DNA from: a virus | Length of the DNA stretch: 64,000 nucleotides | Direction: 5' to 3' (one strand) | IMG/VR virus record: IMGVR_UViG_3300042731_007944 | Coordinates: 40,988-104,987 of that record | In this document: piece by piece, positions 1 through 64,000 of the stretch | How positions within the stretch are numbered: the stretch's first letter is position 1 | Layout: each line of letters opens with the position of its first letter | Made by a program: the position numbers and the translations under genes | Notes under the pieces: generated by a model | The model's input: only the letters and a program-made list of their open reading frames with translations | What the model was told of the DNA's origin: nothing | The model's database searches: none

Positions 1-2334
1 TTCGAGTTGCTCCGCCAACGAAAATCGCGCGGTATCCGATAATGCCAGATCCGGCGCAATGGACAGATCGCCGGTGGCAAAAAACGAGTCGAGGACCCGG
101 TAGAGTTCCCGGACATTGCCCGGCCAATCATAGTCAAACAGCAGCGTCATGACCTCTGCCGGAAGAAATTCTCGCTCTCGCCATTGCGGATGGTGGCGAA
201 TATAGTGCTCAACGAGCAGTGGCAAGTCGTCTTTGCGCTTGCGCAAGGCAGGCAAGCGTATTTGTACGCCCTGGAGCCGATACCAGAGATCCTTCCGGAA
301 AGCCCCGTCTGCTATGTCTCGCATGAGATCCCGGTTGGTGGCCGCAAGAATTCTGAGATCAACCGAAATCACGCGATCCGATCCGACCGGGCGAAATGAC
401 AACGTATCGATTACGCGTAACAATTTTTGTTGCGACTCCAGCGACAAGTTTTCAATTTCATCCAGAAAGAGCGTGCCGCCGTTGGCCTGGATCAAGTACC
501 CATCCCGATGAGACATTGCGCCCGTAAACGCGCCTTTCCGGTGGCCGAAAAACGCGCTTTCAAACAAGTTCGGTGAGATCGCCCCGCAATCCACCTCAAT
601 AAATGCCCTGGCACTCCGAGGACTGCGTTGATGAATTTCACGGGCCACCAATTCTTTGCCCGTTCCGGTTTCGCCAACCAAGACGACCGAAATGTCCGAG
701 GCCGCTGTCTGCGAAATGCGCGAATACACCCGCTGCATTAATGGGTGTTTCCCGATTAATGCGCCGTACCGAAATCGGGTCTGCTGGGCATCTTCAAGTT
801 GCGTTTCCAGCGCCTGCTGTCGCTGTCGTTCTTCTGTGATGTCACGCCCGAAGGCAAAAAACTCACAGACCTTCCCGCTTTTGAGGATGATCGGCGTAAT
901 GGACCACTCGATCCACTTGTTGTCCTGGTGGACAATAAGCGGTGTCTGCTTGTTGATCGCAAGGATCTGACGAAAGATTTTTTCACTCGGGACAAACGCC
1001 CGAAACGAGATCGGAAGATCCGGCCATCGGTTGCGAATCGACGCATTCACTTCTGACAGCACTCCGTTCGGCAGAAACGCACAGAAAAAATTTTTTTCGT
1101 GTTCAAGCATCGCTATATGTCGTTTTGCGTTCAGTTCGGCGTCTTTGCGCAAGAGCCGCTCTTGCGTCCAGGCGTGCTGCAACCGGGCCGCCATCGCATT
1201 AAATGCCCGGCTGAGACGTCCGATCTCCTCAATTCGGGCCGTGTTGATATCTGCCCGGATGGACAACGATCCCCCGTGGTGCGCTTGATCCATCGTCTGA
1301 CACAGTGCTTCGAGAGGCCGGGCCAGGGACCGGCTGATCCGCCAGGAGAGTGCCGCGATGCCAGCCGATCCAAGCACCAGAATGCCGGTCACAACGCCAA
1401 ACAGACGCCACAGCACGATCCGTTCTTCATCCCGTGGCTGGATCAGCAGAAACGCCCCACCAGCAAACCCAACCTTGCTGAGATACGCCGCCCGCGTTGT
1501 GCGTATGTTCGGGGCCGTAGGAATCGCTGAAAGATCAACGTCAAGAGGGGCGTCAAGGGAACTCAGTCGTCGTATTCCGTCGATCATTAATGTGACATGG
1601 ACATCGCCCATTCGCCGGAACCGGTGCATGTCGAGATCGCTCACGGTCCGCAGTTCCCGCACGATCCCGAACCGCTCATGATTATACGTAATTGGCAGGC
1701 AATACTCGAAAAAGATGCCATCCGGGAAGGAGACGATTTCAAACCGGCCGTCTGTTGGAATCTCATCATCAAAGATGGTCGGCACGCTGGCAGGCGTCGG
1801 GATCGCGCGGATGTCTGTTTCTTGCTCGACGTATACATACCAGCGATCCTCCGGATGCATCTGTGTAAAGACTCCACCCTCGATAAAGGGTAAATAGACG
1901 CCGCCCGACAGGATATCCGGATCGTCAGGATCGCGCTGAGCCATTCCGACCAGTACGCCCTCTCGATCATACACGGCGGCGTTTTGCGCCCCGACGAGGC
2001 GAAAATAATTCACCAATTCCAGCGCAAAGAAATAATAATACGACTTCGTCCGATCAAAGCGCTCCATCGGGAGGAGGTCTTCGCTTTGCAACCACAGATC
2101 AAGCATATAGAGCCGATTCCGAATCGCTGGCTCAGCCTGCTTCATCTGATTGAGATAGATGATTTGCATGAGCCGCAAATCATCGTGAATGATGGCCGCC
2201 GCGCGTTCCACATGCTGTTGAAAATCATGCCGTACCTGCCAGAGGAAAACGGCATAATAGCCGGCCGCAACGATCAGGCATCCGACGAGCGTAAATTGAA
2301 AAAAGGAAAGAAAAAACCGTTTGCGTAAGGTCAT
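1..2334 (-). CDS. Host membrane-anchored sigma-54-dependent transcriptional activator (sensor + HAMP + PAS + AAA+), 3' end outside window
   Basis: Manual translation from ATG 2334: N-terminal TM, HAMP-like EEIGRLSRAFNAMA, Walker A GETGTGKEL, GAFTGA, WPGNVREL. Confidence 0.9.
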   Translation of the reverse strand, partial: MTLRKRFFLSFFQFTLVGCLIVAAGYYAVFLWQVRHDFQQHVERAAAIIHDDLRLMQIIYLNQMKQAEPAIRNRLYMLDLWLQSEDLLPMERFDRTKSYYYFFALELVNYFRLVGAQNAAVYDREGVLVGMAQRDPDDPDILSGGVYLPFIEGGVFTQMHPEDRWYVYVEQETDIRAIPTPASVPTIFDDEIPTDGRFEIVSFPDGIFFEYCLPITYNHERFGIVRELRTVSDLDMHRFRRMGDVHVTLMIDGIRRLSSLDAPLDVDLSAIPTAPNIRTTRAAYLSKVGFAGGAFLLIQPRDEERIVLWRLFGVVTGILVLGSAGIAALSWRISRSLARPLEALCQTMDQAHHGGSLSIRADINTARIEEIGRLSRAFNAMAARLQHAWTQERLLRKDAELNAKRHIAMLEHEKNFFCAFLPNGVLSEVNASIRNRWPDLPISFRAFVPSEKIFRQILAINKQTPLIVHQDNKWIEWSITPIILKSGKVCEFFAFGRDITEERQRQQALETQLEDAQQTRFRYGALIGKHPLMQRVYSRISQTAASDISVVLVGETGTGKELVAREIHQRSPRSARAFIEVDCGAISPNLFESAFFGHRKGAFTGAMSHRDGYLIQANGGTLFLDEIENLSLESQQKLLRVIDTLSFRPVGSDRVISVDLRILAATNRDLMRDIADGAFRKDLWYRLQGVQIRLPALRKRKDDLPLLVEHYIRHHPQWREREFLPAEVMTLLFDYDWPGNVRELYRVLDSFFATGDLSIAPDLALSDTARFSLAEQLE

Positions 2335-2507
2335 TAGAGAAACGGGGCGTCGAGCGAGTGCAAACAGGCAACCCGGCTGACTCGACACGAGTCCCGTGGC
2401 TTTCCGTCCCATCCTCGCGGATGGTTTGGCATTTTTCTGTGTTCAGTAGGTACTCTATACGATAGTGCGTGGGGAGAAAAATGTCAAATCGGTCTAGCAA
2501 AAAAAAT

Positions 2508-2889
2508 GTCCACACCGATCCGAATCTGTGGACGGCGTGGACGCGACTAGCCAGCCGTGGACATCAGATCCCGGATGAATAAACCAGCATACATTTTCTG
2601 CTGGCGTTCTGTGGACAAGGGGCGTTCGGCTTCCAGGACTTTCCGGAAGGTGCTACGATCCATTCCGCACCATTCTGCGATCTGGGCATCGGCCAGTGTC
2701 GGGGTTGCTCGCTTCAAGGCTGCGATCTTGTGTCGCACCAGATCGAGTGTCACATCTTCTGGTCTTTGGATCTCAAAGGCAAACACCTTTCGTTCATCCG
2801 AGAGGCCATCAAACAGATCGTCTGCGTCCGTGTGGACGCCCGTGGACGCCGGTATCTGGGGCGTGGACGCTGCTTGTCCACGTGTGGAC
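2508..2889 (+). repeat. Cluster of GTGGAC repeats (8 direct, 2 inverted; consensus CGTGGACGC)
   Basis: GTGGAC at 2528, 2537, 2557, 2611, 2832, 2842, 2863, 2884; GTCCAC at 2508, 2876. Confidence 0.85.
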
Positions 2890-4157
2890 GCCTCCACCAC
2901 AAGCCGCATATCGTCATCTTTGACTTCAGGTATTTTTGCCAGAATCGGATCATCACACACTGGCCAAAACAACACATCACCTGGCTCTTTGACAGACGTT
3001 TTCAACAGGCGGATGGCGTCCTTGTCTTGCAACAAGAGGTTCGCCTGTTTTGGTTTGATCCGATGGATATAGGCGCTCGTCAGAGTATCACGAACGGTTG
3101 AGTCGCCGCCGGTACGTGAGGCCAGCCACGTCTGTGAGGACGCGAGCATGTAGACCTGACACTTCCGGCCTTCCGTGCTAATCCGTTCCATCGTATACGC
3201 GATGTGTGATCCCATTGTCGTTTTTGACAGAAACGCGAGTTCATCAATCACTAGAACGACTGGTGTCGTGTCCAGATCGATTTGTTTCAAACGGTTGTTT
3301 ATGATCGTTTCCACGGCGGTCAACATAGTGGTCATATCATCCTTATACGTCGCCATCTGCATCAATCCGGCTTCCCAGAGCGGTTTTGTTTTGAACCCGA
3401 GTGAATTCGGGTGCGGATAATGCGGATCGATGCCGTAGAACCGGACGCCTTCCGTTATAATCCCGCTGCCAAGCAAAAAGAGCATGGTAGAGGTTTTCCC
3501 GCTGCCGGATTCCCCGGCAATGGCGGCGGAATAAATATTGAGAAACGATCCACGACGTGGCTCGCCGTGCTCAAATCCGAGAATCATGGGTTCATCCGGG
3601 GCGATCTCGCCTCGCCGTAAGAGATGGGCAAACGTTGGCACACGTTTTGGCCCGGTGAGCATCGCCGGTGCAGCCTGTTCGATCTGTTTCAGTCCGGCTT
3701 TATTGGCGGTTCCGGCAATCTCTTTGTAAATTTTGACTGCGGCTTCAGCCCCCTGTAACGTCCCTTCATTGACCGTCCGTGTTTGTTCAGCCGCCATCAA
3801 CCCCATTGAGAGCGGTACGGCGATGCCGAGATCTTTTTTACGCACAGGGATTTCTTTATGTTCGCCAAGTTTGATGGTGTGGACAGAGGCTTTTTCTCGC
3901 TCACACAATCCGCGATTAAGGATATAATACGATCCTAAAAGCAACAGCATAAGTGGTCCTATAATAGCAATCGAGCGTAAGACCGCATTCAGCACATGGG
4001 TGTTGTCAACCTTTTCTTGCGCTTCTGCGATCAAAATTTCCGGGTGCGCGTCATAGAGGCGATAATTTTTCCACACGCTAAAGACGGTATTGGCTCCGAA
4101 GGCGAGCGCGATAGCAATAAATAATCCGATGATCACGCTAATTTGTTGTTTTTTCAT
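2547..4157 (-). CDS. FtsK/HerA-superfamily (TraB-like) membrane ATPase with C-terminal HTH
   Basis: Two N-terminal TM segments, Walker A GESGSGKT, Walker B VLVIDE, EGRK...ASSQ, C-terminal HTH-like LADAQIAEWCGMDRSTFRKV. Confidence 0.75.
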   Translation of the reverse strand: MKKQQISVIIGLFIAIALAFGANTVFSVWKNYRLYDAHPEILIAEAQEKVDNTHVLNAVLRSIAIIGPLMLLLLGSYYILNRGLCEREKASVHTIKLGEHKEIPVRKKDLGIAVPLSMGLMAAEQTRTVNEGTLQGAEAAVKIYKEIAGTANKAGLKQIEQAAPAMLTGPKRVPTFAHLLRRGEIAPDEPMILGFEHGEPRRGSFLNIYSAAIAGESGSGKTSTMLFLLGSGIITEGVRFYGIDPHYPHPNSLGFKTKPLWEAGLMQMATYKDDMTTMLTAVETIINNRLKQIDLDTTPVVLVIDELAFLSKTTMGSHIAYTMERISTEGRKCQVYMLASSQTWLASRTGGDSTVRDTLTSAYIHRIKPKQANLLLQDKDAIRLLKTSVKEPGDVLFWPVCDDPILAKIPEVKDDDMRLVVEASTRGQAASTPQIPASTGVHTDADDLFDGLSDERKVFAFEIQRPEDVTLDLVRHKIAALKRATPTLADAQIAEWCGMDRSTFRKVLEAERPLSTERQQKMYAGLFIRDLMSTAG

Positions 4158-4863
4158 CCCGATTGATTCTCCAGAATATGACAATTCCGATAATGGCGAG
4201 ACCAAAGGCGATCACGCCCTGAACGACATCACGCAAGATTCGTTGATCGCGTTGCTGTTTGGCTAGCGTGAGATTCACAGGCGCTTTTTTCGTGGGGAGA
4301 ACAGATGTCGCCTGTTCCGGCGTCGGTGTCGGATCAATCGTGCGTATCTCTGGCAGGGGAACCTGGATCGCGGCGACCTGCGCCACAGGCTCAGGGGTAA
4401 CGACTTCCGGCGTTTCCACCACCACATCAGCAACCGGTGCTAGTTCTGACCGTGACACGGACGTCTGGATTGGCGGGGTCTGCCATGTAGAGAGCATGGC
4501 GGCATAATACGGATCGCCCATCCGTGACTGCTGGCGAGGATAAAAATATTGGACCGTCCGGCGCTGTGGCAACGGCAGATACTGCGCGCCATTCCACTTC
4601 CCATAACTGCGATAGATCGGCTGTGTCTCTGTATAGGCAGAGACCTGTTGCGCCTGCTGTTGAAACTCTGGGTGATCGTCCATGTTCCATTCGGCATGGC
4701 CGGTTACGGTCAGGGTTTTTTGGGCTTCGAGTTGCGCCGCATATTGCAGCAGCGCCCATTCGTCATCGGTAAAATCATCCCGGCTGACGACGCCGTCATT
4801 ATAGGCGAACGCCGGGCTTACAATAAACAATAGACTGACAAGTAGACTGACAAATACTTTCAT
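4138..4863 (-). CDS. Exported protein with C-terminal membrane anchor
   Basis: Signal peptide ending AFA, Pro/Thr-rich linker, C-terminal TM. Confidence 0.7.
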   Translation of the reverse strand: MKVFVSLLVSLLFIVSPAFAYNDGVVSRDDFTDDEWALLQYAAQLEAQKTLTVTGHAEWNMDDHPEFQQQAQQVSAYTETQPIYRSYGKWNGAQYLPLPQRRTVQYFYPRQQSRMGDPYYAAMLSTWQTPPIQTSVSRSELAPVADVVVETPEVVTPEPVAQVAAIQVPLPEIRTIDPTPTPEQATSVLPTKKAPVNLTLAKQQRDQRILRDVVQGVIAFGLAIIGIVIFWRINRDEKTTN

Positions 4864-4921
4864 GATGTTCCTCCCTATGTTGATTGGTTTGTTCTACGTT
4901 CCAATTTTGCTTCCCGCTTTG

Positions 4922-5119
4922 TCAAGCGATTTTTCCGTTTCGCCCAGAGACCGGGCAAAGCGTTATTTGTGAAAATTTTCTCGTTTTCTGATGGCAGCTA
5001 AACAGATACCGGGCATAGGTGTCTTGCGAGACGATCCTATCTGCCGTCTTCTTGTATTGCCGGTACTGCTGTTGAATGGCGCGGTGGTGCGCCTGTTCCC
5101 AGGTCTCAAACGTTGTCAT
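4922..5119 (-). CDS. Hypothetical protein
   Basis: Short ORF in an overlapping gene chain. Confidence 0.5.
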   Translation of the reverse strand: MTTFETWEQAHHRAIQQQYRQYKKTADRIVSQDTYARYLFSCHQKTRKFSQITLCPVSGRNGKIA

Positions 5120-5303
5120 CTGTCACCTCGCGTTTCTGTTCTTTCGCCCATTCTTTCTGAAACGCTTGCCACATGCGTTGTTCAAGCTCTTTAAACTTCT
5201 CATAGCAGGCGTCACAAACGACGCCATAGTTTCCCGGTCTGTCTTCCAGTTCTTTCCCTTCGCCGTCTTTCAGGTCTTGCAAACAATGACCACAGGTGTT
5301 CAT
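5106..5303 (-). CDS. Small Zn-finger protein
   Basis: CGHC...CDAC; ATGA coupling. Confidence 0.6.
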   Translation of the reverse strand: MNTCGHCLQDLKDGEGKELEDRPGNYGVVCDACYEKFKELEQRMWQAFQKEWAKEQKREVTDDNV

Positions 5304-5497
5304 TCTGCACCACCTCCATAAATGCGTTCCGGCGTCTCTGGATAGTCCGGCCCGTTCTCGCGCCGGAATTCGTCGATCACTACACCATCTTTCTTCAGTA
5401 CCACCTTGACGCAGGTCGGTTCGCGTTTTGTCAGCGCGAAATACGTCAATGCCTTCATTTCAGAATCAAATTGCTGAATTTCCTCAATGGTGTACAT
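5300..5497 (-). CDS. Hypothetical protein
   Basis: Coupled to neighbouring ORFs. Confidence 0.55.
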   Translation of the reverse strand: MYTIEEIQQFDSEMKALTYFALTKREPTCVKVVLKKDGVVIDEFRRENGPDYPETPERIYGGGAE

Positions 5498-5499
5498 CG

Positions 5500-6276
5500 C
5501 TATTGTTCCACTACTTGAAAGGTTATGTCAGGACGCTGCCCGATCTGTTTTTCGAGTTCATCCTGAATGATTGTCGTATAATAGTCTTGCAACCAGTAAA
5601 CAAAGTCTTCAGAAGGAACCCCTATCACAACACCTCTTCCGTTCTGCTCCAGCAGGCGTGTAGGCCGCAACCATGTGTCAAACGATGGACGGTTGATCGT
5701 TTTTTGAAGAGAAATTAAAATGGTGTCCCATAAATTATACTTCTTACAACCTTGCTTCTTATTCTTGTTAGTATTCAGATTTTCTGAATGTAGATTTTCT
5801 GAACGGCTACCCCCTTCTTTCAGATTTTCTGAACGTAGGTCAATCGCCTGTTTTTCTAGTACGTTCAGATTTTCTGAATGTAGCTTTAGATATCCACCTC
5901 GATAGAATTTCCGTTTGTCCGTCCCTTGGTGCTTTTTTCCAAGAGGAATAGACGTAGGGTCTTCGGGAGATGGATTGTGCTCTGGTGTCGCATACACATA
6001 ATAACACCACTCGCTAATTTGATCTGAAACCCTTTTCGGTTGATATGTCGCATATCCGAAATGTCGTAATTCTTTTAAGGCGCTATAGACGACTGTTTTT
6101 CCATCCACAGATCTCGAGACAAGATCCGTGACGTTCATTTCCCATCCGGCGGCTTGCGCTAGAACATATGACAAGATTCCTTTTGCGGCCCAGGAGAGTC
6201 TTGAGTCATGATCAAGGGCGGTTTTGTCAAAGAGCGCAAAATTCTTTTCGTAATGAGCATTTTTGATTGTCGGCAT
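5500..6276 (-). CDS. Replication initiator (HTH N-terminus, DnaA N-terminal-like C-terminus)
   Basis: LSWAAKGILSYVL...ALKELRHFGY initiator-type motif; C-terminal LWDTILISLQKTINRPSFDTWLRPT...VIGVPSEDFVYWLQDYY resembles DnaA domain I; internal iterons. Confidence 0.8.
   Translation of the reverse strand: MPTIKNAHYEKNFALFDKTALDHDSRLSWAAKGILSYVLAQAAGWEMNVTDLVSRSVDGKTVVYSALKELRHFGYATYQPKRVSDQISEWCYYVYATPEHNPSPEDPTSIPLGKKHQGTDKRKFYRGGYLKLHSENLNVLEKQAIDLRSENLKEGGSRSENLHSENLNTNKNKKQGCKKYNLWDTILISLQKTINRPSFDTWLRPTRLLEQNGRGVVIGVPSEDFVYWLQDYYTTIIQDELEKQIGQRPDITFQVVEQ
5774..5878. repeat. Iteron-like palindromic repeats TTCAGA-TTT-TCTGAA inside rep (putative origin)
   Basis: Copies at 5774, 5791 (partial), 5819, 5864. 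Confidence 0.75.
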
Positions 6277-6414
6277 CTTTTCTGCTTGACAAAACGAGGG
6301 GGAGGCAGGATGATACTCACATACACAAGGGGTAAGCCTACCCTGGGGGCTTCTGTTTATCGACGTAATGGCGGGCAAACCATAGCAGATATTCAGAGGC
6401 CCTCTCTCTTTTGT

Positions 6415-6609
6415 CTACTCTTCTATTTTCTCTGTATTGTCAACTGTCTGCTGCTGAATAAATCGCTCGATCTCCTCTTGCGTAAACCGATAATCCCGGC
6501 CCAAATTGATCGCTTTCAGGCGACCATCCTTCACCATTTGATAGACCGTGGACTTTTTTATTTTGAATAAATCAGCGACTTCTTGCACTGTATAAAAATG
6601 TTCCGGCAT
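6415..6609 (-). CDS. Excisionase-like HTH DNA-binding protein
   Basis: YTVQEVADLFKIKKSTVYQMVKDGRLKA...YRF. Confidence 0.85.
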   Translation of the reverse strand: MPEHFYTVQEVADLFKIKKSTVYQMVKDGRLKAINLGRDYRFTQEEIERFIQQQTVDNTEKIEE

Positions 6610-6718
6610 AATATTTCACTTTCGTTGAGTTTTGTCAAGTTTCTTTTTGTTACGTTGTGAAAAATCCTGTTATCACCAGGACTATTCAGAGTAAAACAGA
6701 TACGATACCTTTTGTCAA

Positions 6719-7426
6719 TTAATTTTGCTCGCTATTTTCCTGCTCGCTATCTTCCGGGCGTTCTGGCGATGGCAACAACAGCGCTTTCAATTCGTCAAGT
6801 AATGCCTTCCGGCGCTTACCCTGCAAGAATCCTTGGTGATGTTCGAGGTCCGCGATGAGGCGTGTCACGTCGCGCTGTTGGTGGACTGCTTCGATCTCTT
6901 GACGTATCGCTTCTCGTTGCCGAGCTTCATACTCCTTGCGAATATCGTCCGGGCTTTTCCCATCAGGCAACATCTTTATTTCGCCTTCCAGGGCCTCATT
7001 TCTCCTAATCAAATCGTAAATCTCTTTCTCTTTCTCCTGGAGATCCTTGAGGTGTTGGTCTTTTAATTGCGATATTTTTTCATGCAGATCGAAAAGCTGC
7101 TGGATATAGTGTGGAGTTTGAAGGTTGTTTGAAAGTGTTTGTGGTGGCGTGTCTTGCGCTGTTGGTGTTGGCGGCGGCTGCGGGAATTGATCCGGAAATG
7201 CCTGCTCTAGCCTGAGCCGAATTTCCGGCATGGATAAGCCCTGTTCTTTCATCTGTTTAATGCGGTCAAAAATTGGGAAGACCGCTTCGTCGAGCAGGAT
7301 CTTATTCTTATTGCCGTGTTTGGTGTGCTGTTTGAACAAGCCAGGGAACTGTTTGAGGCATTCCCGGAGAAACTGATATTTCAAGCCGGTTAAAGACTCC
7401 AGATCTTTTATGGAATACATGGGCAT
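6719..7426 (-). CDS. MerR-like HTH plus coiled-coil protein
   Basis: YSIKDLESLTGL N-terminus, Pro linker, long coiled coil; AAGGAGG RBS. Confidence 0.65.
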   Translation of the reverse strand: MPMYSIKDLESLTGLKYQFLRECLKQFPGLFKQHTKHGNKNKILLDEAVFPIFDRIKQMKEQGLSMPEIRLRLEQAFPDQFPQPPPTPTAQDTPPQTLSNNLQTPHYIQQLFDLHEKISQLKDQHLKDLQEKEKEIYDLIRRNEALEGEIKMLPDGKSPDDIRKEYEARQREAIRQEIEAVHQQRDVTRLIADLEHHQGFLQGKRRKALLDELKALLLPSPERPEDSEQENSEQN

Positions 7427-7731
7427 CCCCTCCTTATGAAACTGTCTAAAAACACGGTACGATTTTTCTGCCATCCCGTCAAGCGATTTTTCTTCAGGGA
7501 AATGAAATGCGATCTTTTTTCGCACGAAGGTTCATTTTTTCTGCTTGCTGTCTGTTTTACGTTCTAACTCGTTGAAAACTCTGCGTTAGGAGAAAAACTA
7601 GAGAAAAACTCTGTTTTTAGCGATTTTTTGATTGACAAAGGGTTTCCGTCTATGGTTTGGTGTTTCAGAATGATGCGTGTTTGATGCTATTCAATATCTT
7701 TTTAGCAACTATAGTTTTACAAGGAGATGTT

Positions 7732-8829
7732 ATGGAAGTTATTCTTGCATGTGATACAGGGACATCAGAAGATAAAGGGGCCATCATGCCCCTCGGATCA
7801 GACTTTCATCCGAAACGGATTATCTCACATTCCTTCCCTACGTTGGGAAAAATTGGGGAATTTACCGCGCTACCAGGGGATCACTTAGGCGTCTTGCGAG
7901 AGCCACATCCCTATCAAGGCGTCTACAAGGCCCGCGCCCGTGAATTTGGAGCGCGTCTGCATCGAAATTCAAACATCTATAATGATCCCGTCTATCTGCT
8001 CTATGTCTTTGGCATGGTGGCTGATCTGCTGGAAAAAGCCCATATTACAGAGAAGCAAATAGACGTGATGTTTGCGGGCTTTGGGTTCCCGGTCTCACAT
8101 AAAGAAGGACAGGCCGGGCAACTCAGATCCACGTTGCTGCATCGCGGAAAACCGTGGACAGTACAAAAACAAGACGGACGGGCCTATTCTGTCACGTTCC
8201 ACAATGTTGTGTGTGAGACGCAACCGTATTATATGGTCGTTGACCAGATTTTCACCTGGCAGCCGAACGGGACGCTGTCGGCTGAGCGTGGCAAACAGAT
8301 TTTTGCCAACGGGCCGCTATTATTCGGGGATCTTGGGTCAAACTCGAATGATTGGGAATGGGTTCCGTTGTCGCTCGCAAACTCCGAGAACGCCTGTTCG
8401 ATGGGCGGGACGTTCAATTTTTTTCCGAAACTGGCAAAGTTGGCCTATGAAAAAACCCATCAGGATTTAACAGAGTACGATCTCATGTATCAGGTGTTTC
8501 GGAAACGCCAAATCACCTTAAACGGTGTGACGTATGACTTTTCTCAGGAAATCCCGTTGCTCTATCAAGAGGCCGTCAAAGAGTTGGAGGGCGATATTGA
8601 TCTGTTTTTGCGAACCCTGAAAGAAAAGCCTCAGCCTTATGCGATGCGATTAGGCGGGGGTGGTGTCATTAATGGGGAATCGTATTTTCGACAGATCTTT
8701 TCCTCAAAATTCCCTGGCGGAGTGCAGATTGTTGAAGATGACCACGGGAAACCGGCCCCGGTCTGGTCTATCGTGCGTGGAATGGTGAAGAAAAGCGTCA
8801 TTGAGGCGCAAAAGGCAGAGGTACTATAG
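7732..8829 (+). CDS. ParM/StbA-family actin-like partition ATPase
   Basis: Actin-fold motifs ACDTGTS, GDLGSNS, LGGGG; AAGGAG RBS. Confidence 0.8.
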   Translation: MEVILACDTGTSEDKGAIMPLGSDFHPKRIISHSFPTLGKIGEFTALPGDHLGVLREPHPYQGVYKARAREFGARLHRNSNIYNDPVYLLYVFGMVADLLEKAHITEKQIDVMFAGFGFPVSHKEGQAGQLRSTLLHRGKPWTVQKQDGRAYSVTFHNVVCETQPYYMVVDQIFTWQPNGTLSAERGKQIFANGPLLFGDLGSNSNDWEWVPLSLANSENACSMGGTFNFFPKLAKLAYEKTHQDLTEYDLMYQVFRKRQITLNGVTYDFSQEIPLLYQEAVKELEGDIDLFLRTLKEKPQPYAMRLGGGGVINGESYFRQIFSSKFPGGVQIVEDDHGKPAPVWSIVRGMVKKSVIEAQKAEVL

Positions 8830-8830
8830 A

Positions 8831-9145
8831 ATGTCGAAAAAACCACTCACTGAAACAGGTCGGATACAGTTTGATCTCCAACCGCACCGACCTGATGATT
8901 ATGCTCGGCTGAAATATTTAGAACACCTCCGGCAAAAAGGGAAATTTGCCGATGGGATGCGGGAACTCATTGATTATAAGATGACACGTTCAACGACTGA
9001 GCAGCGGTTTGACGAGATTAAACGAATGCTTGAGATGGTGTATGAACGAATTTCGTCAGGAACCATAACGTTTACGCCACAGGAACGACAGCAACTCAAA
9101 AAGACGGTTGTCGATCTTGAGGATACGGTCACATTTGGAGTATGA
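8831..9145 (+). CDS. Putative ParR-like adaptor
   Basis: Small basic protein directly after the ParM-like gene. Confidence 0.55.
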   Translation: MSKKPLTETGRIQFDLQPHRPDDYARLKYLEHLRQKGKFADGMRELIDYKMTRSTTEQRFDEIKRMLEMVYERISSGTITFTPQERQQLKKTVVDLEDTVTFGV

Positions 9146-9148
9146 ACC

Positions 9149-9385
9149 ATGACACTGAACGAAAAAGAACTGAACGCCGTGCTAGCCTCAGCTTTGAAAG
9201 ATGCAAAAACGAATCAGATAACCTGGGGGCAAATTCGCACAAAGGTGTATCAACAAGTTGGACAACTCGCCCGGAAATACTATCAAATCGGGATAACGGA
9301 TTCTGAAGGCATGCACACGATAGCGCTGTTTTTCGCCCTGAACTATCAGGTAGACATGTACGAATTCATGCGCTACCTTGCATAA
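9149..9385 (+). CDS. Hypothetical protein
   Basis: Co-oriented ORF in the par operon. Confidence 0.55.
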   Translation: MTLNEKELNAVLASALKDAKTNQITWGQIRTKVYQQVGQLARKYYQIGITDSEGMHTIALFFALNYQVDMYEFMRYLA

Positions 9386-9516
9386 ACCGAGGGAAACATC
9401 ATGACATTCTCAACAGATAGCGATATCCTGCTCTCTGCGATCATACAAGAACATCGACTTCTCGCAGAACGGGATGAGCTAGAACAGGCGATGCCAAGCG
9501 ATTTTGAGGTGACGCC

Positions 9517-9792
9517 ATGACCGCTTTCGATCTCTACTGTGAATTGCGACAGCATGACATGAGGGCGCTCTATCATGGAAAGCCCTGTCAAGTGCTGACA
9601 ATGCAATACGAAACACCGAATGAGTTGGGCATCAGCCAAGAGATGCATGACGCTTTACCGGAAGGCCGTACCACGACACTCAGGGTGCGCTATTTCAACG
9701 AATTTTTGCAGGAAGATGACGAGGCGTTGCTGTTTCTGGATGAGTTTGTGAACTGCTCCCGGACATCAATGCCCGGGCATCTATGCCGCTGA
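9517..9792 (+). CDS. Hypothetical protein, 3' end altered by IS insertion at 9747/9748
   Basis: Removing the IS restores ...LDEFINPL*. Confidence 0.6.
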   Translation: MTAFDLYCELRQHDMRALYHGKPCQVLTMQYETPNELGISQEMHDALPEGRTTTLRVRYFNEFLQEDDEALLFLDEFVNCSRTSMPGHLCR

Positions 9793-10947
9793 CGCGGCAA
9801 GCGTCGCCAGCCCGCGACGCAATAAAACGAGAGAGGACACGTAGTCTCGATTTTCGACCAGCCCGCATTTCGGGCATTCATGCACTCGTTGCGACAGTGT
9901 TTTCCGTACTGGCTCCCCACAGACGCATACTTGTGAACTGCCTCTCGGGTTGGTCGGGATTCGACGTTTCCCTTGCTCTTTGACTTTATAGGCAACGATA
10001 TTCAGAAATAGGCCCCAGGCCGCGTCTGAAATAGAGAGGTGCAAGCCTGACGTATGACACGCACCGTTCGGCAGATACGTCCCAGTATCATCCTGTTTTG
10101 CCTTTGGACGCCTGAGCATATTTCGGATATTCAGGTTTTCGTGAATGAGATAATCCGTTTGTTTTAAGAGCGCGTTTGCTGTCTTGTGTAAAAAATCCAA
10201 CCGCTGACACTTGACGCGATAATGGGTTTTTTGGATGGCCTTCAAAAGTTTGTACCATTGCGGAGAGCGTTTCGGAGCCTTTGCAAATCGCCGTTGAAGA
10301 CGTTTCAGGCGTTGCTGTGATTTTCGGAAGGCTTTGGGATAGACGCAATGAAACCCGTTTGAGGCATAGACATAATCATTCAACCCTAAGTCAATCGCTA
10401 GAGGTGGCAAGGCGTCTTTAGGCTCTACTGATACTTCTAATTCAGTAGAGAAAGACGCAAACCACTTGCCTCCATCTTGTAAAATCGTCAGAGTTTTGAT
10501 TGTGGCCTCTTCCGGGATCGGGCGATGATACACACACTTCATGTTGCCAACTTTTGGTACATAGAATGAGTCAGAGGGACGTTGCGTATATTGCGGATAA
10601 GTAATTGACGACCACCTGCCACGTTTTTTAAACTTCGGGAACCCAGGCACGTCGCCCTGTTTAACTCGGCGGAAGAAGGCGTCAAAGGCGTTATCCAGAC
10701 GGCGTAAGACATCTTGAAGCACCTGAGAATGGACACCCTTAAACCACGGACGGGCTTTTTTAAGGAGAGGAAGTTGGCGTTTTTGTTCATACCAGGACAC
10801 AGACCGGCCTTCCTGCTCATAGACGTCCATACGTTCTTTGAGTGACCAGTTGTACACATAGCGGCACATCGAAAATTGATTCTTCAGGTTTGTCTGTTGC
10901 GCTTTTGTCGGATAAATCCTATATTTATACGCCTTACGAAGGATCAT
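9781..10947 (-). CDS. tnpB: TnpB RNA-guided endonuclease
   Basis: KAYKYRIYPT, RuvC AIDLG / HENL / NRD, Zn ribbon. Confidence 0.95.
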   Translation of the reverse strand: MILRKAYKYRIYPTKAQQTNLKNQFSMCRYVYNWSLKERMDVYEQEGRSVSWYEQKRQLPLLKKARPWFKGVHSQVLQDVLRRLDNAFDAFFRRVKQGDVPGFPKFKKRGRWSSITYPQYTQRPSDSFYVPKVGNMKCVYHRPIPEEATIKTLTILQDGGKWFASFSTELEVSVEPKDALPPLAIDLGLNDYVYASNGFHCVYPKAFRKSQQRLKRLQRRFAKAPKRSPQWYKLLKAIQKTHYRVKCQRLDFLHKTANALLKQTDYLIHENLNIRNMLRRPKAKQDDTGTYLPNGACHTSGLHLSISDAAWGLFLNIVAYKVKEQGKRRIPTNPRGSSQVCVCGEPVRKTLSQRVHECPKCGLVENRDYVSSLVLLRRGLATLAASAA

Positions 10948-11354
10948 TTGGTTTTTTGATCGGCAATATACCGCGTGACCGTCTCTTCTGAAACGTGTCC
11001 GATAGTTTCCACATACGTTGAGGGGTTCCACAGATGCCCATTCCAGAGACGTTTCTGTAACTCTGGAAATTCAAGCAAGAGGCGTCTCGCAGAAATGCCC
11101 TTCATTAATTTATACATATGCGAGGCAGAGTATTTTGGATGCCCAGACACAAACACATGTACATGATCCGGCATGACCTCCAGTGATTGGATGACAAATC
11201 CTTTTTCTTTTGCGATCTCATGTAACAGTGTCTTGAGTCTGGTATCAATGCCGTTGACCAATACCTTGCGACGATACTTGACCGTCCAAACAATGTGATA
11301 GTTCGCATTATACACGACCGTTCTGGCATAGGTAAACCGTTCCTTGTCTCGCAT
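10944..11354 (-). CDS. tnpA: IS200-type Y1 (HUH) transposase
   Basis: YHIVWTVKYRR, DHVH, LWNPS, YI..Q. Confidence 0.95.
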   Translation of the reverse strand: MRDKERFTYARTVVYNANYHIVWTVKYRRKVLVNGIDTRLKTLLHEIAKEKGFVIQSLEVMPDHVHVFVSGHPKYSASHMYKLMKGISARRLLLEFPELQKRLWNGHLWNPSTYVETIGHVSEETVTRYIADQKTK

Positions 11355-11527
11355 ACAGATAGTCTAGAAAAGATAGGGAACTTTGTCAAGAAAATAAATG
11401 AATTTTATGGTGACAGATAGTCATTTTTTTAAGGATAGCGATTCATCTCGGATATAAATAACCGAGGATTCTCGCTATATGATCCTAAAGTACTATCAAC
11501 CCGTTATAGCATCGCCGCGATCCAATA

Positions 11528-11959
11528 ATGACTGAACAACTTACAAAAATTTGTTCGAAATGTAAGGAACCAAAACCACTCTCTGCGTTCTACAGACAAC
11601 AGGAATGTGCCTATGGGGTTTCGCCAGAATGCAAAGAATGTCGAAGGGCATATAAACGACAACATTACCATCGACATGCGACACGTCTCAAAGCCTACGG
11701 CAGACGATATTATCAGGAACACCAGGGAATGGTTTCTCAAAAATTCAAGCGATACCGTAAGCAGCACAGCGAGAAATTCAAGGCGTATCAGCGAGAGTAT
11801 CGTGCTCGTATTCTGGAAAAAGTCATTCAGTTTCTTCGTATCATTGATACAACCACAACACTTGACGAAATCGTTGAAATTGTAGGTGTTCCGAGGACAG
11901 AAGCCAACCATGCCTTGAGAAAAGTCTCTGATCGCTTGCGAGAAAAAGTGCTATCCTAG
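11528..11959 (+). CDS. Zn-finger phage protein (HNH-associated-type N-terminus)
   Basis: KICSKCKEPKPLSAF...CKEC followed by basic helical repeats; no HNH motif seen. Confidence 0.6.
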   Translation: MTEQLTKICSKCKEPKPLSAFYRQQECAYGVSPECKECRRAYKRQHYHRHATRLKAYGRRYYQEHQGMVSQKFKRYRKQHSEKFKAYQREYRARILEKVIQFLRIIDTTTTLDEIVEIVGVPRTEANHALRKVSDRLREKVLS

Positions 11960-12784
11960 CGCCGCCGCGATCCGATCCGTCACCTTCCGAAATCCCTCTG
12001 ACGTGGGATGTAACTCATCTTTCCAGTCCTCCGGCGTCAGCGTGCCTTGCGTGTTCACCACCGTCAGCCCATCGATTGCTTGCACCGTTCGGGCATAGAG
12101 TGTTAGCAACACCCGAATCAGGTCCCGTTGATCCGCCTTCTTCGTGATGTGCGCCCGTTCTAAGGCGGGCGTGATCCACGGTTTCACGATCTGCCAGCTA
12201 AACAGGGAAAAGCCTTTGCCGGACGGATCGGGATAGTCATACGTATGGCAGATGATCCGGATATCAGGGTTCTTCGACACCTCCGGGACAACATGCGCCA
12301 GATCCTCATAATAGCCTTTGATCTTCAGCAGCCGGGCCGCCACGCGATCCCAGCGCACGCAATCCCGCCAGGGCATGCCTTTGCGGTGCGGCCACAACAA
12401 GCCGTCCAAATTCGAGACCAGATCGTTCCCGCCGCCTGAGAACAAGAGCACGTCAAACGCATACGACTCCAGCGTCCAGCGCAATTTCCAACGCTGTCCG
12501 CCGTCTAACATGTCTGAGAGCGTGTCGCCGGGCCGGGAAATATCGTAAATCGTCCAATTCCGGTCGTGTGCCTGTTTTCGCAAGTGATGGACGAGATTTG
12601 AGGCGCGGCCCCAGAACAGATACTTGCGCGGATACGAGAGCCAGCTATCACCCTCGCACAGGATGCGTTTTGCGCCACGAAAGCGGCGTTCCAGCGCGCG
12701 ATAGACGCGTTCATCTGCCGTAAAGCGTGTCATGATAGCCACCACCAAAAGAGAAACGGCAAGCAGCCGAAGACAAAGCAGCAC
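11951..12784 (-). CDS. SGNH/GDSL hydrolase with N-terminal hydrophobic segment
   Basis: GDSW, SGGGND, DELHP. Confidence 0.85.
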   Translation of the reverse strand: MLLCLRLLAVSLLVVAIMTRFTADERVYRALERRFRGAKRILCEGDSWLSYPRKYLFWGRASNLVHHLRKQAHDRNWTIYDISRPGDTLSDMLDGGQRWKLRWTLESYAFDVLLFSGGGNDLVSNLDGLLWPHRKGMPWRDCVRWDRVAARLLKIKGYYEDLAHVVPEVSKNPDIRIICHTYDYPDPSGKGFSLFSWQIVKPWITPALERAHITKKADQRDLIRVLLTLYARTVQAIDGLTVVNTQGTLTPEDWKDELHPTSEGFRKVTDRIAAALG

Positions 12785-12827
12785 GCAAGAAATAACAGCA
12801 TTTTAATAGTGCGCAAGGACATTGTTG

Positions 12828-14411
12828 CTACCCTCCTATCACGAAATATTGTGATTCCACCGGGAGGATTTCCGGATTCGTCACCTTATAGAGTATATCA
12901 TCCAGATAGACCGGATCGGGCGACGAGACCCCTTCTACGGCATTCAATACCGTGCCAACAGCCGTATACCCGGCCCCGACATAGAACTTTTCTGCGTAGC
13001 CGGTCGGCGCATAGGCGGGTTGCCAAAAATAGCGGCTCAGCATCGTGCCAGACGCTTCCACGCTGCCATCAATCAGGATCGACAGCGTGCCGAGGGAAAA
13101 GAGAATTTCCACCTGATGCCAGGCGTTATCATTCATCGTGGTCGTCGTGGTCAAGATGTAGCCGCCAGCCGGGTTCCAGACGTTTGTGAGTTTGATCTTC
13201 GGCGCGTTATACGGAGAGGCTGAGTCCAACGCGACACAAAGGTTGAATGCTTGTAAGATTCCGCGATTGGCGAAATACCCGCCGTTGGTTTTTACCCAGA
13301 AGGACAGGGAAAAATCGCCGTATGGCGTCAAATCGCTGCCCAATGCCGTCACAACTTCGAGATAGTCGCCTCCGGATCCCATACCGGTTGAGGCCGTTAG
13401 TTTGATGGACGAGGCCCCAGTGTGCGCGGTATCCGTGCTATGTTTGACGCCCCCGTGGGCTGTGATGGCATGCGGATCTCCGCTGGAATCGGTAAAGGTG
13501 GTACTGCCGTCTGTGGTGTCTGATTGGAGATTGAAGACCGTCACTTCCCCCGGTCCAGCAAACCCATTGATCAGGAATTTCCCGGTGCCGAGCGTGAGAT
13601 AATCCGGGGAGGCCGCCGCCATCGAGACATTGCTGAAATCGCGTGTTGCGGGCATGACGCCGAATTTAAACAGTGGCGCTTTCGGGGCATCTGGAAGCAA
13701 GAACACGGCTTTTACGGCATCTGTTACCGCCGCGAGTGCTTCTTCCTGTGCTGCGGATCCGGTAGGCGTACAGGATCCCTGTTCCGCTTCCGCTAACCCG
13801 GCAAACGCGCCTGAGAGATGTGCCCCGGCTTCGGTATGCCCTCCTTGAAATTTGGTATCCAGATCGTATTCCACCGAATTCGCCGAGGTGGTTTCATCGC
13901 CACCCTGAAGCGGGGTTCCGTGCTGAATCCAGGCGGGCGGATCATCATTCACCCCAGGATCGGGGGTGCTGCCGTACCCGAGGACAAAATAGTGATACGT
14001 CACGCCTGACGTATTTACCTCTGCCGCCGTGCCGAGCGTAAACCCGGTTGTGGAGATCGCCGTCACGCGATCTGTCTGTGGCGCTTCCTCTGCCGTGCTT
14101 TTCATCTTCGGCATTCCGTCACCTGTGACGAGATACAGGTTGCCGTCTTGCTCGCTCCAAATCCATAAGCAGAGGATTTCGGTAAAGGTCGTGATCAGAA
14201 AATCAATGGTTTGGGCGGCGCTTGCGCCTTCATAGGTACTCGTTTCCGGAATCGGGAAACTATTATACGGGGGCGTATGCCCCCCGCTCGGATAGTGTTG
14301 ATTCAGAAAGCTTTCCCAGAGCTCTTTTCCGTACCGATTTTTCGTATCCGGGTATTTTGGATGATTTTCCGCGATAATATACTCATCCGCGCTAATCAGT
14401 GTTCGTGCCAT
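12828..14411 (-). CDS. Tail/receptor-binding protein with LamG-like domain
   Basis: DGSTTFTDSS, DFSLSFWVK, WHQVEI...ILIDG. Confidence 0.7.
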   Translation of the reverse strand: MARTLISADEYIIAENHPKYPDTKNRYGKELWESFLNQHYPSGGHTPPYNSFPIPETSTYEGASAAQTIDFLITTFTEILCLWIWSEQDGNLYLVTGDGMPKMKSTAEEAPQTDRVTAISTTGFTLGTAAEVNTSGVTYHYFVLGYGSTPDPGVNDDPPAWIQHGTPLQGGDETTSANSVEYDLDTKFQGGHTEAGAHLSGAFAGLAEAEQGSCTPTGSAAQEEALAAVTDAVKAVFLLPDAPKAPLFKFGVMPATRDFSNVSMAAASPDYLTLGTGKFLINGFAGPGEVTVFNLQSDTTDGSTTFTDSSGDPHAITAHGGVKHSTDTAHTGASSIKLTASTGMGSGGDYLEVVTALGSDLTPYGDFSLSFWVKTNGGYFANRGILQAFNLCVALDSASPYNAPKIKLTNVWNPAGGYILTTTTTMNDNAWHQVEILFSLGTLSILIDGSVEASGTMLSRYFWQPAYAPTGYAEKFYVGAGYTAVGTVLNAVEGVSSPDPVYLDDILYKVTNPEILPVESQYFVIGG

Positions 14412-14417
14412 AGCCTG

Positions 14418-14864
14418 TTATTCCACCCCTAAAATAAGATAGTCATAGGTGACGCCAGACGCATTCACCGCCGGATCGGTGCCGACTGTCAGAAACCCGA
14501 CATGCGAGATATCAGTCAGTTGATCCGCCTGAAAAGCGTTCGTGCCAATCTCCTTCGTCCCTGCCATGCCGAGTGTGCGAAAGACCGGATATTCCGTATC
14601 AGGCCGCGACACAAACGCGACAACCGCCTTCAGGCTACTATTGCTATAGCTCACAGGGTGCGCCGCATCCGTGCCCGGAAACGTCCCGGTCTCTGTGACG
14701 AGATAGCCCGAGATTTTATGACTTGAATCGTCATTATGCTCTTTGCTATACGCCGCATACCATTGTTTCATCGCGCGATTGCCAATATCTTCATTCCCTG
14801 ACGGATGATTGGCGTAATCGCGCGGTTCGTCATATTGCGCCCAGCCGAGTTCTGATGCTGCCAT
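14418..14864 (-). CDS. Putative tail protein
   Basis: C-terminus (LTVGTDPAVNASGVTYDY) is paralogous to a segment of the downstream gene. Confidence 0.6.
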   Translation of the reverse strand: MAASELGWAQYDEPRDYANHPSGNEDIGNRAMKQWYAAYSKEHNDDSSHKISGYLVTETGTFPGTDAAHPVSYSNSSLKAVVAFVSRPDTEYPVFRTLGMAGTKEIGTNAFQADQLTDISHVGFLTVGTDPAVNASGVTYDYLILGVE

Positions 14865-14866
14865 CG

Positions 14867-16075
14867 TTACAATGCCTCCATGTCGCGATCTCCTCCGAAC
14901 GACCCGCCATCCCCGGCGGAGCATGCCCCATCCCAGATGTCAGGTTCAGCGGTCAAGACCATGTTGAGCTTTTCCAGGATATAGGACAGCTGCCCGGCAT
15001 CAAGATCGACGTCTTTTTCTATCACTTTTCCAAACTGATTGACGAGGGGGTTTCCGGTGCTATCTCGCAAGAGCGCAGAGGAAAATACCACGCAATCGCC
15101 TTTTTCCGCCTGCATCGGTTTCATATTGATGCACGGCCAGGTCACGAGCCAGAGTGGATGCCCGAATTTCTCAACAAGCCGGGCCTGAATCGTGTGGACC
15201 GTCACGTCGCTGCGCGTCCAATCCAGCGAGAGTTCCCGCAGGCGGATCCCATACCGCGCTTGACTGAACGCATCCAGGCTATCCGCCCCGTCATCAGTGG
15301 CCCGGTAGTTGCTTCGCGCCCCTTCGCTGTAGCGCTTATCCGATTCATAGGCAACGGCATAATTACACTGCACCTGATTCACCAGATTGCGCACATACTG
15401 TGACACCCGCACCCCATCGGTTTCACGTTCGACAAAAAACGCCACAGGGCTGATCCCGGTCGTGAGACCCGTATCGAATCGCACGACAATTTTTCCGTCG
15501 CCATTGACATACCAATCCATCAAAAAGCTTGCGGCAATGGCATTTAGCCAGAACTGATAGGGGTTTTCGTCGAGCATCACCCCGGCGCACGTATACCCGA
15601 GACTCTCAGCCACGTTTCGCGCGATCGCAAAGCTTGTCGGATCAAGATTCGTGGCATCCCCCAGGAGAGCGAAAATCACATCAATCGGGTTCGTCAGGAG
15701 CGCTCCGGTGTCATCCACTGCCCCCAGACATTGCACCGTGATATTCCCCGGATCGGAGGGAAACGTCACATAGGCAATCACCCCTTGTCCTTCATAGTCG
15801 CCAGCCGTTGTGGTGGTAAAATTCGTCAATTCCGTCCCATCCCGATCAAAACAGCGGATGACATTGCCGTTCGCTTCACTCAGGATCGGATGCCCGGCCA
15901 GACAATAATCATGGCTGTTCACATTGAGACACGGCGCAGTCCAGAGCCCGGCATCTCCTGAATTTTCGGACATATCACCCCAGACCTTCGGCAAAAACGC
16001 ATTCGTTTCTCCAGGGGCGCTATAGATGTTCGTCTTTGTGAGCGTCAGGATGTCTGAGAGGGTTACATGAGACAT
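14867..16075 (-). CDS. Putative tail tip/hub protein
   Basis: Position in tail region; TNPIDVI and SQARYG motifs. Confidence 0.6.
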   Translation of the reverse strand: MSHVTLSDILTLTKTNIYSAPGETNAFLPKVWGDMSENSGDAGLWTAPCLNVNSHDYCLAGHPILSEANGNVIRCFDRDGTELTNFTTTTAGDYEGQGVIAYVTFPSDPGNITVQCLGAVDDTGALLTNPIDVIFALLGDATNLDPTSFAIARNVAESLGYTCAGVMLDENPYQFWLNAIAASFLMDWYVNGDGKIVVRFDTGLTTGISPVAFFVERETDGVRVSQYVRNLVNQVQCNYAVAYESDKRYSEGARSNYRATDDGADSLDAFSQARYGIRLRELSLDWTRSDVTVHTIQARLVEKFGHPLWLVTWPCINMKPMQAEKGDCVVFSSALLRDSTGNPLVNQFGKVIEKDVDLDAGQLSYILEKLNMVLTAEPDIWDGACSAGDGGSFGGDRDMEAL

Positions 16076-16944
16076 AGACAGACCCCCCAGATCAGATACT
16101 TTGTTTGCCCGCTACGAGGGCTGGCAAGCGCGTACAACAGAAACAGCCACCCCACGACCCCAGAGAGCAGCAACGGCAACCCGTAATAGCCTATCGTCGT
16201 CATTCGAATACGATAGGCGGTCCGTTGCGATCCCGGCAGCAGACAGCGCGGCCTCGGCGACAGACTGTTCTTCCGGCATTCCCGCCAGAGTTTACGCATC
16301 CAGTACTCAGTACGAAAGGCCAGAACATACCACGGCGTGACCAGGAGACAGACCATTATCGTCATCCAGCCGTGTGTCAGCGCACAGGCGATCACCGCAA
16401 GCAAGGCCACCGGTTTCACCCAGAGCGTGACGGCTAACAGCACGCCGGATACGAGCGGGATCGGACACCCCCACGCCCAGAGTAAGCACATCACGGCCAG
16501 GCTATCATGCGTCAGTTGCCCGATCACCATGGCGAATACCGGAGCCAGCAGCACCCATGCGGCGCGGCGCGGAAGCCAGAGCATCGGCAGCAGACAGCCA
16601 GCGATAGACAGGATTCTCGCGAACTGGCGTGAGTGAATCCGCGACAGCGCAAAGGACACAAACGGATTCTGGAAGCGGCAATAATTCAGAAAGGAGAAAT
16701 CCTGTAGGAAGAGCGCGAGCGACTTCCTGTTCCGCGTTTCCTGCCAAAGCAGATCCGCATCGGCATAGGACGCCTGCTGCCAGAAGACGAACGCGCCACA
16801 ACTCACCAGGGGCAGCAGACGCCATGCTCCGGAGAGGAGAGAGAACCCCCAAGCGAGGACTCCTGAGAGCACGAGCCACACGAGATCCTGCCATCGTAGG
16901 GGTCGAATTGGATCGGCTGCGGTCATGCCATACACGGAGATCAT
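16063..16944 (-). CDS. Polytopic membrane protein
   Basis: Many hydrophobic segments; ATG coupled to an upstream small ORF. Confidence 0.65.
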   Translation of the reverse strand: MISVYGMTAADPIRPLRWQDLVWLVLSGVLAWGFSLLSGAWRLLPLVSCGAFVFWQQASYADADLLWQETRNRKSLALFLQDFSFLNYCRFQNPFVSFALSRIHSRQFARILSIAGCLLPMLWLPRRAAWVLLAPVFAMVIGQLTHDSLAVMCLLWAWGCPIPLVSGVLLAVTLWVKPVALLAVIACALTHGWMTIMVCLLVTPWYVLAFRTEYWMRKLWRECRKNSLSPRPRCLLPGSQRTAYRIRMTTIGYYGLPLLLSGVVGWLFLLYALASPRSGQTKYLIWGVCLCLM

Positions 16945-17084
16945 CGCTTTTGTCCCTCCTCCGCCAGGATCGTGAGATAGCGGTGCCGTTCGTCTGGGGT
17001 TGCTCGAAGAAAGGACACGACAGACAGCACGATCCACGACGCCAACAAGAACAGACATATTCCGACAAACAGCATTACGGCCAT
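16941..17084 (-). CDS. Small single-TM protein (47 aa)
   Basis: Manual translation MAVMLFVGICLFLLASWIVLSVVSFLRATP...; overlaps both neighbours. Confidence 0.5.
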   Translation of the reverse strand: MAVMLFVGICLFLLASWIVLSVVSFLRATPDERHRYLTILAEEGQKR

Positions 17085-18244
17085 GTGACCCACTCCCCAT
17101 CAACCAGCGACAGCGGAAGGGCCCCGACAATGATGTCCGGCATCGCTGTCAGTTCATCATTCCCGTCGCTGTTAACGTACCAGTATTGTTCATCGTTCCA
17201 CACGATCTGGCGCAGTTTGCCGTCATACCCTTCGCCAAACGTGATTGTATTATCAGCCCCGGTGTCGCTGCGGTCCATCAACGTGACGCCGCTCTGGGTT
17301 TCTGCATTCGCGGCCTCGCCCCAATAGAGTTCCAGCGTATTGCCGCCGTCTGTCGAGCACCGGACATAGACGAGTAAGGGCCGGTCGAGATCGTCAGCCG
17401 TCAGCGCATGTGTGTTCGTATACGTCGCGGTGGTCGGCGTTCCGTCAAGATTTTGCCCGGTCGTCACATACAAACAATTACTGGCATTAAATCCGATCTG
17501 GAGTCGGATCGCGCTATATGTTCCGTCACGGATCTCAAAGATCACCCCGGCGTCCGCAAGATCGTCTTTCGTCACCAGCGCCCGAAAGATCCAGTCGTCA
17601 CTTGCCAGAAAGGACCCGGCCAAAACACTATAGGCGACCGTTTCAGATGCCATTGTCCCGGTGCCATCATCTTCTAATGCCAAGACCTCAACCGCGATTC
17701 CGGTTCCGGCGTCAGGAAACACCGTGGACACCGCTTCAGCGACAAGCCGCAAGGTCATCTCATCCAGATGCACTTCCGTAATTTCGCCGGAGAAGAGTTG
17801 GCGAAAGGCTGACGAGGTATTGCCTTCAAACGCCTGCAAAACGGCGATCTGCTGTCCTAATAACGGCTCGTCACGATGATCCCCCAGCAGATCGGAGAAA
17901 AACCCGTCCGTATTGTCCAACATCACGCTATACGCCCCGATCTCTGTTTGCGTGAGGCTCGTGATGAGATCTGAGATCTGCGGGGCCAATGTCTCTGTAA
18001 CGTTACCAAACTCGATCACACGGCCTTCGGCATAGGCCACCGGGATCCCACCAAACGTGCCACCATCGCCAGCCGTGACAGAACCATCCCACTGCGCAAG
18101 TTCTCCAAATCCGCCGATCTCGTCATCGGTGGGCGTGGTAAGCCCGAAAATATAGCGCGTGCGCACGGTCGTAATCACCACGAGCACTTGCACGCGATGT
18201 TCCGCGTCTTTCGCGGCGATATAGGCAGAGTCAAGGTGTAACAT
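17075..18244 (-). CDS. Putative minor tail protein
   Basis: Acidic beta-rich protein two genes after the tape measure. Confidence 0.6.
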   Translation of the reverse strand: MLHLDSAYIAAKDAEHRVQVLVVITTVRTRYIFGLTTPTDDEIGGFGELAQWDGSVTAGDGGTFGGIPVAYAEGRVIEFGNVTETLAPQISDLITSLTQTEIGAYSVMLDNTDGFFSDLLGDHRDEPLLGQQIAVLQAFEGNTSSAFRQLFSGEITEVHLDEMTLRLVAEAVSTVFPDAGTGIAVEVLALEDDGTGTMASETVAYSVLAGSFLASDDWIFRALVTKDDLADAGVIFEIRDGTYSAIRLQIGFNASNCLYVTTGQNLDGTPTTATYTNTHALTADDLDRPLLVYVRCSTDGGNTLELYWGEAANAETQSGVTLMDRSDTGADNTITFGEGYDGKLRQIVWNDEQYWYVNSDGNDELTAMPDIIVGALPLSLVDGEWVTWP

Positions 18245-19324
18245 TCAGATCCTCGTCTTCACGCACTCTTTGAAGTGCAGATCCACGGCCCCGTGAAAAT
18301 CCACCCCGGCGAACTGCTGGCGGAAATCCCGAATATTGCGCCAATCACAGAGAAAGAATGTCTCTGGCTCATCATAAAACAGATGGACATACAGTGGGTG
18401 GATCTTTCCGCTCGTGACGATATCCACCACGGCGGCCTGCATGGCAGCGAGACTCGCAATATCGTTCAGCGATTGCACGTCATAGTGCAGCAGGAGATCC
18501 GCTTGCTGCGCATACGCCTTGTGTCGAAACATGCCGGCTGGATTCTCACTCTCCGCCCCGGTGTAGCCGTAGCCTCGCGAGGACGTCCACCAGGCGTTTG
18601 CTTCGAGTTCGCGATAGGATCCCAGATAGAGCGTCGCCGTTTGAAAATACGACAGCGCCCCATCCACCGGGACGATGCGCCAGTACCGGTACGTCTGATC
18701 CAGGTAGAAGATCAGCTTGTGATCCGTCACGGTGATCGCCTGCGAATACGCCGGGCTGCCCCAACTGTCTGAGGAGTTCGCCTGAAGCGTCAACGTGCTT
18801 TGCCCGGCCACCAGATTGTGATTCATCAGGGCAAAGGCCGTCACCTGCTGCGCACTGCCGAGGTCAATCACGATCGGAAACGTGGCTCCTGACCGAAAAA
18901 GACTGTTGGGGTTCAAATTCAGCAGGTTTCCGGCTCCGTATTTCGCCACGGCGAAGAACTGAAAGGTGTCTTCCAGCGTGAAGTCATCGCCGACCCCCGC
19001 CTGCCAGGCGATCTTAACGCCATAATTCAGCGTGGCAAGCGTCGTGAGGGTCGTGACGCCGGTGGCTTCCCAGCCGGAGCTTTCTGAGGTCTTCCAACGA
19101 TAGGTCGCCTGCCCCACAGAGACGCCGGGTGTGATGCTGTCGATCTGGGCGATGTAATCCAGGTTCTGCGCCCCGGCAAACGATCCGGCGGCAAACGCCG
19201 CCGCGCTGCCGGTCCCTCGCGTTTTCTCCACCCCGGAGACGATCCCCCCGGCCTGACTGCCTGCGGCGATCATATCCACGGACGTAATGTAGTTCGTATC
19301 CAGATAGCGCTCAGCGGTATACAT
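18245..19324 (-). CDS. Putative distal tail protein with carbohydrate-binding-like insert
   Basis: Directly after tape measure; IVIDLGSAQQVT...YRYWRI F5/8-like motif. Confidence 0.6.
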   Translation of the reverse strand: MYTAERYLDTNYITSVDMIAAGSQAGGIVSGVEKTRGTGSAAAFAAGSFAGAQNLDYIAQIDSITPGVSVGQATYRWKTSESSGWEATGVTTLTTLATLNYGVKIAWQAGVGDDFTLEDTFQFFAVAKYGAGNLLNLNPNSLFRSGATFPIVIDLGSAQQVTAFALMNHNLVAGQSTLTLQANSSDSWGSPAYSQAITVTDHKLIFYLDQTYRYWRIVPVDGALSYFQTATLYLGSYRELEANAWWTSSRGYGYTGAESENPAGMFRHKAYAQQADLLLHYDVQSLNDIASLAAMQAAVVDIVTSGKIHPLYVHLFYDEPETFFLCDWRNIRDFRQQFAGVDFHGAVDLHFKECVKTRI

Positions 19325-21819
19325 CAGCGGCTCCCCCAGCGGGTGGCGGTGGACACGACGCGGCTTTCCTGGGTGCGCTGGGCGTTCGTGATCCGCTTGG
19401 CAAACGCCTCCACGCTGCGCTCGTCCACAATATTGTTGCCTTCAAACACGACGGTCACCGGCGCGGTGTGCGCGGGTGTTGCCGCCTGCGCCTGTACCTG
19501 TGGCGGCTGATACTGTGACCGCGTGGGCATCGTGAGCACGCCTACCCCGCTCGCGCCGTAATACGATCCGCCCCCGGCCAGCGCACTGGCAATGTTCAGG
19601 CCCCCTCCGGCCATGTACTCGCCGCCTCCGGCCAACATCGTCGCCAGGCTCGATCCAATCGCCTGCCCGGTCGTCTTCGCCTGGGAGGTCACGCCCTGAA
19701 GACTCGATCCGATGCCGTCCACGGACGCCACGACTTTGTCCGCCCAGGACGCCATTTCTGGGAACACACTATGCTCATAGGCTTCATCGCCCAACGCCTT
19801 CACCTCTTCTTTTGCGCCAAAAATTTTGTCTTTCAATTGTGTCATGGCGACGCCCACTTTGTCAACCATGCGTGACATGCCTTCACTCACCGCTTCCCAC
19901 GCGCCTGCTAATTCATTTTTCAGCAAATCAATAATGGTCCGGATACTGTCGCCAAGCGTGCCAAACACATCCAAATACGCTTCTTTAAAGCCATAGGCGC
20001 TATCACCCATTAATTCAAATCCGGCAACGACCGCCTGAAACAAGGGCATCGTGATTTTACGCGCCTTCTCGATCCCCCCCGCGATACCATCCAGTACCGG
20101 CCTGATCACGTCCCACGCCACACCGAACGCATCGCCCACTTTTTCAGCGAAATCCACAACTTTCGTCAACTTAGGAATCAATTCTGTGAGCGCCGGGCCG
20201 AGCGTCGTCACGATCTCTTTGGCCGTTGTGAACGCTTTACTCAGGCCCGTTTGCCCGGATTCGTCCGGCGTGGTGTACTTCACAAACACCTCTTTAATCT
20301 GCTCGCCCAGGCCCTTCAGGGTTTCCCAGAATTTCGAGGCCCCGGCTTCAACAGAATCCCAAAGGGTTGCCCCGTGCTCTTCGACATACGTCATCCAGAC
20401 TTCAAACTGTTCTGATAGCGGTCCAATGACGGCCCCGGCAAGTTCCAGGGCTTTATCATGGAGAATACCAAACACCTCATGTAATTTCTCGCTGTTCCGG
20501 CTCCACTCCTCAAATTTGTCAACCAAGGGGTTAATGTAATTTTTGAGGAAATCCGCAAATGTTTCGGCAAATGGTTCGCCGAATGTGATCAAAATGCTAT
20601 TCCAAATACTACCAAGGACTTTTTGCGCTTCTGACGCCCGATCTACCTGACGGGCATAACTGTCCATGTGTGAGTTTGCGCTAATAAATGCGTCCTCAGC
20701 AATTTTGAAAATAGATAAAAAGCCCTCTCCAATAGGCATTGTCTGATCCATTGCCGCTGCTAATGTTGAAATAGCTTTGAGGCCGATTGCTCCAAAAGCA
20801 TCGGTGGCAAGGGTATTTTGATCAACCCCCGCCCTGATAGATTCAACGGACATATCCAGGCCGTTAAACGCCTCGGTGAGCAAATTCATTGTGTTGAACG
20901 AATCCTGTCCGAGGGCATATTGAATCATTTCACCGAGTGAAGAGAAGGAGATCCGGCTTTTGCCGGTGATCGCCTCTAATCTGGCAATGGCTGCCGTTCC
21001 GCCGTCTGATTGTGCCGTCAGCATTTTCGCTGCGGCGGCTAACGCATCCGTTTTGGTTGTCAGGTTGAAATAGGCACTTCCCATCTGCCGCGATGCGCTC
21101 GTGGCCGCTAATCCTCCTGAGATCAGAGCCCCGCCCCAGGCTGTCGCTTGTTCATAGCTGAGCCTCATCACAGCGTTATTTTGCCCCATTGCCTTGTTAA
21201 AATTGCTGATCTCAAGCTCGTTCGCATTCATGCTTTTGCTGACAGCATCCAGGGCAGAGAGCATATTTGCGGTAGAATCAGCGGCGAGTTTAAAAATGGT
21301 CTGGGATTTCCCCATGTGGAGGGCGAGCTTTTCCGTACTACCTCCAAATTTATCAAGTGCAACAGCGCCAATCCCGACTTGACGTGAAAATTCGGCGATT
21401 GACTCAGCGCCTTTGATCCCCATCTGACCAGCAACCTGCGCCACTTCAAGAAGGTTGGCGGCCGTCAGACTCCCAATTGGTTTGGCGAGTTCGCGGATCT
21501 GTTTGCCGAACTCATCAAGGGCATCGCCAGTCATGCCGGTGGTTTTTCCGACTAGCGCGAGGGCGTCATCATACGTTTGGTAGGCATCGACGGCATCAGT
21601 CACAAATTCCGTACTGATGTCCATCATCGAGGAGGCGACATTGCTAACAAGGTCAATAATGCCACCGAAGGCTTTGGTCGCAATAGAGGCGAGTGATGTG
21701 AATGCGCCACCGAGAGAAGTGACGCCCTTAATTGAACCCCCGAGATCCAGGCGGACTTTTACGGTAATTTCATCGACTGTTGCCACTACGTGGTCGTAGA
21801 GCGCCCGTGTTGACGCCAC
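19324..21819 (-). CDS. Tail tape measure protein (start may be a GTG near 21790)
   Basis: Long Ala/Gly-rich helical protein; VGKTTGM...AQVAGQMGI, HSVFPEM. Confidence 0.9.
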   Translation of the reverse strand: MASTRALYDHVVATVDEITVKVRLDLGGSIKGVTSLGGAFTSLASIATKAFGGIIDLVSNVASSMMDISTEFVTDAVDAYQTYDDALALVGKTTGMTGDALDEFGKQIRELAKPIGSLTAANLLEVAQVAGQMGIKGAESIAEFSRQVGIGAVALDKFGGSTEKLALHMGKSQTIFKLAADSTANMLSALDAVSKSMNANELEISNFNKAMGQNNAVMRLSYEQATAWGGALISGGLAATSASRQMGSAYFNLTTKTDALAAAAKMLTAQSDGGTAAIARLEAITGKSRISFSSLGEMIQYALGQDSFNTMNLLTEAFNGLDMSVESIRAGVDQNTLATDAFGAIGLKAISTLAAAMDQTMPIGEGFLSIFKIAEDAFISANSHMDSYARQVDRASEAQKVLGSIWNSILITFGEPFAETFADFLKNYINPLVDKFEEWSRNSEKLHEVFGILHDKALELAGAVIGPLSEQFEVWMTYVEEHGATLWDSVEAGASKFWETLKGLGEQIKEVFVKYTTPDESGQTGLSKAFTTAKEIVTTLGPALTELIPKLTKVVDFAEKVGDAFGVAWDVIRPVLDGIAGGIEKARKITMPLFQAVVAGFELMGDSAYGFKEAYLDVFGTLGDSIRTIIDLLKNELAGAWEAVSEGMSRMVDKVGVAMTQLKDKIFGAKEEVKALGDEAYEHSVFPEMASWADKVVASVDGIGSSLQGVTSQAKTTGQAIGSSLATMLAGGGEYMAGGGLNIASALAGGGSYYGASGVGVLTMPTRSQYQPPQVQAQAATPAHTAPVTVVFEGNNIVDERSVEAFAKRITNAQRTQESRVVSTATRWGSR

Positions 21820-21896
21820 AAAAAAACCGGACAGACGGAGTGTAGCGGACCCCGTGTTTGTCCGGTAAGAAAATCATGATTTCGTGTGTTGGCAGC

Positions 21897-21939
21897 AGTA
21901 TGGCAGGGGGGTGGTGAAAAGTCAAGTGAAAATTTTCAC
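21897..21939 (-). promoter_or_regulatory. Sigma70-type promoter of tape measure gene with palindromic operator
   Basis: TTGACT-17-CATACT; GTGAAAATTTTCAC at 21926-21939 abuts -35. Confidence 0.6.
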
Positions 21940-22107
21940 TGTGAAAAGAAAGGCAACTTATTTTTTTGTGCCATAGGGGAAGCGTAAAAAGGCTGACGAA
22001 ATTTGTCAAGTTTTTCTCGCAAAAATTATTATAAAAAATGGGTCTTTTTTGGTAAATATACCTTGACAAAAAACCTGTTCATCTGTCAGTATTATCTATG
22101 TTGAGAG

Positions 22108-22130
22108 TTTAAAGAATAATATTGTTAGCA
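22108..22130 (+). other. attI-like site heading the cassette array
   Basis: TTTAAAGAATAATATT-GTTAGCA; GTTAGCAGGC is the reverse complement of the first attC start GCCTGCTAAC. Confidence 0.55.
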
Positions 22131-22143
22131 GGCTTTTGAATAT

Positions 22144-22239
22144 GTGGCGTGTACCGTAGGGGTAACGAGAGGACAGACCTTGTCTCACGTACTCGCGATG
22201 CCGTGAGGCCCGTTGGTTCGATTCCAACCACGCCACCCA
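22144..22239 (+). ncRNA. tRNA-like RNA in cassette 1
   Basis: Acceptor (G)TGGCGTG/CACGCCA(C), CCA end, T arm GTTGG-TTCGATT-CCAAC; non-canonical central region. Confidence 0.65.
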
Positions 22240-22259
22240 CAGAACAAGAAAAGAGGAAG

Positions 22260-22481
22260 ATGATGTCATTAGCAAAGATATTTTTTACCCAGTTAAGACT
22301 ATCGCTTTGTTTGCTTTTTTTGCAACTCGTTTTGAAAATTGTTCCAAAAGATGACGATGAAGGAAAACTCATTATAGCATCAATTGGTGCATTGGCAAAA
22401 ATGGAGTCGGCCTTGTTATCGTCACAACTGCCTGCTAACAAGGCCATGCAAAAGACACAGGCCGATGCCCGCAAAAATTAG
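22260..22481 (+). CDS. Cassette ORF, hypothetical (reads into attC)
   Basis: GAGG RBS; ORF. Confidence 0.5.
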   Translation: MMSLAKIFFTQLRLSLCLLFLQLVLKIVPKDDDEGKLIIASIGALAKMESALLSSQLPANKAMQKTQADARKN

Positions 22482-22555
22482 GAAATAACTATATACTGTA
22501 TCGCCCGCTATCAGGTTCACTCTTTGCCTGTGCTTCTGATGGCCGGCCGTTATGA
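22433..22555 (+). repeat. Integron attC site
   Basis: TGCTAAC...GTTATGA; GGCCAT(G)CAAAAG(A)CACAGGC pairs with GCCTGTGCTTCTGATGGCC, leaving extrahelical bases. Confidence 0.85.
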
Positions 22556-22566
22556 GGCTTCGTTAA

Positions 22567-22842
22567 ATGGCAATCCGATTAAGGAAAATAGAAAATACGT
22601 ATGTAGCGTTATGTGCTGTTGAATCAGACGCAAAAGTTGGCGATATTTATCTTGATGATAATATGCACCATGCGCTTTATACGAAATTCGCAATAGATTT
22701 TAATAGTGAGCGGAATTGCGGTATTGTGTTTGATGAAATTGTCGCAAAACTTATGGAGTCTCAAAAGGTTCGTGATGCACAAGAAGAAGCCGAGAGGTGG
22801 AGTGCAGAACGCCGTCATAACGCTCCAAATCAGCAGAGGTGA
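22567..22842 (+). CDS. Cassette ORF, hypothetical
   Basis: Starts just after attC; ends across an attC remnant (GTCATAAC 22814). Confidence 0.65.
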   Translation: MAIRLRKIENTYVALCAVESDAKVGDIYLDDNMHHALYTKFAIDFNSERNCGIVFDEIVAKLMESQKVRDAQEEAERWSAERRHNAPNQQR

Positions 22843-22845
22843 CGT

Positions 22846-23076
22846 ATGCGAGAAATAAATTTATTGAAGTGGATGCGAGATCATTGTTTGCGTTATGGCA
22901 GTATTGGAATTGCTGCAAAAAGATTCACTGTCTCGAATATTTGCTATGAATTGTTCATAGACCGCGATACCATTACGACGGAGATTGAAAAAATGGTTGA
23001 AAGTGGTTTGGTAATGTGGTTGTTTGATAAAGATACGCTTGAATTAACAAAAAAAGGCATCCATGCAACCTCATAA
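22846..23076 (+). CDS. Cassette ORF, small winged-helix-like protein
   Basis: GAGG RBS; stop in attC R''; LELTKKG motif. Confidence 0.6.
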   Translation: MREINLLKWMRDHCLRYGSIGIAAKRFTVSNICYELFIDRDTITTEIEKMVESGLVMWLFDKDTLELTKKGIHATS

Positions 23077-23200
23077 CAATAAAATGCACGTGAGTTTGCC
23101 CGCTGTCAGCAGTTTCCAGCGTTGCACTTCCGCTCACATGTTGTCGTAGTCCAAACGTGGTTGCCCGCTATGGCAAACCACGTGATTTTCAGCGTTATGA
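23071..23200 (+). repeat. Integron attC site
   Basis: TCATAAC-AATAA-AATGCACGTGAG...CCACGTGATT-TTCAGC-GTTATGA. Confidence 0.85.
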
Positions 23201-23253
23201 GGCTTGTATGACACGTCAATTTGAACTGTGGAATCAGGGAAGATGGATGGAAG

Positions 23254-23471
23254 AATTTCCGGCAGAGATCATTACGAATTCCCGCGCGCCGCAAGGCGGG
23301 GGCTTCCTGATGAGTGGGCCAGATGGAGTAGCCCCGGAATTGTCCCGCAGGCTCCCTGAGCTAAGAAAGGGCGAGAACCCTGAAAGTGAGAAGGGCTGAC
23401 ACTCGGAAAGGACGAGCTAACCTGTCGTCATAAATTGATAAGAAAGGCGACCCCGGACGAGAGTAACCGGG
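23254..23471 (+). ncRNA. Putative structured ncRNA in an apparently non-coding cassette
   Basis: Chain of GC-rich hairpins with purine-rich loops; no convincing ORF. Confidence 0.45.
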
Positions 23472-23565
23472 AAATCTTGAACATATTCCGTGGGGAGTGC
23501 TCCGAGGAGAGAGCCCCGGCTGTGCAGCATCCAAAAAAAGAATGGCAGCCAAAACAGGAGCGCCA

Positions 23566-23666
23566 TCATAACAAGCAATTTCACCAGACAACGCCCGCCG
23601 TCAGGTGTTTTGCAGATTAGAAACCACGTCGCAAGCGGGCATTGCAGGTGATTTGCGGCGTTCTAA
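23566..23666 (+). repeat. Integron attC site
   Basis: TCATAAC-AAGCA-ATTTCACC...GGTGATT-TGCGGC-GTTCTAA. Confidence 0.8.
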
Positions 23667-23686
23667 TGCCTTCAGCGGAGGATGTC

Positions 23687-24013
23687 ATGTTTGAAAAAAT
23701 AGAACTTACTAAAGACAATCTTTTGGAATTTCTATCAAATAATGTGTGCGCGAAAGACTCTGAATTCAATCTTGAACTATGCGAATCAAAAGGCCGTGGC
23801 CGCAGTGGGCGTACAGTTTTTTATATTCATGGCGAATTGATAAGCCATTTGTGGAAAACATGTCAAATTAATCGAGCCCCTCGGTTTTCCGTATTCTCCG
23901 ATCAAGATGTCATTGAAAGGGCGAATAACTGGATAAAACGAAAAAGAAAGTTGTTGGTTGGGGCATTAGAACAAACGCTTGCAAAAGACCCCAAAGACGC
24001 GGGCGAAAATTAA
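23687..24013 (+). CDS. Cassette ORF, hypothetical (reads into attC)
   Basis: GGAGG RBS. Confidence 0.65.
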   Translation: MFEKIELTKDNLLEFLSNNVCAKDSEFNLELCESKGRGRSGRTVFYIHGELISHLWKTCQINRAPRFSVFSDQDVIERANNWIKRKRKLLVGALEQTLAKDPKDAGEN

Positions 24014-24073
24014 TCTTGTTAACGTCAGCTTCGGTGGCCGCGTCTTTGGGGCTGTTGAAGCGAGGCGTTACAT
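23966..24073 (+). repeat. Integron attC site
   Basis: TTAGAAC...GTTACAT; CCCCAAAGACGCGG/CCGCGTCTTTGGGG stem. Confidence 0.85.
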
Positions 24074-24136
24074 GCCCTCCCCGTAGGCGTAACCGCTCAT
24101 TGAAAACTTAAAAATCTTCCTGAAATCAAAAAAACA

Positions 24137-24186
24137 TTCAATTTGAATAAATAATACTTGACAATATTCATATTGAATATTATATT
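24137..24186 (+). promoter_or_regulatory. Cassette-internal sigma70 promoter with two palindromes
   Basis: TTGACA-17-TATATT; TTCAATTTGAA and TTCATATTGAA. Confidence 0.6.
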
Positions 24187-24238
24187 ACATGTGACGCTGA
24201 AAAAGGGAACATAAACACAAATTCAGGAGGATTCAATC

Positions 24239-24535
24239 ATGACAGCTTATGAAAAAAACCAGGCAATGTTAAACAAGCCAAAACAACAGTTATACCCCCT
24301 TGAAAAAGTTTTGAGAAAAGAAGGGTGGGAATACATGTATTGCGACAATACAAGCGAGGTATGGGATGTAAAAGCCCTGCTTGAAAGCGAATGTCCGGCA
24401 TTGCAAGAATTGTGTCGCCCTGAGATGGGAGAAGGTGAGGTCGTCTTTCATTTTCATCAATATTGTTTGCGCAAGGGTTCGCTTGGGGTTGCTGCCTCAG
24501 TGAACACTTTTCGTACTATCAAAACGACCATCTAA
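24239..24535 (+). CDS. Hypothetical protein (possible toxin of a two-gene pair)
   Basis: AGGAGG RBS; precedes XRE gene. Confidence 0.55.
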   Translation: MTAYEKNQAMLNKPKQQLYPLEKVLRKEGWEYMYCDNTSEVWDVKALLESECPALQELCRPEMGEGEVVFHFHQYCLRKGSLGVAASVNTFRTIKTTI

Positions 24536-24547
24536 GGGAGATTCGCA

Positions 24548-24958
24548 ATGTATCCACGTATCGCGACAGCAGCGCAGATTATGGCGGCCTTAATGGCCGC
24601 CCTCGGCTGGAAACAAGCCGACGTAGAGCAAGAATTAGGCTTCAACCAGAGCGAAATCAGCAAGCTTCTTACTGGTGATATTGGCTTCACCAAAAAAACA
24701 GAGAAGCTTGTGGATTTATATTTAGAGCATAAGCTTTCTGACGATCAGAAGCGTGAATTTGGATGGGAAATCTTTTTGCAGCTTCATCGCGAAGAAGTTG
24801 TCGATTTGGCGAAAAAAGCCGGATGGTTTCCGCGCTCTGGCAGCAGTTTAGAACTTGATGCGTTTTTACTGCCAGATGGTTTTGAGGCTCCGGCAGTTGA
24901 AGCGTATTCAGAATTATGTAATGTGTTAGACGCTACAAAAATGGAGTATGGCATGTAA
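24548..24958 (+). CDS. XRE-family HTH protein
   Basis: LGWKQADVEQELGFNQSEISKLL; stop in attC. Confidence 0.75.
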   Translation: MYPRIATAAQIMAALMAALGWKQADVEQELGFNQSEISKLLTGDIGFTKKTEKLVDLYLEHKLSDDQKREFGWEIFLQLHREEVVDLAKKAGWFPRSGSSLELDAFLLPDGFEAPAVEAYSELCNVLDATKMEYGM

Positions 24959-25055
24959 CAAAGCGTTTCACGGGACTTTGCCCGCCCGCGACGTTTGATT
25001 CAGTTTTGAAACTTGGTTCCGGGGCGGGCAAACCCCGTGAACGCAGGCGTTATAA
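24953..25055 (+). repeat. Integron attC site
   Basis: ATGTAAC-AAAGC-GTTTCACGGG...CCCGTGAAC-GCAGGC-GTTATAA. Confidence 0.9.
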
Positions 25056-25080
25056 ACCTTAGCGCCAACGGAGTACAAAC

Positions 25081-25801
25081 TTGAAAATAGGCCCATACGA
25101 AACAAATCAGATTTACACCGGAGACGCGAGAGCCTTGTCAAAGGAAATCCCTGATGAGTCTATCGACTTAATTTTGACCGATATATCAGAATATAGAAGA
25201 CTATCTGTGGCTTTCAAATTTGGCTCAGAGAGTGTTGAAACCGAATTGCGCCTGTCTTATGTGGCAGGGCCAGCAGTGGCTTTCTGACACAATCTGCGCG
25301 TTGAAAGCGGGGCCTTTGGCGTATCGTTGGGTTTTGGGGTGGTATGCGTCCAACAATATGCAGATGGTCGGCAAGATAGGGCGCAAGATTGCGCCCTGTT
25401 TATGGTACGAGAAAGGCCACAGCAACCCGTTCAAAGCCGTCCGTGAAGTGGTTGACGTGCCGATCCCAGGCAAGAAGCCGCCGTTCAAATGGGCGAAGAA
25501 TCCGAAAGCTCTTGCGTATTATCTCAGCAAGTTTGCAAATGAGGACAGTGTCGTTTTTGACCCGTTTTCAGGCATGGGCAGTTTACCGGCAGTCTGCAAA
25601 AGTTTTGGGATAAATTTTCTTGCCTTTGAACTGGAAGCGGATCGCGCAGAATCAGCGCGTGAACGTTTAGCCCAAACTCCGGTGCCATTGCCTTTTAAAG
25701 TCCTGCAATCAGAGCAAACAAGCTTTGACTGTGGGGTTTATAACAATGGCATGGAGCCGGATTTGAAACCCGCCGCGTCAAGTTTTGCGGCGAACAATTA
25801 A
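25081..25801 (+). pseudogene. N4/N6 DNA methyltransferase (beta class), frameshifted at the catalytic motif
   Basis: IYTGDA...IDLILTD, frameshift, then RVLKP...VFDPFSGMGS. Confidence 0.8.
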
Positions 25802-25847
25802 CAACGGTGGGCGGCGGGCTTCAAACCGCTCATGCCTGCCGTTATAA
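25738..25847 (+). repeat. Integron attC site
   Basis: TTATAAC-AATGG-CATGGAGC...GCTCATG-CCTGCC-GTTATAA. Confidence 0.9.
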
Positions 25848-26143
25848 CGCATATCATACTCAACGTGGGCAGTACAACAAAAAGCTGTAAAAACGTCTTG
25901 CGCTTTCCAGATTGATGCGTTACGATGATTGGAAGAGAGGTATGGTGGCCCACACAGCACGGTTGCGCCGAGGTTTGTTCACGCTACTCCTCGTCAAATA
26001 TGGTGTGGCGTTTTGTGATGGTTGGTTGCCTTTGGTCATGGCGCAACCGTCCAGTGTGGAGTCAGGGGAGTTGCTCGTATCAAAAATACGCATCGCGCCA
26101 CGCTTCGCGTCGCGCTTATTTGGATTTTCGCCCCAGAAATATT

Positions 26144-26335
26144 ATGCAGTACACAGTAAATTTTTTAGAAAACGATGGAGAATACATAGGGATCTTGACA
26201 GTGAATTGTGATCATGGTGTTAAGGTCGATGAAAGTGATCCCCGTATATTTTATGCCGACAACGTAAGTATTGCCATTGATGAGGAAATTGTTTCTGTTA
26301 AAGATGATAATGGTAATGTAGTATTCAAAGGGTAA
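26144..26335 (+). CDS. Hypothetical protein
   Basis: Small acidic ORF directly upstream of 26343. Confidence 0.55.
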   Translation: MQYTVNFLENDGEYIGILTVNCDHGVKVDESDPRIFYADNVSIAIDEEIVSVKDDNGNVVFKG

Positions 26336-26342
26336 ATATAAT

Positions 26343-27002
26343 ATGCCTGTTCCAGATCACGTCATCTTTGGCCCAAATTCCCAAGGCGAGGGAATCACAT
26401 ATGGGCAAGTTCGCGCCCTTGAAGAAAACGATCGTTACTCAGCGCTGAAGCAGAGACTCGATACTTTTCTGATTTCACAAATACACGAACTCGCCAAAGA
26501 GGAGGACGGGCAAAGAAAAGTCTACAGCCCATTTCCATTATTCTTGCTGACATGCATAGCCATAGAGGCTCTCGGGAAGGCATTGTACCGACCCTCCCAG
26601 CCTATGTCTGATAAGGACGCTCAACGTGAAGGCTTCTTTACGGTGTGTGGCAAGATCGATAAACATTTCTCCCGACCGTTGCGTAAGAAGGATAAAAAGA
26701 GACTTGATATGCTTTGGGGAGAAAATATGCAGAAAAAGCCTGAAACGTTGGCAGATGTGATATATCGTTTTGGTCGGCATACTATGGCGCACGGGTTTCG
26801 AGGAAAAGGAGTCTATCTTACCGAAGATAAGAAGATCGAATGGGAATTTATTGACTGTGCGTTATATTTAAATCCTTACTGGTTCTGGCGGACATTCACG
26901 GCTGTATACGAACAGGGATGGGCTGCGTTGTTTGAGAATAAAGAGCCAACGAATACACTAAAACGTTCGGCTGATCAGTATTTGGCAGAAATATTGGAAT
27001 AA
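26343..27002 (+). CDS. Putative HEPN-like protein
   Basis: IAIEALG helix and RHTMAH (Rx4H). Confidence 0.5.
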   Translation: MPVPDHVIFGPNSQGEGITYGQVRALEENDRYSALKQRLDTFLISQIHELAKEEDGQRKVYSPFPLFLLTCIAIEALGKALYRPSQPMSDKDAQREGFFTVCGKIDKHFSRPLRKKDKKRLDMLWGENMQKKPETLADVIYRFGRHTMAHGFRGKGVYLTEDKKIEWEFIDCALYLNPYWFWRTFTAVYEQGWAALFENKEPTNTLKRSADQYLAEILE

Positions 27003-27024
27003 ACCAACAAAAAGGGAAGTAATA

Positions 27025-27054
27025 TTTAAAGGCGTTATAATAATATTGTTATAA
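27025..27054 (+). other. Second attI-like site in place of an attC
   Basis: TTTAAAG-GCGTTAT-AATAATATT-GTTATAA; no attC hairpin. Confidence 0.5.
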
Positions 27055-27078
27055 CCACCTTAGAAGGAGCAGCCAACT

Positions 27079-27402
27079 ATGGGCATGAAAAAACATACAT
27101 ACGTAATGACTGGGATAAAATTGACACCTAAAATGCTTGAGACTCAAATGATTGATATTTTCAGTGACAAACTGCTTCCACTTGTTGAAGGTCATAAAGA
27201 TGTTTCGTTGTCCATTGTTTATGGTGAAGGAAGTAGCGTCTATGCTGGAAAGATTGTTGCTAAAAGTGAACCATATAGCGATGATGTATCACAAGAGCTA
27301 CAATTCCCGTCTCGTCAGGAAGTGGCAAATGAGTTGAGGAAATATGGGTTTAAAATTGAATCCTATTCCGTTAATAACTGGTTTTTCGATATTTGGCGAT
27401 GA
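27079..27402 (+). CDS. Cassette ORF, hypothetical
   Basis: AAGGAG RBS; ends at attC. Confidence 0.7.
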   Translation: MGMKKHTYVMTGIKLTPKMLETQMIDIFSDKLLPLVEGHKDVSLSIVYGEGSSVYAGKIVAKSEPYSDDVSQELQFPSRQEVANELRKYGFKIESYSVNNWFFDIWR

Positions 27403-27506
27403 TTATAACAATGCGTTTCAAGCGACTCCTGCCCGCCACGACGCTTTGGATAAGCTTTGAACTTTAGTTTCAGGCGGGCAGGAGCGCCTGAACGCAAACG
27501 TTAGGG
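27403..27506 (+). repeat. Integron attC site
   Basis: TTATAAC-AATGC-GTTTCAAGCG(A)CTCCTGCCCGCC / GGCGGGCAGGAGCGCCTGAAC-GCAAAC-GTTAGGG. Confidence 0.9.
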
Positions 27507-27632
27507 CGCATATCGCTTGTAGCATAGTTGGTTGGTACGAGCAGTGAAAAATAACTTGCGCCCGTAACCAATCCATGCCATATTAATTCGATTTGAGATA
27601 ATGGAGATAATATACAACAAAAGGAGAATGAT

Positions 27633-28367
27633 ATGAAAACATATCGTGTGATTTTCATTATTGTCATAGCATTATTTTTATCTACTTCATGTTCAAACAA
27701 AAAGCAATGGGAACAGGCAATTAAAGAACGCGATGATATTATTCTGGGACTTCAGCAACAATTACAGGAGACACAGAGACAACTCGGCACTTGTCAAGAA
27801 GATCTCGCTTCGGCACAAGAAGCCTTAACGGCTTCCCCTTCATCGGAACCGGAAGGGTATACGCCAACACACTATAATTCAGTGTATGATGTTCTGCATG
27901 AATGGTATTCTTACAGCACCGATGACGGGACATTCAAGACCATATCAGAGAATCCGCTACATATTCAGATTGTTCCTACTTTCATGCAAGATGAATATCC
28001 CGACATCAACCGTAATGACGTAAAAACGGCACTCCTTGAGGCCGTCTATCGGACATTTATCCATACGGATACAAAGGCATTGACCGTAACATGTACCCCG
28101 CAATTAATCCAGAATAATAATGGAGATTTTGAGACCAAACCGCTTGAAAAATATGCAAAAACGATCACTGTTTCGAAAGAAATGGCCGTAAAGATAGCGG
28201 AAAGCCATCTCAACATATCAACTCTTTCCGAATTGGTCATGGACCAGAAGGTAGGAGGGATACTCATTACTGACGAATGGACGGACAAATTCAAAATGGT
28301 AATTTATGGGGAAGATTACAACACACCGGATTTGTTAGATACAATTTTTTCTAAGCTTGAGGGATAA
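27633..28367 (+). CDS. Lipoprotein
   Basis: Signal peptide with STSC lipobox-like motif; coiled coil. Confidence 0.75.
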   Translation: MKTYRVIFIIVIALFLSTSCSNKKQWEQAIKERDDIILGLQQQLQETQRQLGTCQEDLASAQEALTASPSSEPEGYTPTHYNSVYDVLHEWYSYSTDDGTFKTISENPLHIQIVPTFMQDEYPDINRNDVKTALLEAVYRTFIHTDTKALTVTCTPQLIQNNNGDFETKPLEKYAKTITVSKEMAVKIAESHLNISTLSELVMDQKVGGILITDEWTDKFKMVIYGEDYNTPDLLDTIFSKLEG

Positions 28368-28384
28368 ATAGATCGTGTTATAAT

Positions 28385-28440
28385 GAGGATAGGGATCGCG
28401 ACCTGAACGGGCCGATTGCTCCTGTCATCGGCTCTTCCTC
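28385..28440 (+). ncRNA. Structured leader RNA, GAGGATAGGG family (copy 1)
   Basis: Similar to 61122-61171 and 62886-62934; directly after TG-TATAAT. Confidence 0.5.
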
Positions 28441-28499
28441 ATCTTTATAAATTGTCAGGAGAAGAAATCGACGATAGGAGTGTTCATGGTTGTTGTGCT

Positions 28500-28790
28500 A
28501 TGCCAGTAAAAGAAGTCCATCATGAAAATATTGTGCTATTTGGTTCAACTGTGATATGTTGGCATTATCCAGAGATTTATCACCCGAAGAAACAGGATAG
28601 CATTATTCTTGAATTAGCACATATTCGTTCCGCAAATAATCTTCATATCACGTTTGATGCAAAACGAGATGGCTATGTTATCTCTCAACAGACAATATTT
28701 TCGTGGCCTCTAGATGATGATATTTGCGATCCAGGTTGGCAAGAAGTGGCCTTTATTGAAGCGTGGCAACCAAAACAACGATATTTCTGA
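28500..28790 (+). CDS. Hypothetical protein
   Basis: ORF. Confidence 0.5.
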   Translation: MPVKEVHHENIVLFGSTVICWHYPEIYHPKKQDSIILELAHIRSANNLHITFDAKRDGYVISQQTIFSWPLDDDICDPGWQEVAFIEAWQPKQRYF

Positions 28791-29155
28791 AGAAAATGAA
28801 CAACATCGCATAATGGTGTCTACGATTCTTTATAATATCTTTGAGGAAGAATCGCAAGACGTGTTGACATGGTATGAAGAAAACTTAAAAACCGGTTTAA
28901 ATCAAGACGACCGGTTAGAAAAATATGCACAAGCCCAGGATCAAGACCAATTTGTTCGTTTGGTTATTGTCACAAATGACAATGGATATTCTATAAGCAT
29001 TGAAATTACGCCTGAATCAAAAGAGAAGAAATAGGTGCTGGAAGTAAAAATAGATAGTGTTCTAAAAATGATAATAGGATCGTATCAGATGGATAACTCT
29101 GGTCTAAACTCTCTAGGGTGATAGGATAAGAGCCTGTAGGGGGGATAAAATAAAC

Positions 29156-29782
29156 ATGAAACAAACCATAGAAGAACAACTCGAAGAGGCCAATATCGAT
29201 GCACATTGTGCGGTCAGCCTCCATAAAGCTCACATTGCCAAATATGAGAAGCTTCTAACTGCTGTTGATGCATTATCTGTTTGTGTCCCCGTTGGGTTTT
29301 TTGGTGTCCAAGTGGCCTCTATTCAATTTCCCGCCGTAGCAACTTTCTTGGCGAGTGTCATTAACCCTCTCTTATCCGCCGCTCTCTTAATCTTGGTACT
29401 TTTTACCCTAGTGACGCAATCCCGTGCTAAACTCAAGCAGCATCAGCGCTTTTTATCGGAAGAAATTATCGTTATTCGCGAAATAAAAGAACTGTTGTCA
29501 GGGGAGACAATCACTTCTGAAGCGACTAAGCGTATATTAGATTGGGCGGCACGCTTGGCACAAGATGAAGAACAGATGTTTTCAAAGTTATCTGAATTGG
29601 AAAAACGAAATTATTATCGTCTTGGGTTGCGGGCTATTGGAGATCCGACGGTAGTCTGCCCGATCTGTGGTGCATCTCCGTATCACTATCAGAAACCTCA
29701 AAAAAACGAAATGTGTCAAACGTGTGGGAATACGCCGGGGCATCAACTCACAAGGGGGACAGAATATGAGTTGGGCAGTTGA
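29156..29782 (+). CDS. Two-TM protein with C-terminal CxxC...CxxC (mobilome/SLATT-like)
   Basis: Two TM segments; CPIC...CQTC. Confidence 0.6.
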   Translation: MKQTIEEQLEEANIDAHCAVSLHKAHIAKYEKLLTAVDALSVCVPVGFFGVQVASIQFPAVATFLASVINPLLSAALLILVLFTLVTQSRAKLKQHQRFLSEEIIVIREIKELLSGETITSEATKRILDWAARLAQDEEQMFSKLSELEKRNYYRLGLRAIGDPTVVCPICGASPYHYQKPQKNEMCQTCGNTPGHQLTRGTEYELGS

Positions 29783-29954
29783 CGAGTTTAAAAAGTGGTA
29801 CACTCAATTGCCAGAATCCGAAAAACGGCAATTGCAGCAATTTTTATCAAAGGGGTTGCCCGGTGGCCCACCAGACAAATTTGGAGTGCGGTTAGGTCCT
29901 CCTCCAGCGCAAAAGAAAGGAAGTGTGTGTCCGACATGCGGAAAACCGTGGTAA
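29766..29954 (+). CDS. Small protein ending in CPTCG
   Basis: Overlaps upstream gene; Pro-rich. Confidence 0.55.
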   Translation: MSWAVDEFKKWYTQLPESEKRQLQQFLSKGLPGGPPDKFGVRLGPPPAQKKGSVCPTCGKPW

Positions 29955-30106
29955 CAAATACTGGTCTGATCAATATGCGAATTCTCGCCATTCTTCTCAG
30001 CATTCTTGGATGGTTTTGGTTGGAGGGTGTGGCTTGGCTCGGAATCATTTTGGCGAACGTATTGTTGTTATGGCAAGATTTACGCTCTACAAATTGGAAG
30101 AAGCCA

Positions 30107-30439
30107 TTATGCCGTTGACGGTTCTTGACCCGCTTCGCCCTTGCGCCGGTACAGGTCTCGAAATTCGATCCAGCGCGTGCGGGTAACGGTTATGATTTCT
30201 TGCGGTTGCTGTACGGGTGACTCTGCTTTTATTTCCGGTACTGAAGAAGCTTCTTGAGAGGGACTGGCGAGTTGCAGTTTCAGGTCATTGATTTCTTGCT
30301 TGAGGTTTCGGATCGTTACATCGCGGGATTCGACAAGCTGCTTATAATGATCGACGTCATTCCCTATGCTACCGATCACGAAGAAAAACAGGACCGCAAT
30401 AACGGCCAGGACGATTGTTACAATCTTCCATTTGTTCAT
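30107..30439 (-). CDS. Single-TM coiled-coil protein
   Basis: AGGAGG RBS; N-terminal TM. Confidence 0.6.
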   Translation of the reverse strand: MNKWKIVTIVLAVIAVLFFFVIGSIGNDVDHYKQLVESRDVTIRNLKQEINDLKLQLASPSQEASSVPEIKAESPVQQPQEIITVTRTRWIEFRDLYRRKGEAGQEPSTA

Positions 30440-30525
30440 ATCGCATCCTCCTTTCAAGAGAAGATGCGAAACACTGACATTTCTGTCAAGAATTTTTTAA
30501 AACAGGCTTTTTTGTCTCCTGATTT

Positions 30526-30945
30526 TTAGACGCCAAACTGACGAATCTTCGCGATTCCATCCGCGATCCGAGCTTCACTCACTTGCTCTAACTCAGTGAT
30601 CGGGTCGTGGTTCTCATCGAATCTCATTCCCGCCGGCGCGGTAAATACTTTCACGACGGCGGTTATTTTTAGATACGCGGCCAGGCGATCCGCGTAATTG
30701 ACGATGCGTTGCGCCTTTTTTAACTCGCGGCCAACGTATGCGTACACGGTGACGTATTTGCGAATGTTTTTCTCATTCCGGAACCAGATGGATTGTTTGT
30801 TGCTGCCCTTATGGGTCCGGGCGGTGGTCTCTAAGAAGGCTTCAATGCTGTTTAAGAGGTCGGTGTCAACCGCTTGTACTTTTGGTTGCGGTTGTGCTTT
30901 TTGAAAATTTACCTGAATCACATTGCCGTGTACTGAGTATTCCAT
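30526..30945 (-). CDS. Hypothetical protein
   Basis: GGAGG RBS. Confidence 0.6.
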   Translation of the reverse strand: MEYSVHGNVIQVNFQKAQPQPKVQAVDTDLLNSIEAFLETTARTHKGSNKQSIWFRNEKNIRKYVTVYAYVGRELKKAQRIVNYADRLAAYLKITAVVKVFTAPAGMRFDENHDPITELEQVSEARIADGIAKIRQFGV

Positions 30946-31146
30946 GTTGTTCCCCTCCGGTGTTTTGTGTTATAGTATTTTCTTGTTACTATATTATAAA
31001 TATAGTACTTTTTTATAATTTGTCAATAGAACCACCTGTTTTTTTTATAAATTTTTATAGTTTTTTTTTGACAAAAGAGGCCCGAACAGTTATTTTTATG
31101 AAAATTATTTATCAAATAAGGCTTTTTCTTTATAGGGGGGGGTTCT

Positions 31147-31341
31147 ATGGCAAGACGTGAAGACTCGAGACAGCTTATTATACAACTAAAACCTGAACTA
31201 CACCGATGGTTTAAAGCTTATTGTGCTCAACGGGGCGTATCTATGAATAGCCACATCGCAACATATCTTTATGAGTTGCGACAGGCTGAGGAAGAAAAAA
31301 CCTTGCGCCTTCAAAAATTAGCAAAGGATGTTGAGGAGTAA
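31147..31341 (+). CDS. Arc/RHH-type DNA-binding protein
   Basis: QLIIQLKPELHRWFKAYCAQRGVSMNS. Confidence 0.75.
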   Translation: MARREDSRQLIIQLKPELHRWFKAYCAQRGVSMNSHIATYLYELRQAEEEKTLRLQKLAKDVEE

Positions 31342-31345
31342 CCCT

Positions 31346-32053
31346 ATGAACCGTCTATTTTTTGTGAGTCTGTTTATTTTGTTCGCCGTCTCCGTGTCAA
31401 CGGCGGTCATCGAACCGCCTCGCGTATTCAGCGAGAGCGGGACCGTGGTTATGGTTGTGGACGGCGACACGATTAAGGTCAAGATCCGGAACACGGTAGA
31501 GACGATCCGGCTGATCGGGATTAATACGCCAGAGACGAAAGACCCACGCAAACCGGTGGAGTGCTTCGGGAAAGAGGCATTTGAACATGCAAAGAAGCTG
31601 CTCGAAGGAAAAAAGGTCAAGCTGAAATCTGATAAGACACAGCAGAACCGGGACAAATATGATCGGATGCTCCGGTACGTGTGGATTGGCGGGAATGAGC
31701 TTGTTAACCACATGATGATAGCAGACGGGTACGCCTTCGAATACACCTATGAGACGCCGTATCTTTATCAAAAGGAATTTCAGGAGGCTCAAAAAGACGC
31801 GAAAGAAGCCCAGCGCGGCCTGTGGCATCCTGACACCTGTGCCGGGGAATTGAAACCGGAGAAACAGGACGCCACGCCAACACCAACAGCCACGCCGAAA
31901 CAGAACACGTCAGCATTCTCCTGTACGCCGAAAAAGACGTGTGGCAAGATGACGTCCTGTGAAGAAGCCTATTATCATCTAAACACCTGCGGGAATAGCA
32001 GTCTAGATAGGGATAAAGACGGCATTCCGTGCGAGTCCATTTGTGGAAATTGA
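31346..32053 (+). CDS. Exported thermonuclease (SNase) with Excalibur Ca-binding domain
   Basis: VVDGDTI, IRLIGINTPE, DKYDR, RGLW; LDRDKDGIPCE. Confidence 0.92.
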   Translation: MNRLFFVSLFILFAVSVSTAVIEPPRVFSESGTVVMVVDGDTIKVKIRNTVETIRLIGINTPETKDPRKPVECFGKEAFEHAKKLLEGKKVKLKSDKTQQNRDKYDRMLRYVWIGGNELVNHMMIADGYAFEYTYETPYLYQKEFQEAQKDAKEAQRGLWHPDTCAGELKPEKQDATPTPTATPKQNTSAFSCTPKKTCGKMTSCEEAYYHLNTCGNSSLDRDKDGIPCESICGN

Positions 32054-32220
32054 GCCATGAAACACTGTTCCGCGTAAAATTCTCTGGACGGTTCGTGAAG
32101 ATCGCGACACGTCGCGTTTTGTTCAAGACAAGCAAAAATCCGGTGTGTCGTCTGCCGATTTCTCAGCAGCGATTGAACGTTTGAATCAGGGATGCGAGGA
32201 AGGACAAGAGGGAGCAGACC

Positions 32221-32472
32221 ATGTTAACACGTAGAAAGAAGAACCTGACGCGCACCTTGCGCCTGTCGTATTCGGAGGCGGATCGGCTACGGCAAAAGCT
32301 GTATTCCGATGTAGACCGGCTCTCGCTGTCTGACGTGAAGAAGCTGATCACGGTTTTGGATGACGTGTATCCGGAGATCACGAAAAGGACGCAACAATGG
32401 CCATGGCGTCTGGCGCTGACCTGCTTTGGGGCGGGCATGGGGCTTGTGGTACTGGTACTGCTGATAGTATAA
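32221..32472 (+). CDS. Small membrane protein
   Basis: GGAG RBS; C-terminal TM. Confidence 0.55.
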   Translation: MLTRRKKNLTRTLRLSYSEADRLRQKLYSDVDRLSLSDVKKLITVLDDVYPEITKRTQQWPWRLALTCFGAGMGLVVLVLLIV

Positions 32473-32602
32473 GGGGGTGTAGCTCATCGGAGGAGCAGGC
32501 GGGGAGGGTGCTAGATGAGTCCAAAGGGCTGTGACACGGCCAGCCACATTGAACGCTCGACGATCCGTAACAGGAAAGTCGGTTCGACTCCGACCACCCC
32601 TT
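32473..32602 (+). ncRNA. tRNA-like RNA with elongated anticodon arm
   Basis: Acceptor GGGGGTG/CACCCCT, D arm GCTC/GAGC, T arm GTCGG-TTCGACT-CCGAC, ~80 nt between D and T arms. Confidence 0.65.
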
Positions 32603-33024
32603 TACCCGAAAATTCTTTTTACACAACAATGCTCCTTGCGCAAGCCCTATACCACTCGGGGAGTTGGCGAGAGGTGCACACTCTTGATAGCGTGGGCCCG
32701 TCCGGAATGGCATATGGCAAGACCGATGACGCTATGCTCCACTGGTGGAAGGATGTGTGCGAGGCTGCACGAGTCCAGACGGCGCTTGAACGAGAGATTG
32801 CATGGAAGTACGGGCTTGAACGATTACGGTGTTGAGCGAGACAAGAACATCCCTATACTTAATGCGAGACATCCGAGGATATTTGGCTTCCATGTCGCAA
32901 GGAAGACCTGCATTTGCGACAATTCCGGAAACCGTGCCCAATGGTAGACGGGAAGAATTAAGGCCGCACACCCTCCCGCGACCAGCATTAAACCAAGACC
33001 TTTTTGACAGTTCCCTTCTTCATC

Positions 33025-33453
33025 TTATTCCATGCTAAACGCCAACCGACAGCGGCAGTTGATGCGATCCCCTGGGTGGATGATCGGATCACGTGGATGC
33101 ATCGGACCTGGCCAACCCTTGAACTGCACAGAAAACCGTTCATCAATCCGGCGTTCTTCCAGGTGTCGAAAGTTATGTTTTTTGCGGACCCGTGAATCCC
33201 GCCGTGTGAGCCACGTTTTGAACAAAAATCCTGCCTCTTTTGCCCGTTTCCACCCCGCGTCATCGTGCGGCGAGGGAATATCACTGAATCCCCAGGATCG
33301 CAATTTCGCGGCCATGGCGTTCAAATAGTGTTCTACGAGGAAACCGTGTTCCGTCTGAAATCGGTCAGGGGGAACCGTCTGCACGAGCATCGCGTGAAAG
33401 CGTGCGTACTGTCCGAAAGACTGCTGCAGAAGGGTGTCAAGTGGAAGGGTCAT
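33025..33453 (-). CDS. Mu gpF-like minor head protein (short)
   Basis: KTWLTRRDSRVR..H...INCRC. Confidence 0.75.
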   Translation of the reverse strand: MTLPLDTLLQQSFGQYARFHAMLVQTVPPDRFQTEHGFLVEHYLNAMAAKLRSWGFSDIPSPHDDAGWKRAKEAGFLFKTWLTRRDSRVRKKHNFRHLEERRIDERFSVQFKGWPGPMHPRDPIIHPGDRINCRCRLAFSME

Positions 33454-33881
33454 AGGTCGATGTCCCAAAAGTATTCACGAGCATCTTTGCGTATTTCTTC
33501 AATATCCTCAGTCGTAAATTCTACAAATTGTCTCTTCGGAACGCCCTTTCCGAACTGATGATATTGTCCATATTCAACAGCCGTCCCTTTTTCAAGAAAG
33601 GCTTCTCGACTGCCGATGGTATACCGGACAACCGCATCCCCGGTCTCCGTTGTCATTTCCATACTATCGCGCATCCGGCCAGTCCTATCGAGGATCGGGT
33701 GCGTCAGGTCGTCTTTCCGATCCACCCATTTAGGCCGCCCTTGCGCATCAAACGTCTTCCCGGCACTTTTTGCCAAAATTTCGGCACACGTTTCCAGAAA
33801 CGGACGAGGGTTCTCCAGCCGATCCCGGATCCCGTCTAGCCGTTTTTGTAGTGTACCTAAGCCGTCTATCGTAACCTTCAT
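33450..33881 (-). CDS. Mu gpG-like virion morphogenesis protein
   Basis: FDAQGRPKW, ILDRTGRMRDS, YGQYHQFG..VPKRQF. Confidence 0.85.
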   Translation of the reverse strand: MKVTIDGLGTLQKRLDGIRDRLENPRPFLETCAEILAKSAGKTFDAQGRPKWVDRKDDLTHPILDRTGRMRDSMEMTTETGDAVVRYTIGSREAFLEKGTAVEYGQYHQFGKGVPKRQFVEFTTEDIEEIRKDAREYFWDIDL

Positions 33882-34153
33882 CGCGCCACAATGCGCAGGG
33901 CCGGAGTGCGGTACGTCACCCCCAGCGCCTGCCCTTCTGCTCTCGTCAACGGCAGATAGAGACACCGTTCCTGCCCCAGGTCGATCAGCTTGCGCTCAGT
34001 CGCAGAGACCACCGTGAAGGACACCCCTTCTTTTTGCTCGTCGTCTGGTGGCGTCGGTGGTGCTGTCGACGCAGACGCCTGACACTGTTCACACAGGTGT
34101 TGAAGCGTCTCGCTGAATTCTTCCAGCAGTGTGATGATCGGGAGTGGTGTCAT
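33878..34153 (-). CDS. Hypothetical protein
   Basis: ATGA-coupled on both sides. Confidence 0.5.
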   Translation of the reverse strand: MTPLPIITLLEEFSETLQHLCEQCQASASTAPPTPPDDEQKEGVSFTVVSATERKLIDLGQERCLYLPLTRAEGQALGVTYRTPALRIVAR

Positions 34154-34530
34154 ACGGTTTTAAAAAAGTCAAACACGCCACGCGATTGCGTGATGCGATG
34201 ACAGAGAATGAGTTTTTCCAATAAGAGTTGTTGCGCCCGCCGGGTGTCTTCATAGAGTTGCACCACGGGCACGAGAGCAGCAAAATTCAGATGCGCCGCC
34301 ATCTCTTTCTGTGTCTTCATCAAGAAGAAGACTTGCGCGTTGACGAGACTCCACACCTGCCACGCGGTCACATTGTCCGGCCAGAGAAATGGGGTTCCAT
34401 GCGTCTGGCATGGAAGCATCGGTTGTGAGGTCAACCGCTTTTTCCCACGGAGCCTGGCGTCAATCAAACACGCCTGACAGACTTTGTGCTCGCGCTTCTG
34501 GTTGGCCTTCTGGTGGAAGGCCCAGACCAT
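34150..34530 (-). CDS. Tail assembly chaperone, -1 frame extension
   Basis: In the -1 frame of the upstream ORF after an A9 run; C..C...PC...NVTAWQVW. Confidence 0.65.
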   Translation of the reverse strand: MVWAFHQKANQKREHKVCQACLIDARLRGKKRLTSQPMLPCQTHGTPFLWPDNVTAWQVWSLVNAQVFFLMKTQKEMAAHLNFAALVPVVQLYEDTRRAQQLLLEKLILCHRITQSRGVFDFFKTV

Positions 34531-35000
34531 TAAATTTTTTTTTCCGCGTCCGTCTGGAGTTCAGCCTGGAGCGCAAGTTGCGTCACGGTGTTGATCAGCC
34601 ATTCCACGATCCCCGGCAAAACCTTTTCCTTGAAGAAGATCCATTCGAATTTGACGACATTACCAGACGCATCTTTTACGCCGCGCCAGGTTTCCACATA
34701 TTTCGCCCCGCAGCGTTCCGCCAACTTCATCAGATCCACAATGGCCGGGTTCGTGATCAATTGCATAAAGACCGTCAGGTAGGCTGCCGCCGGGTCGTCG
34801 TCTTTCACCAGTTTATCAAGCAGCAGGTGCGCGGTTTCCTGTTTGATGCAGCTTTTCCAATCCTCAAAGAGTTCCAACCGTGAGGGGATCTTGAAACGTA
34901 ATTCCAACGGGTCACCGGAGACGTCCGGTAACGGAACCGTGACCCAACGGTGAAACTTATCTTCGCCGCTGGGGGTTTGTGTGAAGTAGGAAATGTCCAT
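34530..35000 (-). CDS. Tail assembly chaperone
   Basis: Follows tail tube; ends GAA AAA AAA ATT TAA. Confidence 0.7.
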   Translation of the reverse strand: MDISYFTQTPSGEDKFHRWVTVPLPDVSGDPLELRFKIPSRLELFEDWKSCIKQETAHLLLDKLVKDDDPAAAYLTVFMQLITNPAIVDLMKLAERCGAKYVETWRGVKDASGNVVKFEWIFFKEKVLPGIVEWLINTVTQLALQAELQTDAEKKI

Positions 35001-35059
35001 ATGCGTCCGTGTTCTCCGGTCCTGCGGTTGACAGACCCGGCACACGTGAGTTTTCCTGG

Positions 35060-36247
35060 TTAAAAGAACGCAAAGATCACCGGCCCGAGGGCGGTTGATC
35101 TCGGATTCGCCTTCCAATTGATATCGGAGATCCAGAGCCCTTCAGAATCCACCGGCGCGACTTTCGCCCGTCGACAATCCGGAACAATGATCACTGGCAT
35201 ATTGCCAGCCGTATCCCCAAACTTGATCAGCAAGTTCGAGTCGGTTTGCGCGATCCATGCGGTGTACTCACTATCATCGTCCAGATCCAGATCATACTTG
35301 CCGGTGACCTGCCGCTTCGTGTAGCGTGAGGATCGAACGCCGCTCGTTGGGATCATAGACAGGCGTTTCGTGACTTCCATCCCCAGATCAAGTTCCAGGT
35401 TCTGTGTGTGGATCGTGGTGCGCGACGCCCCTAACGTAATCGTTGCGCTTAAGCAGATAGGCGGCACGGTCTCCGTGTCGACATCCGGCGCGAGTCCAAG
35501 TGTGGACAGATTTGAGCCGGTATGCTGCACCGACCAATTACAGGGCGTAAACGTGAACTGCATCTTCGGGATTTGCCCGGTACTGACATTCGTAAAGGTG
35601 AGATTTGGACGACACCCGCCAAATTTGATCCACAGGCCATCCTGTCCGACGCAATCAAGGAAGATATGGACAGACAGCGAGTCATGCCCGGATCCTTTTT
35701 GCTTGTAGGTCGGTGCGGATTTTACGACATCTGAGGATTGTGGCGTGCCGGAAAATTCCGGTTCGACCTTGATCCATTGTGTAGTGGTCCCACTGCACTG
35801 CGTCACGACCGCATATTCCGCCGCACCACCGTCAATGCCCACACTGAGCGCATCGCCCACGGCAAAGCCGGGAGAGCCGGTCATGTCGAATTCTGAGGCA
35901 GTATAGCCGGTATTCACGGCCCCGTCTCCGGCAGACAACGGATCGGTCGGATCCTCACAGCAGGCTCTCAGGACCGCATCGCTTTCCGGGGCAGTATGCG
36001 CTTCGCCGGAACCCTTGAGTTCAACGGTAAACGAGCAGGAGCCGTCCTGCATGCCCAGAATAGACGCGAGCGGATCAAGCCCGCCTGTGATCACGGCGCG
36101 TTCAATTTCTTCATAACTGGTATCCAGATCGAAATCTTCATCAATCAGGATAAAATCCGAATCGGTTGGATTGACAATCGTACCCTGGACGGATTCTTTC
36201 ACCACCGCCACATAGGTATTTTGTTTTGCTAATGCCATGCCTGGCAA
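35060..36247 (-). CDS. Major tail tube protein
   Basis: VAVVKESVQGT N-terminus, size and position; no sheath gene seen. Confidence 0.75.
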   Translation of the reverse strand: MPGMALAKQNTYVAVVKESVQGTIVNPTDSDFILIDEDFDLDTSYEEIERAVITGGLDPLASILGMQDGSCSFTVELKGSGEAHTAPESDAVLRACCEDPTDPLSAGDGAVNTGYTASEFDMTGSPGFAVGDALSVGIDGGAAEYAVVTQCSGTTTQWIKVEPEFSGTPQSSDVVKSAPTYKQKGSGHDSLSVHIFLDCVGQDGLWIKFGGCRPNLTFTNVSTGQIPKMQFTFTPCNWSVQHTGSNLSTLGLAPDVDTETVPPICLSATITLGASRTTIHTQNLELDLGMEVTKRLSMIPTSGVRSSRYTKRQVTGKYDLDLDDDSEYTAWIAQTDSNLLIKFGDTAGNMPVIIVPDCRRAKVAPVDSEGLWISDINWKANPRSTALGPVIFAFF

Positions 36248-36273
36248 GCCCTGCCGTGTTTCAGCGCTTTATT

Positions 36274-36708
36274 CTAGGCCCCGCGAAGGCCGTATTCCAT
36301 TGTAATGCGAACTTCGCTCAGTTTTTCAAAATTCCGTGCGAAGAATGTTGGATAAATCGTTGACACCCATCGTGGAACCGTCGTTCCGGCAAATTGATTT
36401 CCCTCCAGATAGCATTTCAACACCGTGGCAATATCAAGAATCGTAAACAACCCCTCTTCTTTTCCGAACCCTTCGGCGTAGGCGTAAAACGTTACCGTGA
36501 CCAGATCGTCACGGGCATTCAGCAGCCGCCGCCCTGCCGGACGAGGGGCTTCTTGCGCCGGGGAAATAACGAGATTCGGCTGTCGGACCTTCTCCGGGTT
36601 GAAATAGCCTGCCTGTGAGCACTGCATGCGTTGCTCAAAGACGGACAACGTACTTTCTGCGACCATCGCCGCTTTCACGGACTGGAAAAAGCTTTTTGTA
36701 CTTGCCAT
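36274..36708 (-). CDS. Putative tail terminator
   Basis: Size and position between connector and tube. Confidence 0.55.
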   Translation of the reverse strand: MASTKSFFQSVKAAMVAESTLSVFEQRMQCSQAGYFNPEKVRQPNLVISPAQEAPRPAGRRLLNARDDLVTVTFYAYAEGFGKEEGLFTILDIATVLKCYLEGNQFAGTTVPRWVSTIYPTFFARNFEKLSEVRITMEYGLRGA

Positions 36709-37446
36709 TTAATACCACCGTTCCGCCATTGGATACATTGTTGTGCGTGAATAGATCGGCGTCCGAGTATCTGAGATTTTCCCGGCATGACGACCTGACA
36801 GGCTGGTCAAGGTCGTTCCGTCCGCCAGTTGCAGCGCGATCTCACCAGCCGCGATCTTGTGTAACCGCGCTCGCGCTTCATCATATTCCTTGGAATACGC
36901 CTTTTGGCTTGTATACAGGTCTTTCTCGCGTTGACACAGCAGATAAATTGCAAACGTCACCGCGATATTATGGATGACGCCGGGCAACGTGGCGCTCGTA
37001 AACGGCAGATAGTCTTCATACCGTTCCATGAGTTCCGCATTGATTTCGTGATACGCCCAGGCGATCACCGCATTGATCACGGTATCATCCGGGACATCAT
37101 CGCCGTCATCATCTGCCCAATCAATCAACCGATCATTGCCTTTCCGGTCCTGTAAGTCACCTAAATCACAATAATAGTTCCCATCCGGAGGATTCCAGGC
37201 TGGGGTTTCTGCGCCGAACCAGCCGCTCAGGATATACAAATCCCCCGCGCCACTGGCTGCCGGGGGTGCGGTGCCAAATTCCAGGGTCGTTGGATTCGTG
37301 TACGTGTAATCCGTCCACGGCAGCGACCCCTGAAGCACGGTCAAGGTTCCCGTCACACACGCCTCATCGAATGTGAAGGTTGTTAAAACCCCATTCGGCG
37401 TCTCATTGAATGCCGGCGTATTCGGATAGGTTTTATACGTGCTCAT
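36709..37446 (-). CDS. Mu gp36-like head-tail connector with N-terminal extension
   Basis: YCDLGDL, EINAEL.ERY..LPF, L.KIAAGEIAL. Confidence 0.8.
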   Translation of the reverse strand: MSTYKTYPNTPAFNETPNGVLTTFTFDEACVTGTLTVLQGSLPWTDYTYTNPTTLEFGTAPPAASGAGDLYILSGWFGAETPAWNPPDGNYYCDLGDLQDRKGNDRLIDWADDDGDDVPDDTVINAVIAWAYHEINAELMERYEDYLPFTSATLPGVIHNIAVTFAIYLLCQREKDLYTSQKAYSKEYDEARARLHKIAAGEIALQLADGTTLTSLSGRHAGKISDTRTPIYSRTTMYPMAERWY

Positions 37447-37448
37447 AG

Positions 37449-38183
37449 TTAGTTGATAAGACCGTATCCCCCTTTCATGTATTGATAGGTTTGCCTGATT
37501 TCTACGGCTGATCGAGTCGCCGTAGAAAGCCGAATGGTATCAAGAATCCCGTGAAACCGAAAGGTATATTGATCAAACCCTCCGATTTTCAGGACAGTCG
37601 TTCCTGTAAAACTTATAGCCTCGTCATAATAGGCCCAATTATCAAGGTTGCCATTCAGATAGATACCAAGATACGGACGCGCAAACCCTGCGGCAATATA
37701 GACCCATTCGCCTTCATAATCATTCATCGCAGTGGTCGTGCAGACTTTTCGTTCTCCCCCTGTAAGATGTATCGTAAAGCAAACATCGCCATCGGCTGAT
37801 GTTTCAAATTTCAGCCGCCAAGCATTATACACGCCTACAAGATAGGCGCTATTATCCGGAGGGCTTGTTTCCCAATCGGCTTGGCAGACGACTTCTACTG
37901 CTAACACATCATAATAGGCACTATTATATGGGGCTTCTCCATACGCTGATGTTCCATCATAAACTTTGCCGTTCCCAAAAAATGCTGTTGTTGAAGACGT
38001 ATTATACAATGTGGCATCATTAGCCGTTGTCGATTCATCGTCAATGGTACTTCCAGATTCTTCAAATCGCCATAAGCCAATTGTAGAGAAATCGGCAGAT
38101 AAATCACCATAGCCTCCGGCATAGCAGTGAAAAATACAATGAAGAAGAAAAAGAATGAGAAAGATTGTTCGCATATTATTCAC
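37449..38183 (-). CDS. LamG-like domain protein with signal-like N-terminus
   Basis: GLWRFEE, WVYIA, IYLNG, FHGILDTIR. Confidence 0.75.
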   Translation of the reverse strand: MNNMRTIFLILFLLHCIFHCYAGGYGDLSADFSTIGLWRFEESGSTIDDESTTANDATLYNTSSTTAFFGNGKVYDGTSAYGEAPYNSAYYDVLAVEVVCQADWETSPPDNSAYLVGVYNAWRLKFETSADGDVCFTIHLTGGERKVCTTTAMNDYEGEWVYIAAGFARPYLGIYLNGNLDNWAYYDEAISFTGTTVLKIGGFDQYTFRFHGILDTIRLSTATRSAVEIRQTYQYMKGGYGLIN

Positions 38184-38751
38184 TTACAGTAAAATAATGG
38201 CTTGGGAGCGATTGAAAATTATCATCATAGGCGACAACATAATTACTTCCTATTGGAATACTTGAAAATGTCCAGGTTCCACTATCAAGAATGCCAGTGA
38301 CAGATTGTTCGGTAAATGTGCCGCTAAGCCGTTGCCACAGAAGAATTGTTCGTTCTTCACCTGTTGGATCTTCATCGCATGTAATAGTTGAACTAACCTT
38401 ACTACAGCCTTGTGGCGGGAGATATTCAGGTGCAACTTGGGCATTTCCAAAATTGTATTCAATAATTTTTGATAAAATATCAGTATAGACTTGCTGATAA
38501 TAGATTTTCCCGAATTCAACCGCGACATAAAGCTTGAGCCAAATAGCCCATTCTTGCTGTGAATTTGATGCTTGATAACTATCATCTAAGCTGTTCATAT
38601 TCGTGAGCAATGTAGCAAGAATATCTGGGCTGCTATGGGCCGTAATGAGCCAAATGGTCTTATGCAATCCCGAGAGTTCGTCACCTGGTTCGGCCATTGT
38701 GAAAAATGGTAAAAGACTGAAAATCAACAAACTAAGCAGTAATTTTTTCAT
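38176..38751 (-). CDS. Hypothetical protein with signal peptide
   Basis: MKKLLLSLLIFSLLPFFTMA. Confidence 0.65.
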   Translation of the reverse strand: MKKLLLSLLIFSLLPFFTMAEPGDELSGLHKTIWLITAHSSPDILATLLTNMNSLDDSYQASNSQQEWAIWLKLYVAVEFGKIYYQQVYTDILSKIIEYNFGNAQVAPEYLPPQGCSKVSSTITCDEDPTGEERTILLWQRLSGTFTEQSVTGILDSGTWTFSSIPIGSNYVVAYDDNFQSLPSHYFTVSE

Positions 38752-38766
38752 AGGTAACTTCCTTTT

Positions 38767-41532
38767 TTATGGGTAAATAAATGAGAGTGTCACCGACAGA
38801 GTTTGCCCTGGCGTTGAACTTCCACATTGACTTGTTGAGACATGGATGGTTTCGCCAAATTCCACATCATAGTTACTCGTGTTGACGGTCACACCGCTAT
38901 CAAACTGAGAAGATGACCCGGCGCTAATTGAAATTTCTGAACTGAAGGCATCAGTGTCCTCGACTTCTACATTGAATTCCAAGGCACTGCCAGCCGGAGC
39001 CGTATCTTGTGCGATACCTGTGGCCCGAACAAGGTAGGCGGTATTTTCTTGATGATAGAGCACGAGTGAGAATGGATCAGCTACAGTACAATTACCAGGC
39101 ATGACAATATTTTTGGCACGCATTCTTGAACTATCGCCATATTGTAAGTAATCATCATAACTGGTACTAAACGCTACTCCATCAAGATCCACATTAATGG
39201 TAGCGCCAATATCTGAGCAGGCTACAGTAACACCATAATACCAGGTAGATTCATCAGCCGAATATCTGATCGGCGTGCCTGCTTGATAGTTTGTGCAATC
39301 ATCTACAGTGATGGTAATGGTATCATCATCTGATCGGGCAAATGTACTTTCAGCCGTCCAGAAAGAGGCACCACCACTAACAGATGAATCTACAGAATCT
39401 ACATCGCCATCATCGTCAGTGTCAAGTTGATGGAGATAATCATAAATCGCATTTTGAGATGCGCCGTTTGTCGTATCACCGTTCCAGCCAGAACTATAAA
39501 CATCATTTTCAATACTTGCAGAACCGGCTCCATCATCGGTATCCCATTCGGGAGCTGTAGCCGTCGCATTCATTTCTAGCACTTGTCCGGCTGTTCCTTT
39601 GGCTAATCGAATCCAATTTGAACCATTAAAATACAACACATCGCCTTGTGTTTCATTAGAAATACTGAGGCTCCCATTATTGTCTAAATTTGTTGCCGCA
39701 CCAAAGTCACCCGACTCTGGTATATCATCATCTGTACCGCCTGCGTTGTGAAAGTCGTTACTGAGAGCCGTCTGGACATCTACCAAACTTACATCGTCAT
39801 CTGAGAGTGCCCCATCACTGGTTGTAAACACTCCGACTCCGATTTGCGTTTCTAGTTCATTTTCGCTATCAAGTTCTGATTCATACAAGAGATTGGCAGT
39901 ATCAGACAAATCTGTCGAAACAGTTACATCGTCGGTACTGTCCATGTCGGCGTTCGGATATGTATCTAAGTCTAGGTAATTTTGTAAGGCATGGTTTCCC
40001 CATCCATAAGCAGTGTTATAGTTGGTGTGATTATATGTACTTTCATGAGTCGTAACGCCTGGATCAGATTCAATAGCCGAAATATCACCACTGGTAACAG
40101 TTCCAACCGTTGTAATACTCGCTTGCGTAAAATGTTCTGACGCACTAAAGTTTGTTAGAGCATCATGATCAATATTTGCTTCATTAATCGTTAATTCTAC
40201 ATCATGTGTGCCACTATCTAAAGAGATAGATAGCCGATCATTTTCACTTTTGATAGCATTGAACTGAAGGTCTACTCCACTTTTGGTATAATATAATGAT
40301 GTTCCGGTCCCCTGATTGCTGGCCGTATTTGCTTCACCACTTCCGACCCCGCCGACATTATCCACATCTTCCCATCCGGCTCCTGTGTATCGTCGTAAGC
40401 ATGGACCATCACCGACACAATTTGTGCCATCATCCAAATAAACGTCACCTATAGATGGTAAACTAGGGGTTGTACTACGTTCAGTAAGATTCAAAGGCGA
40501 TGTTGTGGCGCTATCTGAAATGGTAAGCGCCGGGGCCATTATATCGCCACCACTATTATGCACAAAATCGTCGTCAACATTTAACGTGTCATCTGAAAGC
40601 GTAAGGCTTGTTCCTCCGGCGAGATTTGTATCATCGGAAATATCTAATCCTGAAATAGTCGTCGTTGTATGATTGTGACTATCATTTGAAACGGAAGGTG
40701 ATGCTCCGATGCCGGAAAGATCACCACCCCAAGAAGTATTTGTCGTTAAGTCGTCTATGCTATTAGTATCGGTGTTTGGATAAGTATCTAGATCAAGATA
40801 GTTTTGTATTGCGTGATTGCCCCAGCCATAGGCAGTGTTATAGTTGGCGTGATTATAGGTGCTTTCATGGGTGGTCACCCCCGGATCGCTTTCAATGGCG
40901 GAGACATCCCCGCTTGCCACAGTGCCGACGGTCGTAATACTCGCCTGTGTGAAATGTTCTGACGCGCTGAAATTTGTCAGGGCATCATGGTCAATATTCG
41001 CCTCGTTGATGGTGAGTTCGACATCATGCGTCCCGGAATCCAGCGACACAGACAGGCGGTCATTTTCGCTTTTGATGGCGTTCAGTTGTAGGTCTACGCC
41101 GTCTTTCTGATACGCGAGGGATGCTCCTGTCCCGGCGCTGCTTATCGTATTGGCTTCCCCTGATCCGGAAATCCCAGAGGCGAGGTTTGCCATCGTGATC
41201 TTGTAATAGTCCGAGGATGACACATTGTAGACATGTAGTTCGTCGGCATTATCGATGGACGACAGGGCCGTTAAGGTATGAAATTGGCTGCCGGTACTGG
41301 CGTTGAGCTTCGTCTGGACCGCAGAAGACAATTTCGGCTCGGAGATCAGGCCGTCCGGAATATTGTCGAGATAGATCTGTGGCGCAGCCCGTGAAGACAG
41401 ATCTGCCAGGTCCTGGGGGATCGGGGGCATCCACACAAGAAACAATGCTATCCCTGCCAGGATAAACGCACAGAGACTGATGGAAAGGAATGCCGGATGT
41501 CGTATCATACAAAAAAACGGGGCGAGGCGCAA
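38767..41532 (-). CDS. Large acidic fibre-like protein with internal duplication
   Basis: Ser/Thr/Asp-rich; YNTAYGWGNHA and QGDVLYFNGSNWIRLAKGTAGQVL fibre-type motifs. Confidence 0.65.
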   Translation of the reverse strand: MRLAPFFCMIRHPAFLSISLCAFILAGIALFLVWMPPIPQDLADLSSRAAPQIYLDNIPDGLISEPKLSSAVQTKLNASTGSQFHTLTALSSIDNADELHVYNVSSSDYYKITMANLASGISGSGEANTISSAGTGASLAYQKDGVDLQLNAIKSENDRLSVSLDSGTHDVELTINEANIDHDALTNFSASEHFTQASITTVGTVASGDVSAIESDPGVTTHESTYNHANYNTAYGWGNHAIQNYLDLDTYPNTDTNSIDDLTTNTSWGGDLSGIGASPSVSNDSHNHTTTTISGLDISDDTNLAGGTSLTLSDDTLNVDDDFVHNSGGDIMAPALTISDSATTSPLNLTERSTTPSLPSIGDVYLDDGTNCVGDGPCLRRYTGAGWEDVDNVGGVGSGEANTASNQGTGTSLYYTKSGVDLQFNAIKSENDRLSISLDSGTHDVELTINEANIDHDALTNFSASEHFTQASITTVGTVTSGDISAIESDPGVTTHESTYNHTNYNTAYGWGNHALQNYLDLDTYPNADMDSTDDVTVSTDLSDTANLLYESELDSENELETQIGVGVFTTSDGALSDDDVSLVDVQTALSNDFHNAGGTDDDIPESGDFGAATNLDNNGSLSISNETQGDVLYFNGSNWIRLAKGTAGQVLEMNATATAPEWDTDDGAGSASIENDVYSSGWNGDTTNGASQNAIYDYLHQLDTDDDGDVDSVDSSVSGGASFWTAESTFARSDDDTITITVDDCTNYQAGTPIRYSADESTWYYGVTVACSDIGATINVDLDGVAFSTSYDDYLQYGDSSRMRAKNIVMPGNCTVADPFSLVLYHQENTAYLVRATGIAQDTAPAGSALEFNVEVEDTDAFSSEISISAGSSSQFDSGVTVNTSNYDVEFGETIHVSTSQCGSSTPGQTLSVTLSFIYP
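39922..41166 (-). repeat. Intragenic duplication: 40744-41166 and 39922-40344 (offset 822 nt)
   Basis: Near-identical peptide GSGEANT...DD(L/V)T. Confidence 0.9.
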
Positions 41533-41544
41533 GGCCCTGCCCCG
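41511..41544 (-). terminator. Intrinsic terminator after the capsid gene
   Basis: CGGGGC...GCCCCG followed by a T run. Confidence 0.6.
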
Positions 41545-41573
41545 TGAGTGTTTCAGGTTTCAGAAAGACCAGA

Positions 41574-42608
41574 TTACGACGTGGTTGGCGTGGTTGATCC
41601 GATACAATCCTGGATCAGGCACGCGCAATCAAGCGCCACCAGTTTTTCAGTAACCCAGTTTTCCACCTCAACCCAGAGACCACCGCCACCGGTTTCGAGA
41701 TCTTCATACGTGCGTGCCCGCCAGCCCTGTTGGGCTCCAGGCACTTGAATCGTCTGCGATCCCTTCGGCGAAAGTTCCGGAGTGTAGATAAAGGTCGAGC
41801 CGAGTTGCGTGGCATCACGGCTTGGCGATTTGGCCCGATAGAAGACCAACATGTGGCGTCCCCAGATATACTCATAGGACCCGGTTGAGCGCTTGGAGGT
41901 GCCGTCGTACTTCGCGCCACCCACCAGAATCTCATCCGCTTCGATCAGTTCCGCCACCACGCGCTTCAACACCGCCGCCGGCATCTCAGTGGTCGCCCCA
42001 CCGGACACCCGCGCTAACACATCAGGATGGTGTTTGATAATCTGCCACGATTCCGGGTTAATCAAAACCACCAAGTCAGCATTCGGCGGACGATAGCACT
42101 TCGCAATTGCGGCCTCAATGATCGGAAAAAAGGTTCCTGCACCAGAGGCATACTGATCGAGTTGATAGCCATCAGAGGTTCCTCCGGCAGTTAAGGTCAT
42201 TTTCTGGGCGGTCGGATAGGTCGCCGCAGCAAAAATTTGCTCGGCGATCCGGACTTCCTGATCGAGCAACACGGTATTCACACAGGCGTCCGCCTTGCCC
42301 ATTTGATCGCGCACTGGAGGTTCGGCGTTGTCATAATCGACATACGGCATGAACTCCCGCCAGGCGAACCCTTCACAGGAGAAGGTTTCCCGATTGACCT
42401 TAGTATCGGAATGGCCCGCCTTTGATAGATGTCCCCGGCGGGTATCTTCCCGTTTGAACCTGTTCTTTTTATCGAAGACGGTATATTTGCCTTCGAGCTT
42501 AAAATGCGGGACATAGGGCAGCGCCCGCGTTCCCACCACGGCATCATTCTCATATTTGACCACGTAATCGGTCAACACAGGGCTGTTATATGTTTCACCT
42601 ACTAACAT
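41574..42608 (-). CDS. Major capsid protein
   Basis: 344 aa after protease and decoration genes; LLDQEVRIA, IKHHPDVL, YIWG. Confidence 0.85.
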   Translation of the reverse strand: MLVGETYNSPVLTDYVVKYENDAVVGTRALPYVPHFKLEGKYTVFDKKNRFKREDTRRGHLSKAGHSDTKVNRETFSCEGFAWREFMPYVDYDNAEPPVRDQMGKADACVNTVLLDQEVRIAEQIFAAATYPTAQKMTLTAGGTSDGYQLDQYASGAGTFFPIIEAAIAKCYRPPNADLVVLINPESWQIIKHHPDVLARVSGGATTEMPAAVLKRVVAELIEADEILVGGAKYDGTSKRSTGSYEYIWGRHMLVFYRAKSPSRDATQLGSTFIYTPELSPKGSQTIQVPGAQQGWRARTYEDLETGGGGLWVEVENWVTEKLVALDCACLIQDCIGSTTPTTS

Positions 42609-42620
42609 TGCTGAGCCTCC

Positions 42621-43046
42621 TTAGCCCTGATAGACGCTATGGGCGATCTTCATAAATCCCCACTCGTCTGCACTGGCACTGGATTCGGTCGCAAAGCCGA
42701 ACATTTCAACATTATCACCGGCGCTAATGGACGCTTCGCCCGTGGGGGCTAAGTTTCCATTCGTATCATACACAACCATTTTATCGCCGGGGCTTACAGT
42801 GTACCCGGTCGCCTTGTTGAAGCGAATGACCCGGCCTTCTTCAAAGGCAAGGTCGGCGTACTCGCCAGCCGCATAGCCATCCGCGTCGGCGGTATTGGCT
42901 TTTGGCAGCAAGATGCCTGCGATATTCCCCGCTTTGGCGGCACCGGGCAGATCTACCTTGCGATCAGCAGATCCCCAGACCACCGTGTCGTAAAATCTCG
43001 CAGCGCTTTCAACTTCGACCGTCATCGGTCCTGACATCGCTTGCAT
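42621..43046 (-). CDS. Putative capsid decoration protein
   Basis: Small Gly/Ala-rich protein between scaffold and capsid. Confidence 0.6.
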   Translation of the reverse strand: MQAMSGPMTVEVESAARFYDTVVWGSADRKVDLPGAAKAGNIAGILLPKANTADADGYAAGEYADLAFEEGRVIRFNKATGYTVSPGDKMVVYDTNGNLAPTGEASISAGDNVEMFGFATESSASADEWGFMKIAHSVYQG

Positions 43047-43049
43047 GGA

Positions 43050-44591
43050 CTACGCTCCTTGGTTGGTGGGGAATAACTCAGGGTGTTCGGTTGCGACGAG
43101 CTTGAGCGCGTCGGTGTCCGACAGCTTCGGATTCCCTTGTTGTTTGTCTTTGGCTAACGCCTCACGTTTGGCTTTGAGTTTGGCGTTATCTTCGCGTGTT
43201 GGCTCCTTTGCGTCAGGGGCCAACGGTTCTGTCGGCACTCGGGCAAACTTGGCGGCTTCTGCGAGCAGCATCTGTGCCCAAGTCTGTTGGGACACCGTGT
43301 CACCGGTTCCCAGGGTGATGGTTGGCTCCTGACTCAACGTCAACAGCCCATCCACAACGTTCAATTCATCAAACGACGCCGGCAGGTGTCCGGCCTGAAG
43401 ATCAGTGTAAAAAATCTCAACCTGATGTCGCCGGTCTTTTGCCTGCATCTGGGCGGCATGTGTGGCTTCCAGATCAGCCTTTTCCTGATCGAAGGCTTCG
43501 CGCTGGGTTTGTAATGCCTGTGCAACCGCATCTTTGATCGCCGCGTTCAGTTCAGGGGTGACGGCGCTGGTGCTGACGTTTTCTACGTCCTGCGTCTCTT
43601 CAGTGAGTTCGGTCTCCGGGGCTTCGTCCGGAGCGTCGTCACTGGCACGATCAGCAGGGGCGTCAATGGTATCGTCCGAGTCCGGGGTGTCCTGTTTCAG
43701 GGTCTCTTGAGAGTCTTCAACAGGGGTGTCTTTCCCTTCTTCCGGAGCGTCCACCACGTCGTCAACGGCCTGATCTTCCGCGTCCATGGCTTGTGTCTTT
43801 TTGCGTGGCATAGGTGGTTTCTCCTTATGCTCAGGGTTATCAGAGAGGGAGACCATCGCCTTTCGGTCAGGCAATGACCACCCGGCGGACGAAAACGACG
43901 CCGCCAGATCAGCGCGGGTGTCGTCTTCGAGGGTGTCAGCGGGTTGCGCCAGAGGGTCAGCGCCCGCAATCACAATAGAGGTTTCGAGGTAGCGGCGGAT
44001 ATGGGTGGCGATGAAGCGCACGATCTGCCCATCCACTTCCGTGCCCATCGCCTCATAGAACGACCAATCATCGAGGGTTGGATGGGATTTCTCGTAATCG
44101 AACCAGACACGAACCGAAGAGCCTTTAATATAGCCTTGTTCGACCCCTCGCACGACGATGCGGTGCGGGTGTTCCGGGGGAAGTTGGGGCTTTTTATCAA
44201 GCTTATAGATCGCATCAATGCCGGACACGGGCACGCCGTTGATGTCATCCGTCCAAAAGGCGTCATCCACGATCCCGATATATTCAGCCGCGGAAAACCG
44301 ATGATCAGACATGACCGTGACATCTTTCAGCAGCGGGGCGCTCGGTTTCAGGACGCCCTCTTTCGAGAAATCCGTAACGACCATCCCGAAAAAGCCTTCT
44401 TGCCAAACCAGGGCCTGCGAGAGGGCGCGATAGTGTAACTTCAGGAATTCTGAGGTTTCCTCAAGGACGCGTGGGGCCTGGAGCGTGGCGCGATGCTGAG
44501 GCTGTGCGGCCAGCGAAAAGGAGACCGGAGAAATCCGGCCTTCAATAGTTCCGTCGTCATACACGCTGAACAGCGGGCGTGTCGTAGTCAT
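43050..44591 (-). CDS. Prohead protease/scaffold
   Basis: VMSDH, IG.V, GSSV, ETSIVIAGAD; acidic linker and coiled C-terminus. Confidence 0.75.
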   Translation of the reverse strand: MTTTRPLFSVYDDGTIEGRISPVSFSLAAQPQHRATLQAPRVLEETSEFLKLHYRALSQALVWQEGFFGMVVTDFSKEGVLKPSAPLLKDVTVMSDHRFSAAEYIGIVDDAFWTDDINGVPVSGIDAIYKLDKKPQLPPEHPHRIVVRGVEQGYIKGSSVRVWFDYEKSHPTLDDWSFYEAMGTEVDGQIVRFIATHIRRYLETSIVIAGADPLAQPADTLEDDTRADLAASFSSAGWSLPDRKAMVSLSDNPEHKEKPPMPRKKTQAMDAEDQAVDDVVDAPEEGKDTPVEDSQETLKQDTPDSDDTIDAPADRASDDAPDEAPETELTEETQDVENVSTSAVTPELNAAIKDAVAQALQTQREAFDQEKADLEATHAAQMQAKDRRHQVEIFYTDLQAGHLPASFDELNVVDGLLTLSQEPTITLGTGDTVSQQTWAQMLLAEAAKFARVPTEPLAPDAKEPTREDNAKLKAKREALAKDKQQGNPKLSDTDALKLVATEHPELFPTNQGA

Positions 44592-44890
44592 GCGTTCAAC
44601 AGGCGTCCGTGTTGGCCTGTTCGACGCGGGGCGTTGACCGCCTGCCATCGTGCGAGCATGTCGTTGTGCTTCTGGTGGTCTCGCGTGGGTTGTTGTGTCT
44701 TCTCCTCGTCAATTTTCTTCATTGTTACAGGCACAAAAAAAGGGAGAATCGCCAAACGCAGGCAACACGGGAGCCCGCGCTTTTGAATTCTCCCTTTCAC
44801 GTCCAATCTGATCGCCCCCGTCAGGACTCTCAGAGGATTGTGCCAATTCTTAGTACAATACTGTTAAAAAGATCGTATGTTGTTCCTCTT

Positions 44891-44934
44891 AGTATGGGCT
44901 AACATTTCCTATCTTGTCAAGTGAAAAATTTCAT
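44891..44934 (-). promoter_or_regulatory. Sigma70-type promoter plus operator for head genes
   Basis: TTGACA-18-CATACT; GTGAAAAATTTCAT abuts -35. Confidence 0.55.
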
Positions 44935-44940
44935 TAAATG

Positions 44941-46275
44941 TTACTCGTGTTCTGTCTCGGCCTGATTGTCAGGCGAAGACGCCTGTAATAAAAATTGCGA
45001 AATATCCCCGGTCAACCGAATTTGGCAGCGTGGCGGGCGTGTGCCTGCCGGGAAATTATAAAATGTCATCCAGGCCAGGGTCTGTGTGCTGTGGACCCAA
45101 TTCACCAGCTTGATTAAGCGCCGGATCTTCCAGCGAAAATTTGGTTTCGCCGTGGCTGCTGCCAGTGCCAGCGACCCGTTATCTCCTTCTTCCAGGGCCA
45201 GGGCCGAGCCTAAGAGCACTTTGGAGGTGTAGCGGTTATTGCGCCGGATCGTGACGTCATATTCCGAGGAGCCTCCTCGCCGGGACGTTTCCATGAACTG
45301 CACGTCTTCAATGTGGCCTTTTTCGTCCTGGTTCAATGTCATCGACTGCCCGCGCTGGAGCTTTTCGAGCATAACCAGGAGATCGTCAGTAGACATCCCT
45401 TCTCGTCTCGTATCCGTCCAGCCAACCACTGTGGGCATCCCAAACCGTTCCTCGGAGATCGCGCACATACTTTCGGAGTTCCATTTCAGGTCCGTGGCAA
45501 ACGAGAGGCTGTGCAGAATGCTTTGGCCGTGGTAGTTCTCATATTTCGGGTGAAACGAGGCGAGCACAACTTTATTGGACGGCACGGGGATCGTACCCTC
45601 TAGCGAACCGAGCCATTCTTTCATCCAGAGCTTATTGTTGTCGTCAAAGGTGAAAAACTCCGGATAGCGCCAGAGGAAATCATTGATGCCCCATTTCCCT
45701 TTCCAGGGACCGTCAGGAATTTTCTGCCACTCAAGTTCCAGACACGCCTTGCCATCTTCAATACAGGAGAGGGTTTCTTCGACGACTCGTCCAAAATCGC
45801 GTCCGGTGATGTCGCTATCTTCCTTGCGATTACGCCCCAAAAATTCGTCAAGGGTATAACGGGCGAACTCCGTGGCTTTCAGTTCCATTGGGGTCGGATC
45901 TTTGGGCGGCACGATTTGCGGGGCGCTGACCTCCACGGTTTGCGCCAGAACTTTCGCTTGAAGCTGTGGTGGCAGATGGCTAATGCTCGCCAGTAGATCC
46001 TCCCATTCTTCAGCAGACGGGATTTGTCCGGCGGCGGAATTCCAACAGGAGGACACAGCGGCGTACAGCAGATCGAGGGAGGCGAAGACTTGCGGATCGG
46101 CAGCGATCTTTTTATACCAACGCAACCCGCGCTGCCGGATCAATTCATCCGGATTTTGAGAGGACGCGAGCAGGTAGCCGCCGGGTGTGTAGCGGCTGAC
46201 CCGGCCTACCATGCGCATGGTGGGTGTCGAAAGCGCGAACTTGCGCCCGGTATGATCATAGAGTGTAACGCTCAA
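44941..46275 (-). CDS. Portal protein (Mu gp29/DUF935-like)
   Basis: ERFGMP.VVG, SKVLLG, GSLALA; position. Confidence 0.8.
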   Translation of the reverse strand: MSVTLYDHTGRKFALSTPTMRMVGRVSRYTPGGYLLASSQNPDELIRQRGLRWYKKIAADPQVFASLDLLYAAVSSCWNSAAGQIPSAEEWEDLLASISHLPPQLQAKVLAQTVEVSAPQIVPPKDPTPMELKATEFARYTLDEFLGRNRKEDSDITGRDFGRVVEETLSCIEDGKACLELEWQKIPDGPWKGKWGINDFLWRYPEFFTFDDNNKLWMKEWLGSLEGTIPVPSNKVVLASFHPKYENYHGQSILHSLSFATDLKWNSESMCAISEERFGMPTVVGWTDTRREGMSTDDLLVMLEKLQRGQSMTLNQDEKGHIEDVQFMETSRRGGSSEYDVTIRRNNRYTSKVLLGSALALEEGDNGSLALAAATAKPNFRWKIRRLIKLVNWVHSTQTLAWMTFYNFPAGTRPPRCQIRLTGDISQFLLQASSPDNQAETEHE

Positions 46276-46322
46276 CAGAAAAACAGACGCCCGTGTTTGC
46301 GTCCGGTGATGTTCTGTGAGGA

Positions 46323-46365
46323 AGTGTACCGAAGGCTGGGAAATAAGTCAAGTGAAATTTTTTAC
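46323..46365 (-). promoter_or_regulatory. Sigma70-type promoter plus operator for portal
   Basis: TTGACT-17-TACACT; GTGAAATTTTTTAC abuts -35. Confidence 0.6.
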
Positions 46366-46895
46366 AACGGTTCTAACCACGGCCAGAAGGCGTCTTTCTC
46401 AGACAGGATCGGCGTCGCGATCGGCCACGTAATCTTGAGCGCCGGATCATCCCAGCGAATGCCGCGCTCCGCAGGAAAACAATACTCCGCCGTCACCTTA
46501 TACAACACCACCGCATCTTGACTCAGCACGCAATAGCCATGCGCAAAGCCGGGCGGAAGATAGAGCAACGTGCCTGCGTAATCGGACAACGTGACACCGA
46601 TCCACTCCCGGAAGGTGGGCGAGTCCGGCCTGAGATCGACGGCCACGTCAAAGATTTCACCATGCACGGCGGTCACAAGCTTGCCCTGGGCATACGGGGC
46701 TTCTTGATAATGTAGGCCCCGCAGGACACGGGCTTTCGAGTAGACGCAATTATCCTGGATGAAGGGCTCAGGAATCTGCTGTTGAAAGGTTTTCGCGCGA
46801 TAGGACACGCAGAACGCGCCGCGTGTGTCGGTGTAGACGTCAGGTGTAATGCGCAAGACGTCTGGAAGATCGGTGGGGTGAATCAGATACGCCAT
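46362..46895 (-). CDS. rfbC: dTDP-4-dehydrorhamnose 3,5-epimerase
   Basis: DTRGAF, LRGLHYQ, QGKLV, DVAVDLRPDSPTF, GFAHGY. Confidence 0.95.
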   Translation of the reverse strand: MAYLIHPTDLPDVLRITPDVYTDTRGAFCVSYRAKTFQQQIPEPFIQDNCVYSKARVLRGLHYQEAPYAQGKLVTAVHGEIFDVAVDLRPDSPTFREWIGVTLSDYAGTLLYLPPGFAHGYCVLSQDAVVLYKVTAEYCFPAERGIRWDDPALKITWPIATPILSEKDAFWPWLEPL

Positions 46896-46904
46896 TGTTC
46901 ACCC

Positions 46905-47855
46905 TCACCTCACAAGCAGCGTCCACACCCACATCGCCTCTCGCAGTCGGTCCCAATACTCACCTTCAGGCAAGGCAAGCGACAAGTGGTGATAGCACCC
47001 GGCGACGGTGTTTCCGGTCAGGACAACATCGTCAAGCGTCTTCCAGAGCGTGTCATTGATCGGCAGGCCCGGCGTTTCCTTCTCAAGATTCTTCCAGACG
47101 TTTGAGGCGCGGGCGTGCTGGACAAACGGACGCCCGTAGGTCATCGAAAAGCGCAGGTGGTCAAGAATGCGTTTCACAAACAGTCCACACCAGATGTCTC
47201 CGAATCGGTCAAACGGGTATGCCTGCCCCATAAGCAAAAAATACATGGCCGGCAGCATCTTCACGCGAAACGCCAAATTCATCCCACAGACCGGAAAGTA
47301 TGTCCCGATCGGAGCCGTGCCTTCGCGGAGGCTTGTGAATTGAGGAGTGCGTTGATCGGTGAGTTGTGTAGGCGCGTCAAGATCGAGCACGCCTTTCCAG
47401 AGACCAAGATTGACCATGACCGGGTGTTCGCGGTCTCGCTGAAAATACGGGATGCCCCGCACGTCGATCCCGTCAACTGTGGATTGCCACGCGGGATCGT
47501 GACCAGAGGAGAGGAGCCGGTCAGCGTGCAGGGCAAAAAATTTATCAGGCGGTGTGTCGTCTGTCGGAAAGCAGTCATCGTCCAGGGTAACAATAATATC
47601 CGCCCCAGCTTGCGCCGCTTTCAAAAACCCATAGCTACGGATACAATCAGAGCGCCGGGGAATAATCCAGGCATATTCTTGGAGATCCCGATCAATGTCA
47701 TTCCAGGCGTACTGCGTGACACCGGACAAACGAAAGGTCTTTTCCGGGTTGTCCTCTACGACAATCGTCTGTGGCAAGCCGTCACGCCAGGCGTCGAGAA
47801 AGCGCGTGATACAGTTTTCGCGGATCGTGGGGACAACGAGGATAATTTTATCCAT
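46905..47855 (-). CDS. RGP/GT75-like protein (UDP-arabinopyranose mutase family)
   Basis: VVPTIR, SDCIRSYGF, LDDDC, RGIPY, CGMNLAF, RFGDIWCG. Confidence 0.8.
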   Translation of the reverse strand: MDKIILVVPTIRENCITRFLDAWRDGLPQTIVVEDNPEKTFRLSGVTQYAWNDIDRDLQEYAWIIPRRSDCIRSYGFLKAAQAGADIIVTLDDDCFPTDDTPPDKFFALHADRLLSSGHDPAWQSTVDGIDVRGIPYFQRDREHPVMVNLGLWKGVLDLDAPTQLTDQRTPQFTSLREGTAPIGTYFPVCGMNLAFRVKMLPAMYFLLMGQAYPFDRFGDIWCGLFVKRILDHLRFSMTYGRPFVQHARASNVWKNLEKETPGLPINDTLWKTLDDVVLTGNTVAGCYHHLSLALPEGEYWDRLREAMWVWTLLVR

Positions 47856-48600
47856 GATTCAAGACGTATAACCCGGCCAGCCCGCCAGGAAACCAATGAT
47901 TCATCCAGGTCCGCCCGTCTGAAATCTCGTACCCGTGCGCCAGACTTGCCGCTGTACTGAGCGTCTGAAACGAATTTGTGGAATGCCAACGAGACGACTT
48001 CAACTCCAACACCTTCACCTTCTCAATTTCATTCATGAGGCCCACGTGCAACCCGGCCTTCAGACATATCTGATGCGAGGCGTGATCGATCCCGTTGACG
48101 TTCCCGCCGTCCGGATAGAGTTTCCAGTTCAATTTGTCCATCCCGGCGGCGGTGATCATGCGTCCGTTGCCGTCCGGCTCACTGGCACGGCTGCCCTGAT
48201 ACCCGCGTGCAATCACCTCTCCGGTCTCGACATTCAGCACGTTAAACACGCTTTTCCCGGTCACATCAAGATGGTTGCGCATCATGTAGTCATACCCGAT
48301 TCGGCAGTAGTCATCCGTGAGCCAGGAGTCTGAGCCGGTTGTCACAATCGCCAGCGGGTTCAACTTGCGGGCGTAGTCGATCCCGGCCTGATATTTCTCT
48401 GACAAGGGCAGGTTTTTGTGTTGCACGTACAGACAGCCGGTTTCTTTCGCCATGCGGTACTCTGCGTCTGAGTCGCCAACGACCACCACGTTGATCGGAA
48501 CCGTCTGCCACAACAGGCGCTCACAGGTCAAGCGCGTGATCGCTTCACGCGCCGGGGTGTCAAAATGGATGGCGAGGACCGCCACAATCGCTCTATTCAT
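47848..48600 (-). CDS. GT-A-fold glycosyltransferase-like protein
   Basis: NLPLSEKYQAG, TGSDSW; operon context. Confidence 0.6.
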   Translation of the reverse strand: MNRAIVAVLAIHFDTPAREAITRLTCERLLWQTVPINVVVVGDSDAEYRMAKETGCLYVQHKNLPLSEKYQAGIDYARKLNPLAIVTTGSDSWLTDDYCRIGYDYMMRNHLDVTGKSVFNVLNVETGEVIARGYQGSRASEPDGNGRMITAAGMDKLNWKLYPDGGNVNGIDHASHQICLKAGLHVGLMNEIEKVKVLELKSSRWHSTNSFQTLSTAASLAHGYEISDGRTWMNHWFPGGLAGLYVLNHG

Positions 48601-49331
48601 TGAAGATCTGCTTCCGTTCGTTCAGGCGGAGGGACATACACGTTCCCGGCCTGGATCTGCTGTTTGCGTGCTGAAAAATGCGACAGGGCCGTATGCAGGA
48701 TCTCCCATTTCATCTGACGATAGGCGCTGTCTGCGTCCACATCGTCGCCGTGGTGCACAGAGACGTCATCCCCCACAAAATAATTCAGCAGGCCCGTCTG
48801 TCGAATGCGTAAGCCCCAATCAGAATCTCCTAGCCCGTACTTGCCATACCCTTCATAGAAATAGCCGATCCGATCATGCAGCGATCGGGACCAAAGACCA
48901 CCGCCAAACACCGCCCCTTTCACGACCTTGATCGCGATCCCGTTGCGGACTTCCGGCGTGCCGTGATCCTTGCCCACACAATAGAACCCTACCATGCCGG
49001 TCTCTGGGATCACGGCTGCCGCTGTCACGAGTTTCTTGAGCCATTGTGTCGGATATTCAATATCCCCGGCAATATAGGCAATATACTCACCGGATGCCCG
49101 GAGGACCAATTGGTTGAGCATCTGATAATTGCCCTGATTTTCACGGTTGCGCCGAAAATAGACCGGGTTGAGGGCCTGAATCAGATCGGCGACCTCGTGC
49201 GAATTTGTGCCGTTGTCACAGACCAAAAATTCGATATCTTGCCATCCAGCGCGGGCAAACGTCTGTGGTAAGCAACGATGCAGCATCTTGACCCTGGGGG
49301 CCGGGCCGACATTCAAAATAATCGAAATCAT
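48597..49331 (-). CDS. GT2-family glycosyltransferase
   Basis: LVCDNGT, ASGEYIAY, IGYFYEGY..YGLGDSDW. Confidence 0.85.
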   Translation of the reverse strand: MISIILNVGPAPRVKMLHRCLPQTFARAGWQDIEFLVCDNGTNSHEVADLIQALNPVYFRRNRENQGNYQMLNQLVLRASGEYIAYIAGDIEYPTQWLKKLVTAAAVIPETGMVGFYCVGKDHGTPEVRNGIAIKVVKGAVFGGGLWSRSLHDRIGYFYEGYGKYGLGDSDWGLRIRQTGLLNYFVGDDVSVHHGDDVDADSAYRQMKWEILHTALSHFSARKQQIQAGNVYVPPPERTEADLQ

Positions 49332-50347
49332 ACGCCACCTCCGACGACATGACGCCGAAATTGGGTGTCATAGACCTCGGCGACGCTCAAGAAGTGCTGC
49401 TGCAATTCGTCAACGACAGGCCCTGTCCCATTTCGCGCCAATGCCGCTGCTCGCGCCAGGCGTGATTCAATCTGTTGGGGCGAGGCGTACAGCAGCCGAT
49501 CAGCCTGCTCAATTCCGGTTGTCCATTCCGGCCACTTCGGCCCCACGGTCAGCATGCCGCCAAACGTCGCCTCAAGTTGGGCAATATTGCTTTTGGCCCG
49601 GTTAAAGGCATTGTCACGGAGCGGGACGACCATCATGTCTGCGCGTGGCCCGTCTGCGATCAGCCATCGAAAATAGGCTTCCATCGGAATTTCCCCCCGT
49701 TGATACACAGGACAGAGCGCTGTGAGTCGTTCAATCAGCCATTGCGGGGCGATGCCGACAAGATGCCATTCAACGGTGTGCTGCTTCGAGAATGCCAGAA
49801 TGCCGTCAGCAGAATCGATCCAATCTGCTGCATGGGTTTGTGACCCTCGCCAGAGAAGTTTCAGCCGTTCTCCCGGGGGCTGCGGGGCGGTACAGATCCG
49901 CCAGCGGACCGGGAGCCGATTGCGGATGATCTGGATTTTCTCATGATAGCGTTCCGGGAAGGCGTGTTGAAAGGCGGCTGTTGACACGGTGACGCGATCC
50001 GCCATATCCGCACATTTCAGGATGCCGTTTTTAACCGCCGTGGGATCGACGTAATAGAGGCGGGCCTGATTGCCGGGCGGAATTTCCCACAGCAGATCAT
50101 CCCAATCACACCAGACCGGGACCTGACAGTCTCTGGCGATCTTGAGCACCTCAAAATGGGATGACGTACACGGGCGCTGCAGCACCACAAGCGACTTATC
50201 CGCAATCGTGGACCAGGCCACCCGTTCAGCACGGTGTAAAACGATTTGTGTGTCAGGATCGCGGGCCAGGTCGCCAAATGGCCCCCAACCGCGGTAAAAT
50301 GAAGTCGCGTCTTTTTCATCTGGGCATAAGAGGAGGATATGATTCAT
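49328..50347 (-). CDS. GT-B-fold glycosyltransferase
   Basis: DWDDLLW, ADRVTVST, VPLRDNAFNRAKSNI..LE. Confidence 0.8.
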   Translation of the reverse strand: MNHILLLCPDEKDATSFYRGWGPFGDLARDPDTQIVLHRAERVAWSTIADKSLVVLQRPCTSSHFEVLKIARDCQVPVWCDWDDLLWEIPPGNQARLYYVDPTAVKNGILKCADMADRVTVSTAAFQHAFPERYHEKIQIIRNRLPVRWRICTAPQPPGERLKLLWRGSQTHAADWIDSADGILAFSKQHTVEWHLVGIAPQWLIERLTALCPVYQRGEIPMEAYFRWLIADGPRADMMVVPLRDNAFNRAKSNIAQLEATFGGMLTVGPKWPEWTTGIEQADRLLYASPQQIESRLARAAALARNGTGPVVDELQQHFLSVAEVYDTQFRRHVVGGGV

Positions 50348-50355
50348 GCGGGGGG

Positions 50356-50406
50356 ACTATAGCAGATCGTGAAGAAATGCGCAAGAAGTTTTGTGAAAAA
50401 TTTAAT
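50356..50406 (-). promoter_or_regulatory. Promoter of the glycosyltransferase cluster
   Basis: TTGCGC-17-TATAGT; operator-like GTGAAAAATTTAAT at 50393. Confidence 0.45.
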
Positions 50407-50452
50407 TATTTTCTTCGGAGGGTACGTTCAAGACATCTCCTTTTCCTTCCAT

Positions 50453-52291
50453 TTATCGATGACGAAAGCGGTCATACGCGCTGCGGGCCGGTGGTTGATT
50501 CCGGCGCGGTTCCTGGCTCTGGGCGGGTTTCTTGCGCGGGCGCTTCTGTAATTGTGTATACAGCATGGTCATGGCGTCAGCCGTATCAATTTTATACTCG
50601 ATCTCCATCAGCTTATGGGTATTCGTTCCGGGTATCCAGCCACACCATTGCGTGACAAGCAAATCCTGCTGCGAGTGCCCGCTCATGACATGAATGCGTT
50701 GCTGTTCAAGCTCCGGACGGATGGCGAGCAGGCGTAAATCCTTATTCCCTCCGGGCGGGACCTCTTTTACGGGCAATGGATCCCAGAAGTCTGCGCGGGA
50801 CGGGTGTCTGTGTTGCGCATTTTCAGCCCCCTGCTGAAAAAACGACCGGCCTAACCCTTTCGCCGACACAATCGCTTCGAGGAAGACAGAGGCCGTGCGA
50901 TCCTGGGTGCGAAACTGCCGCCAATAGATCTCATGCGCGACGGAGAGCAGCTTTTCCGGTGTGGCCTGATCGCTCCAGACCTCCAGAATATACAAATCCC
51001 GTGTTGTCAGGTTAAACGCCCCTGCGACAATCGCCATCGGATCCGTGCCTTCTTTCGGCTCACCACTGGTATCAATTGCCAACCCGAACCGATAGAGCCC
51101 ACGTGGTAACGTGCCGTCATACGGGACAAACCACTCACGGAACACCTTTTGAAAGGCCGCGTCTGATGTGACATGTTGGCGCTCTTGCATGAAGGCCCCA
51201 GTGTCCTCTGCCGCGTCAAACACAAAAAACGCCATCGAATAGACCTCCGGCCAATAACTCTGTAACGCGCCATCTCTTCCGAGAAACCCGTCTTCGTCGC
51301 CTTCGTCCGGGATCGCAAAAAACGGCGCGTATTTCTCCCGGTTCGCGCGGATATATGCCCAGCGCTCCCGGTCAGTAATTTCCAACTCCTCCGGGGAAAT
51401 CTCCTCGGCGTCAAGTTGCGCCTCTTTCTCTCGTTCGATCTGGTCGCAAAAGTCGCTGATGTGACGGGCGTCTTCTGAGATCACGGCCATTAACTGTTTG
51501 ATCCGATCCGGATGTCCATTGATCGCCGGAATCTTAATGACCTTGACCATCGGAGACTGCGACAGTTGCCACGCGGCGTCCGTCTGGCTGATCGAGGTCC
51601 CTAAATAGCACCGTCGTAAAATGCCTTCACCAGGCAGTGGCCCGGCCTTTGCCAGATCCTTTGTGATCATGTCATAGATAAACTTTGTCTCTGACCGGCT
51701 TTTGGCGTTCTTCAGGTCAACGAGATCATTACAGATGGCGAGCGTGATCCGGTGTTCATGATGGGTTGAACCACGGCTTTTCAATTGGTTCAACCCCATA
51801 AATCGAATGATGCAGCCGTTTGTAAAATTCAGTTCGCCGCTGGACGGCGACCAGGGCGTAGATGGGCGCACGTCCGGAAAGTCGTGAATGACCTTTTGAT
51901 TTTCCTCAAACACCTTCACGAATTTCTGGACAATCGTTCCGGCCAGATCGCCATCATGCTCGATCTGGACGATATACGGCTCCAGGCTATAACAGACGGC
52001 ATGGAGGGCGATAAGAAACAGGATCGTGCTTTTGCCTGCCCCTCTCGGCAAAAGGACTAAGACGATCCTTGATGTCCGGGTTTGCATGGCCTGAAACATC
52101 AAGAAATGATGCGGGGCATACTCGGCAGTCACATAGTCCGGAATGTAGGTTTTTCCGAAGAGAGGGATGTCGCGTTCGCATGCCAGACGATCAGGGAGGA
52201 AGATGACGTCTTTCCCGGTAGGGACCGCTACGGTGAAATGAACAGCACGACGAGCGTTTTCTTGATAGCGGCGTTGACGGCGTTTCAGCAT
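50453..52291 (-). CDS. Terminase large subunit
   Basis: PRGAGKST, ICNDL, RNase H-like AIDTS, DTADA. Confidence 0.85.
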   Translation of the reverse strand: MLKRRQRRYQENARRAVHFTVAVPTGKDVIFLPDRLACERDIPLFGKTYIPDYVTAEYAPHHFLMFQAMQTRTSRIVLVLLPRGAGKSTILFLIALHAVCYSLEPYIVQIEHDGDLAGTIVQKFVKVFEENQKVIHDFPDVRPSTPWSPSSGELNFTNGCIIRFMGLNQLKSRGSTHHEHRITLAICNDLVDLKNAKSRSETKFIYDMITKDLAKAGPLPGEGILRRCYLGTSISQTDAAWQLSQSPMVKVIKIPAINGHPDRIKQLMAVISEDARHISDFCDQIEREKEAQLDAEEISPEELEITDRERWAYIRANREKYAPFFAIPDEGDEDGFLGRDGALQSYWPEVYSMAFFVFDAAEDTGAFMQERQHVTSDAAFQKVFREWFVPYDGTLPRGLYRFGLAIDTSGEPKEGTDPMAIVAGAFNLTTRDLYILEVWSDQATPEKLLSVAHEIYWRQFRTQDRTASVFLEAIVSAKGLGRSFFQQGAENAQHRHPSRADFWDPLPVKEVPPGGNKDLRLLAIRPELEQQRIHVMSGHSQQDLLVTQWCGWIPGTNTHKLMEIEYKIDTADAMTMLYTQLQKRPRKKPAQSQEPRRNQPPARSAYDRFRHR

Positions 52292-52295
52292 CGCA

Positions 52296-52769
52296 TCACC
52301 GCCCTAATTCTGCAAGTTTCTGTCGGTGGACCTCAAGACAGTCATTCAACAGGTGCGCGGCCTGCGTGGAATCTTCAAGGGCGTAGTGTTCCCGTATCCA
52401 CTCTATCGCCATCATCGCCCCTTCGATGATTTGTAGGACTGGTAGGGCTTCGGCCTGATTCAGCATTTTTTCACGGGAGGCCATGTGATTCGCAATGGTC
52501 ACAGAAAGATCTCGGTGTGCCTGGAAATTGTCTTTCGAGAGGGTGAGTGCATAATAGGAGAGATCGCCAATTACCACCTCAAGATCGGCAATGCTGGTAT
52601 CAATGCCGTGCTTTGGGCAAACGTCTTTTGTCCATCCACATACTCTCGCTTTTTTAATGATGGTAGATTTAGCGATTGTTGTACGGTTCTTTATGGTCGC
52701 TAAATCATAGCCTAATTTATAGAGCCGTTCCGCCTCTTCCCAGGCAGCTTTCGGTTTTGGTTTCGCCAT
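52296..52769 (-). CDS. Putative terminase small subunit
   Basis: N-terminal HTH (AERLY...GW) directly before terL. Confidence 0.65.
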   Translation of the reverse strand: MAKPKPKAAWEEAERLYKLGYDLATIKNRTTIAKSTIIKKARVCGWTKDVCPKHGIDTSIADLEVVIGDLSYYALTLSKDNFQAHRDLSVTIANHMASREKMLNQAEALPVLQIIEGAMMAIEWIREHYALEDSTQAAHLLNDCLEVHRQKLAELGR

Positions 52770-52941
52770 TAAGTGGATACCTAAAGCATTATGACATAAA
52801 TCTTTCTCTTTTGTTAGTATCGAAAATTCGCCGTCTTGTGAATTTAGGTACAAGATAACAGGGCGGGAGCGGTTTGGCAAGGAATTTTTTGTGGGGGCTG
52901 CGTTTCAGCCTAGCTCTGGAGGACAGAGAAATGGCGTGCAG

Positions 52942-53157
52942 TCAGACGGGTTTCAGCAGTTCCTGACAGGCGGCCCGTATTTCTCGTTTACGAGGATTGT
53001 GGGCGCTCACGCCCCGGACATAATACTGAATGGCATCAGTCCATTGCTTTCCGGTTCGAGGCGTGGCCGCCTGTTCCAAAATCGTTTTGTACTGTGCCGG
53101 TTCGTGATAGTGCTTCAGCCATTCACGGATGTAGTCTTGCAATTTTTTACTGTCCAT
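52942..53157 (-). CDS. Hypothetical protein
   Basis: GAGG RBS. Confidence 0.55.
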   Translation of the reverse strand: MDSKKLQDYIREWLKHYHEPAQYKTILEQAATPRTGKQWTDAIQYYVRGVSAHNPRKREIRAACQELLKPV

Positions 53158-53584
53158 AGTATTTCACCTCGAACAATCCGAGTTGTCCCTTACACGCCAT
53201 GAACGGCAACGGCTCCGGGTGTTCCAGCACCCAATGCCACTGCCCTTTTATCGCCCAGATGCTCGGATGGTTCTGCACGCAATCCACCAGATCGACCTTG
53301 CCGACAATGCCACCCGTCAAGAAGACCTCGCCAAACGTCCGCTTGCCGCTCTCTCGTATCCACTGCTTGACGATCTCTATCGTGATGCCATAACGTTCCA
53401 TCACAAGATCGAACATCTCCGGATCGATACTAGCTTTCCCACTTTGGATGTTCTCATCCCACAACTTCCCGGCATGGATAAACAACGGGCCGCGATAGGG
53501 CGTGTACCATGTCCGGTTTTCAATATTTTTGCCCTGGTGTAAGATAAGCCAACTCCAGGGTTGTCTAATACTCAACGTTTTCAT
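53147..53584 (-). CDS. ASCH-domain protein
   Basis: LSIRQPW, GKNIENRTW, IHAG, KGQLGLF. Confidence 0.9.
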   Translation of the reverse strand: MKTLSIRQPWSWLILHQGKNIENRTWYTPYRGPLFIHAGKLWDENIQSGKASIDPEMFDLVMERYGITIEIVKQWIRESGKRTFGEVFLTGGIVGKVDLVDCVQNHPSIWAIKGQWHWVLEHPEPLPFMACKGQLGLFEVKYYGQ

Positions 53585-53940
53585 GACGTTCCACCATTCG
53601 CGAATTTGAGTAGAACATCCACATGACACGGACCATCCAGCGAACACCAGCAGACAAGATCCTTGCCTCCAAGCTCGCGCTGTAACCGCTGTAAATACCC
53701 AGGACTTTGGCAAAGTTGCGCCATCAATGCCTCATACAGCCGAACCGCATCCTCTCTCGTAATCTTGTAGCTGGCTGGCAGATCAGCCATACCGCAACGG
53801 TGAACATAAATATCCGGGATGTCACGAAGCGGCATGCCTTCCTTGTATGGGTTCCCGTATTTCGTCGGACGCCCGACATACACGGCATTTTCAGGCATCC
53901 GCCAGCCTTTCGTGCGTTTTCGTTGTATGCGTTTTGGCAT
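53581..53940 (-). CDS. DUF4326-like protein
   Basis: RIQRKRTKGWRMP, YVGRPTKYGNPY, LGGKDLVCWC...CHVDVL. Confidence 0.85.
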   Translation of the reverse strand: MPKRIQRKRTKGWRMPENAVYVGRPTKYGNPYKEGMPLRDIPDIYVHRCGMADLPASYKITREDAVRLYEALMAQLCQSPGYLQRLQRELGGKDLVCWCSLDGPCHVDVLLKFANGGTS

Positions 53941-53947
53941 TACTTTT

Positions 53948-54664
53948 TCACCTCAGTTCAGTCAAACTCCGTTTCAAGTAATAGCTCGCGCCGTAGCGTT
54001 CAAGCTGTTCCGTGATGTCCTCTCGAAATTTCAACCAGTCTACGCCGTGCGCGGCCTTGTGATAGTTCAACTTGCCGACCTTCCAATGATCGACCACATC
54101 ATGCAACATTTCGACTACGTTCAACGCTTGGCCTGGATAAATCACTGGTTCCATGCTGACCCACGTCGGAATGCCGCGTATCTTTGCGGCTCGAAGCACC
54201 GCGATCCGTTCTGAAATACTGGCGGCGTTCGGTTCCCATTCCGCCGCACTCTCATCATTGTCGAAGACGAGACTTGTCCCAAATCGCGCCTTGTCATAGC
54301 GTTCCAACAAGTCAAAGTCTCGCACTGCCCGCTTGCCACCCTTCGTCAAAATCGTAAACGGCAAGTTGTGCGCAATGAAGAGTTCTAGCGCCTGTCGTGT
54401 CACCCCTAACTCAACCTCAGCATGTTGGTACACATCGCCCTGGAAACTCAAGAGAATTTCCGGCGTGTGTCCATTTAGGCGTGAGACATCTTTCCGTAAT
54501 TTCGCGATAACGTCACGCTTTGGCGCGGCATCCTGATAGTACGCCTCTTGTTTATAGCGCTTGCCATAGCAATACTCACACCCGTGCGTACAGCCATTGT
54601 AGGGATTGCAGGCAAGATCGGCATACTCACGAGCACGGCCCTGGGGAATGTATAAAATATTCAT
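53948..54664 (-). CDS. Radical SAM protein (SplB-like)
   Basis: NPYNGCTHGCEYCY, ILTKG, WVSMEP. Confidence 0.85.
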   Translation of the reverse strand: MNILYIPQGRAREYADLACNPYNGCTHGCEYCYGKRYKQEAYYQDAAPKRDVIAKLRKDVSRLNGHTPEILLSFQGDVYQHAEVELGVTRQALELFIAHNLPFTILTKGGKRAVRDFDLLERYDKARFGTSLVFDNDESAAEWEPNAASISERIAVLRAAKIRGIPTWVSMEPVIYPGQALNVVEMLHDVVDHWKVGKLNYHKAAHGVDWLKFREDITEQLERYGASYYLKRSLTELR

Positions 54665-55041
54665 CGGTTTTCCTCCTCGCTGTCTTCAGACGCAAGCACC
54701 TTTCCACATGACGCGCAGCGAAACGTAAGATACGACACCTGCGCCGCTGTGTCTCCACAGGCATCACAATATTTCGTGACAAAGACCTGTGCCGTATTAT
54801 CCGGGTGAATATACCGCTGAATAATAGGGATGGCCCTTTCCCATGACACCTGCCAGATGACCTCATACAGCGCCGGACGAAACCGTTTGATCACATCGGC
54901 CAACAACCCCGTGTGATCAAACGACGGATATTTTAGCTTCCAGTCATTCTCCTTTGGAATATCAGCGATCACATAATATTTCCATTCTGCCATCATGTAG
55001 GCGATCAATGCCGTATGAATGGCAACGTCTTCATTTTTCAT
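54661..55041 (-). CDS. Hypothetical Zn-ribbon protein
   Basis: CDAC...CASC. Confidence 0.55.
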   Translation of the reverse strand: MKNEDVAIHTALIAYMMAEWKYYVIADIPKENDWKLKYPSFDHTGLLADVIKRFRPALYEVIWQVSWERAIPIIQRYIHPDNTAQVFVTKYCDACGDTAAQVSYLTFRCASCGKVLASEDSEEENR

Positions 55042-56114
55042 GGCATTTCCACCTCGCAGGCGCTGGTCAGCATCCCGTAATCAAGTAATTTTGCGAGGTG
55101 CTGTATTCCCGCTTTCACCGAACCGAACTGGTCAATAAACGCCGTTTGCACATGAGACCAGTCTTTATTTCCAACCGTATCTAGATCGACACCATATCCG
55201 GTAGTCCTTGCTGTCGGCACAGAATAATCATAGAGGCATTCATCCGTTTCCTCGCCGTCTCCATCAACAGCATACTTACAAAATTCATCGTCAGTATTTT
55301 TGCCATCGATGGTAAGCTGCCAATCACGAACAGGCACAGGACGTTTTAGATCGAAAAGTGTTCGTTGAATCGCCTCATTCATCCGTCGTTCAAGACTCTC
55401 TTCCGGCAAGCTCTTCCAAAAGGGAATTCCAGGGATATCATCACTGAGAACATGGCATCTCAAGTTATTTTGCCGTTCAGGGAGAGGATGACTGTGTTTG
55501 TACTCATCAGCAAATTTTCGACATTCTTCATGTTTTTCATGCCAAAAACGATAGGCGATGCCTTTCACAGCAACCTCAATTTTTTTGGCAAGTTGTTCGA
55601 CAGATTCTTCAGTATACTCATCTGGATACGTTTTCCGCAGCCATGCCTCAGACGCGAATTCAAATTCCTCGTCCGTATACTGCCCGGCCCAATGCCCTGA
55701 GTCAACCAACACAACACCGTGCGTCTCTTTGGCCCATTTGTGGCAGTGTTTCCCCCATTCAACAAACAGAGCGGATTGCTCATTGCTAAGTTCTCTCGTC
55801 AACGGATTTTTCAGTAAATACCCAAATGGCGAGACACTTGTCGGCGTTACCGTGAGAAAGACGCCTTCCATTGGCGTGACAAGAATCCACTTACAGAGTT
55901 CTTTATCGTTATCCCACCCATTTGCCGGGTATCCAAACCGGCGAAAGCCATAGGCCATAAGATGCCCAACATCAAATGTCTGAATCCCGCAATAATGATA
56001 AGCAATGCCGGATGGTTCCAACAACCCGCCCGTTCCTCCTCGCGCCGGAAGGATCTCATCCAGGGTCTGAATCGGCATCACCGTAAACCCATCGTCAAAA
56101 ATATGGATATTCAT
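55038..56114 (-). CDS. Hypothetical protein
   Basis: Long ORF with GAGGAGG RBS. Confidence 0.7.
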   Translation of the reverse strand: MNIHIFDDGFTVMPIQTLDEILPARGGTGGLLEPSGIAYHYCGIQTFDVGHLMAYGFRRFGYPANGWDNDKELCKWILVTPMEGVFLTVTPTSVSPFGYLLKNPLTRELSNEQSALFVEWGKHCHKWAKETHGVVLVDSGHWAGQYTDEEFEFASEAWLRKTYPDEYTEESVEQLAKKIEVAVKGIAYRFWHEKHEECRKFADEYKHSHPLPERQNNLRCHVLSDDIPGIPFWKSLPEESLERRMNEAIQRTLFDLKRPVPVRDWQLTIDGKNTDDEFCKYAVDGDGEETDECLYDYSVPTARTTGYGVDLDTVGNKDWSHVQTAFIDQFGSVKAGIQHLAKLLDYGMLTSACEVEMP

Positions 56115-56364
56115 GGTATTTCCTCCTCGCAGGCGTCACGCCCTGCGTTTCTGTCGTTTTCTCCGTTTCTTATATTTCGGCAGGCCCTTCCAGAACGGGT
56201 CCGGATCGGCCCATTCCTCGTTCTCGTGTTCCGGCTGTGGTGGAGAACAATACACACGCCGCCCTTGTGTCAAAGCATAGGCTTCTTCGTAGGAGTAGCC
56301 AGGCCCGACAAAGGTGGTATCCGTCACGTCTCGGAACCGGACGCCGTTAATGGTGATGTACCAT

Positions 56365-56646
56365 TCAATCGTGACCACACCTTTCCCTCTGCTGTTTGAG
56401 GTATTCTTGCAATTTCTGGGCATGTGTCGTGAGTTGCGAAAGCCGGGCCAACTGCTCTTCATACAAATCGTTCGCGATATTCTCTTTTTCTTCCTGTCGC
56501 GGAGAGAATGCATGAAAGCAGGTCAACACTCCACCAGCGACGACATTCGCCCAAAGTTGCCGAACCCCACGAAAGGCGATCAGGTTGTCTTCAATTTCTT
56601 GAATATGCTTCAACGTGGTTCGATCTATTATATCAAATTTATACAT
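56365..56646 (-). CDS. Hypothetical protein
   Basis: GAGGTGA RBS. Confidence 0.55.
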   Translation of the reverse strand: MYKFDIIDRTTLKHIQEIEDNLIAFRGVRQLWANVVAGGVLTCFHAFSPRQEEKENIANDLYEEQLARLSQLTTHAQKLQEYLKQQRERCGHD

Positions 56647-56654
56647 CGCTCACC

Positions 56655-56855
56655 TCACCCCGTTTCCCGCAAGTGATCGGCCAACTCACCAATCGCCCAC
56701 ACCTTGATAACATCAGGGTTGATGGGGATCGCAACCCGAACAATCTTATCAAATGGCATGTCGAGTATGTCGGCGATCTGTTTCAGCTTGTCAGGGTTGC
56801 CTCCTTGCACGAAAAACTTGCTCTTCCCAATAATAACTCTACATATTTTGTTCAT
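56655..56855 (-). CDS. Hypothetical protein
   Basis: ORF in gene chain. Confidence 0.5.
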   Translation of the reverse strand: MNKICRVIIGKSKFFVQGGNPDKLKQIADILDMPFDKIVRVAIPINPDVIKVWAIGELADHLRETG

Positions 56856-56927
56856 CGCGTTACCTGCTTGTGTTCACCCTACTAGCACCATCAGGCCGCG
56901 CAGCCTGATGGTGCTAGGGAATTTCCT

Positions 56928-57152
56928 TCAGATAATATCGAGAGCCCTGAGATGGTCCACCTGCTCAGAGTCACAGCCGAAATTATCTAACAGATCGTTT
57001 TCAGCCCGATCAAAATCTCGCTCTGGATCGGGATAGTCTTCCGCATGCGTGTCCATATACTCCCAGACTATCGCATTCCATTCCGTTTCGTCCTCACAGG
57101 CGAGAATCTGGGGACAAATCATCTGATATTCTGCTACGTCAATATTCATCAA
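56928..57152 (-). CDS. Small acidic protein
   Basis: GAGGTGA RBS; followed by a 15-bp hairpin at ~56882-56918. Confidence 0.55.
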   Translation of the reverse strand: MMNIDVAEYQMICPQILACEDETEWNAIVWEYMDTHAEDYPDPERDFDRAENDLLDNFGCDSEQVDHLRALDII

Positions 57153-57158
57153 ATCACC

Positions 57159-58217
57159 TCAATTTCCCAGCACCCCCAGGCCGCGCAAGTACTGCTGCGT
57201 GGTGGTGATGGTTTTGTGTCCGAGTTCTTTCCTGACCCGTTCCAAATCATGATCTTTCTGATACTCTTTAATGGCGTAATAGTGCCTGAAGTCATGTGGA
57301 CTATAGGCATATTTCACGATCCCCTGCTTGTGTAACTGCCTACAGGTTGTGTGAATCCCGCGCCGGATCGAATCCACCTTAAAACCCTTGAACGGCTCCG
57401 GGTAGTCAGGGAGCACACGTAACGACTTGATTAACTCTTTCGACAAGCCACGCTTGACTATCGGTTTCTCCTTCGAGGTACCATAGAGTACCTTTTGACG
57501 CTCATGAATAGAAATCGTCGGCATAATCCCGACACGAACCCCATACTGATAAAACAGCAGAATCATAGGATACTGCCAGATCGCCTTGTCCCTGAGCGTC
57601 TTTCGGATATCGCTCTCTTCCGAGGCATCTCGCCACGTCAACAGCATCTGGAGCAGTGCCTCGACTTCCGACTTTTGCGGAACCCGGTATTTCGGATACA
57701 CCGTCACTTTCGGCAATTTTATGTGGTGAAATGGGTTTGACGGGACATGCCGATCCCGAACGAGTTTGCCATACAATGAGGACACACACCAGATCCGATG
57801 TCGGATCGTCACGGCATGGTTCTGTTTGTCGCTGTGATGATACATCTGATACAAAAAGAGCAGATATTCATCAGCGACCTCTGACGTCACATCCAGAACA
57901 TGCGTGCGCCGGGTATCCAGAAACGTCTTAAAAATCTCATACGCTTTCCGGTACGCTGTCTGCGTCTTTTGCGACTGATAGCGCTGAATCCAGACATCGA
58001 CATACGCGCCCAACGGAAACCGGCGCTTTTCCGCTTCCCGTTCGACTTTCTCTTCTACCCGGCTGTTCGCAATCTTCTGCGCAAATTTCGCCAGGACGTC
58101 TGGATCGACGGTCGTTAAATCGAGTTGATCGATGAGATCGAACGACGTTGACAGTTTATTCAGGATATCGTTCGAGGTCAGGGCCTCACTGCTGTTGTTG
58201 ACGTTGAGTGCGTTCAT
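57159..58217 (-). CDS. Tyrosine recombinase
   Basis: YGVR, HDFRH, LGH, TQQY; SAM-like N-terminal domain. Confidence 0.9.
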   Translation of the reverse strand: MNALNVNNSSEALTSNDILNKLSTSFDLIDQLDLTTVDPDVLAKFAQKIANSRVEEKVEREAEKRRFPLGAYVDVWIQRYQSQKTQTAYRKAYEIFKTFLDTRRTHVLDVTSEVADEYLLFLYQMYHHSDKQNHAVTIRHRIWCVSSLYGKLVRDRHVPSNPFHHIKLPKVTVYPKYRVPQKSEVEALLQMLLTWRDASEESDIRKTLRDKAIWQYPMILLFYQYGVRVGIMPTISIHERQKVLYGTSKEKPIVKRGLSKELIKSLRVLPDYPEPFKGFKVDSIRRGIHTTCRQLHKQGIVKYAYSPHDFRHYYAIKEYQKDHDLERVRKELGHKTITTTQQYLRGLGVLGN

Positions 58218-58464
58218 GTCTCGCCTTGTTATAGCGTTTTTTCAATGTTCTGGCCTGTGCTCTGGCCTTTTTTTTCGCATCGTGCTGTTTCTCTTCCGGG
58301 AGATCCAGGAAGAACGTTATGGCCTTCGCCACATACGGACTGACCCGGCGTTTTCCACGTTCCCATTCCGAAATGCGTTGCTGTGTCGTATTAAACAGAC
58401 AGGCGAATTCCAGTTGTTTCAATTCAATTCTCTCACGGGCGGCTTTCAATTCATTCGGTGTCAT
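58186..58464 (-). CDS. XRE-family HTH regulator
   Basis: LKQLEFA...QQRISEWERG. Confidence 0.85.
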   Translation of the reverse strand: MTPNELKAARERIELKQLEFACLFNTTQQRISEWERGKRRVSPYVAKAITFFLDLPEEKQHDAKKKARAQARTLKKRYNKARHERTQRQQQQ

Positions 58465-59249
58465 TTGTTCACCAGGTCAATCTGTTGTATCATCTTGAAT
58501 AACGGGATAACCACATGAGGAACGACCGCATTGCCGGTCATTCTTGCCACGCTGCTTTGAGAACACCCATCAAGCCATCCTTTAGGCATGCCGGCAAATC
58601 GCTGTCGCTCTTCAGAGTCCAAGATTCGCAATCTTCCGTCGTAAATGTAACAATCACGGGAATCGTATCGTTGTCGGTTCGTAGTAAGACACGGAATGAC
58701 CTGCCTCGACGCACAGCCCGGCGTATAATAACTTGAATTGCCTTGAAGTTCACATAACTCCCGGAGTGTGCTTTGCCAGGCTTCTTGATTTGATGCGACA
58801 ATAAAATCTCGGATTCGTTGTTGACCTGTAAACGGAGCGGCGTCTGTCCGGACAATAACCGATCCGTATCCGAGCAACTCCAATGCGGTCGCAAAGTCAA
58901 CATCATCTGATGAAGGAACATTTTCGCGGAGTACCCACCGTGGCCGGCACTCTCCAACCACTCTGAGGAAATGTCCTGATAAGTCTGGGGTATTGCTTTG
59001 ACCATTGCTTCGCGCTCGGCTTCTGATAGGACAGGGATCGCCACCTGAAACAAGCGTAATTGATTCATACTCATCACCGTGTAACTTTCGGATATCAGAC
59101 ACACAGGGAACATCGGGCCATCGTTTTTGAAGCACCCGCCGGCATTGTGCGTTTTTCTCACAGAACACGACCGGCTCATAATCGGGAAAAACCTGAGACG
59201 CCGCATACACAAACATGCCAGACCCTGTGAATAAATCGATCTGTCTCAT
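58461..59249 (-). CDS. C5 cytosine DNA methyltransferase
   Basis: IDLFTGSG, GGDPC, ENV, QQRIR, GNAV. Confidence 0.9.
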   Translation of the reverse strand: MRQIDLFTGSGMFVYAASQVFPDYEPVVFCEKNAQCRRVLQKRWPDVPCVSDIRKLHGDEYESITLVSGGDPCPIRSRARSNGQSNTPDLSGHFLRVVGECRPRWVLRENVPSSDDVDFATALELLGYGSVIVRTDAAPFTGQQRIRDFIVASNQEAWQSTLRELCELQGNSSYYTPGCASRQVIPCLTTNRQRYDSRDCYIYDGRLRILDSEERQRFAGMPKGWLDGCSQSSVARMTGNAVVPHVVIPLFKMIQQIDLVNK

Positions 59250-59471
59250 ACAAATTACCACACCATAGAGTGTGGGAACTGTCAAGCAAAAAAAAGAGGA
59301 AAAAACACCAGAGGGTGTATCACAGGATCTTTGCTGACTTTTCTAAGATAAACCCGGAAATGTCGTGTGAAGAATTCATGCTTGAGAAATATTTCCCTAA
59401 GTGACTGTCACACTACGGATTTAGATGGTTTTTTGCACAACACACAAGTGATCGATAAGGGCAGTTATGTG

Positions 59472-59903
59472 TTAATATTCATAGGCCTCTTTTGTGTACT
59501 TCCCATACTGTCTAAAATCATCTTCCCTTTTTTGATAGGCAAGTTCTTTGCAGATATTACAACGATCTCCTTTGTTCTTCGGGTTTAACAAGGCTCTTCT
59601 TGACCTTGTTTCATATCGGCCACAAGCACATTTCACGACCCATAATGTTTTCTTGCGATAGTTTTTAGCGCCATCAAAAACGCCAATCACTAGGAATCTA
59701 CCAAAGCGCTTTCCGGTTAGATCGTGGTAACTCCATCCCCTAAAAGGGACAACAGGTGGTTGAACCTCCCAATGGCGCTCAGTTATTTTTTTCTTCGATG
59801 TAAAATGAACGCCTTTAGCATACAAAACAGTTGCAGACGTTTTATCTACGGCTTTACGTGGAGAATCAAAATAATCTCTTGGCATTTTAAAAACAACCTT
59901 CAA
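59472..59903 (-). CDS. Cassette ORF resembling phage HNH/AP2-associated N-terminal domains
   Basis: DLTGKRFGRFLVI...WVVKCACG; followed by an R'' remnant ACACATAAC. Confidence 0.6.
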   Translation of the reverse strand: MKVVFKMPRDYFDSPRKAVDKTSATVLYAKGVHFTSKKKITERHWEVQPPVVPFRGWSYHDLTGKRFGRFLVIGVFDGAKNYRKKTLWVVKCACGRYETRSRRALLNPKNKGDRCNICKELAYQKREDDFRQYGKYTKEAYEY

Positions 59904-59915
59904 CTTACTGATGAC

Positions 59916-60055
59916 ACATAACGCCGAACATCACAAGCCATGTCCGCGCCCCTCACGACGGGTACCGAAGCATGCGAAACCACCAAACCTTTAAGCGAGA
60001 GGAGTATGTTGAAAACTACCGCGCGGACATGGTCTTGTGCATGTTTTTGTTAGCG
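59916..60055 (-). repeat. Integron attC site
   Basis: Minus strand CGCTAAC-AAAAA-CATGCACAAG(A)CCATGTCCGCGC...GCGCGGACATGGCTTGTGATG-TTCGGC-GTTATGT. Confidence 0.9.
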
Positions 60056-60066
60056 CTTACGTCCCT

Positions 60067-60261
60067 TTAGTGTATTTTCTTGATAGCTTTTTCGCTTCTT
60101 AACTCTAAACGATAAAGACTTTCCCTTTTTTCAAGAATTTGATCAACTGTTCTCGCAATGATTTCTTTCAATTGCGTTCCATCAATAAATAGAACACCAT
60201 TGTCATTATCATCAAATTCTGCATTTATTCTTATCGGAGCTTTAATCATAAAAGAATTCAC
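60067..60261 (-). CDS. Hypothetical protein
   Basis: Short ORF before attC. Confidence 0.5.
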   Translation of the reverse strand: MNSFMIKAPIRINAEFDDNDNGVLFIDGTQLKEIIARTVDQILEKRESLYRLELRSEKAIKKIH

Positions 60262-60280
60262 CTCTTACAAAATCATCTAT

Positions 60281-61075
60281 TTATGGCTCTATTGCATCAA
60301 TATCGTCAATACGATAGAAAAGTAAACGTCTCTCCCGTACTTTCTCAGTTGAAATTTCTTTAACTTGCTGTAATTCTGAGTCTGTCAAAACATTTTTCTG
60401 CGATAGTATGTTCAATAGGTTGTCCATTATCTCAATATTATCTTCAAGCATTTCCATAATATTGGGAATTTCAGGATATAATCCAACCCTCTTTTTATGG
60501 GTGATGTCATAGCTTCTTTCGACCAAACAGATATGCTGTTTTATTTTGCCATCATTCTGAGACCACAGCCCCTGTCCGAAACGCATTTCTTTCTCTTGCT
60601 CGCTGATGCCTACTCTGACAACTGGAAAATATAACTCACCATATCTTATTTTCTTAAAATTCTCATATTCTTCAGGTGTCAGAAGTATTCTGGCATCAAT
60701 AATCAAGGAGTCTTCATCTATGGATTCTTTGTAGAAATATGGCTGAAAAGACAAACCGTTGATTACTAATTTTTCGATTGAAAGGACTTCCTGCTCAGTA
60801 AGTTCCAATGTATGCCTATAAGGCCCACTATCGTTAGAGTAAGTATATGAGCTATTACTAATTTTCCACTTCTTCCTATGGTCTTCTTCATCAACGGAAC
60901 TTATAATCTTATTATCTCTAATAATGTCTAAAAAAGCCCGATGTCCGTTTTCATTTCTGAATGTTAGGGAAACCTCTATGACATTCAGTTCTGTCCCAGT
61001 ATGTTTTGATAGAATTGTTTCCCGCAACTCTGTTTGCACCGGAACTTTGTCATTAAAAAGTTCTAAATACAGCAT
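60281..61075 (-). CDS. Hypothetical protein
   Basis: AAGGAG RBS; AT-rich ORF. Confidence 0.75.
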   Translation of the reverse strand: MLYLELFNDKVPVQTELRETILSKHTGTELNVIEVSLTFRNENGHRAFLDIIRDNKIISSVDEEDHRKKWKISNSSYTYSNDSGPYRHTLELTEQEVLSIEKLVINGLSFQPYFYKESIDEDSLIIDARILLTPEEYENFKKIRYGELYFPVVRVGISEQEKEMRFGQGLWSQNDGKIKQHICLVERSYDITHKKRVGLYPEIPNIMEMLEDNIEIMDNLLNILSQKNVLTDSELQQVKEISTEKVRERRLLFYRIDDIDAIEP

Positions 61076-61121
61076 TGTTTAGCTCCTTTCCTGTTCAAGG
61101 ACTCCTGTTACATAAAAAAAA

Positions 61122-61171
61122 GAGGGCAGGCGGGAACAGGATACCCGCTTTTCGGGAGCGACCCTATCCTC
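61122..61171 (-). ncRNA. Structured leader RNA, GAGGATAGGG family (copy 2)
   Basis: GAGGATAGGGTCGCTCCCGAAAAGCGGG...CCCGCCTGCCCTC downstream of a TTGACA promoter. Confidence 0.55.
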
Positions 61172-61248
61172 TCTTTTGTGAATGATGCTCAAAGTATCAT
61201 ATCGTTTTCGCTTATGTCAATACATTTCTTCGCTGTTTACAAATAGAG

Positions 61249-61387
61249 CGCTAACGCCTGCGTTCACAAGCAAAACTCGCGCCCTATGCGGGAGACAGAC
61301 GTTGATGCTAAGATTAAGTTTTATGCGTTGCACGTATGTTCAAACTACAGCGCGCGGGTTTTGTCTTTGTGCAACGCTTTGTTAGGG
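61249..61387 (-). repeat. Integron attC site
   Basis: Minus strand CCCTAAC-AAAGC-GTTGCACA...TGTGAAC-GCAGGC-GTTAGCG. Confidence 0.9.
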
Positions 61388-61458
61388 CGATTTTAGACAA
61401 CATTGACATAGCTTCATGGAAGAAACTACGCCAATGTTGTTTCTATATGACAAAAATA

Positions 61459-61839
61459 CTATATTGACACTTCCTCAAATAGGCGATCAAAAATAGCATC
61501 TTTACACGCCTGGAAATCGAAATTGCCACCACCAACACACACAGAAAAATGTTCTTCATCACCATTCTTCCCATATCCATAGGACAAATTCTGAACAATC
61601 CTGTCTTCTTCGATTTCCAGGTTTTTGAATTTTACAGCAAGATCAAAATCACACCGGATCGCAGCATCTTCATAAAAGACTTCACCAAAATCAGCGTGAA
61701 GCATTTCAGGTTTGCAGCCTAAATATTCTGCGAAACCGCGAAGAACAACTTCCGCAAATCTCCTCTGTGACTTTTTAATGTTGTTCTTTGTGGCTGCTAT
61801 TTGCTGACAAACTTCTGTATATCTTGTCATATCATTCAT
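61459..61839 (-). CDS. Hypothetical protein
   Basis: ORF with its own promoter and leader. Confidence 0.65.
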   Translation of the reverse strand: MNDMTRYTEVCQQIAATKNNIKKSQRRFAEVVLRGFAEYLGCKPEMLHADFGEVFYEDAAIRCDFDLAVKFKNLEIEEDRIVQNLSYGYGKNGDEEHFSVCVGGGNFDFQACKDAIFDRLFEEVSI

Positions 61840-61877
61840 CGCCCCAATCCCGTGTTTTATCAGGGTAATAAACTAAA

Positions 61878-61946
61878 AGCCCGAAAATCGCTACCGCCAA
61901 ATAGAGAGAAAAGGCGTCTGCCACGATGGGCAGAAATCTTCGGGCT
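61878..61946 (-). ncRNA. Three-way-junction leader RNA
   Basis: AGCCCGAAGA/TTTTCGGGCT closing stem with two hairpins; upstream TTGACA-17-TATTAT. Confidence 0.45.
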
Positions 61947-62188
61947 AATTTTATTTTACAATGCTACCTCTCTCTATTTTAGTAGCAGATAAGATAATAT
62001 CCCTCTATAAAGAGCATGTCAAGAAAAATCAATGCCCTCAGTGTAACGCACGGCGCGAAGTGCGGTGCAACTCCTCCTGTTAATATTAGCAACTCACTTG
62101 ACCCCGTTGCTGCCGCGACAAGTATAATGCTTGTACTGCCCTCCCAAACATCACAGAGCGGGAGCAACGCGGGACGACTCCCCCTATT

Positions 62189-62842
62189 TTATATTACTGA
62201 CCTATCCCCTGATGTTAGATATTGCTGTCGTCTTTTCTCCCTTTCCTGTAATGCTGCTATAAATGCTGGACGTTGTTGGATGATCCTTACAAGCTCTTCT
62301 TCGGCGAGTTCTCCGGCTAACTCTAAAAGCTCCTCGGTGACAAATGGTTTCGCTTCCGCAGTAATTTCAAATGTATGTACAGGCCCCAAGGGAGTTTGTT
62401 CACCGACCTGCGAAATTTGCATAAGAATACGTTTCTTCAGTAAGCCAACCACCGCAGGATCGAGAAGGGGAAGTAATACAGCATGTTGTTTTTGGAAGAA
62501 AGTAAATTCTCGCAAGACACTCTTCTCTTTTGTATCCAACGTATTAAGCGCATTTTTCACTCCAACAATATGACGTCTTGATGCAAAACGTTTTTTGAAA
62601 GATAATCCAACCGCCCAACCTACATCTACAACAATATATGAAACCGTAATAAGAAATACTCCGCCAAAATAGTTCTTATAGGTAGCAATAATCTGCTGTA
62701 AACCAAAAACAGAAAGCCAGCTTTGAGGGAAAAGCAAGCATATTCCAGAAACAATACACAAAAAGAGTACCATTTTTATAAAAACCTTACTTTTAAGTAA
62801 CTCAGCCGCCTTTATGGCAATATCAAACACTTTTTCTATCAC
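62189..62842 (-). CDS. Superinfection exclusion B (SieB)-like membrane protein
   Basis: Two TM segments, LLFPQSWL, LDTKEKSVLREF, LPLLDPAVVGL. Confidence 0.75.
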   Translation of the reverse strand: MIEKVFDIAIKAAELLKSKVFIKMVLFLCIVSGICLLFPQSWLSVFGLQQIIATYKNYFGGVFLITVSYIVVDVGWAVGLSFKKRFASRRHIVGVKNALNTLDTKEKSVLREFTFFQKQHAVLLPLLDPAVVGLLKKRILMQISQVGEQTPLGPVHTFEITAEAKPFVTEELLELAGELAEEELVRIIQQRPAFIAALQEREKRRQQYLTSGDRSVI

Positions 62843-62885
62843 ATATCCTCCCCGTTACAGGATTATCACCCGTTGATTTATGGAT

Positions 62886-62934
62886 GAGGAAGACCGGCAA
62901 CGGAAACCGGCCTTTCGGGAGCTACCCTATCCTC
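62886..62934 (-). ncRNA. Structured leader RNA, GAGGATAGGG family (copy 3)
   Basis: GAGGATAGGGTAGCTCCCGAAAGGCCGG...CCGGTCTTCCTC after TTGACA-18-TAAAAT. Confidence 0.55.
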
Positions 62935-62988
62935 GGCATAATTTTATATTCCGTTCTTTTAGAATGTCAAGCAATTCTCTGTATGGGA

Positions 62989-63255
62989 TTATTCAAACTG
63001 CCTGTGACAACTCGGACACTCTTGAACTGTTTTATCTTCTAATCGTGTCCCACAATTGCCACACACAAAGTATTGCGAGGCTTGTGACCCGTATACGAAC
63101 AAGATAACCGCAAAAACAGTACCGAGCAGACCGAATATTGGACCTCCAAGCCACCCCCCTAAACACAACAAACCAAGCAATTGCAAAAAACACCCTTTTC
63201 CGGCGGTACTGGTTTTCTTTTTCTTCTGTGCAGTAGCGATATTCCCTGTTTCCAT
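62989..63255 (-). CDS. Membrane protein with C-terminal Zn ribbon
   Basis: Two TM segments; CGNC...CPSC. Confidence 0.7.
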   Translation of the reverse strand: METGNIATAQKKKKTSTAGKGCFLQLLGLLCLGGWLGGPIFGLLGTVFAVILFVYGSQASQYFVCGNCGTRLEDKTVQECPSCHRQFE

Positions 63256-63307
63256 AATCCCTCCTGATTATTCCTGTGCTGTGTTTTATGTTGACTTTCG
63301 ATCACGA

Positions 63308-63523
63308 CTATCGTATCTTTCGATACCGATATTGTCCCTTCTTAATGTGGTCATCTAAATATCCACCTTTTGAAGAGGCATTCATCAAGCTCATATACAC
63401 ATGTTGCGGTACACGAAAATATTGATACACCGCGCCATCATGGAATTCAACTTCTAAGGTATGTGTTTCAGGATCGTACCCCACAGATTTGAGATTGGTA
63501 GATGAAACGAATGTCCTGTGCAT
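63308..63523 (-). CDS. KTSC-domain protein
   Basis: VSSTNLKSVGYD...LEVEF..G.VYQY..VP...ASSKG. Confidence 0.9.
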   Translation of the reverse strand: MHRTFVSSTNLKSVGYDPETHTLEVEFHDGAVYQYFRVPQHVYMSLMNASSKGGYLDDHIKKGQYRYRKIR

Positions 63524-63727
63524 AGTACCTCCTTTACAATATGGAAGAGCACCTTGATATAACTCCACCACCGATAGAAACCATGACTGAACAAGAAATT
63601 TTTGCCTTGTTCGACAAATACCACTTTAAGGATGATCATGGGCATAACTTGCTCTACTGTGAGGACTTTATCCTCTTGGTAAAACAAGTTGCCTATCATC
63701 GCACAATAAACACCCCATAAACACAAA

Positions 63728-63800
63728 AAGCTCCGAAGAGTTGCTATTGCCACGGAATGTGGTTTCCCGGTCGTCGCCGATCCGGAACTCTTCGGAGCTT
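63728..63800 (-). ncRNA. Three-way-junction leader RNA
   Basis: 15-bp closing stem AAGCTCCGAAGAGTT/AACTCTTCGGAGCTT with two internal hairpins. Confidence 0.45.
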
Positions 63801-63936
63801 ATCAATATTTCATTCCACATTCTGACAATAGCGTCACAAATGTGGTACAGCTATAACTTCACGTCAAGGAAAATTCTGAGAGATCTTCATATTTTTCACA
63901 TACTATAGTGTGAGGTGATGTTGATGTGATGATGCG

Positions 63937-64000
63937 CGCTAACGCCTGCGTTCACAAGCAAAACTCGCGCCCTATGCGGGAGACAGACGTTGATGCTAAG
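63937..64000 (-). repeat. Integron attC site (partial, runs off window)
   Basis: 63936-64000 is identical to 61248-61312. Confidence 0.85.

Follow-up and report, generated by a model that had tools for sequence, protein, structure and literature searches.

The cassette array in the DNA analysed here probably belongs to a complete integron, in which it is the second of two arrays headed by an attI site; the carrier would be a large temperate phage, or a prophage recovered as a near-circular contig of 105 kb. The window, a stretch of 64 kb, is the right-hand part of a 104,987-bp IMG/VR viral contig, and direct support for this reading comes from the recombination sites and the structure of the array, the duplication of an attI region, the integron integrase (IntI) encoded on the contig, the insertion of the island that holds the array, and the cassette-precise boundary of one shared cassette. 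The array (window 22125-27500, plus strand) consists of seven attC-bounded cassettes followed by a 68-bp cassette stub, and it lies antisense inside a phage morphogenesis region, as described in the initial annotation, with the tape-measure gene on one side and tail and head genes (33450 onward, minus strand) on the other:

19324-21819, minus strand: tape-measure gene, left flank of the island; weak Pfam match to PhageMin_Tail, homologues named TP901-family tape measure protein
22125-22549, plus strand: cassette 1, with a tRNA-like element (22144-22239), a 73-aa ORF (22260-22481) and attC1
22550-23194, plus strand: cassette 2, with ORFs 22567-22842 and 22846-23076 (weak winged-helix hints only) and attC2
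23195-23660, plus strand: cassette 3, with no convincing ORF, and attC3
23661-24067, plus strand: cassette 4, with one ORF ending at 24013, no family assigned, and attC4
24068-25049, plus strand: cassette 5, with a 98-aa ORF, a 136-aa Xre-type HTH protein and attC5
25050-25841, plus strand: cassette 6, with a broken N6/N4 DNA methyltransferase gene and attC6
25842-27500, plus strand: cassette 7, composite, with a structured leader, ORFs 26146-26335, 26343-27002 and 27079-27402, and attC7
27501-27568, plus strand: cassette stub, with a cassette start and R''-like box and no further attC; end of the recognisable array
27569-33024: attC-free remainder of the low-GC island, with accessory genes
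33450-33965, minus strand: Phage_tail_S virion-morphogenesis gene, right flank of the island

The seven attC hairpins recognised previously are all present, within a few bases of where they had been placed; each is given from the start of the R'' box to the G of the R' GTT:

22430-22549, plus strand: attC1
23069-23194, plus strand: attC2
23563-23660, plus strand: attC3
23962-24067, plus strand: attC4
24950-25049, plus strand: attC5
25735-25841, plus strand: attC6
27401-27500, plus strand: attC7

Folded as single-stranded DNA, the bottom strands adopt the attC shape: the R boxes are paired, the central spacer is not, some bases bulge out and the tip varies. Folding z-scores are -3.2 to -6.5 in six of the seven sites (-0.86 in attC1), and an alignment of the seven contains compensatory changes in 14 of the 22 consensus pairs. 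A covariance model trained on these sites scored them at 84-99 bits on the plus strand and at no more than 22 bits on the minus strand. The model also recovered nine sites outside the training set, six beside intI and three at the contig end, which score 33-76 bits with the exception of one site truncated by the end (10.8 bits; E 2.3). The features that define an attC site, namely R''/L''...L'/R' arms forming an imperfect palindrome that ends in AAC...GTT, a spacer left unpaired, extrahelical bases and a variable loop, are found in the folds, the covariation and the strand-specific matches. With its filters off, the model detected no further attC in 27513-33600; Rfam, which is without an attC family, gave no match within the array. 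Three attC copies on the contig are near-identical.

Five complementary pairs of cassette start and R'' box had been quoted, all correctly. Over positions 5-12, cassette starts match their own R'' at a mean of 5.6 of 8 positions, against 3.3 of 8 for non-own pairs; the start of cassette 1 is the exact complement of the attC1 R'' box, the match of cassettes 3 and 7 to their own attC is limited to the 7-nt core, and the start of cassette 3 fits the R'' of attC2 better than its own. The attC sites and these complements bear out the earlier view of the array as genuine integron cassettes integrated at G|TT.

The initial annotation described the array as having no IntI. This holds for the 64-kb window, and no intI lies within 4 kb of the array, but the proposed search of the rest of the prophage located an intact integron integrase gene at contig 9945-10868, about 53 kb upstream of the array (TIGR02249, 329.8 bits; cut-off 265). 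The protein aligns over its full length with VchIntIA (PDB 2A3V; E 8e-70), with the IntI-specific insertion, the HxxR box and the tyrosine all covered, and so supplies the integrase of a complete integron; it is at most 50% identical to any protein found, and the nearest IntIs come from mixed phyla. An array with six attC sites lies directly beside the gene and divergent from it, and is probably joined through circular closure by the three sites at the contig end, giving about nine cassettes in all:

59909-64000, minus strand: distal cassettes of the intI-adjacent array, with three attC sites, of which the last is truncated at the end of the contig

The start and the end of the contig are two halves of one repeated attC with 3 nt missing between them, which would fit a closed circle of phage and integron. 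The contig combines these integron parts with genes typical of phages (large terminase, Mu-type portal, head protease, major head protein, tail tube, tape measure and tyrosine integrase), and by gene content it belongs with the phage-borne integrons as defined by Qi et al. (2023).

Far from being a bare attC cluster, as had been supposed, the array has at its head a second, inverted copy of the attI and promoter region of this integrase, with 97% identity:

21954-22124, plus strand: attI-2, inverted copy of the intI-attI intergenic region, ending at the crossover G (22124)
22003-22032, plus strand: Pc candidate, a promoter-like site in the attI copy directed into the cassettes (10/12 in a consensus scan)
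22056-22028, minus strand: opposing promoter-like site, facing the intI remnant and the tape-measure gene (10/12 in a consensus scan)

In a self-blastn comparison, contig 9767-9944 matched window 22130-21954 in inverted orientation at 97.2% over 178 bp, with a perfect core of 150 bp. The duplicated 178 bp span attI, the promoter-like sites and the first seven codons of intI, the last forming a remnant ORF from 21974 to 21936 on the minus strand. Identity between the copies stops at the G|TT crossover, and behind each follows a different cassette whose start is complementary to its own R''; by their position, both copies would act as attI. The outer edge of the duplication is a G|TTA within intI, and the 12 nt beyond this edge in intI match the first cassette start of the flagged array at 11 of 12 positions. 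The second head may itself be a product of IntI recombination at a secondary site; no simple recombination pathway giving an inverted attI duplication could be derived. A short attI-like stretch in cassette 7 (27025-27056) was rejected as an attI unit, having no extended similarity (score 13, null mean 12).

The island of about 11 kb is an insertion, since its flanking tail genes are adjacent in a distant relative drawn from the metagenome scan (L007), where the homologues of 33450-33965 and of the tape-measure gene are 97 bp apart, the former upstream. The tape-measure homologue of this relative is 38% identical over its full length, and the true start of the gene in the window is likely to be near 21786. 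Neither L007 nor other tape-measure loci contain an attC. Beyond the array, 27569-33024 holds a lipoprotein-like ORF, membrane ORFs, a gene for a secreted SNase-Excalibur nuclease (31328-32053), a tRNA-like stretch near 32470-32600 and a hairpin element (28380-28446) that is also found within a cassette of the other array. Tape-measure and tail-tube proteins revealed no close phage relatives among viral contigs.

The cargo had been read as a DNA methylase, an HTH pair and a tRNA-like RNA. The methylase is there, but a 5-bp deletion at 25181 takes out its DPxY motif, and Pfam N6_N4_Mtase matches the 3' part only. Just one HTH protein is clear, the 136-aa product of cassette 5, with matches to HTH_31/HTH_3 and to PHROG regulators; this cassette has a promoter-like site of its own (24158-24186; 11/12 in the consensus scan), and its layout resembles a toxin-antitoxin or regulator pair. 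The tRNA-like element of cassette 1 fails the tRNA models (23.9 bits against an Rfam tRNA-Sec cut-off of 47). PHROGs and PADLOC assigned nothing in the array besides the HTH protein and the methylase, and a 219-aa ORF falls into unnamed families in the Atlas. The 275-nt structured leader of cassette 7 is 82% identical to one in a cassette of the other array, and these two cassettes share the attC subtype and the start of the next cassette, which points to exchange between the arrays.

Sequencing runs X2 and X3 contain the methylase cassette with approximately 4-7% mismatches and a different upstream sequence. Five extra bases behind 25181 restore a single 241-aa methyltransferase frame in these variants; the similarity begins within 2 nt of the crossover, and in X3 the depth of about 20-24 is several-fold above that of the phage contigs there. 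This cassette-precise boundary in another context suggests that the methylase cassette is mobile in the wetland community. Neither excised circles nor reliable differences between samples with cassette-precise ends were seen: a joint from 24970 to 27422 in X3 (depth 2.4 against 21 at the side, with no cover over cassettes 1-4) was too weak to be taken as cassette loss, and a joint from 22127 to 25879 in run X1 is most likely a path through the other array and not an excision.

From these features we infer an integron that is currently active. The phage IntI would act at G|TT, recombining attC sites folded from the bottom strand with one or the other attI copy and thereby inserting, excising and reordering cassettes at both heads. 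Transcription of the proximal cassettes would start from a promoter in the duplicated region and run antisense to the late operon. Exchange between the inverted heads, whether mediated by IntI or homologous, would invert the essential 53-kb core and cause no deletion, which may be why the inverted orientation has persisted.

Several observations count against this reading and bear signs of decay: the frameshifted methylase gene, the ends of cassettes 3 and 7 mismatched beyond the core, and the truncated last cassette at the end of the array. Together with the remnant of intI codons 1-7 and with the attC-free island beyond 27570, which holds an element also found inside a cassette of the other array, they would suit a relic: a second copy of the integron, or an inverted duplication, that degenerated within the tail region, leaving seven codons of intI and, in place of mobile cassettes, a set of fixed accessory genes. 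We regard such a relic as unlikely. The attI copy is perfect over 150 bp, as against 82% for the paralogous cassette DNA, and the head is therefore young or has been kept uniform; all seven attCs retain their folds with compensatory changes, and an intact IntI is encoded in cis.

It is less probable still that the contig is no autonomous phage and represents a chromosomal or plasmid-like region in which a sedentary integron is interleaved with a defective prophage. A sigma-54 activator with a c-di-GMP riboswitch, an FtsK-like ATPase, sugar-modifying genes and TnpB, all encoded on the contig, would fit such a region, as would the classification of its ends as linear by IMG/VR; against it stand the phage-type genes in every stretch between the arrays and beyond intI, the two attC halves at the contig ends and a CheckV completeness estimate of 89%.

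The initial annotation itself favoured an integrase-less platform loaded in trans by the IntI of the host or of another element, and of this model the suggestion that the phage keeps a cassette platform of its own is borne out. By the distance rule of IntegronFinder the array would be classed as a CALIN (at least two attC sites and no intI within 4 kb), and the same wetland samples contain related cassettes in different surroundings. Loading in trans is nevertheless very improbable, as the intI on the same contig has equal depth, the array is headed by the contig integrase's own attI sequence and one model fits the attCs of both arrays; a host IntI possibly acts alongside that of the phage.

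Least credible is a chimeric assembly, in which the island or its link to the phage was drawn from a chromosomal integron through repeated attI and attC sequences, even though the 150-bp perfect inverted repeat, a 35-bp repeat and the near-identical attCs are ambiguous nodes for short-read assembly. In the source run, unitig depth is 30.5 for the 150-bp core, twice the 14.8-15.7 of the intI, tape-measure and cassette sides; one unitig of 34.9 kb links the tail genes with the copy-specific part of attI-2 on the tape-measure side, crossing its mismatches, and another of 35.4 kb runs from cassette 7 through the island into the tail genes. Parts of the region are present at 99% or more in three other samples. 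Because the 150-bp and 35-bp repeats stay ambiguous in the unitig graph, it is the original assembly that decides which head each cassette belongs to and which way the 53-kb core faces; however the repeats are resolved, the tape-measure and tail genes are separated by an array with an attI at its head.

A two-headed phage integron is rare and has been described once, in the Shewanella prophage M16-3 (Qi et al., 2023; PMC9892861), which is cryptic, P2-like and 40 kb long and has an IntI with 95% identity to the chromosomal IntI of its host; the present case adds a second one, in a phage that is unrelated and far larger. In both, one intI has a divergent array, and a second array, headed by an inverted attI copy ending at G|TT, lies antisense inside the tail operon and has cassette DNA in common with the first; on re-examination, the attI copy of M16-3 measured 149 bp at 88.6% identity. 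Here, however, the contig is 105 kb and its portal protein has no match among 50,697 phage records, the IntI shares only 36% identity with its M16-3 counterpart, the attI copy extends into intI, the arrays are larger (seven and about nine cassettes), and the cassette DNA shared between arrays is 82% identical, as against 99% in M16-3. The phage CALINs of Qi et al. (2023) likewise have attC arrays more than 4 kb from intI, with a methylase and small genes without assigned function, but the array described here comes with an attI, a promoter region and, elsewhere on its replicon, the matching intI, and is therefore part of a complete integron, not an orphan cluster. Sedentary chromosomal integrons such as the Vibrio superintegron also have mostly small ORFs without assigned function, related attCs within an array and a two-gene cassette with its own promoter; the differences lie in the phage-type replicon, the short arrays and the two attI heads.

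That two inverted attI heads are a selected, recurrent design of phage integrons, with the 53-kb core flipped by IntI or by exchange across the 150-bp core, seems doubtful to us. If true, a core flip would swap the array next to intI and bring the distal tail genes to lie downstream of the duplicated intI promoter. Five further viral contigs that encode IntI, 45-68 kb in length and one of them with terminal repeats, have no inverted second copy of the intI-flanking region, and given these single-headed cases the two-headed design is not general. The two known cases raise the question of whether the inverted head arises from side reactions of IntI and is kept as it spares essential genes from deletion. 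Beyond stray attC clusters, phages can carry the whole machinery of cassette capture and can present a single integrase with two or more docking sites. Three phage-linked integrons were found among 10,705 isolate phage genomes, but with relatives of IntI encoded on at least 340 IMG/VR contigs their true frequency may be far higher.

The seven cassettes of the flagged array lie on the + strand at window 22125-27500, and each is closed by an attC whose R'' box ends in AAC and whose R' box starts with GTT. The bottom strands of these sites fold with the R boxes paired, the spacer unpaired, bases bulged and the tip variable, much better than their shuffles in six of the seven; alignment of the seven revealed compensatory changes in 14 of the 22 consensus pairs, and a covariance model built from them was strand-specific (84-99 bits versus at most 22). 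On these grounds the initial annotation was correct in seeing an integron-type array here. Its statement that cassette starts are the reverse complement of their own attC start was borne out for the five cassettes for which it was claimed: in these the start is the exact complement of the R'' box, and in cassettes 3 and 7 the complementarity covers the 7-nt core only. With filters off, the same model found no additional attC in the island up to 33600.

Features of the two arrays and their surroundings (window coordinates unless contig is stated)
Left of the array, - strand: tape-measure gene and distal tail genes
Right of the array, - strand: Phage_tail_S-family gene, tail tube, Mu gp36-like gene, major head protein, protease, Mu-type portal and large terminase
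22144-22239: tRNA-like element, 95 nt, the first cargo after the second attI (attI-2); ARAGORN call tRNA-Gly(acc) with an odd anticodon loop
25860-26125 and contig 7395-7660: leader, 275 nt, non-coding, with a long stem
28380-28446 and contig 7315-7381: hairpin element, 80 nt, non-coding, with five compensatory pairs
Directly past attC7, + strand: cassette stub, 68 bp, a cassette start plus an R''-like box
Contig 9945-10868, outside the window: integron integrase, NCBIfam 329.8 bits versus a cut-off of 265

The array had been read as lacking IntI. The window makes up bases 40988-104987 of an IMG/VR viral record of 104,987 bp. The reading holds within the window but not on the contig, where the integrase exceeds the NCBIfam cut-off; the missing-integrase part of the earlier interpretation was wrong, intI being on the same contig, and its proposal that the phage keeps its own cassette platform was right. 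The alignment of this IntI to VchIntIA (2A3V) is full-length and takes in the IntI-specific insertion, the HxxR box and the tyrosine; no protein in a large collection exceeds 50% identity to it, and the matches there are named integron integrase. Directly upstream of intI the attC model placed six sites, all on the - strand (contig 4032-9346), and it placed three further sites at window 59909-64000. Since the contig's first 74 and last 70 bases together make up a single attC type, lacking 3 nt at the join, circular closure of the contig is probable, as is a total of about nine cassettes for the intI-adjacent array; the split attC type is also present twice internally. One cassette of this array contains an int-alpA RNA (61104-61174; 44 bits, over the cut-off), with a 264-aa ORF downstream.

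The flagged array is headed by an inverted copy of the region between intI and its first cassette: contig 9767-9944 matches window 22130-21954 at 97.2% identity over 178 bp, with a perfect core of 150 bp. The duplicated unit has the G|TT crossover at one end and codon 7 of intI at the other, and includes two predicted promoter-like sites lying face to face, 22003-22032 (+) and 22056-22028 (-). Because the inverted copy extends up to the crossover, and past it each copy runs into a different cassette matched to its own attC, we infer that the flagged array has its own attI. The outer edge of the unit is a G|TTA inside intI, and 11 of the 12 nt that follow match the first 12 nt of the flagged array's cassette 1, which sit at the opposite end of that copy. 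This is a hint that IntI acting at a secondary site was involved when the second head arose, although no pathway for it could be derived.

A survey of 10,705 phage genomes reported three complete integrons and 17 CALINs (Qi et al., 2023; PMC9892861). The record of one of the phages described there, the Shewanella prophage M16-3, has intI at 38888-39847 (+) with a divergent array, and a second array at 14664-16921 (+), antisense between baseplate and tail-completion genes; its attI region is duplicated and inverted (149 bp, 88.6%), and its arrays have whole cassettes in common at 99%. The architecture is thus the same in both, an inverted attI copy with a second array antisense in the tail operon, whereas the phages are unrelated, as are the IntI proteins (36% identity). 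In IMG/VR, IntI relatives are encoded by at least 340 viral contigs. Five long IntI-bearing contigs, all with an IntI over the cut-off, showed no second inverted head; two of the five were rated 100% complete and one had direct terminal repeats. The flagged array adds a good new case to a rare arrangement that is already published.

Unitigs and depths from the probable source run were used to consider the assembly. The 150-bp core unitig had a depth of 30.5, and all four flanks had depths of 14.8-15.7. One unitig of 34.9 kb leads from the tail genes into the copy-specific part of attI-2, and another, of 35.4 kb, connects cassette 7 across the island to the tail and head genes. The perfect core is an ambiguous node, as is a repeat of 35 bp, and the assignment of cassettes to heads depends on the original assembly, as does the orientation of the 53-kb core; under either resolution the tail operon contains an array with an attI at its head.

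The genes flanking the array are phage genes on the - strand; a tyrosine integrase gene is located farther along on the right. From ~21.9 to 33.0 kb the sequence is low in GC, with genes on the + strand. The whole ~11-kb island is an insertion into a tail operon, because in a distantly related metagenome locus (L007) the homologue of the gene at 33450-33965 precedes the tape-measure gene by 97 bp; this locus, its tape measure 38% identical, is the only informative relative. Hairpins with T-runs occur just upstream of the tape-measure start in both (window 21817-21866; L007 2777-2874), and the predicted intI promoter-like site of the duplicated unit at 22056-22028 (-) faces those hairpins and the tape-measure gene. 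Elsewhere on this phage-type contig, the ORF called for a HAMP-domain sigma-54 activator (1-2412) has a c-di-GMP-I-GGC riboswitch at its 5' end (2363-2439; 60.2 bits, over the cut-off), so that its true start is probably downstream of the riboswitch. An IS605-type TnpB (OrfB) gene (9781-11031) adjoins the tail-fibre region, and dTDP-sugar epimerase, RGP-like and glycosyltransferase genes lie between the portal and terminase genes (46362-50347).

Among the cargo of the flagged array, the methylase gene has lost its DPxY motif and its activity through a 5-bp deletion, a sign of decay. A single Xre-type HTH gene shares its cassette with one other gene, and this cassette has a promoter-like site of its own; the remainder are small proteins of unknown kind. 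The tRNA-like element has good acceptor and T arms and an encoded CCA, and fails tRNA models (Rfam tRNA-Sec, 23.9 bits versus a cut-off of 47). A second tRNA-like stretch at the island's right end (32470-32600), with no call from ARAGORN or Rfam, has acceptor-like ends and a T arm with ~65 nt inserted between. Within cassette 7, the last 20 nt of attI are repeated at 27025-27056 (7 + 13 nt exact, with a 7-nt insert), directly preceding the single-ORF unit closed by attC7; the similarity to attI extends no further, and the stretch may be a remnant of an older attI junction.

As a sign of exchange, cassette 7 and one cassette of the intI-adjacent array have in common their start, the 275-nt leader (82%), the attC subtype and the start of the next cassette. 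The hairpin element comes after the leader in the intI-adjacent array, but in the window it is 2.27 kb farther on, past attC7, a position suggesting a cassette origin for part of the attC-free island. It stands just upstream of different ORFs; neither it nor the leader has a match in Rfam, and both may be cis-regulatory. Copies of the methylase cassette with ~4-7% mismatches and five extra bases were present in two other sequencing runs (X2 and X3), in X3 at several times the depth of the phage contigs. The sequence upstream of these copies differs, similarity starting at most 2 nt from the crossover; of all the evidence here, these copies speak best for movement of the cassettes in the community.

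Follow-up and report, generated by a model that had tools for sequence, protein, structure and literature searches.

Distal cassettes of a probable phage-borne integron at the end of a wetland virus record

Integrons are usually regarded as gene-capture devices of bacteria, and a run of attC-like repeats at the end of a virus record raises the question of whether these repeats are true recombination sites and, if they are, whether the array that they form belongs to the phage or to a flanking host. The DNA analyzed here (the window) is the final 64 kb of a 104,987-bp IMG/VR virus record from a wetland metagenome, which is classed as linear and has a CheckV completeness of 89%; coordinates marked "contig" refer to the full record and all others to the window. 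Our analyses indicate that the region 59464–64000 most likely represents cassettes 8–10, the far third of one ten-cassette array headed by an integron integrase gene (intI). The explanation that we favor, and consider quite probable, is that these are the cassettes most distant from the integrase in an integron of the classical type, borne on a temperate phage or phage-like element of ~105 kb. The sites with their structure and polarity, the IntI protein, the attI crossover, the gene families and the flanking phage genes are direct observations, alongside which we infer closure of the contig, recombination activity, promoter use and a defense function.

The original prediction placed minus-strand attC sites at 59916–60055 and 61249–61387 and a half-site at 63937–64000, and our coordinates agree with these to the base; the claim that the last two are identical over 65 nt also holds (63936–64000 vs. 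61248–61312, 100%). Both full sites start with ...TAAC and finish with GTTA.... A covariance model (R1), which was built from seven copies and with which the whole contig was searched, recovers 17 sites on the contig. These include the 140-nt attC of cassette 9 (59916–60055; 126.2 bits, E 7e-34), the 139-nt attC of cassette 8 (61249–61387; 145.9 bits, E 2e-39), which shares 97% identity across 156 nt with the attC at contig 4038–4193, and the R'-side half of the attC of cassette 7 (63937–64000; 53.4 bits, E 3e-13), which is cut by the contig end. Computed as single-stranded DNA, the folding energies of the two full sites are −28.5 kcal/mol (z −3.8) for cassette 9 and −31.1 kcal/mol (z −3.0) for cassette 8. 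An attC site is defined by R''/R' boxes (..AAC / GTT..) and L''/L' boxes in an imperfect hairpin of 57–141 nt (PMC5371416). The sites on this contig are ~100–141 nt in length, their AAC and GTT are invariant, and an unpaired central 3x3 spacer (GCC/TTT) is present. When the 17 sites are aligned, 94% of the cells are paired (71% in shuffles) in a structure of 32 pairs, 20 of which show double-sided change, and the covariation score is 0.434 as against 0.105 for shuffled alignments (none of 500 attains the observed value) and a maximum of 0.084 when the register is slid. This alignment was fitted to the model; the MAFFT alignment A1 had already given compensatory changes in 15 of the 32 pairs. 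The sites hence display the variable sequence and conserved structure expected of attC.

The polarity of the sites is suggested by two conserved bulged bases, both in the 3' arm on the + strand. Between GTT and the nearer of these bases are 8 nt, which is the spacing of the canonical bulged base in attCaadA7. The bulged bases here are C and T (C being nearest the R box), vs. the conserved G of studied attC sites. The coding (top) strand of the attC is the minus strand, the inverse of the array at 22.4–27.5 kb, as had been predicted. The predicted matches between cassette ends are likewise present, with GTTAGCGCT (60049–60057) opposite AGCGCTAAC (61247–61255) and GTTATGTGT (59464–59472) opposite ACACATAAC (59914–59922). 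This complementarity between the cassette start and R'' extends over runs of 9–11 nt in 9 of the 10 cassettes and over 8 of 11 positions in cassette 8 (61381 to 63943).

The array head, and possibly an intI, had been predicted to lie outside the window, and both were found at the start of the same contig, where the adjoining DNA, read for attC, attI and intI, holds beyond the junction six further attC in the same orientation, followed by attI and the integrase gene. The intI gene (contig 9876–10883, + strand, outside the window) is intact and divergent from the minus-strand cassette ORFs. Its product matches TIGR02249 with 329.9 bits (cut-off 265), the sole such match on the contig, and aligns end to end with the Vibrio IntI4 (2A3V, E 9e-70) in an alignment that covers the integron-specific insert (ALSRKYP...WEWFWVFP) and the catalytic R, K, HxxR, H, and Y residues; it shares at most 50% identity with anything among 5.8 billion proteins. 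The attI crossover (G|TT) is located at contig 9771–9774, and the boundary of cassette 1 consists of GTTGCATAAC followed by AATATT (contig 9765–9780). A second attI copy, 97% alike, is inverted relative to the first and 53 kb away; the identity of the two copies begins exactly at TAAC, and different cassettes lie beyond. The opposite array (22.4–27.5 kb) stands behind this second copy, within the tail/neck module, and is probably a secondary array headed by the duplicated attI. Of the earlier claim of a "second array", the existence of a separate array in opposite orientation is thus upheld; the one at the window end is probably not independent, being the far third of the intI-linked array.

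The intI-linked array comprises ten same-strand model matches that extend from contig 9347 to window position 59909 across the contig ends, and these correspond to nine attC sites, one of which, at the contig junction, accounts for two of the matches. Apart from 3 missing nt, contig bases 1–74 complete the attC that is truncated at 64000: positions 1–71 of model R1 match at 63937–64000 and positions 75–153 at contig 1–79 (50.6 bits). The segment 63931–64000 is identical to contig 4033–4102 (100%), and contig 1–74 matches contig 4106–4179 with 98.6% identity. The array, on the minus strand, would accordingly leave the contig end within one attC and re-enter at the contig start, from where cassettes 7 to 1 would lead to the attI crossover (G|TT) and then to the divergent, intact integrase gene. 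The attC halves at the contig ends, together with the same-orientation array that leads to intI, therefore make cassettes 8–10 the most likely identity of 59464–64000. In the source run the node of the attC has a depth of 37.5, as would result from three copies whose flanks have depths of 15.7, 12.9, and ~11 (the differences among these depths could reflect GC bias). No read or contig that spans the presumed junction was found in a search of the reads and contigs.

Four other explanations need to be weighed against this interpretation. Imperfect palindromes of 115–141 nt also occur outside integrons, and the repeats could in principle be REP-like or other palindromes unconnected with integron recombination. 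However, an IntI that scores above its family cut-off adjoins the same repeat family, the TAAC crossover is found in both attI copies, the start/R'' complement rule applies in every unit, the bulged bases are conserved on one arm, and a single unit stands between genes or gene groups. The probability of this explanation is consequently negligible, the non-integron reading is refuted as far as sequence can tell, and the repeats are genuine integron recombination sites. A less drastic alternative is that the element is the same but its ends are not joined by a single attC, with more cassettes or a second attI/intI residing in unassembled DNA. The linear class and the CheckV value allow for unassembled DNA (e.g. 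extra cassettes), 3 nt are absent at the junction, and near-identical attC copies are where assemblers collapse or break arrays; on the other hand, the attC node depth of the source run fits three copies rather than four or more, and only 3 nt separate the two ends within a single repeat unit, a coincidence not expected if the breaks were unrelated. We regard this alternative as unlikely, though it is the most serious of the four.

The remaining two explanations concern the link between the integron and the phage. The contig encodes TerL, portal, protease, and major head proteins as well as tape measure, tail fiber, neck, and adaptor proteins, and phage-type replication genes (DnaB, exonuclease, and Dam) adjoin intI on its far side. 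The sister array lies with certainty within the tail/neck module, between the neck and tape-measure genes, and if the contig closes, as we infer, the integron has phage genes on both flanks. That the prophage instead stops near 59.4 kb, and that the array is a flanking host chromosomal integron, would agree with the phage integrase, XRE, and methyltransferase genes that adjoin the array end (a common place for a prophage border), with the cassette GC content of 35–45% as compared to ~50–56% in most of the phage backbone, and with the common occurrence of same-family attC in bacterial MAG chromosomes. However, this explanation, which the original prediction had kept as an alternative, is unsupported and appears distinctly improbable because phage genes would be present on both sides and an opposite array, with the 97% attI copy, is inserted between the neck and tape-measure genes; the DnaB, exonuclease, and Dam genes beyond intI are phage-type replication DNA, no bacterial housekeeping gene is seen in ~70 ORFs scanned, and the record is itself a virus record. 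An assembly chimera formed at attC repeats common to members of the community is less probable still. Loose ends in the same wetland runs do show related attC and int-alpA cores in other contexts, but no repeat coincides with the phage/array junction at 59464, which an independent 35-kb Logan contig (k=31), unbroken from ~25.9 kb to 61277, crosses at uniform depth. Additionally, the depths of cassettes 7 and 8 (12.9 and ~11) are near that of the phage (15.7), and a second sample contains both the phage flank (59049–59452) and the cassettes.

At the far end of the array, cassette 10 carries a minus-strand gene for a 143 aa phage-type protein (59472–59903; phrog_18493, 77 bits, E 3e-21) with a weak HNH-endonuclease-like stretch (phrog_374, E 3e-7) and no Pfam family match. 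Its attC is lost except for the 9-nt R'' core (ACACATAAC on the minus strand, 59464–59472), an exact complement of 59914–59922: an unfiltered search of 58900–59950 with the model gives no more than 4 bits outside the known site, and the folding of 59335–59476 is no better than that of shuffles (z −0.2, −0.6). The last cassette is fixed beside the phage methyltransferase-XRE-integrase genes, and because it is without attC, an IntI crossover does not account for the array/phage junction. The array had also been suggested to feed into the early genes; this is not supported; a terminator-like hairpin with a T-run (59318–59305, minus strand) intervenes between the last cassette and the methyltransferase gene. 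In class 1 integrons, qacEdelta1 of the 3' conserved segment is a terminal cassette that lacks its attC and is fixed at the array end. Cassette 10 resembles it in being a terminal cassette without attC but differs in its unrelated gene and flanking DNA and in retaining only the 9-nt R'' core.

The prediction of multi-gene cassettes with SieB-like, KTSC, and Zn-ribbon genes is confirmed by family matches. Cassette 8 contains, on the minus strand, a SieB-family superinfection-exclusion gene (62189–62842, 217 aa; PF14163, 97.3 bits, E 8e-28), a gene for a small membrane protein of 88 aa with a C-terminal zinc ribbon (62989–63255; Zn_ribbon_15, E 1e-4), for which ~10 other zinc-ribbon models match below their cut-offs, a weak but consistent signal, and a KTSC-domain gene (63308–63571, likely start ATG near 63520; PF13619 90.2 bits, phrog_3292 70.6 bits). 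A small divergent gene is located on the + strand (63541–63720; phrog_18255, 42.6 bits, E 7e-11), and a further minus-strand gene (61459–61839) encodes a 126 aa protein without a family match in sequence profile searches (Pfam, PHROG), for which Atlas structure rows of the SnoaL/DUF4440 type (TM 0.5–0.6) offer a possible NTF2-like fold as a lead only. Cassette 9 contains two minus-strand genes, viz. a first of 264 aa (60281–61075), with nothing above noise in Pfam, PHROG, and PADLOC, and a second from the ORF list of 64 aa (60067–60261), with no family match in family profile searches. In the ESM Atlas, the 264 aa protein resembles unnamed bacterial clusters (feature score 0.92, TM 0.71–0.74), which is likewise a lead only.

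Because the distal cassettes are >10 kb from attI, they presumably do not depend on an attI promoter. The earlier suggestion that several have their own promoter is partly sustained: three strong minus-strand TTGACA promoter-like sites precede cassette ORFs, but the region as a whole shows no enrichment in such sites (14 vs. 12 ± 3.7 in shuffles). The first (TTGACA-16-GATACT, 61193–61220, 10/12 consensus matches) is directly upstream of an int-alpA RNA motif (61104–61174; Rfam RF02996, 44 bits vs. a gathering score of 35.8) that forms the 5' leader of the 264 aa gene. The second (TTGACA-17-TATTAT, 62022–61994, 11/12) is upstream of a Y-shaped leader with an outer stem and two inner hairpins followed by a U-run (61866–61945, minus strand; RNA fold −30.4 kcal/mol, z −3.6, not equaled by any shuffle). 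The third (TTGACA-18-TAAAAT, 62970–62941, 11/12) is upstream of a second int-alpA-type leader ahead of sieB (62870–62937, minus strand), which scores just below the gathering score (35.5 bits, E 1e-4) and is 79% identical to the first copy. The genes downstream of the int-alpA leaders are neither int nor alpA. A long branched hairpin with T-runs on both strands is also present at 63724–63803 (minus-strand RNA fold −38.7 kcal/mol, z −5.0). The distal cassettes thus look like self-contained units, each with a putative sigma-70-like promoter, an int-alpA-type leader ending in a U-run, and a gene, and this design provides a testable explanation for how cassettes remote from attI may be expressed.

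Integron carriage in phages is already known (Qi 2023), and the phage-carried integron is a rare, previously described arrangement that would let a phage exchange defense-type genes. An integron integrase is encoded by only 9 of 50,697 deposited phage records, and the few such records hold mostly fragments of host or clinical integrons. A close parallel is M16-3, a cryptic prophage of 40 kb with an IntI that shares 95% identity with the host-type Shewanella IntI (PMC9892861). Both are tailed-phage genomes in which intI and an attI-headed array are accompanied by a further attI-headed array that has no intI of its own and is flanked by phage tail, capsid, and terminase genes (PMC9892861). In contrast to M16-3, the present element is ~105 kb, its IntI is just 36% identical to that of M16-3, and it has 17 attC sites and inverted attI copies 53 kb apart. 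The Vibrio anguillarum phages Va_90-11-286_p16 and PF430-3_p42, whose integrons are pieces of the host sedentary chromosomal integron taken at excision, and an E. coli P1 isolate, a phage-plasmid with clinical class 1 integrons, are also phage records that encode an integron integrase (PMC9892861), but the present IntI is at most 44% identical to theirs, and phage-type cargo and a sister array inside the morphogenesis module set this element apart. With the sedentary chromosomal integrons that carry anti-phage cassettes (bioRxiv 10.1101/2024.07.02.601686), it shares long, mutually similar attC, cassettes of unknown or defense function, a toxin-antitoxin-type cassette (here a Panacea antitoxin), and some cassettes with promoters of their own (putative here); those integrons are chromosomal and have tens to hundreds of cassettes, whereas 10 + 7 are found here on a phage. 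The record stands out as a 105-kb phage from the environment that has a divergent IntI of its own, a pair of attI heads, 17 attC sites, and a cargo of phage-versus-phage genes (SieB, BstA-like protein, methylase, and antitoxin).

Further up the array, the cargo includes a BstA-like protein, a fused methylase/specificity enzyme, and a Panacea antitoxin pair; judged from family names, it may be of the kind used by a prophage to protect its lysogen from other phages. By analogy with the integron family, IntI would recombine attC as folded single-stranded DNA, joining the attC strand to attI and so inserting a circular cassette, and recombination of attC with attC would result in excision. The sole hint of such recombination is a contig in a second wetland run (X2) that joins cassette 9 to cassette 6 via one attC and has exactly the sequence expected if attC x attC recombination had removed cassettes 7 and 8, although, at a depth of only ~4, it might instead reflect a switch of path within the shared 99-nt attC half. 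One tentative extension, which we consider possible but rather doubtful, is that a working integron in the phage exchanges self-contained "moron" units (promoter, int-alpA-type leader, and exclusion/defense gene), that the two attI heads share one IntI, and that the gain and loss of cassettes is under way in natural populations at present. On this reading, the second sample appears to lack cassettes 7 and 8 (6.7 kb; SieB, BstA-like protein, and methylase) through a clean break at the attC crossover, and about one quarter of the genomes in the source sample may be without them. The element itself would show phages able to run an integron for their own accessory genome and to ferry cassettes between hosts. 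A common cassette pool is plausible because chromosomal arrays in MAGs labeled as many different phyla have attC of this type.

The sites that delimit the cassettes at the right-hand end of the window are almost certainly attC sites. The original prediction had placed attC sites at 59916–60055 and 61249–61387, and both carry the ends ..TAAC / GTTA.. at precisely these coordinates; the half-site that it had placed at 63937–64000 and described as identical over 65 nt to the latter is an exact repeat, as 63936–64000, of 61248–61312. As single-stranded DNA (+ strand), the two complete sites form long imperfect hairpins (−28.5 and −31.1 kcal/mol, with z scores of −3.8 and −3.0, respectively). Seven copies from the contig were aligned with MAFFT, and a covariance model was derived from that alignment. 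This model detects 17 sites on the contig with E values of 2e-39 to 2e-9, and the remaining matches on the contig at E ≤10 are just two weak opposite-strand echoes of two near-palindromic sites. In the alignment of all 17 sites pairing is present in 94% of the cells vs. 71% in shuffles, both-side changes are found in 20 of the 32 pairs, and the covariation score is 0.434 in comparison to 0.105 for the shuffles (reached by 0 of 500) and ≤0.084 when the partner is slid by 1–3 columns. Because the 17-site alignment was fitted to the model, the independent value is that of the seven-copy MAFFT alignment, for which RNAalifold gave 32 pairs and compensatory changes in 15 of these. The predicted matching of cassette ends is likewise seen, with complementary runs of 9–11 nt across ten units, the exception being the unit at 61381–63943 (8 of 11).

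On the + strand, the 3′ arm of all of these sites has a pair of conserved bulged bases, viz. the C of TG(C)A and the T of G(T)C, and in every site a 3 × 3 unpaired spacer (GCC/TTT) adjoins the AAC/GTT box. The nearer bulge is separated from GTT by 8 nt, the spacing of the canonical extrahelical base in attCaadA7. The bulged base here is a C, whereas a conserved G is found in known attC sites. This arrangement suggests that the + strand is the recombining bottom strand and that the cassettes are read on the minus strand, and the minus-strand cassette ORFs and the divergently oriented intI agree with this polarity. Extrahelical bases, an unpaired spacer, a variable loop, a length of 57–141 nt and a preference for the bottom strand are general features of attC sites (PMC5371416).

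The window corresponds to bases 40988–104987 of one 104,987-bp contig, and the same-strand array is also present from the start of this contig onward, where attC sites are located at approximately contig positions 4039, 6392, 7669, 8357, 8798, and 9211. Beyond the attC at contig 9211–9340 there is one further cassette, containing a T5orf172/MUG113 gene, whose boundary GTTGCATAAC is complementary to GTTATGCAAC at contig 9334. An AT-rich stretch of about 100 nt follows, and then, at contig 9876–10883 (+), an ORF that scores 329.9 bits against the TIGR02249 integron-integrase model (cut-off 265) and is the sole such match on the contig. The encoded IntI aligns over its full length with the Vibrio IntI4 (2A3V, E 9e-70), and both the catalytic residues (R, K, HxxR, H, and Y) and the integron-specific insert fall within the alignment. 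Its nearest relatives among 5.8 billion proteins are 50% identical, and those that are named carry the annotation of integron integrases, mostly from Chloroflexota MAGs. A second contig encoding this IntI also exists. Reading of the adjacent DNA, as the original prediction had proposed, thus revealed six more attC sites, an attI, and an intI, followed by phage-type replication genes. The second array that it postulated at 59464–64000 is a real attC array with its head and intI beyond the window, but it is most likely not a separate integron and instead represents the far end of the intI-linked array.

Numbering the cassettes from attI outward, those at 59464–64000 are most likely cassettes 8–10, all of them in minus-strand reading. 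The prediction of multi-gene cassettes with SieB, KTSC, and Zn-ribbon genes is borne out by cassette 8 (63942 to 61255; 2,688 nt). This cassette, which ends in its own attC, encodes a superinfection-exclusion protein of the SieB family (97 bits), a KTSC protein (90 bits), a zinc-ribbon membrane protein, and a 126-aa protein whose function was not assigned by family, and on the + strand it has a small divergent gene (phrog_18255). Cassette 9 (61254 to 59922; 1,333 nt) also ends in its own attC and encodes proteins of 264 and 64 aa that have no family matches. Cassette 10 (59921 to 59464) encodes a 143-aa phage-type protein (phrog_18493), and of its attC the R'' core alone is left: even with filters off, the model reaches no more than 4 bits on the DNA leftward of 59464, and the fold there is no better than that of shuffles. 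A 36-nt mini-palindrome at 59436–59471 was considered as the terminal attC and rejected, as it is too short and out of register. With its attC reduced to the R'' core, the last cassette would be fixed in place and its junction with the phage DNA is not an IntI crossover. No match was obtained with PADLOC for the window cassettes, nor any DNA match for the 4.7-kb region in 50,697 phage records. At the contig start, cassette 7 encodes an AntA/BstA-like protein (contig 158–931; PADLOC BstA, E 5e-17) and a 790-aa fusion of N6-methylase and specificity protein that includes an HsdR-N piece (contig 1473–3845), and cassette 6 carries a SocA/Panacea antitoxin gene beside a 153-aa gene (contig 4204–5222).

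The joining of these two parts of the array depends upon the contig ends. The last 70 nt of the contig are the same as contig 4033–4102 and its first 74 nt match contig 4106–4179 with one mismatch, and the model is matched over positions 1–71 at the contig end and 75–153 at the contig start. The contig thus does not break off at random positions: a single attC, less 3 nt, is split between its two ends, and the contig, which IMG/VR classes as a linear virus record (CheckV completeness 89%), probably closes through this one site. When viral and metagenome contigs, a set that may not include the window's own record, were scanned for exact patterns, none had unique DNA beside the contig end or beside the cassette 9/attC border. 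Parts of the region are found in six wetland or sediment runs. In the run from the probable source metagenome, one 35-kb contig (k=31; depth 15.7) extends without a gap from approximately 25.9 kb of the window to 61277 and spans the phage/array junction and one attC, while the depth is about 11 for cassette 8 and 12.9 for a 4,022-nt contig. The latter is cassette 7, both of its ends matching the repeated attC, and an apparent joint of 61389 to 63931 is an artefact of this repeat. If the contig ends were different sites, four copies of the shared attC would be expected; its node depth of 37.5 equals the sum for three copies, and four would fit it worse.

Further information is provided by a second wetland sample, in which an 856-nt contig joins cassette 9 (60818–61403) via one attC, with the letters of the copy at contig 4039, to cassette 6 (contig 4194–4448). 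This is the exact product of an attC × attC loss of cassettes 7 and 8, and it offers a hint of linkage, as it would connect the arrays at the window end and the contig start. At its depth of about 4, the joint could also be a path switch within the 99-nt shared half of the attC. The depths in the source run (15.7 vs. 11–13) would fit with about a quarter of the genomes being without cassettes 7 and 8.

The genes that surround this array, if the contig closes through one attC, indicate that the element is very probably phage-borne. On its lower-coordinate side are a C5-methyltransferase, an XRE regulator, and a tyrosine integrase, and farther left the terminase, portal, protease, and major head protein genes; beyond intI there are genes for a DnaB helicase, a PD-(D/E)XK exonuclease, and a Dam methylase, as well as PAPS-reductase-like genes. 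A sister array of seven attC sites of the same family is present on the opposite strand at 22426–27513 (E 2e-31 to 3e-9), between tail-completion/adaptor genes (33–37 kb) and the tape measure and tail fibre genes (12.8–21.8 kb). At least the sister array is located within the phage, and it is headed by a duplicate of the attI beside intI: the attI region and the first seven intI codons are duplicated in inverted orientation (window 21954–22130 and contig 9767–9944; 97% identity). The identity begins exactly at the TAAC crossover, beyond which the cassettes differ, each copy heading its own array, as would be expected of two active insertion points. The GC content of the cassettes is 35–45% vs. 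about 50–56% for most of the backbone. A 235-nt stretch is shared in inverted orientation (81% identity) by cassettes of the intI-linked array (contig 7403–7637) and the sister array (window 25879–26115), and appears to be paralogous cargo. The phage core also contains a c-di-GMP-I-GGC riboswitch (2363–2439, minus; 60 bits) and an IS605-type TnpB gene at 9781–11031.

A screen of 10,705 phage genomes by Qi et al. has identified three complete integrons, one In0, and 17 CALINs (PMC9892861). IntI-like proteins are found in 9 of 50,697 phage records, all ≤44% identical to the IntI described here, and the attC pattern is also seen in five IMG/VR records, one of them from a complete 70-kb phage that has terminal repeats. 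The kind is therefore already known, and the present element is a large, divergent new example of it. A search for phage relatives of this IntI returned only one, at 35% identity, and no close relative of the TerL was found in IMG/VR. The attC pattern also recurs in 65 stretches of bacterial MAGs or genomes (viz. Desulfobacterota, KSB3/Moduliflexota, Spirochaetota, Chloroflexota, and others), with the best matches by attC similarity spanning several phyla. Two virus records, L071 (IMGVR_UViG_3300031566_000354) and L074 (IMGVR_UViG_3300035130_000101), have 3–4 attC sites of the same family each; one is the complete 70-kb genome with terminal repeats, without an IntI over the cut-off, and the other has a recombinase fragment at the contig end.

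Several expression signals are present within the cassettes. Three promoter-like sites with a perfect TTGACA −35 element (62970–62941, 62022–61994, and 61220–61193; minus) are located 20–50 nt upstream of the structured leaders of the SieB, 126-aa, and 264-aa genes. The claim that several cassettes have their own promoter finds its counterpart in these sites, but promoters as a whole are no more frequent than expected by chance, so these are placements and not proof. Y-shaped RNA leaders (an outer stem, two hairpins, and a U-run) precede cassette genes at 61104–61174, 62870–62937, 61866–61945, and 63724–63803 (minus). Two of them match the Rfam family int-alpA (44 and 35.5 bits; gathering score 35.8), with neither an int nor an alpA gene downstream, and the two others have the same architecture as int-alpA, the two hairpins lying inside the outer stem (z −3.6 and −5.0). 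The same leader core is found in other contexts among loose ends of the wetland runs, and these leaders may act as conditional terminators that are recognized by a phage factor. The array had also been described as feeding into the early-gene region; in the sense of transcription this is not supported, since a terminator-like hairpin with a T-run (59318–59305) lies between the array and the methyltransferase gene. A 77-nt stretch downstream of sieB (window 62103–62179) recurs with 86% identity downstream of a cassette 6 gene (contig 5293–5368); its + strand contains a TTGACC...TATAAT-like site, which may represent an antisense promoter or else a small RNA.
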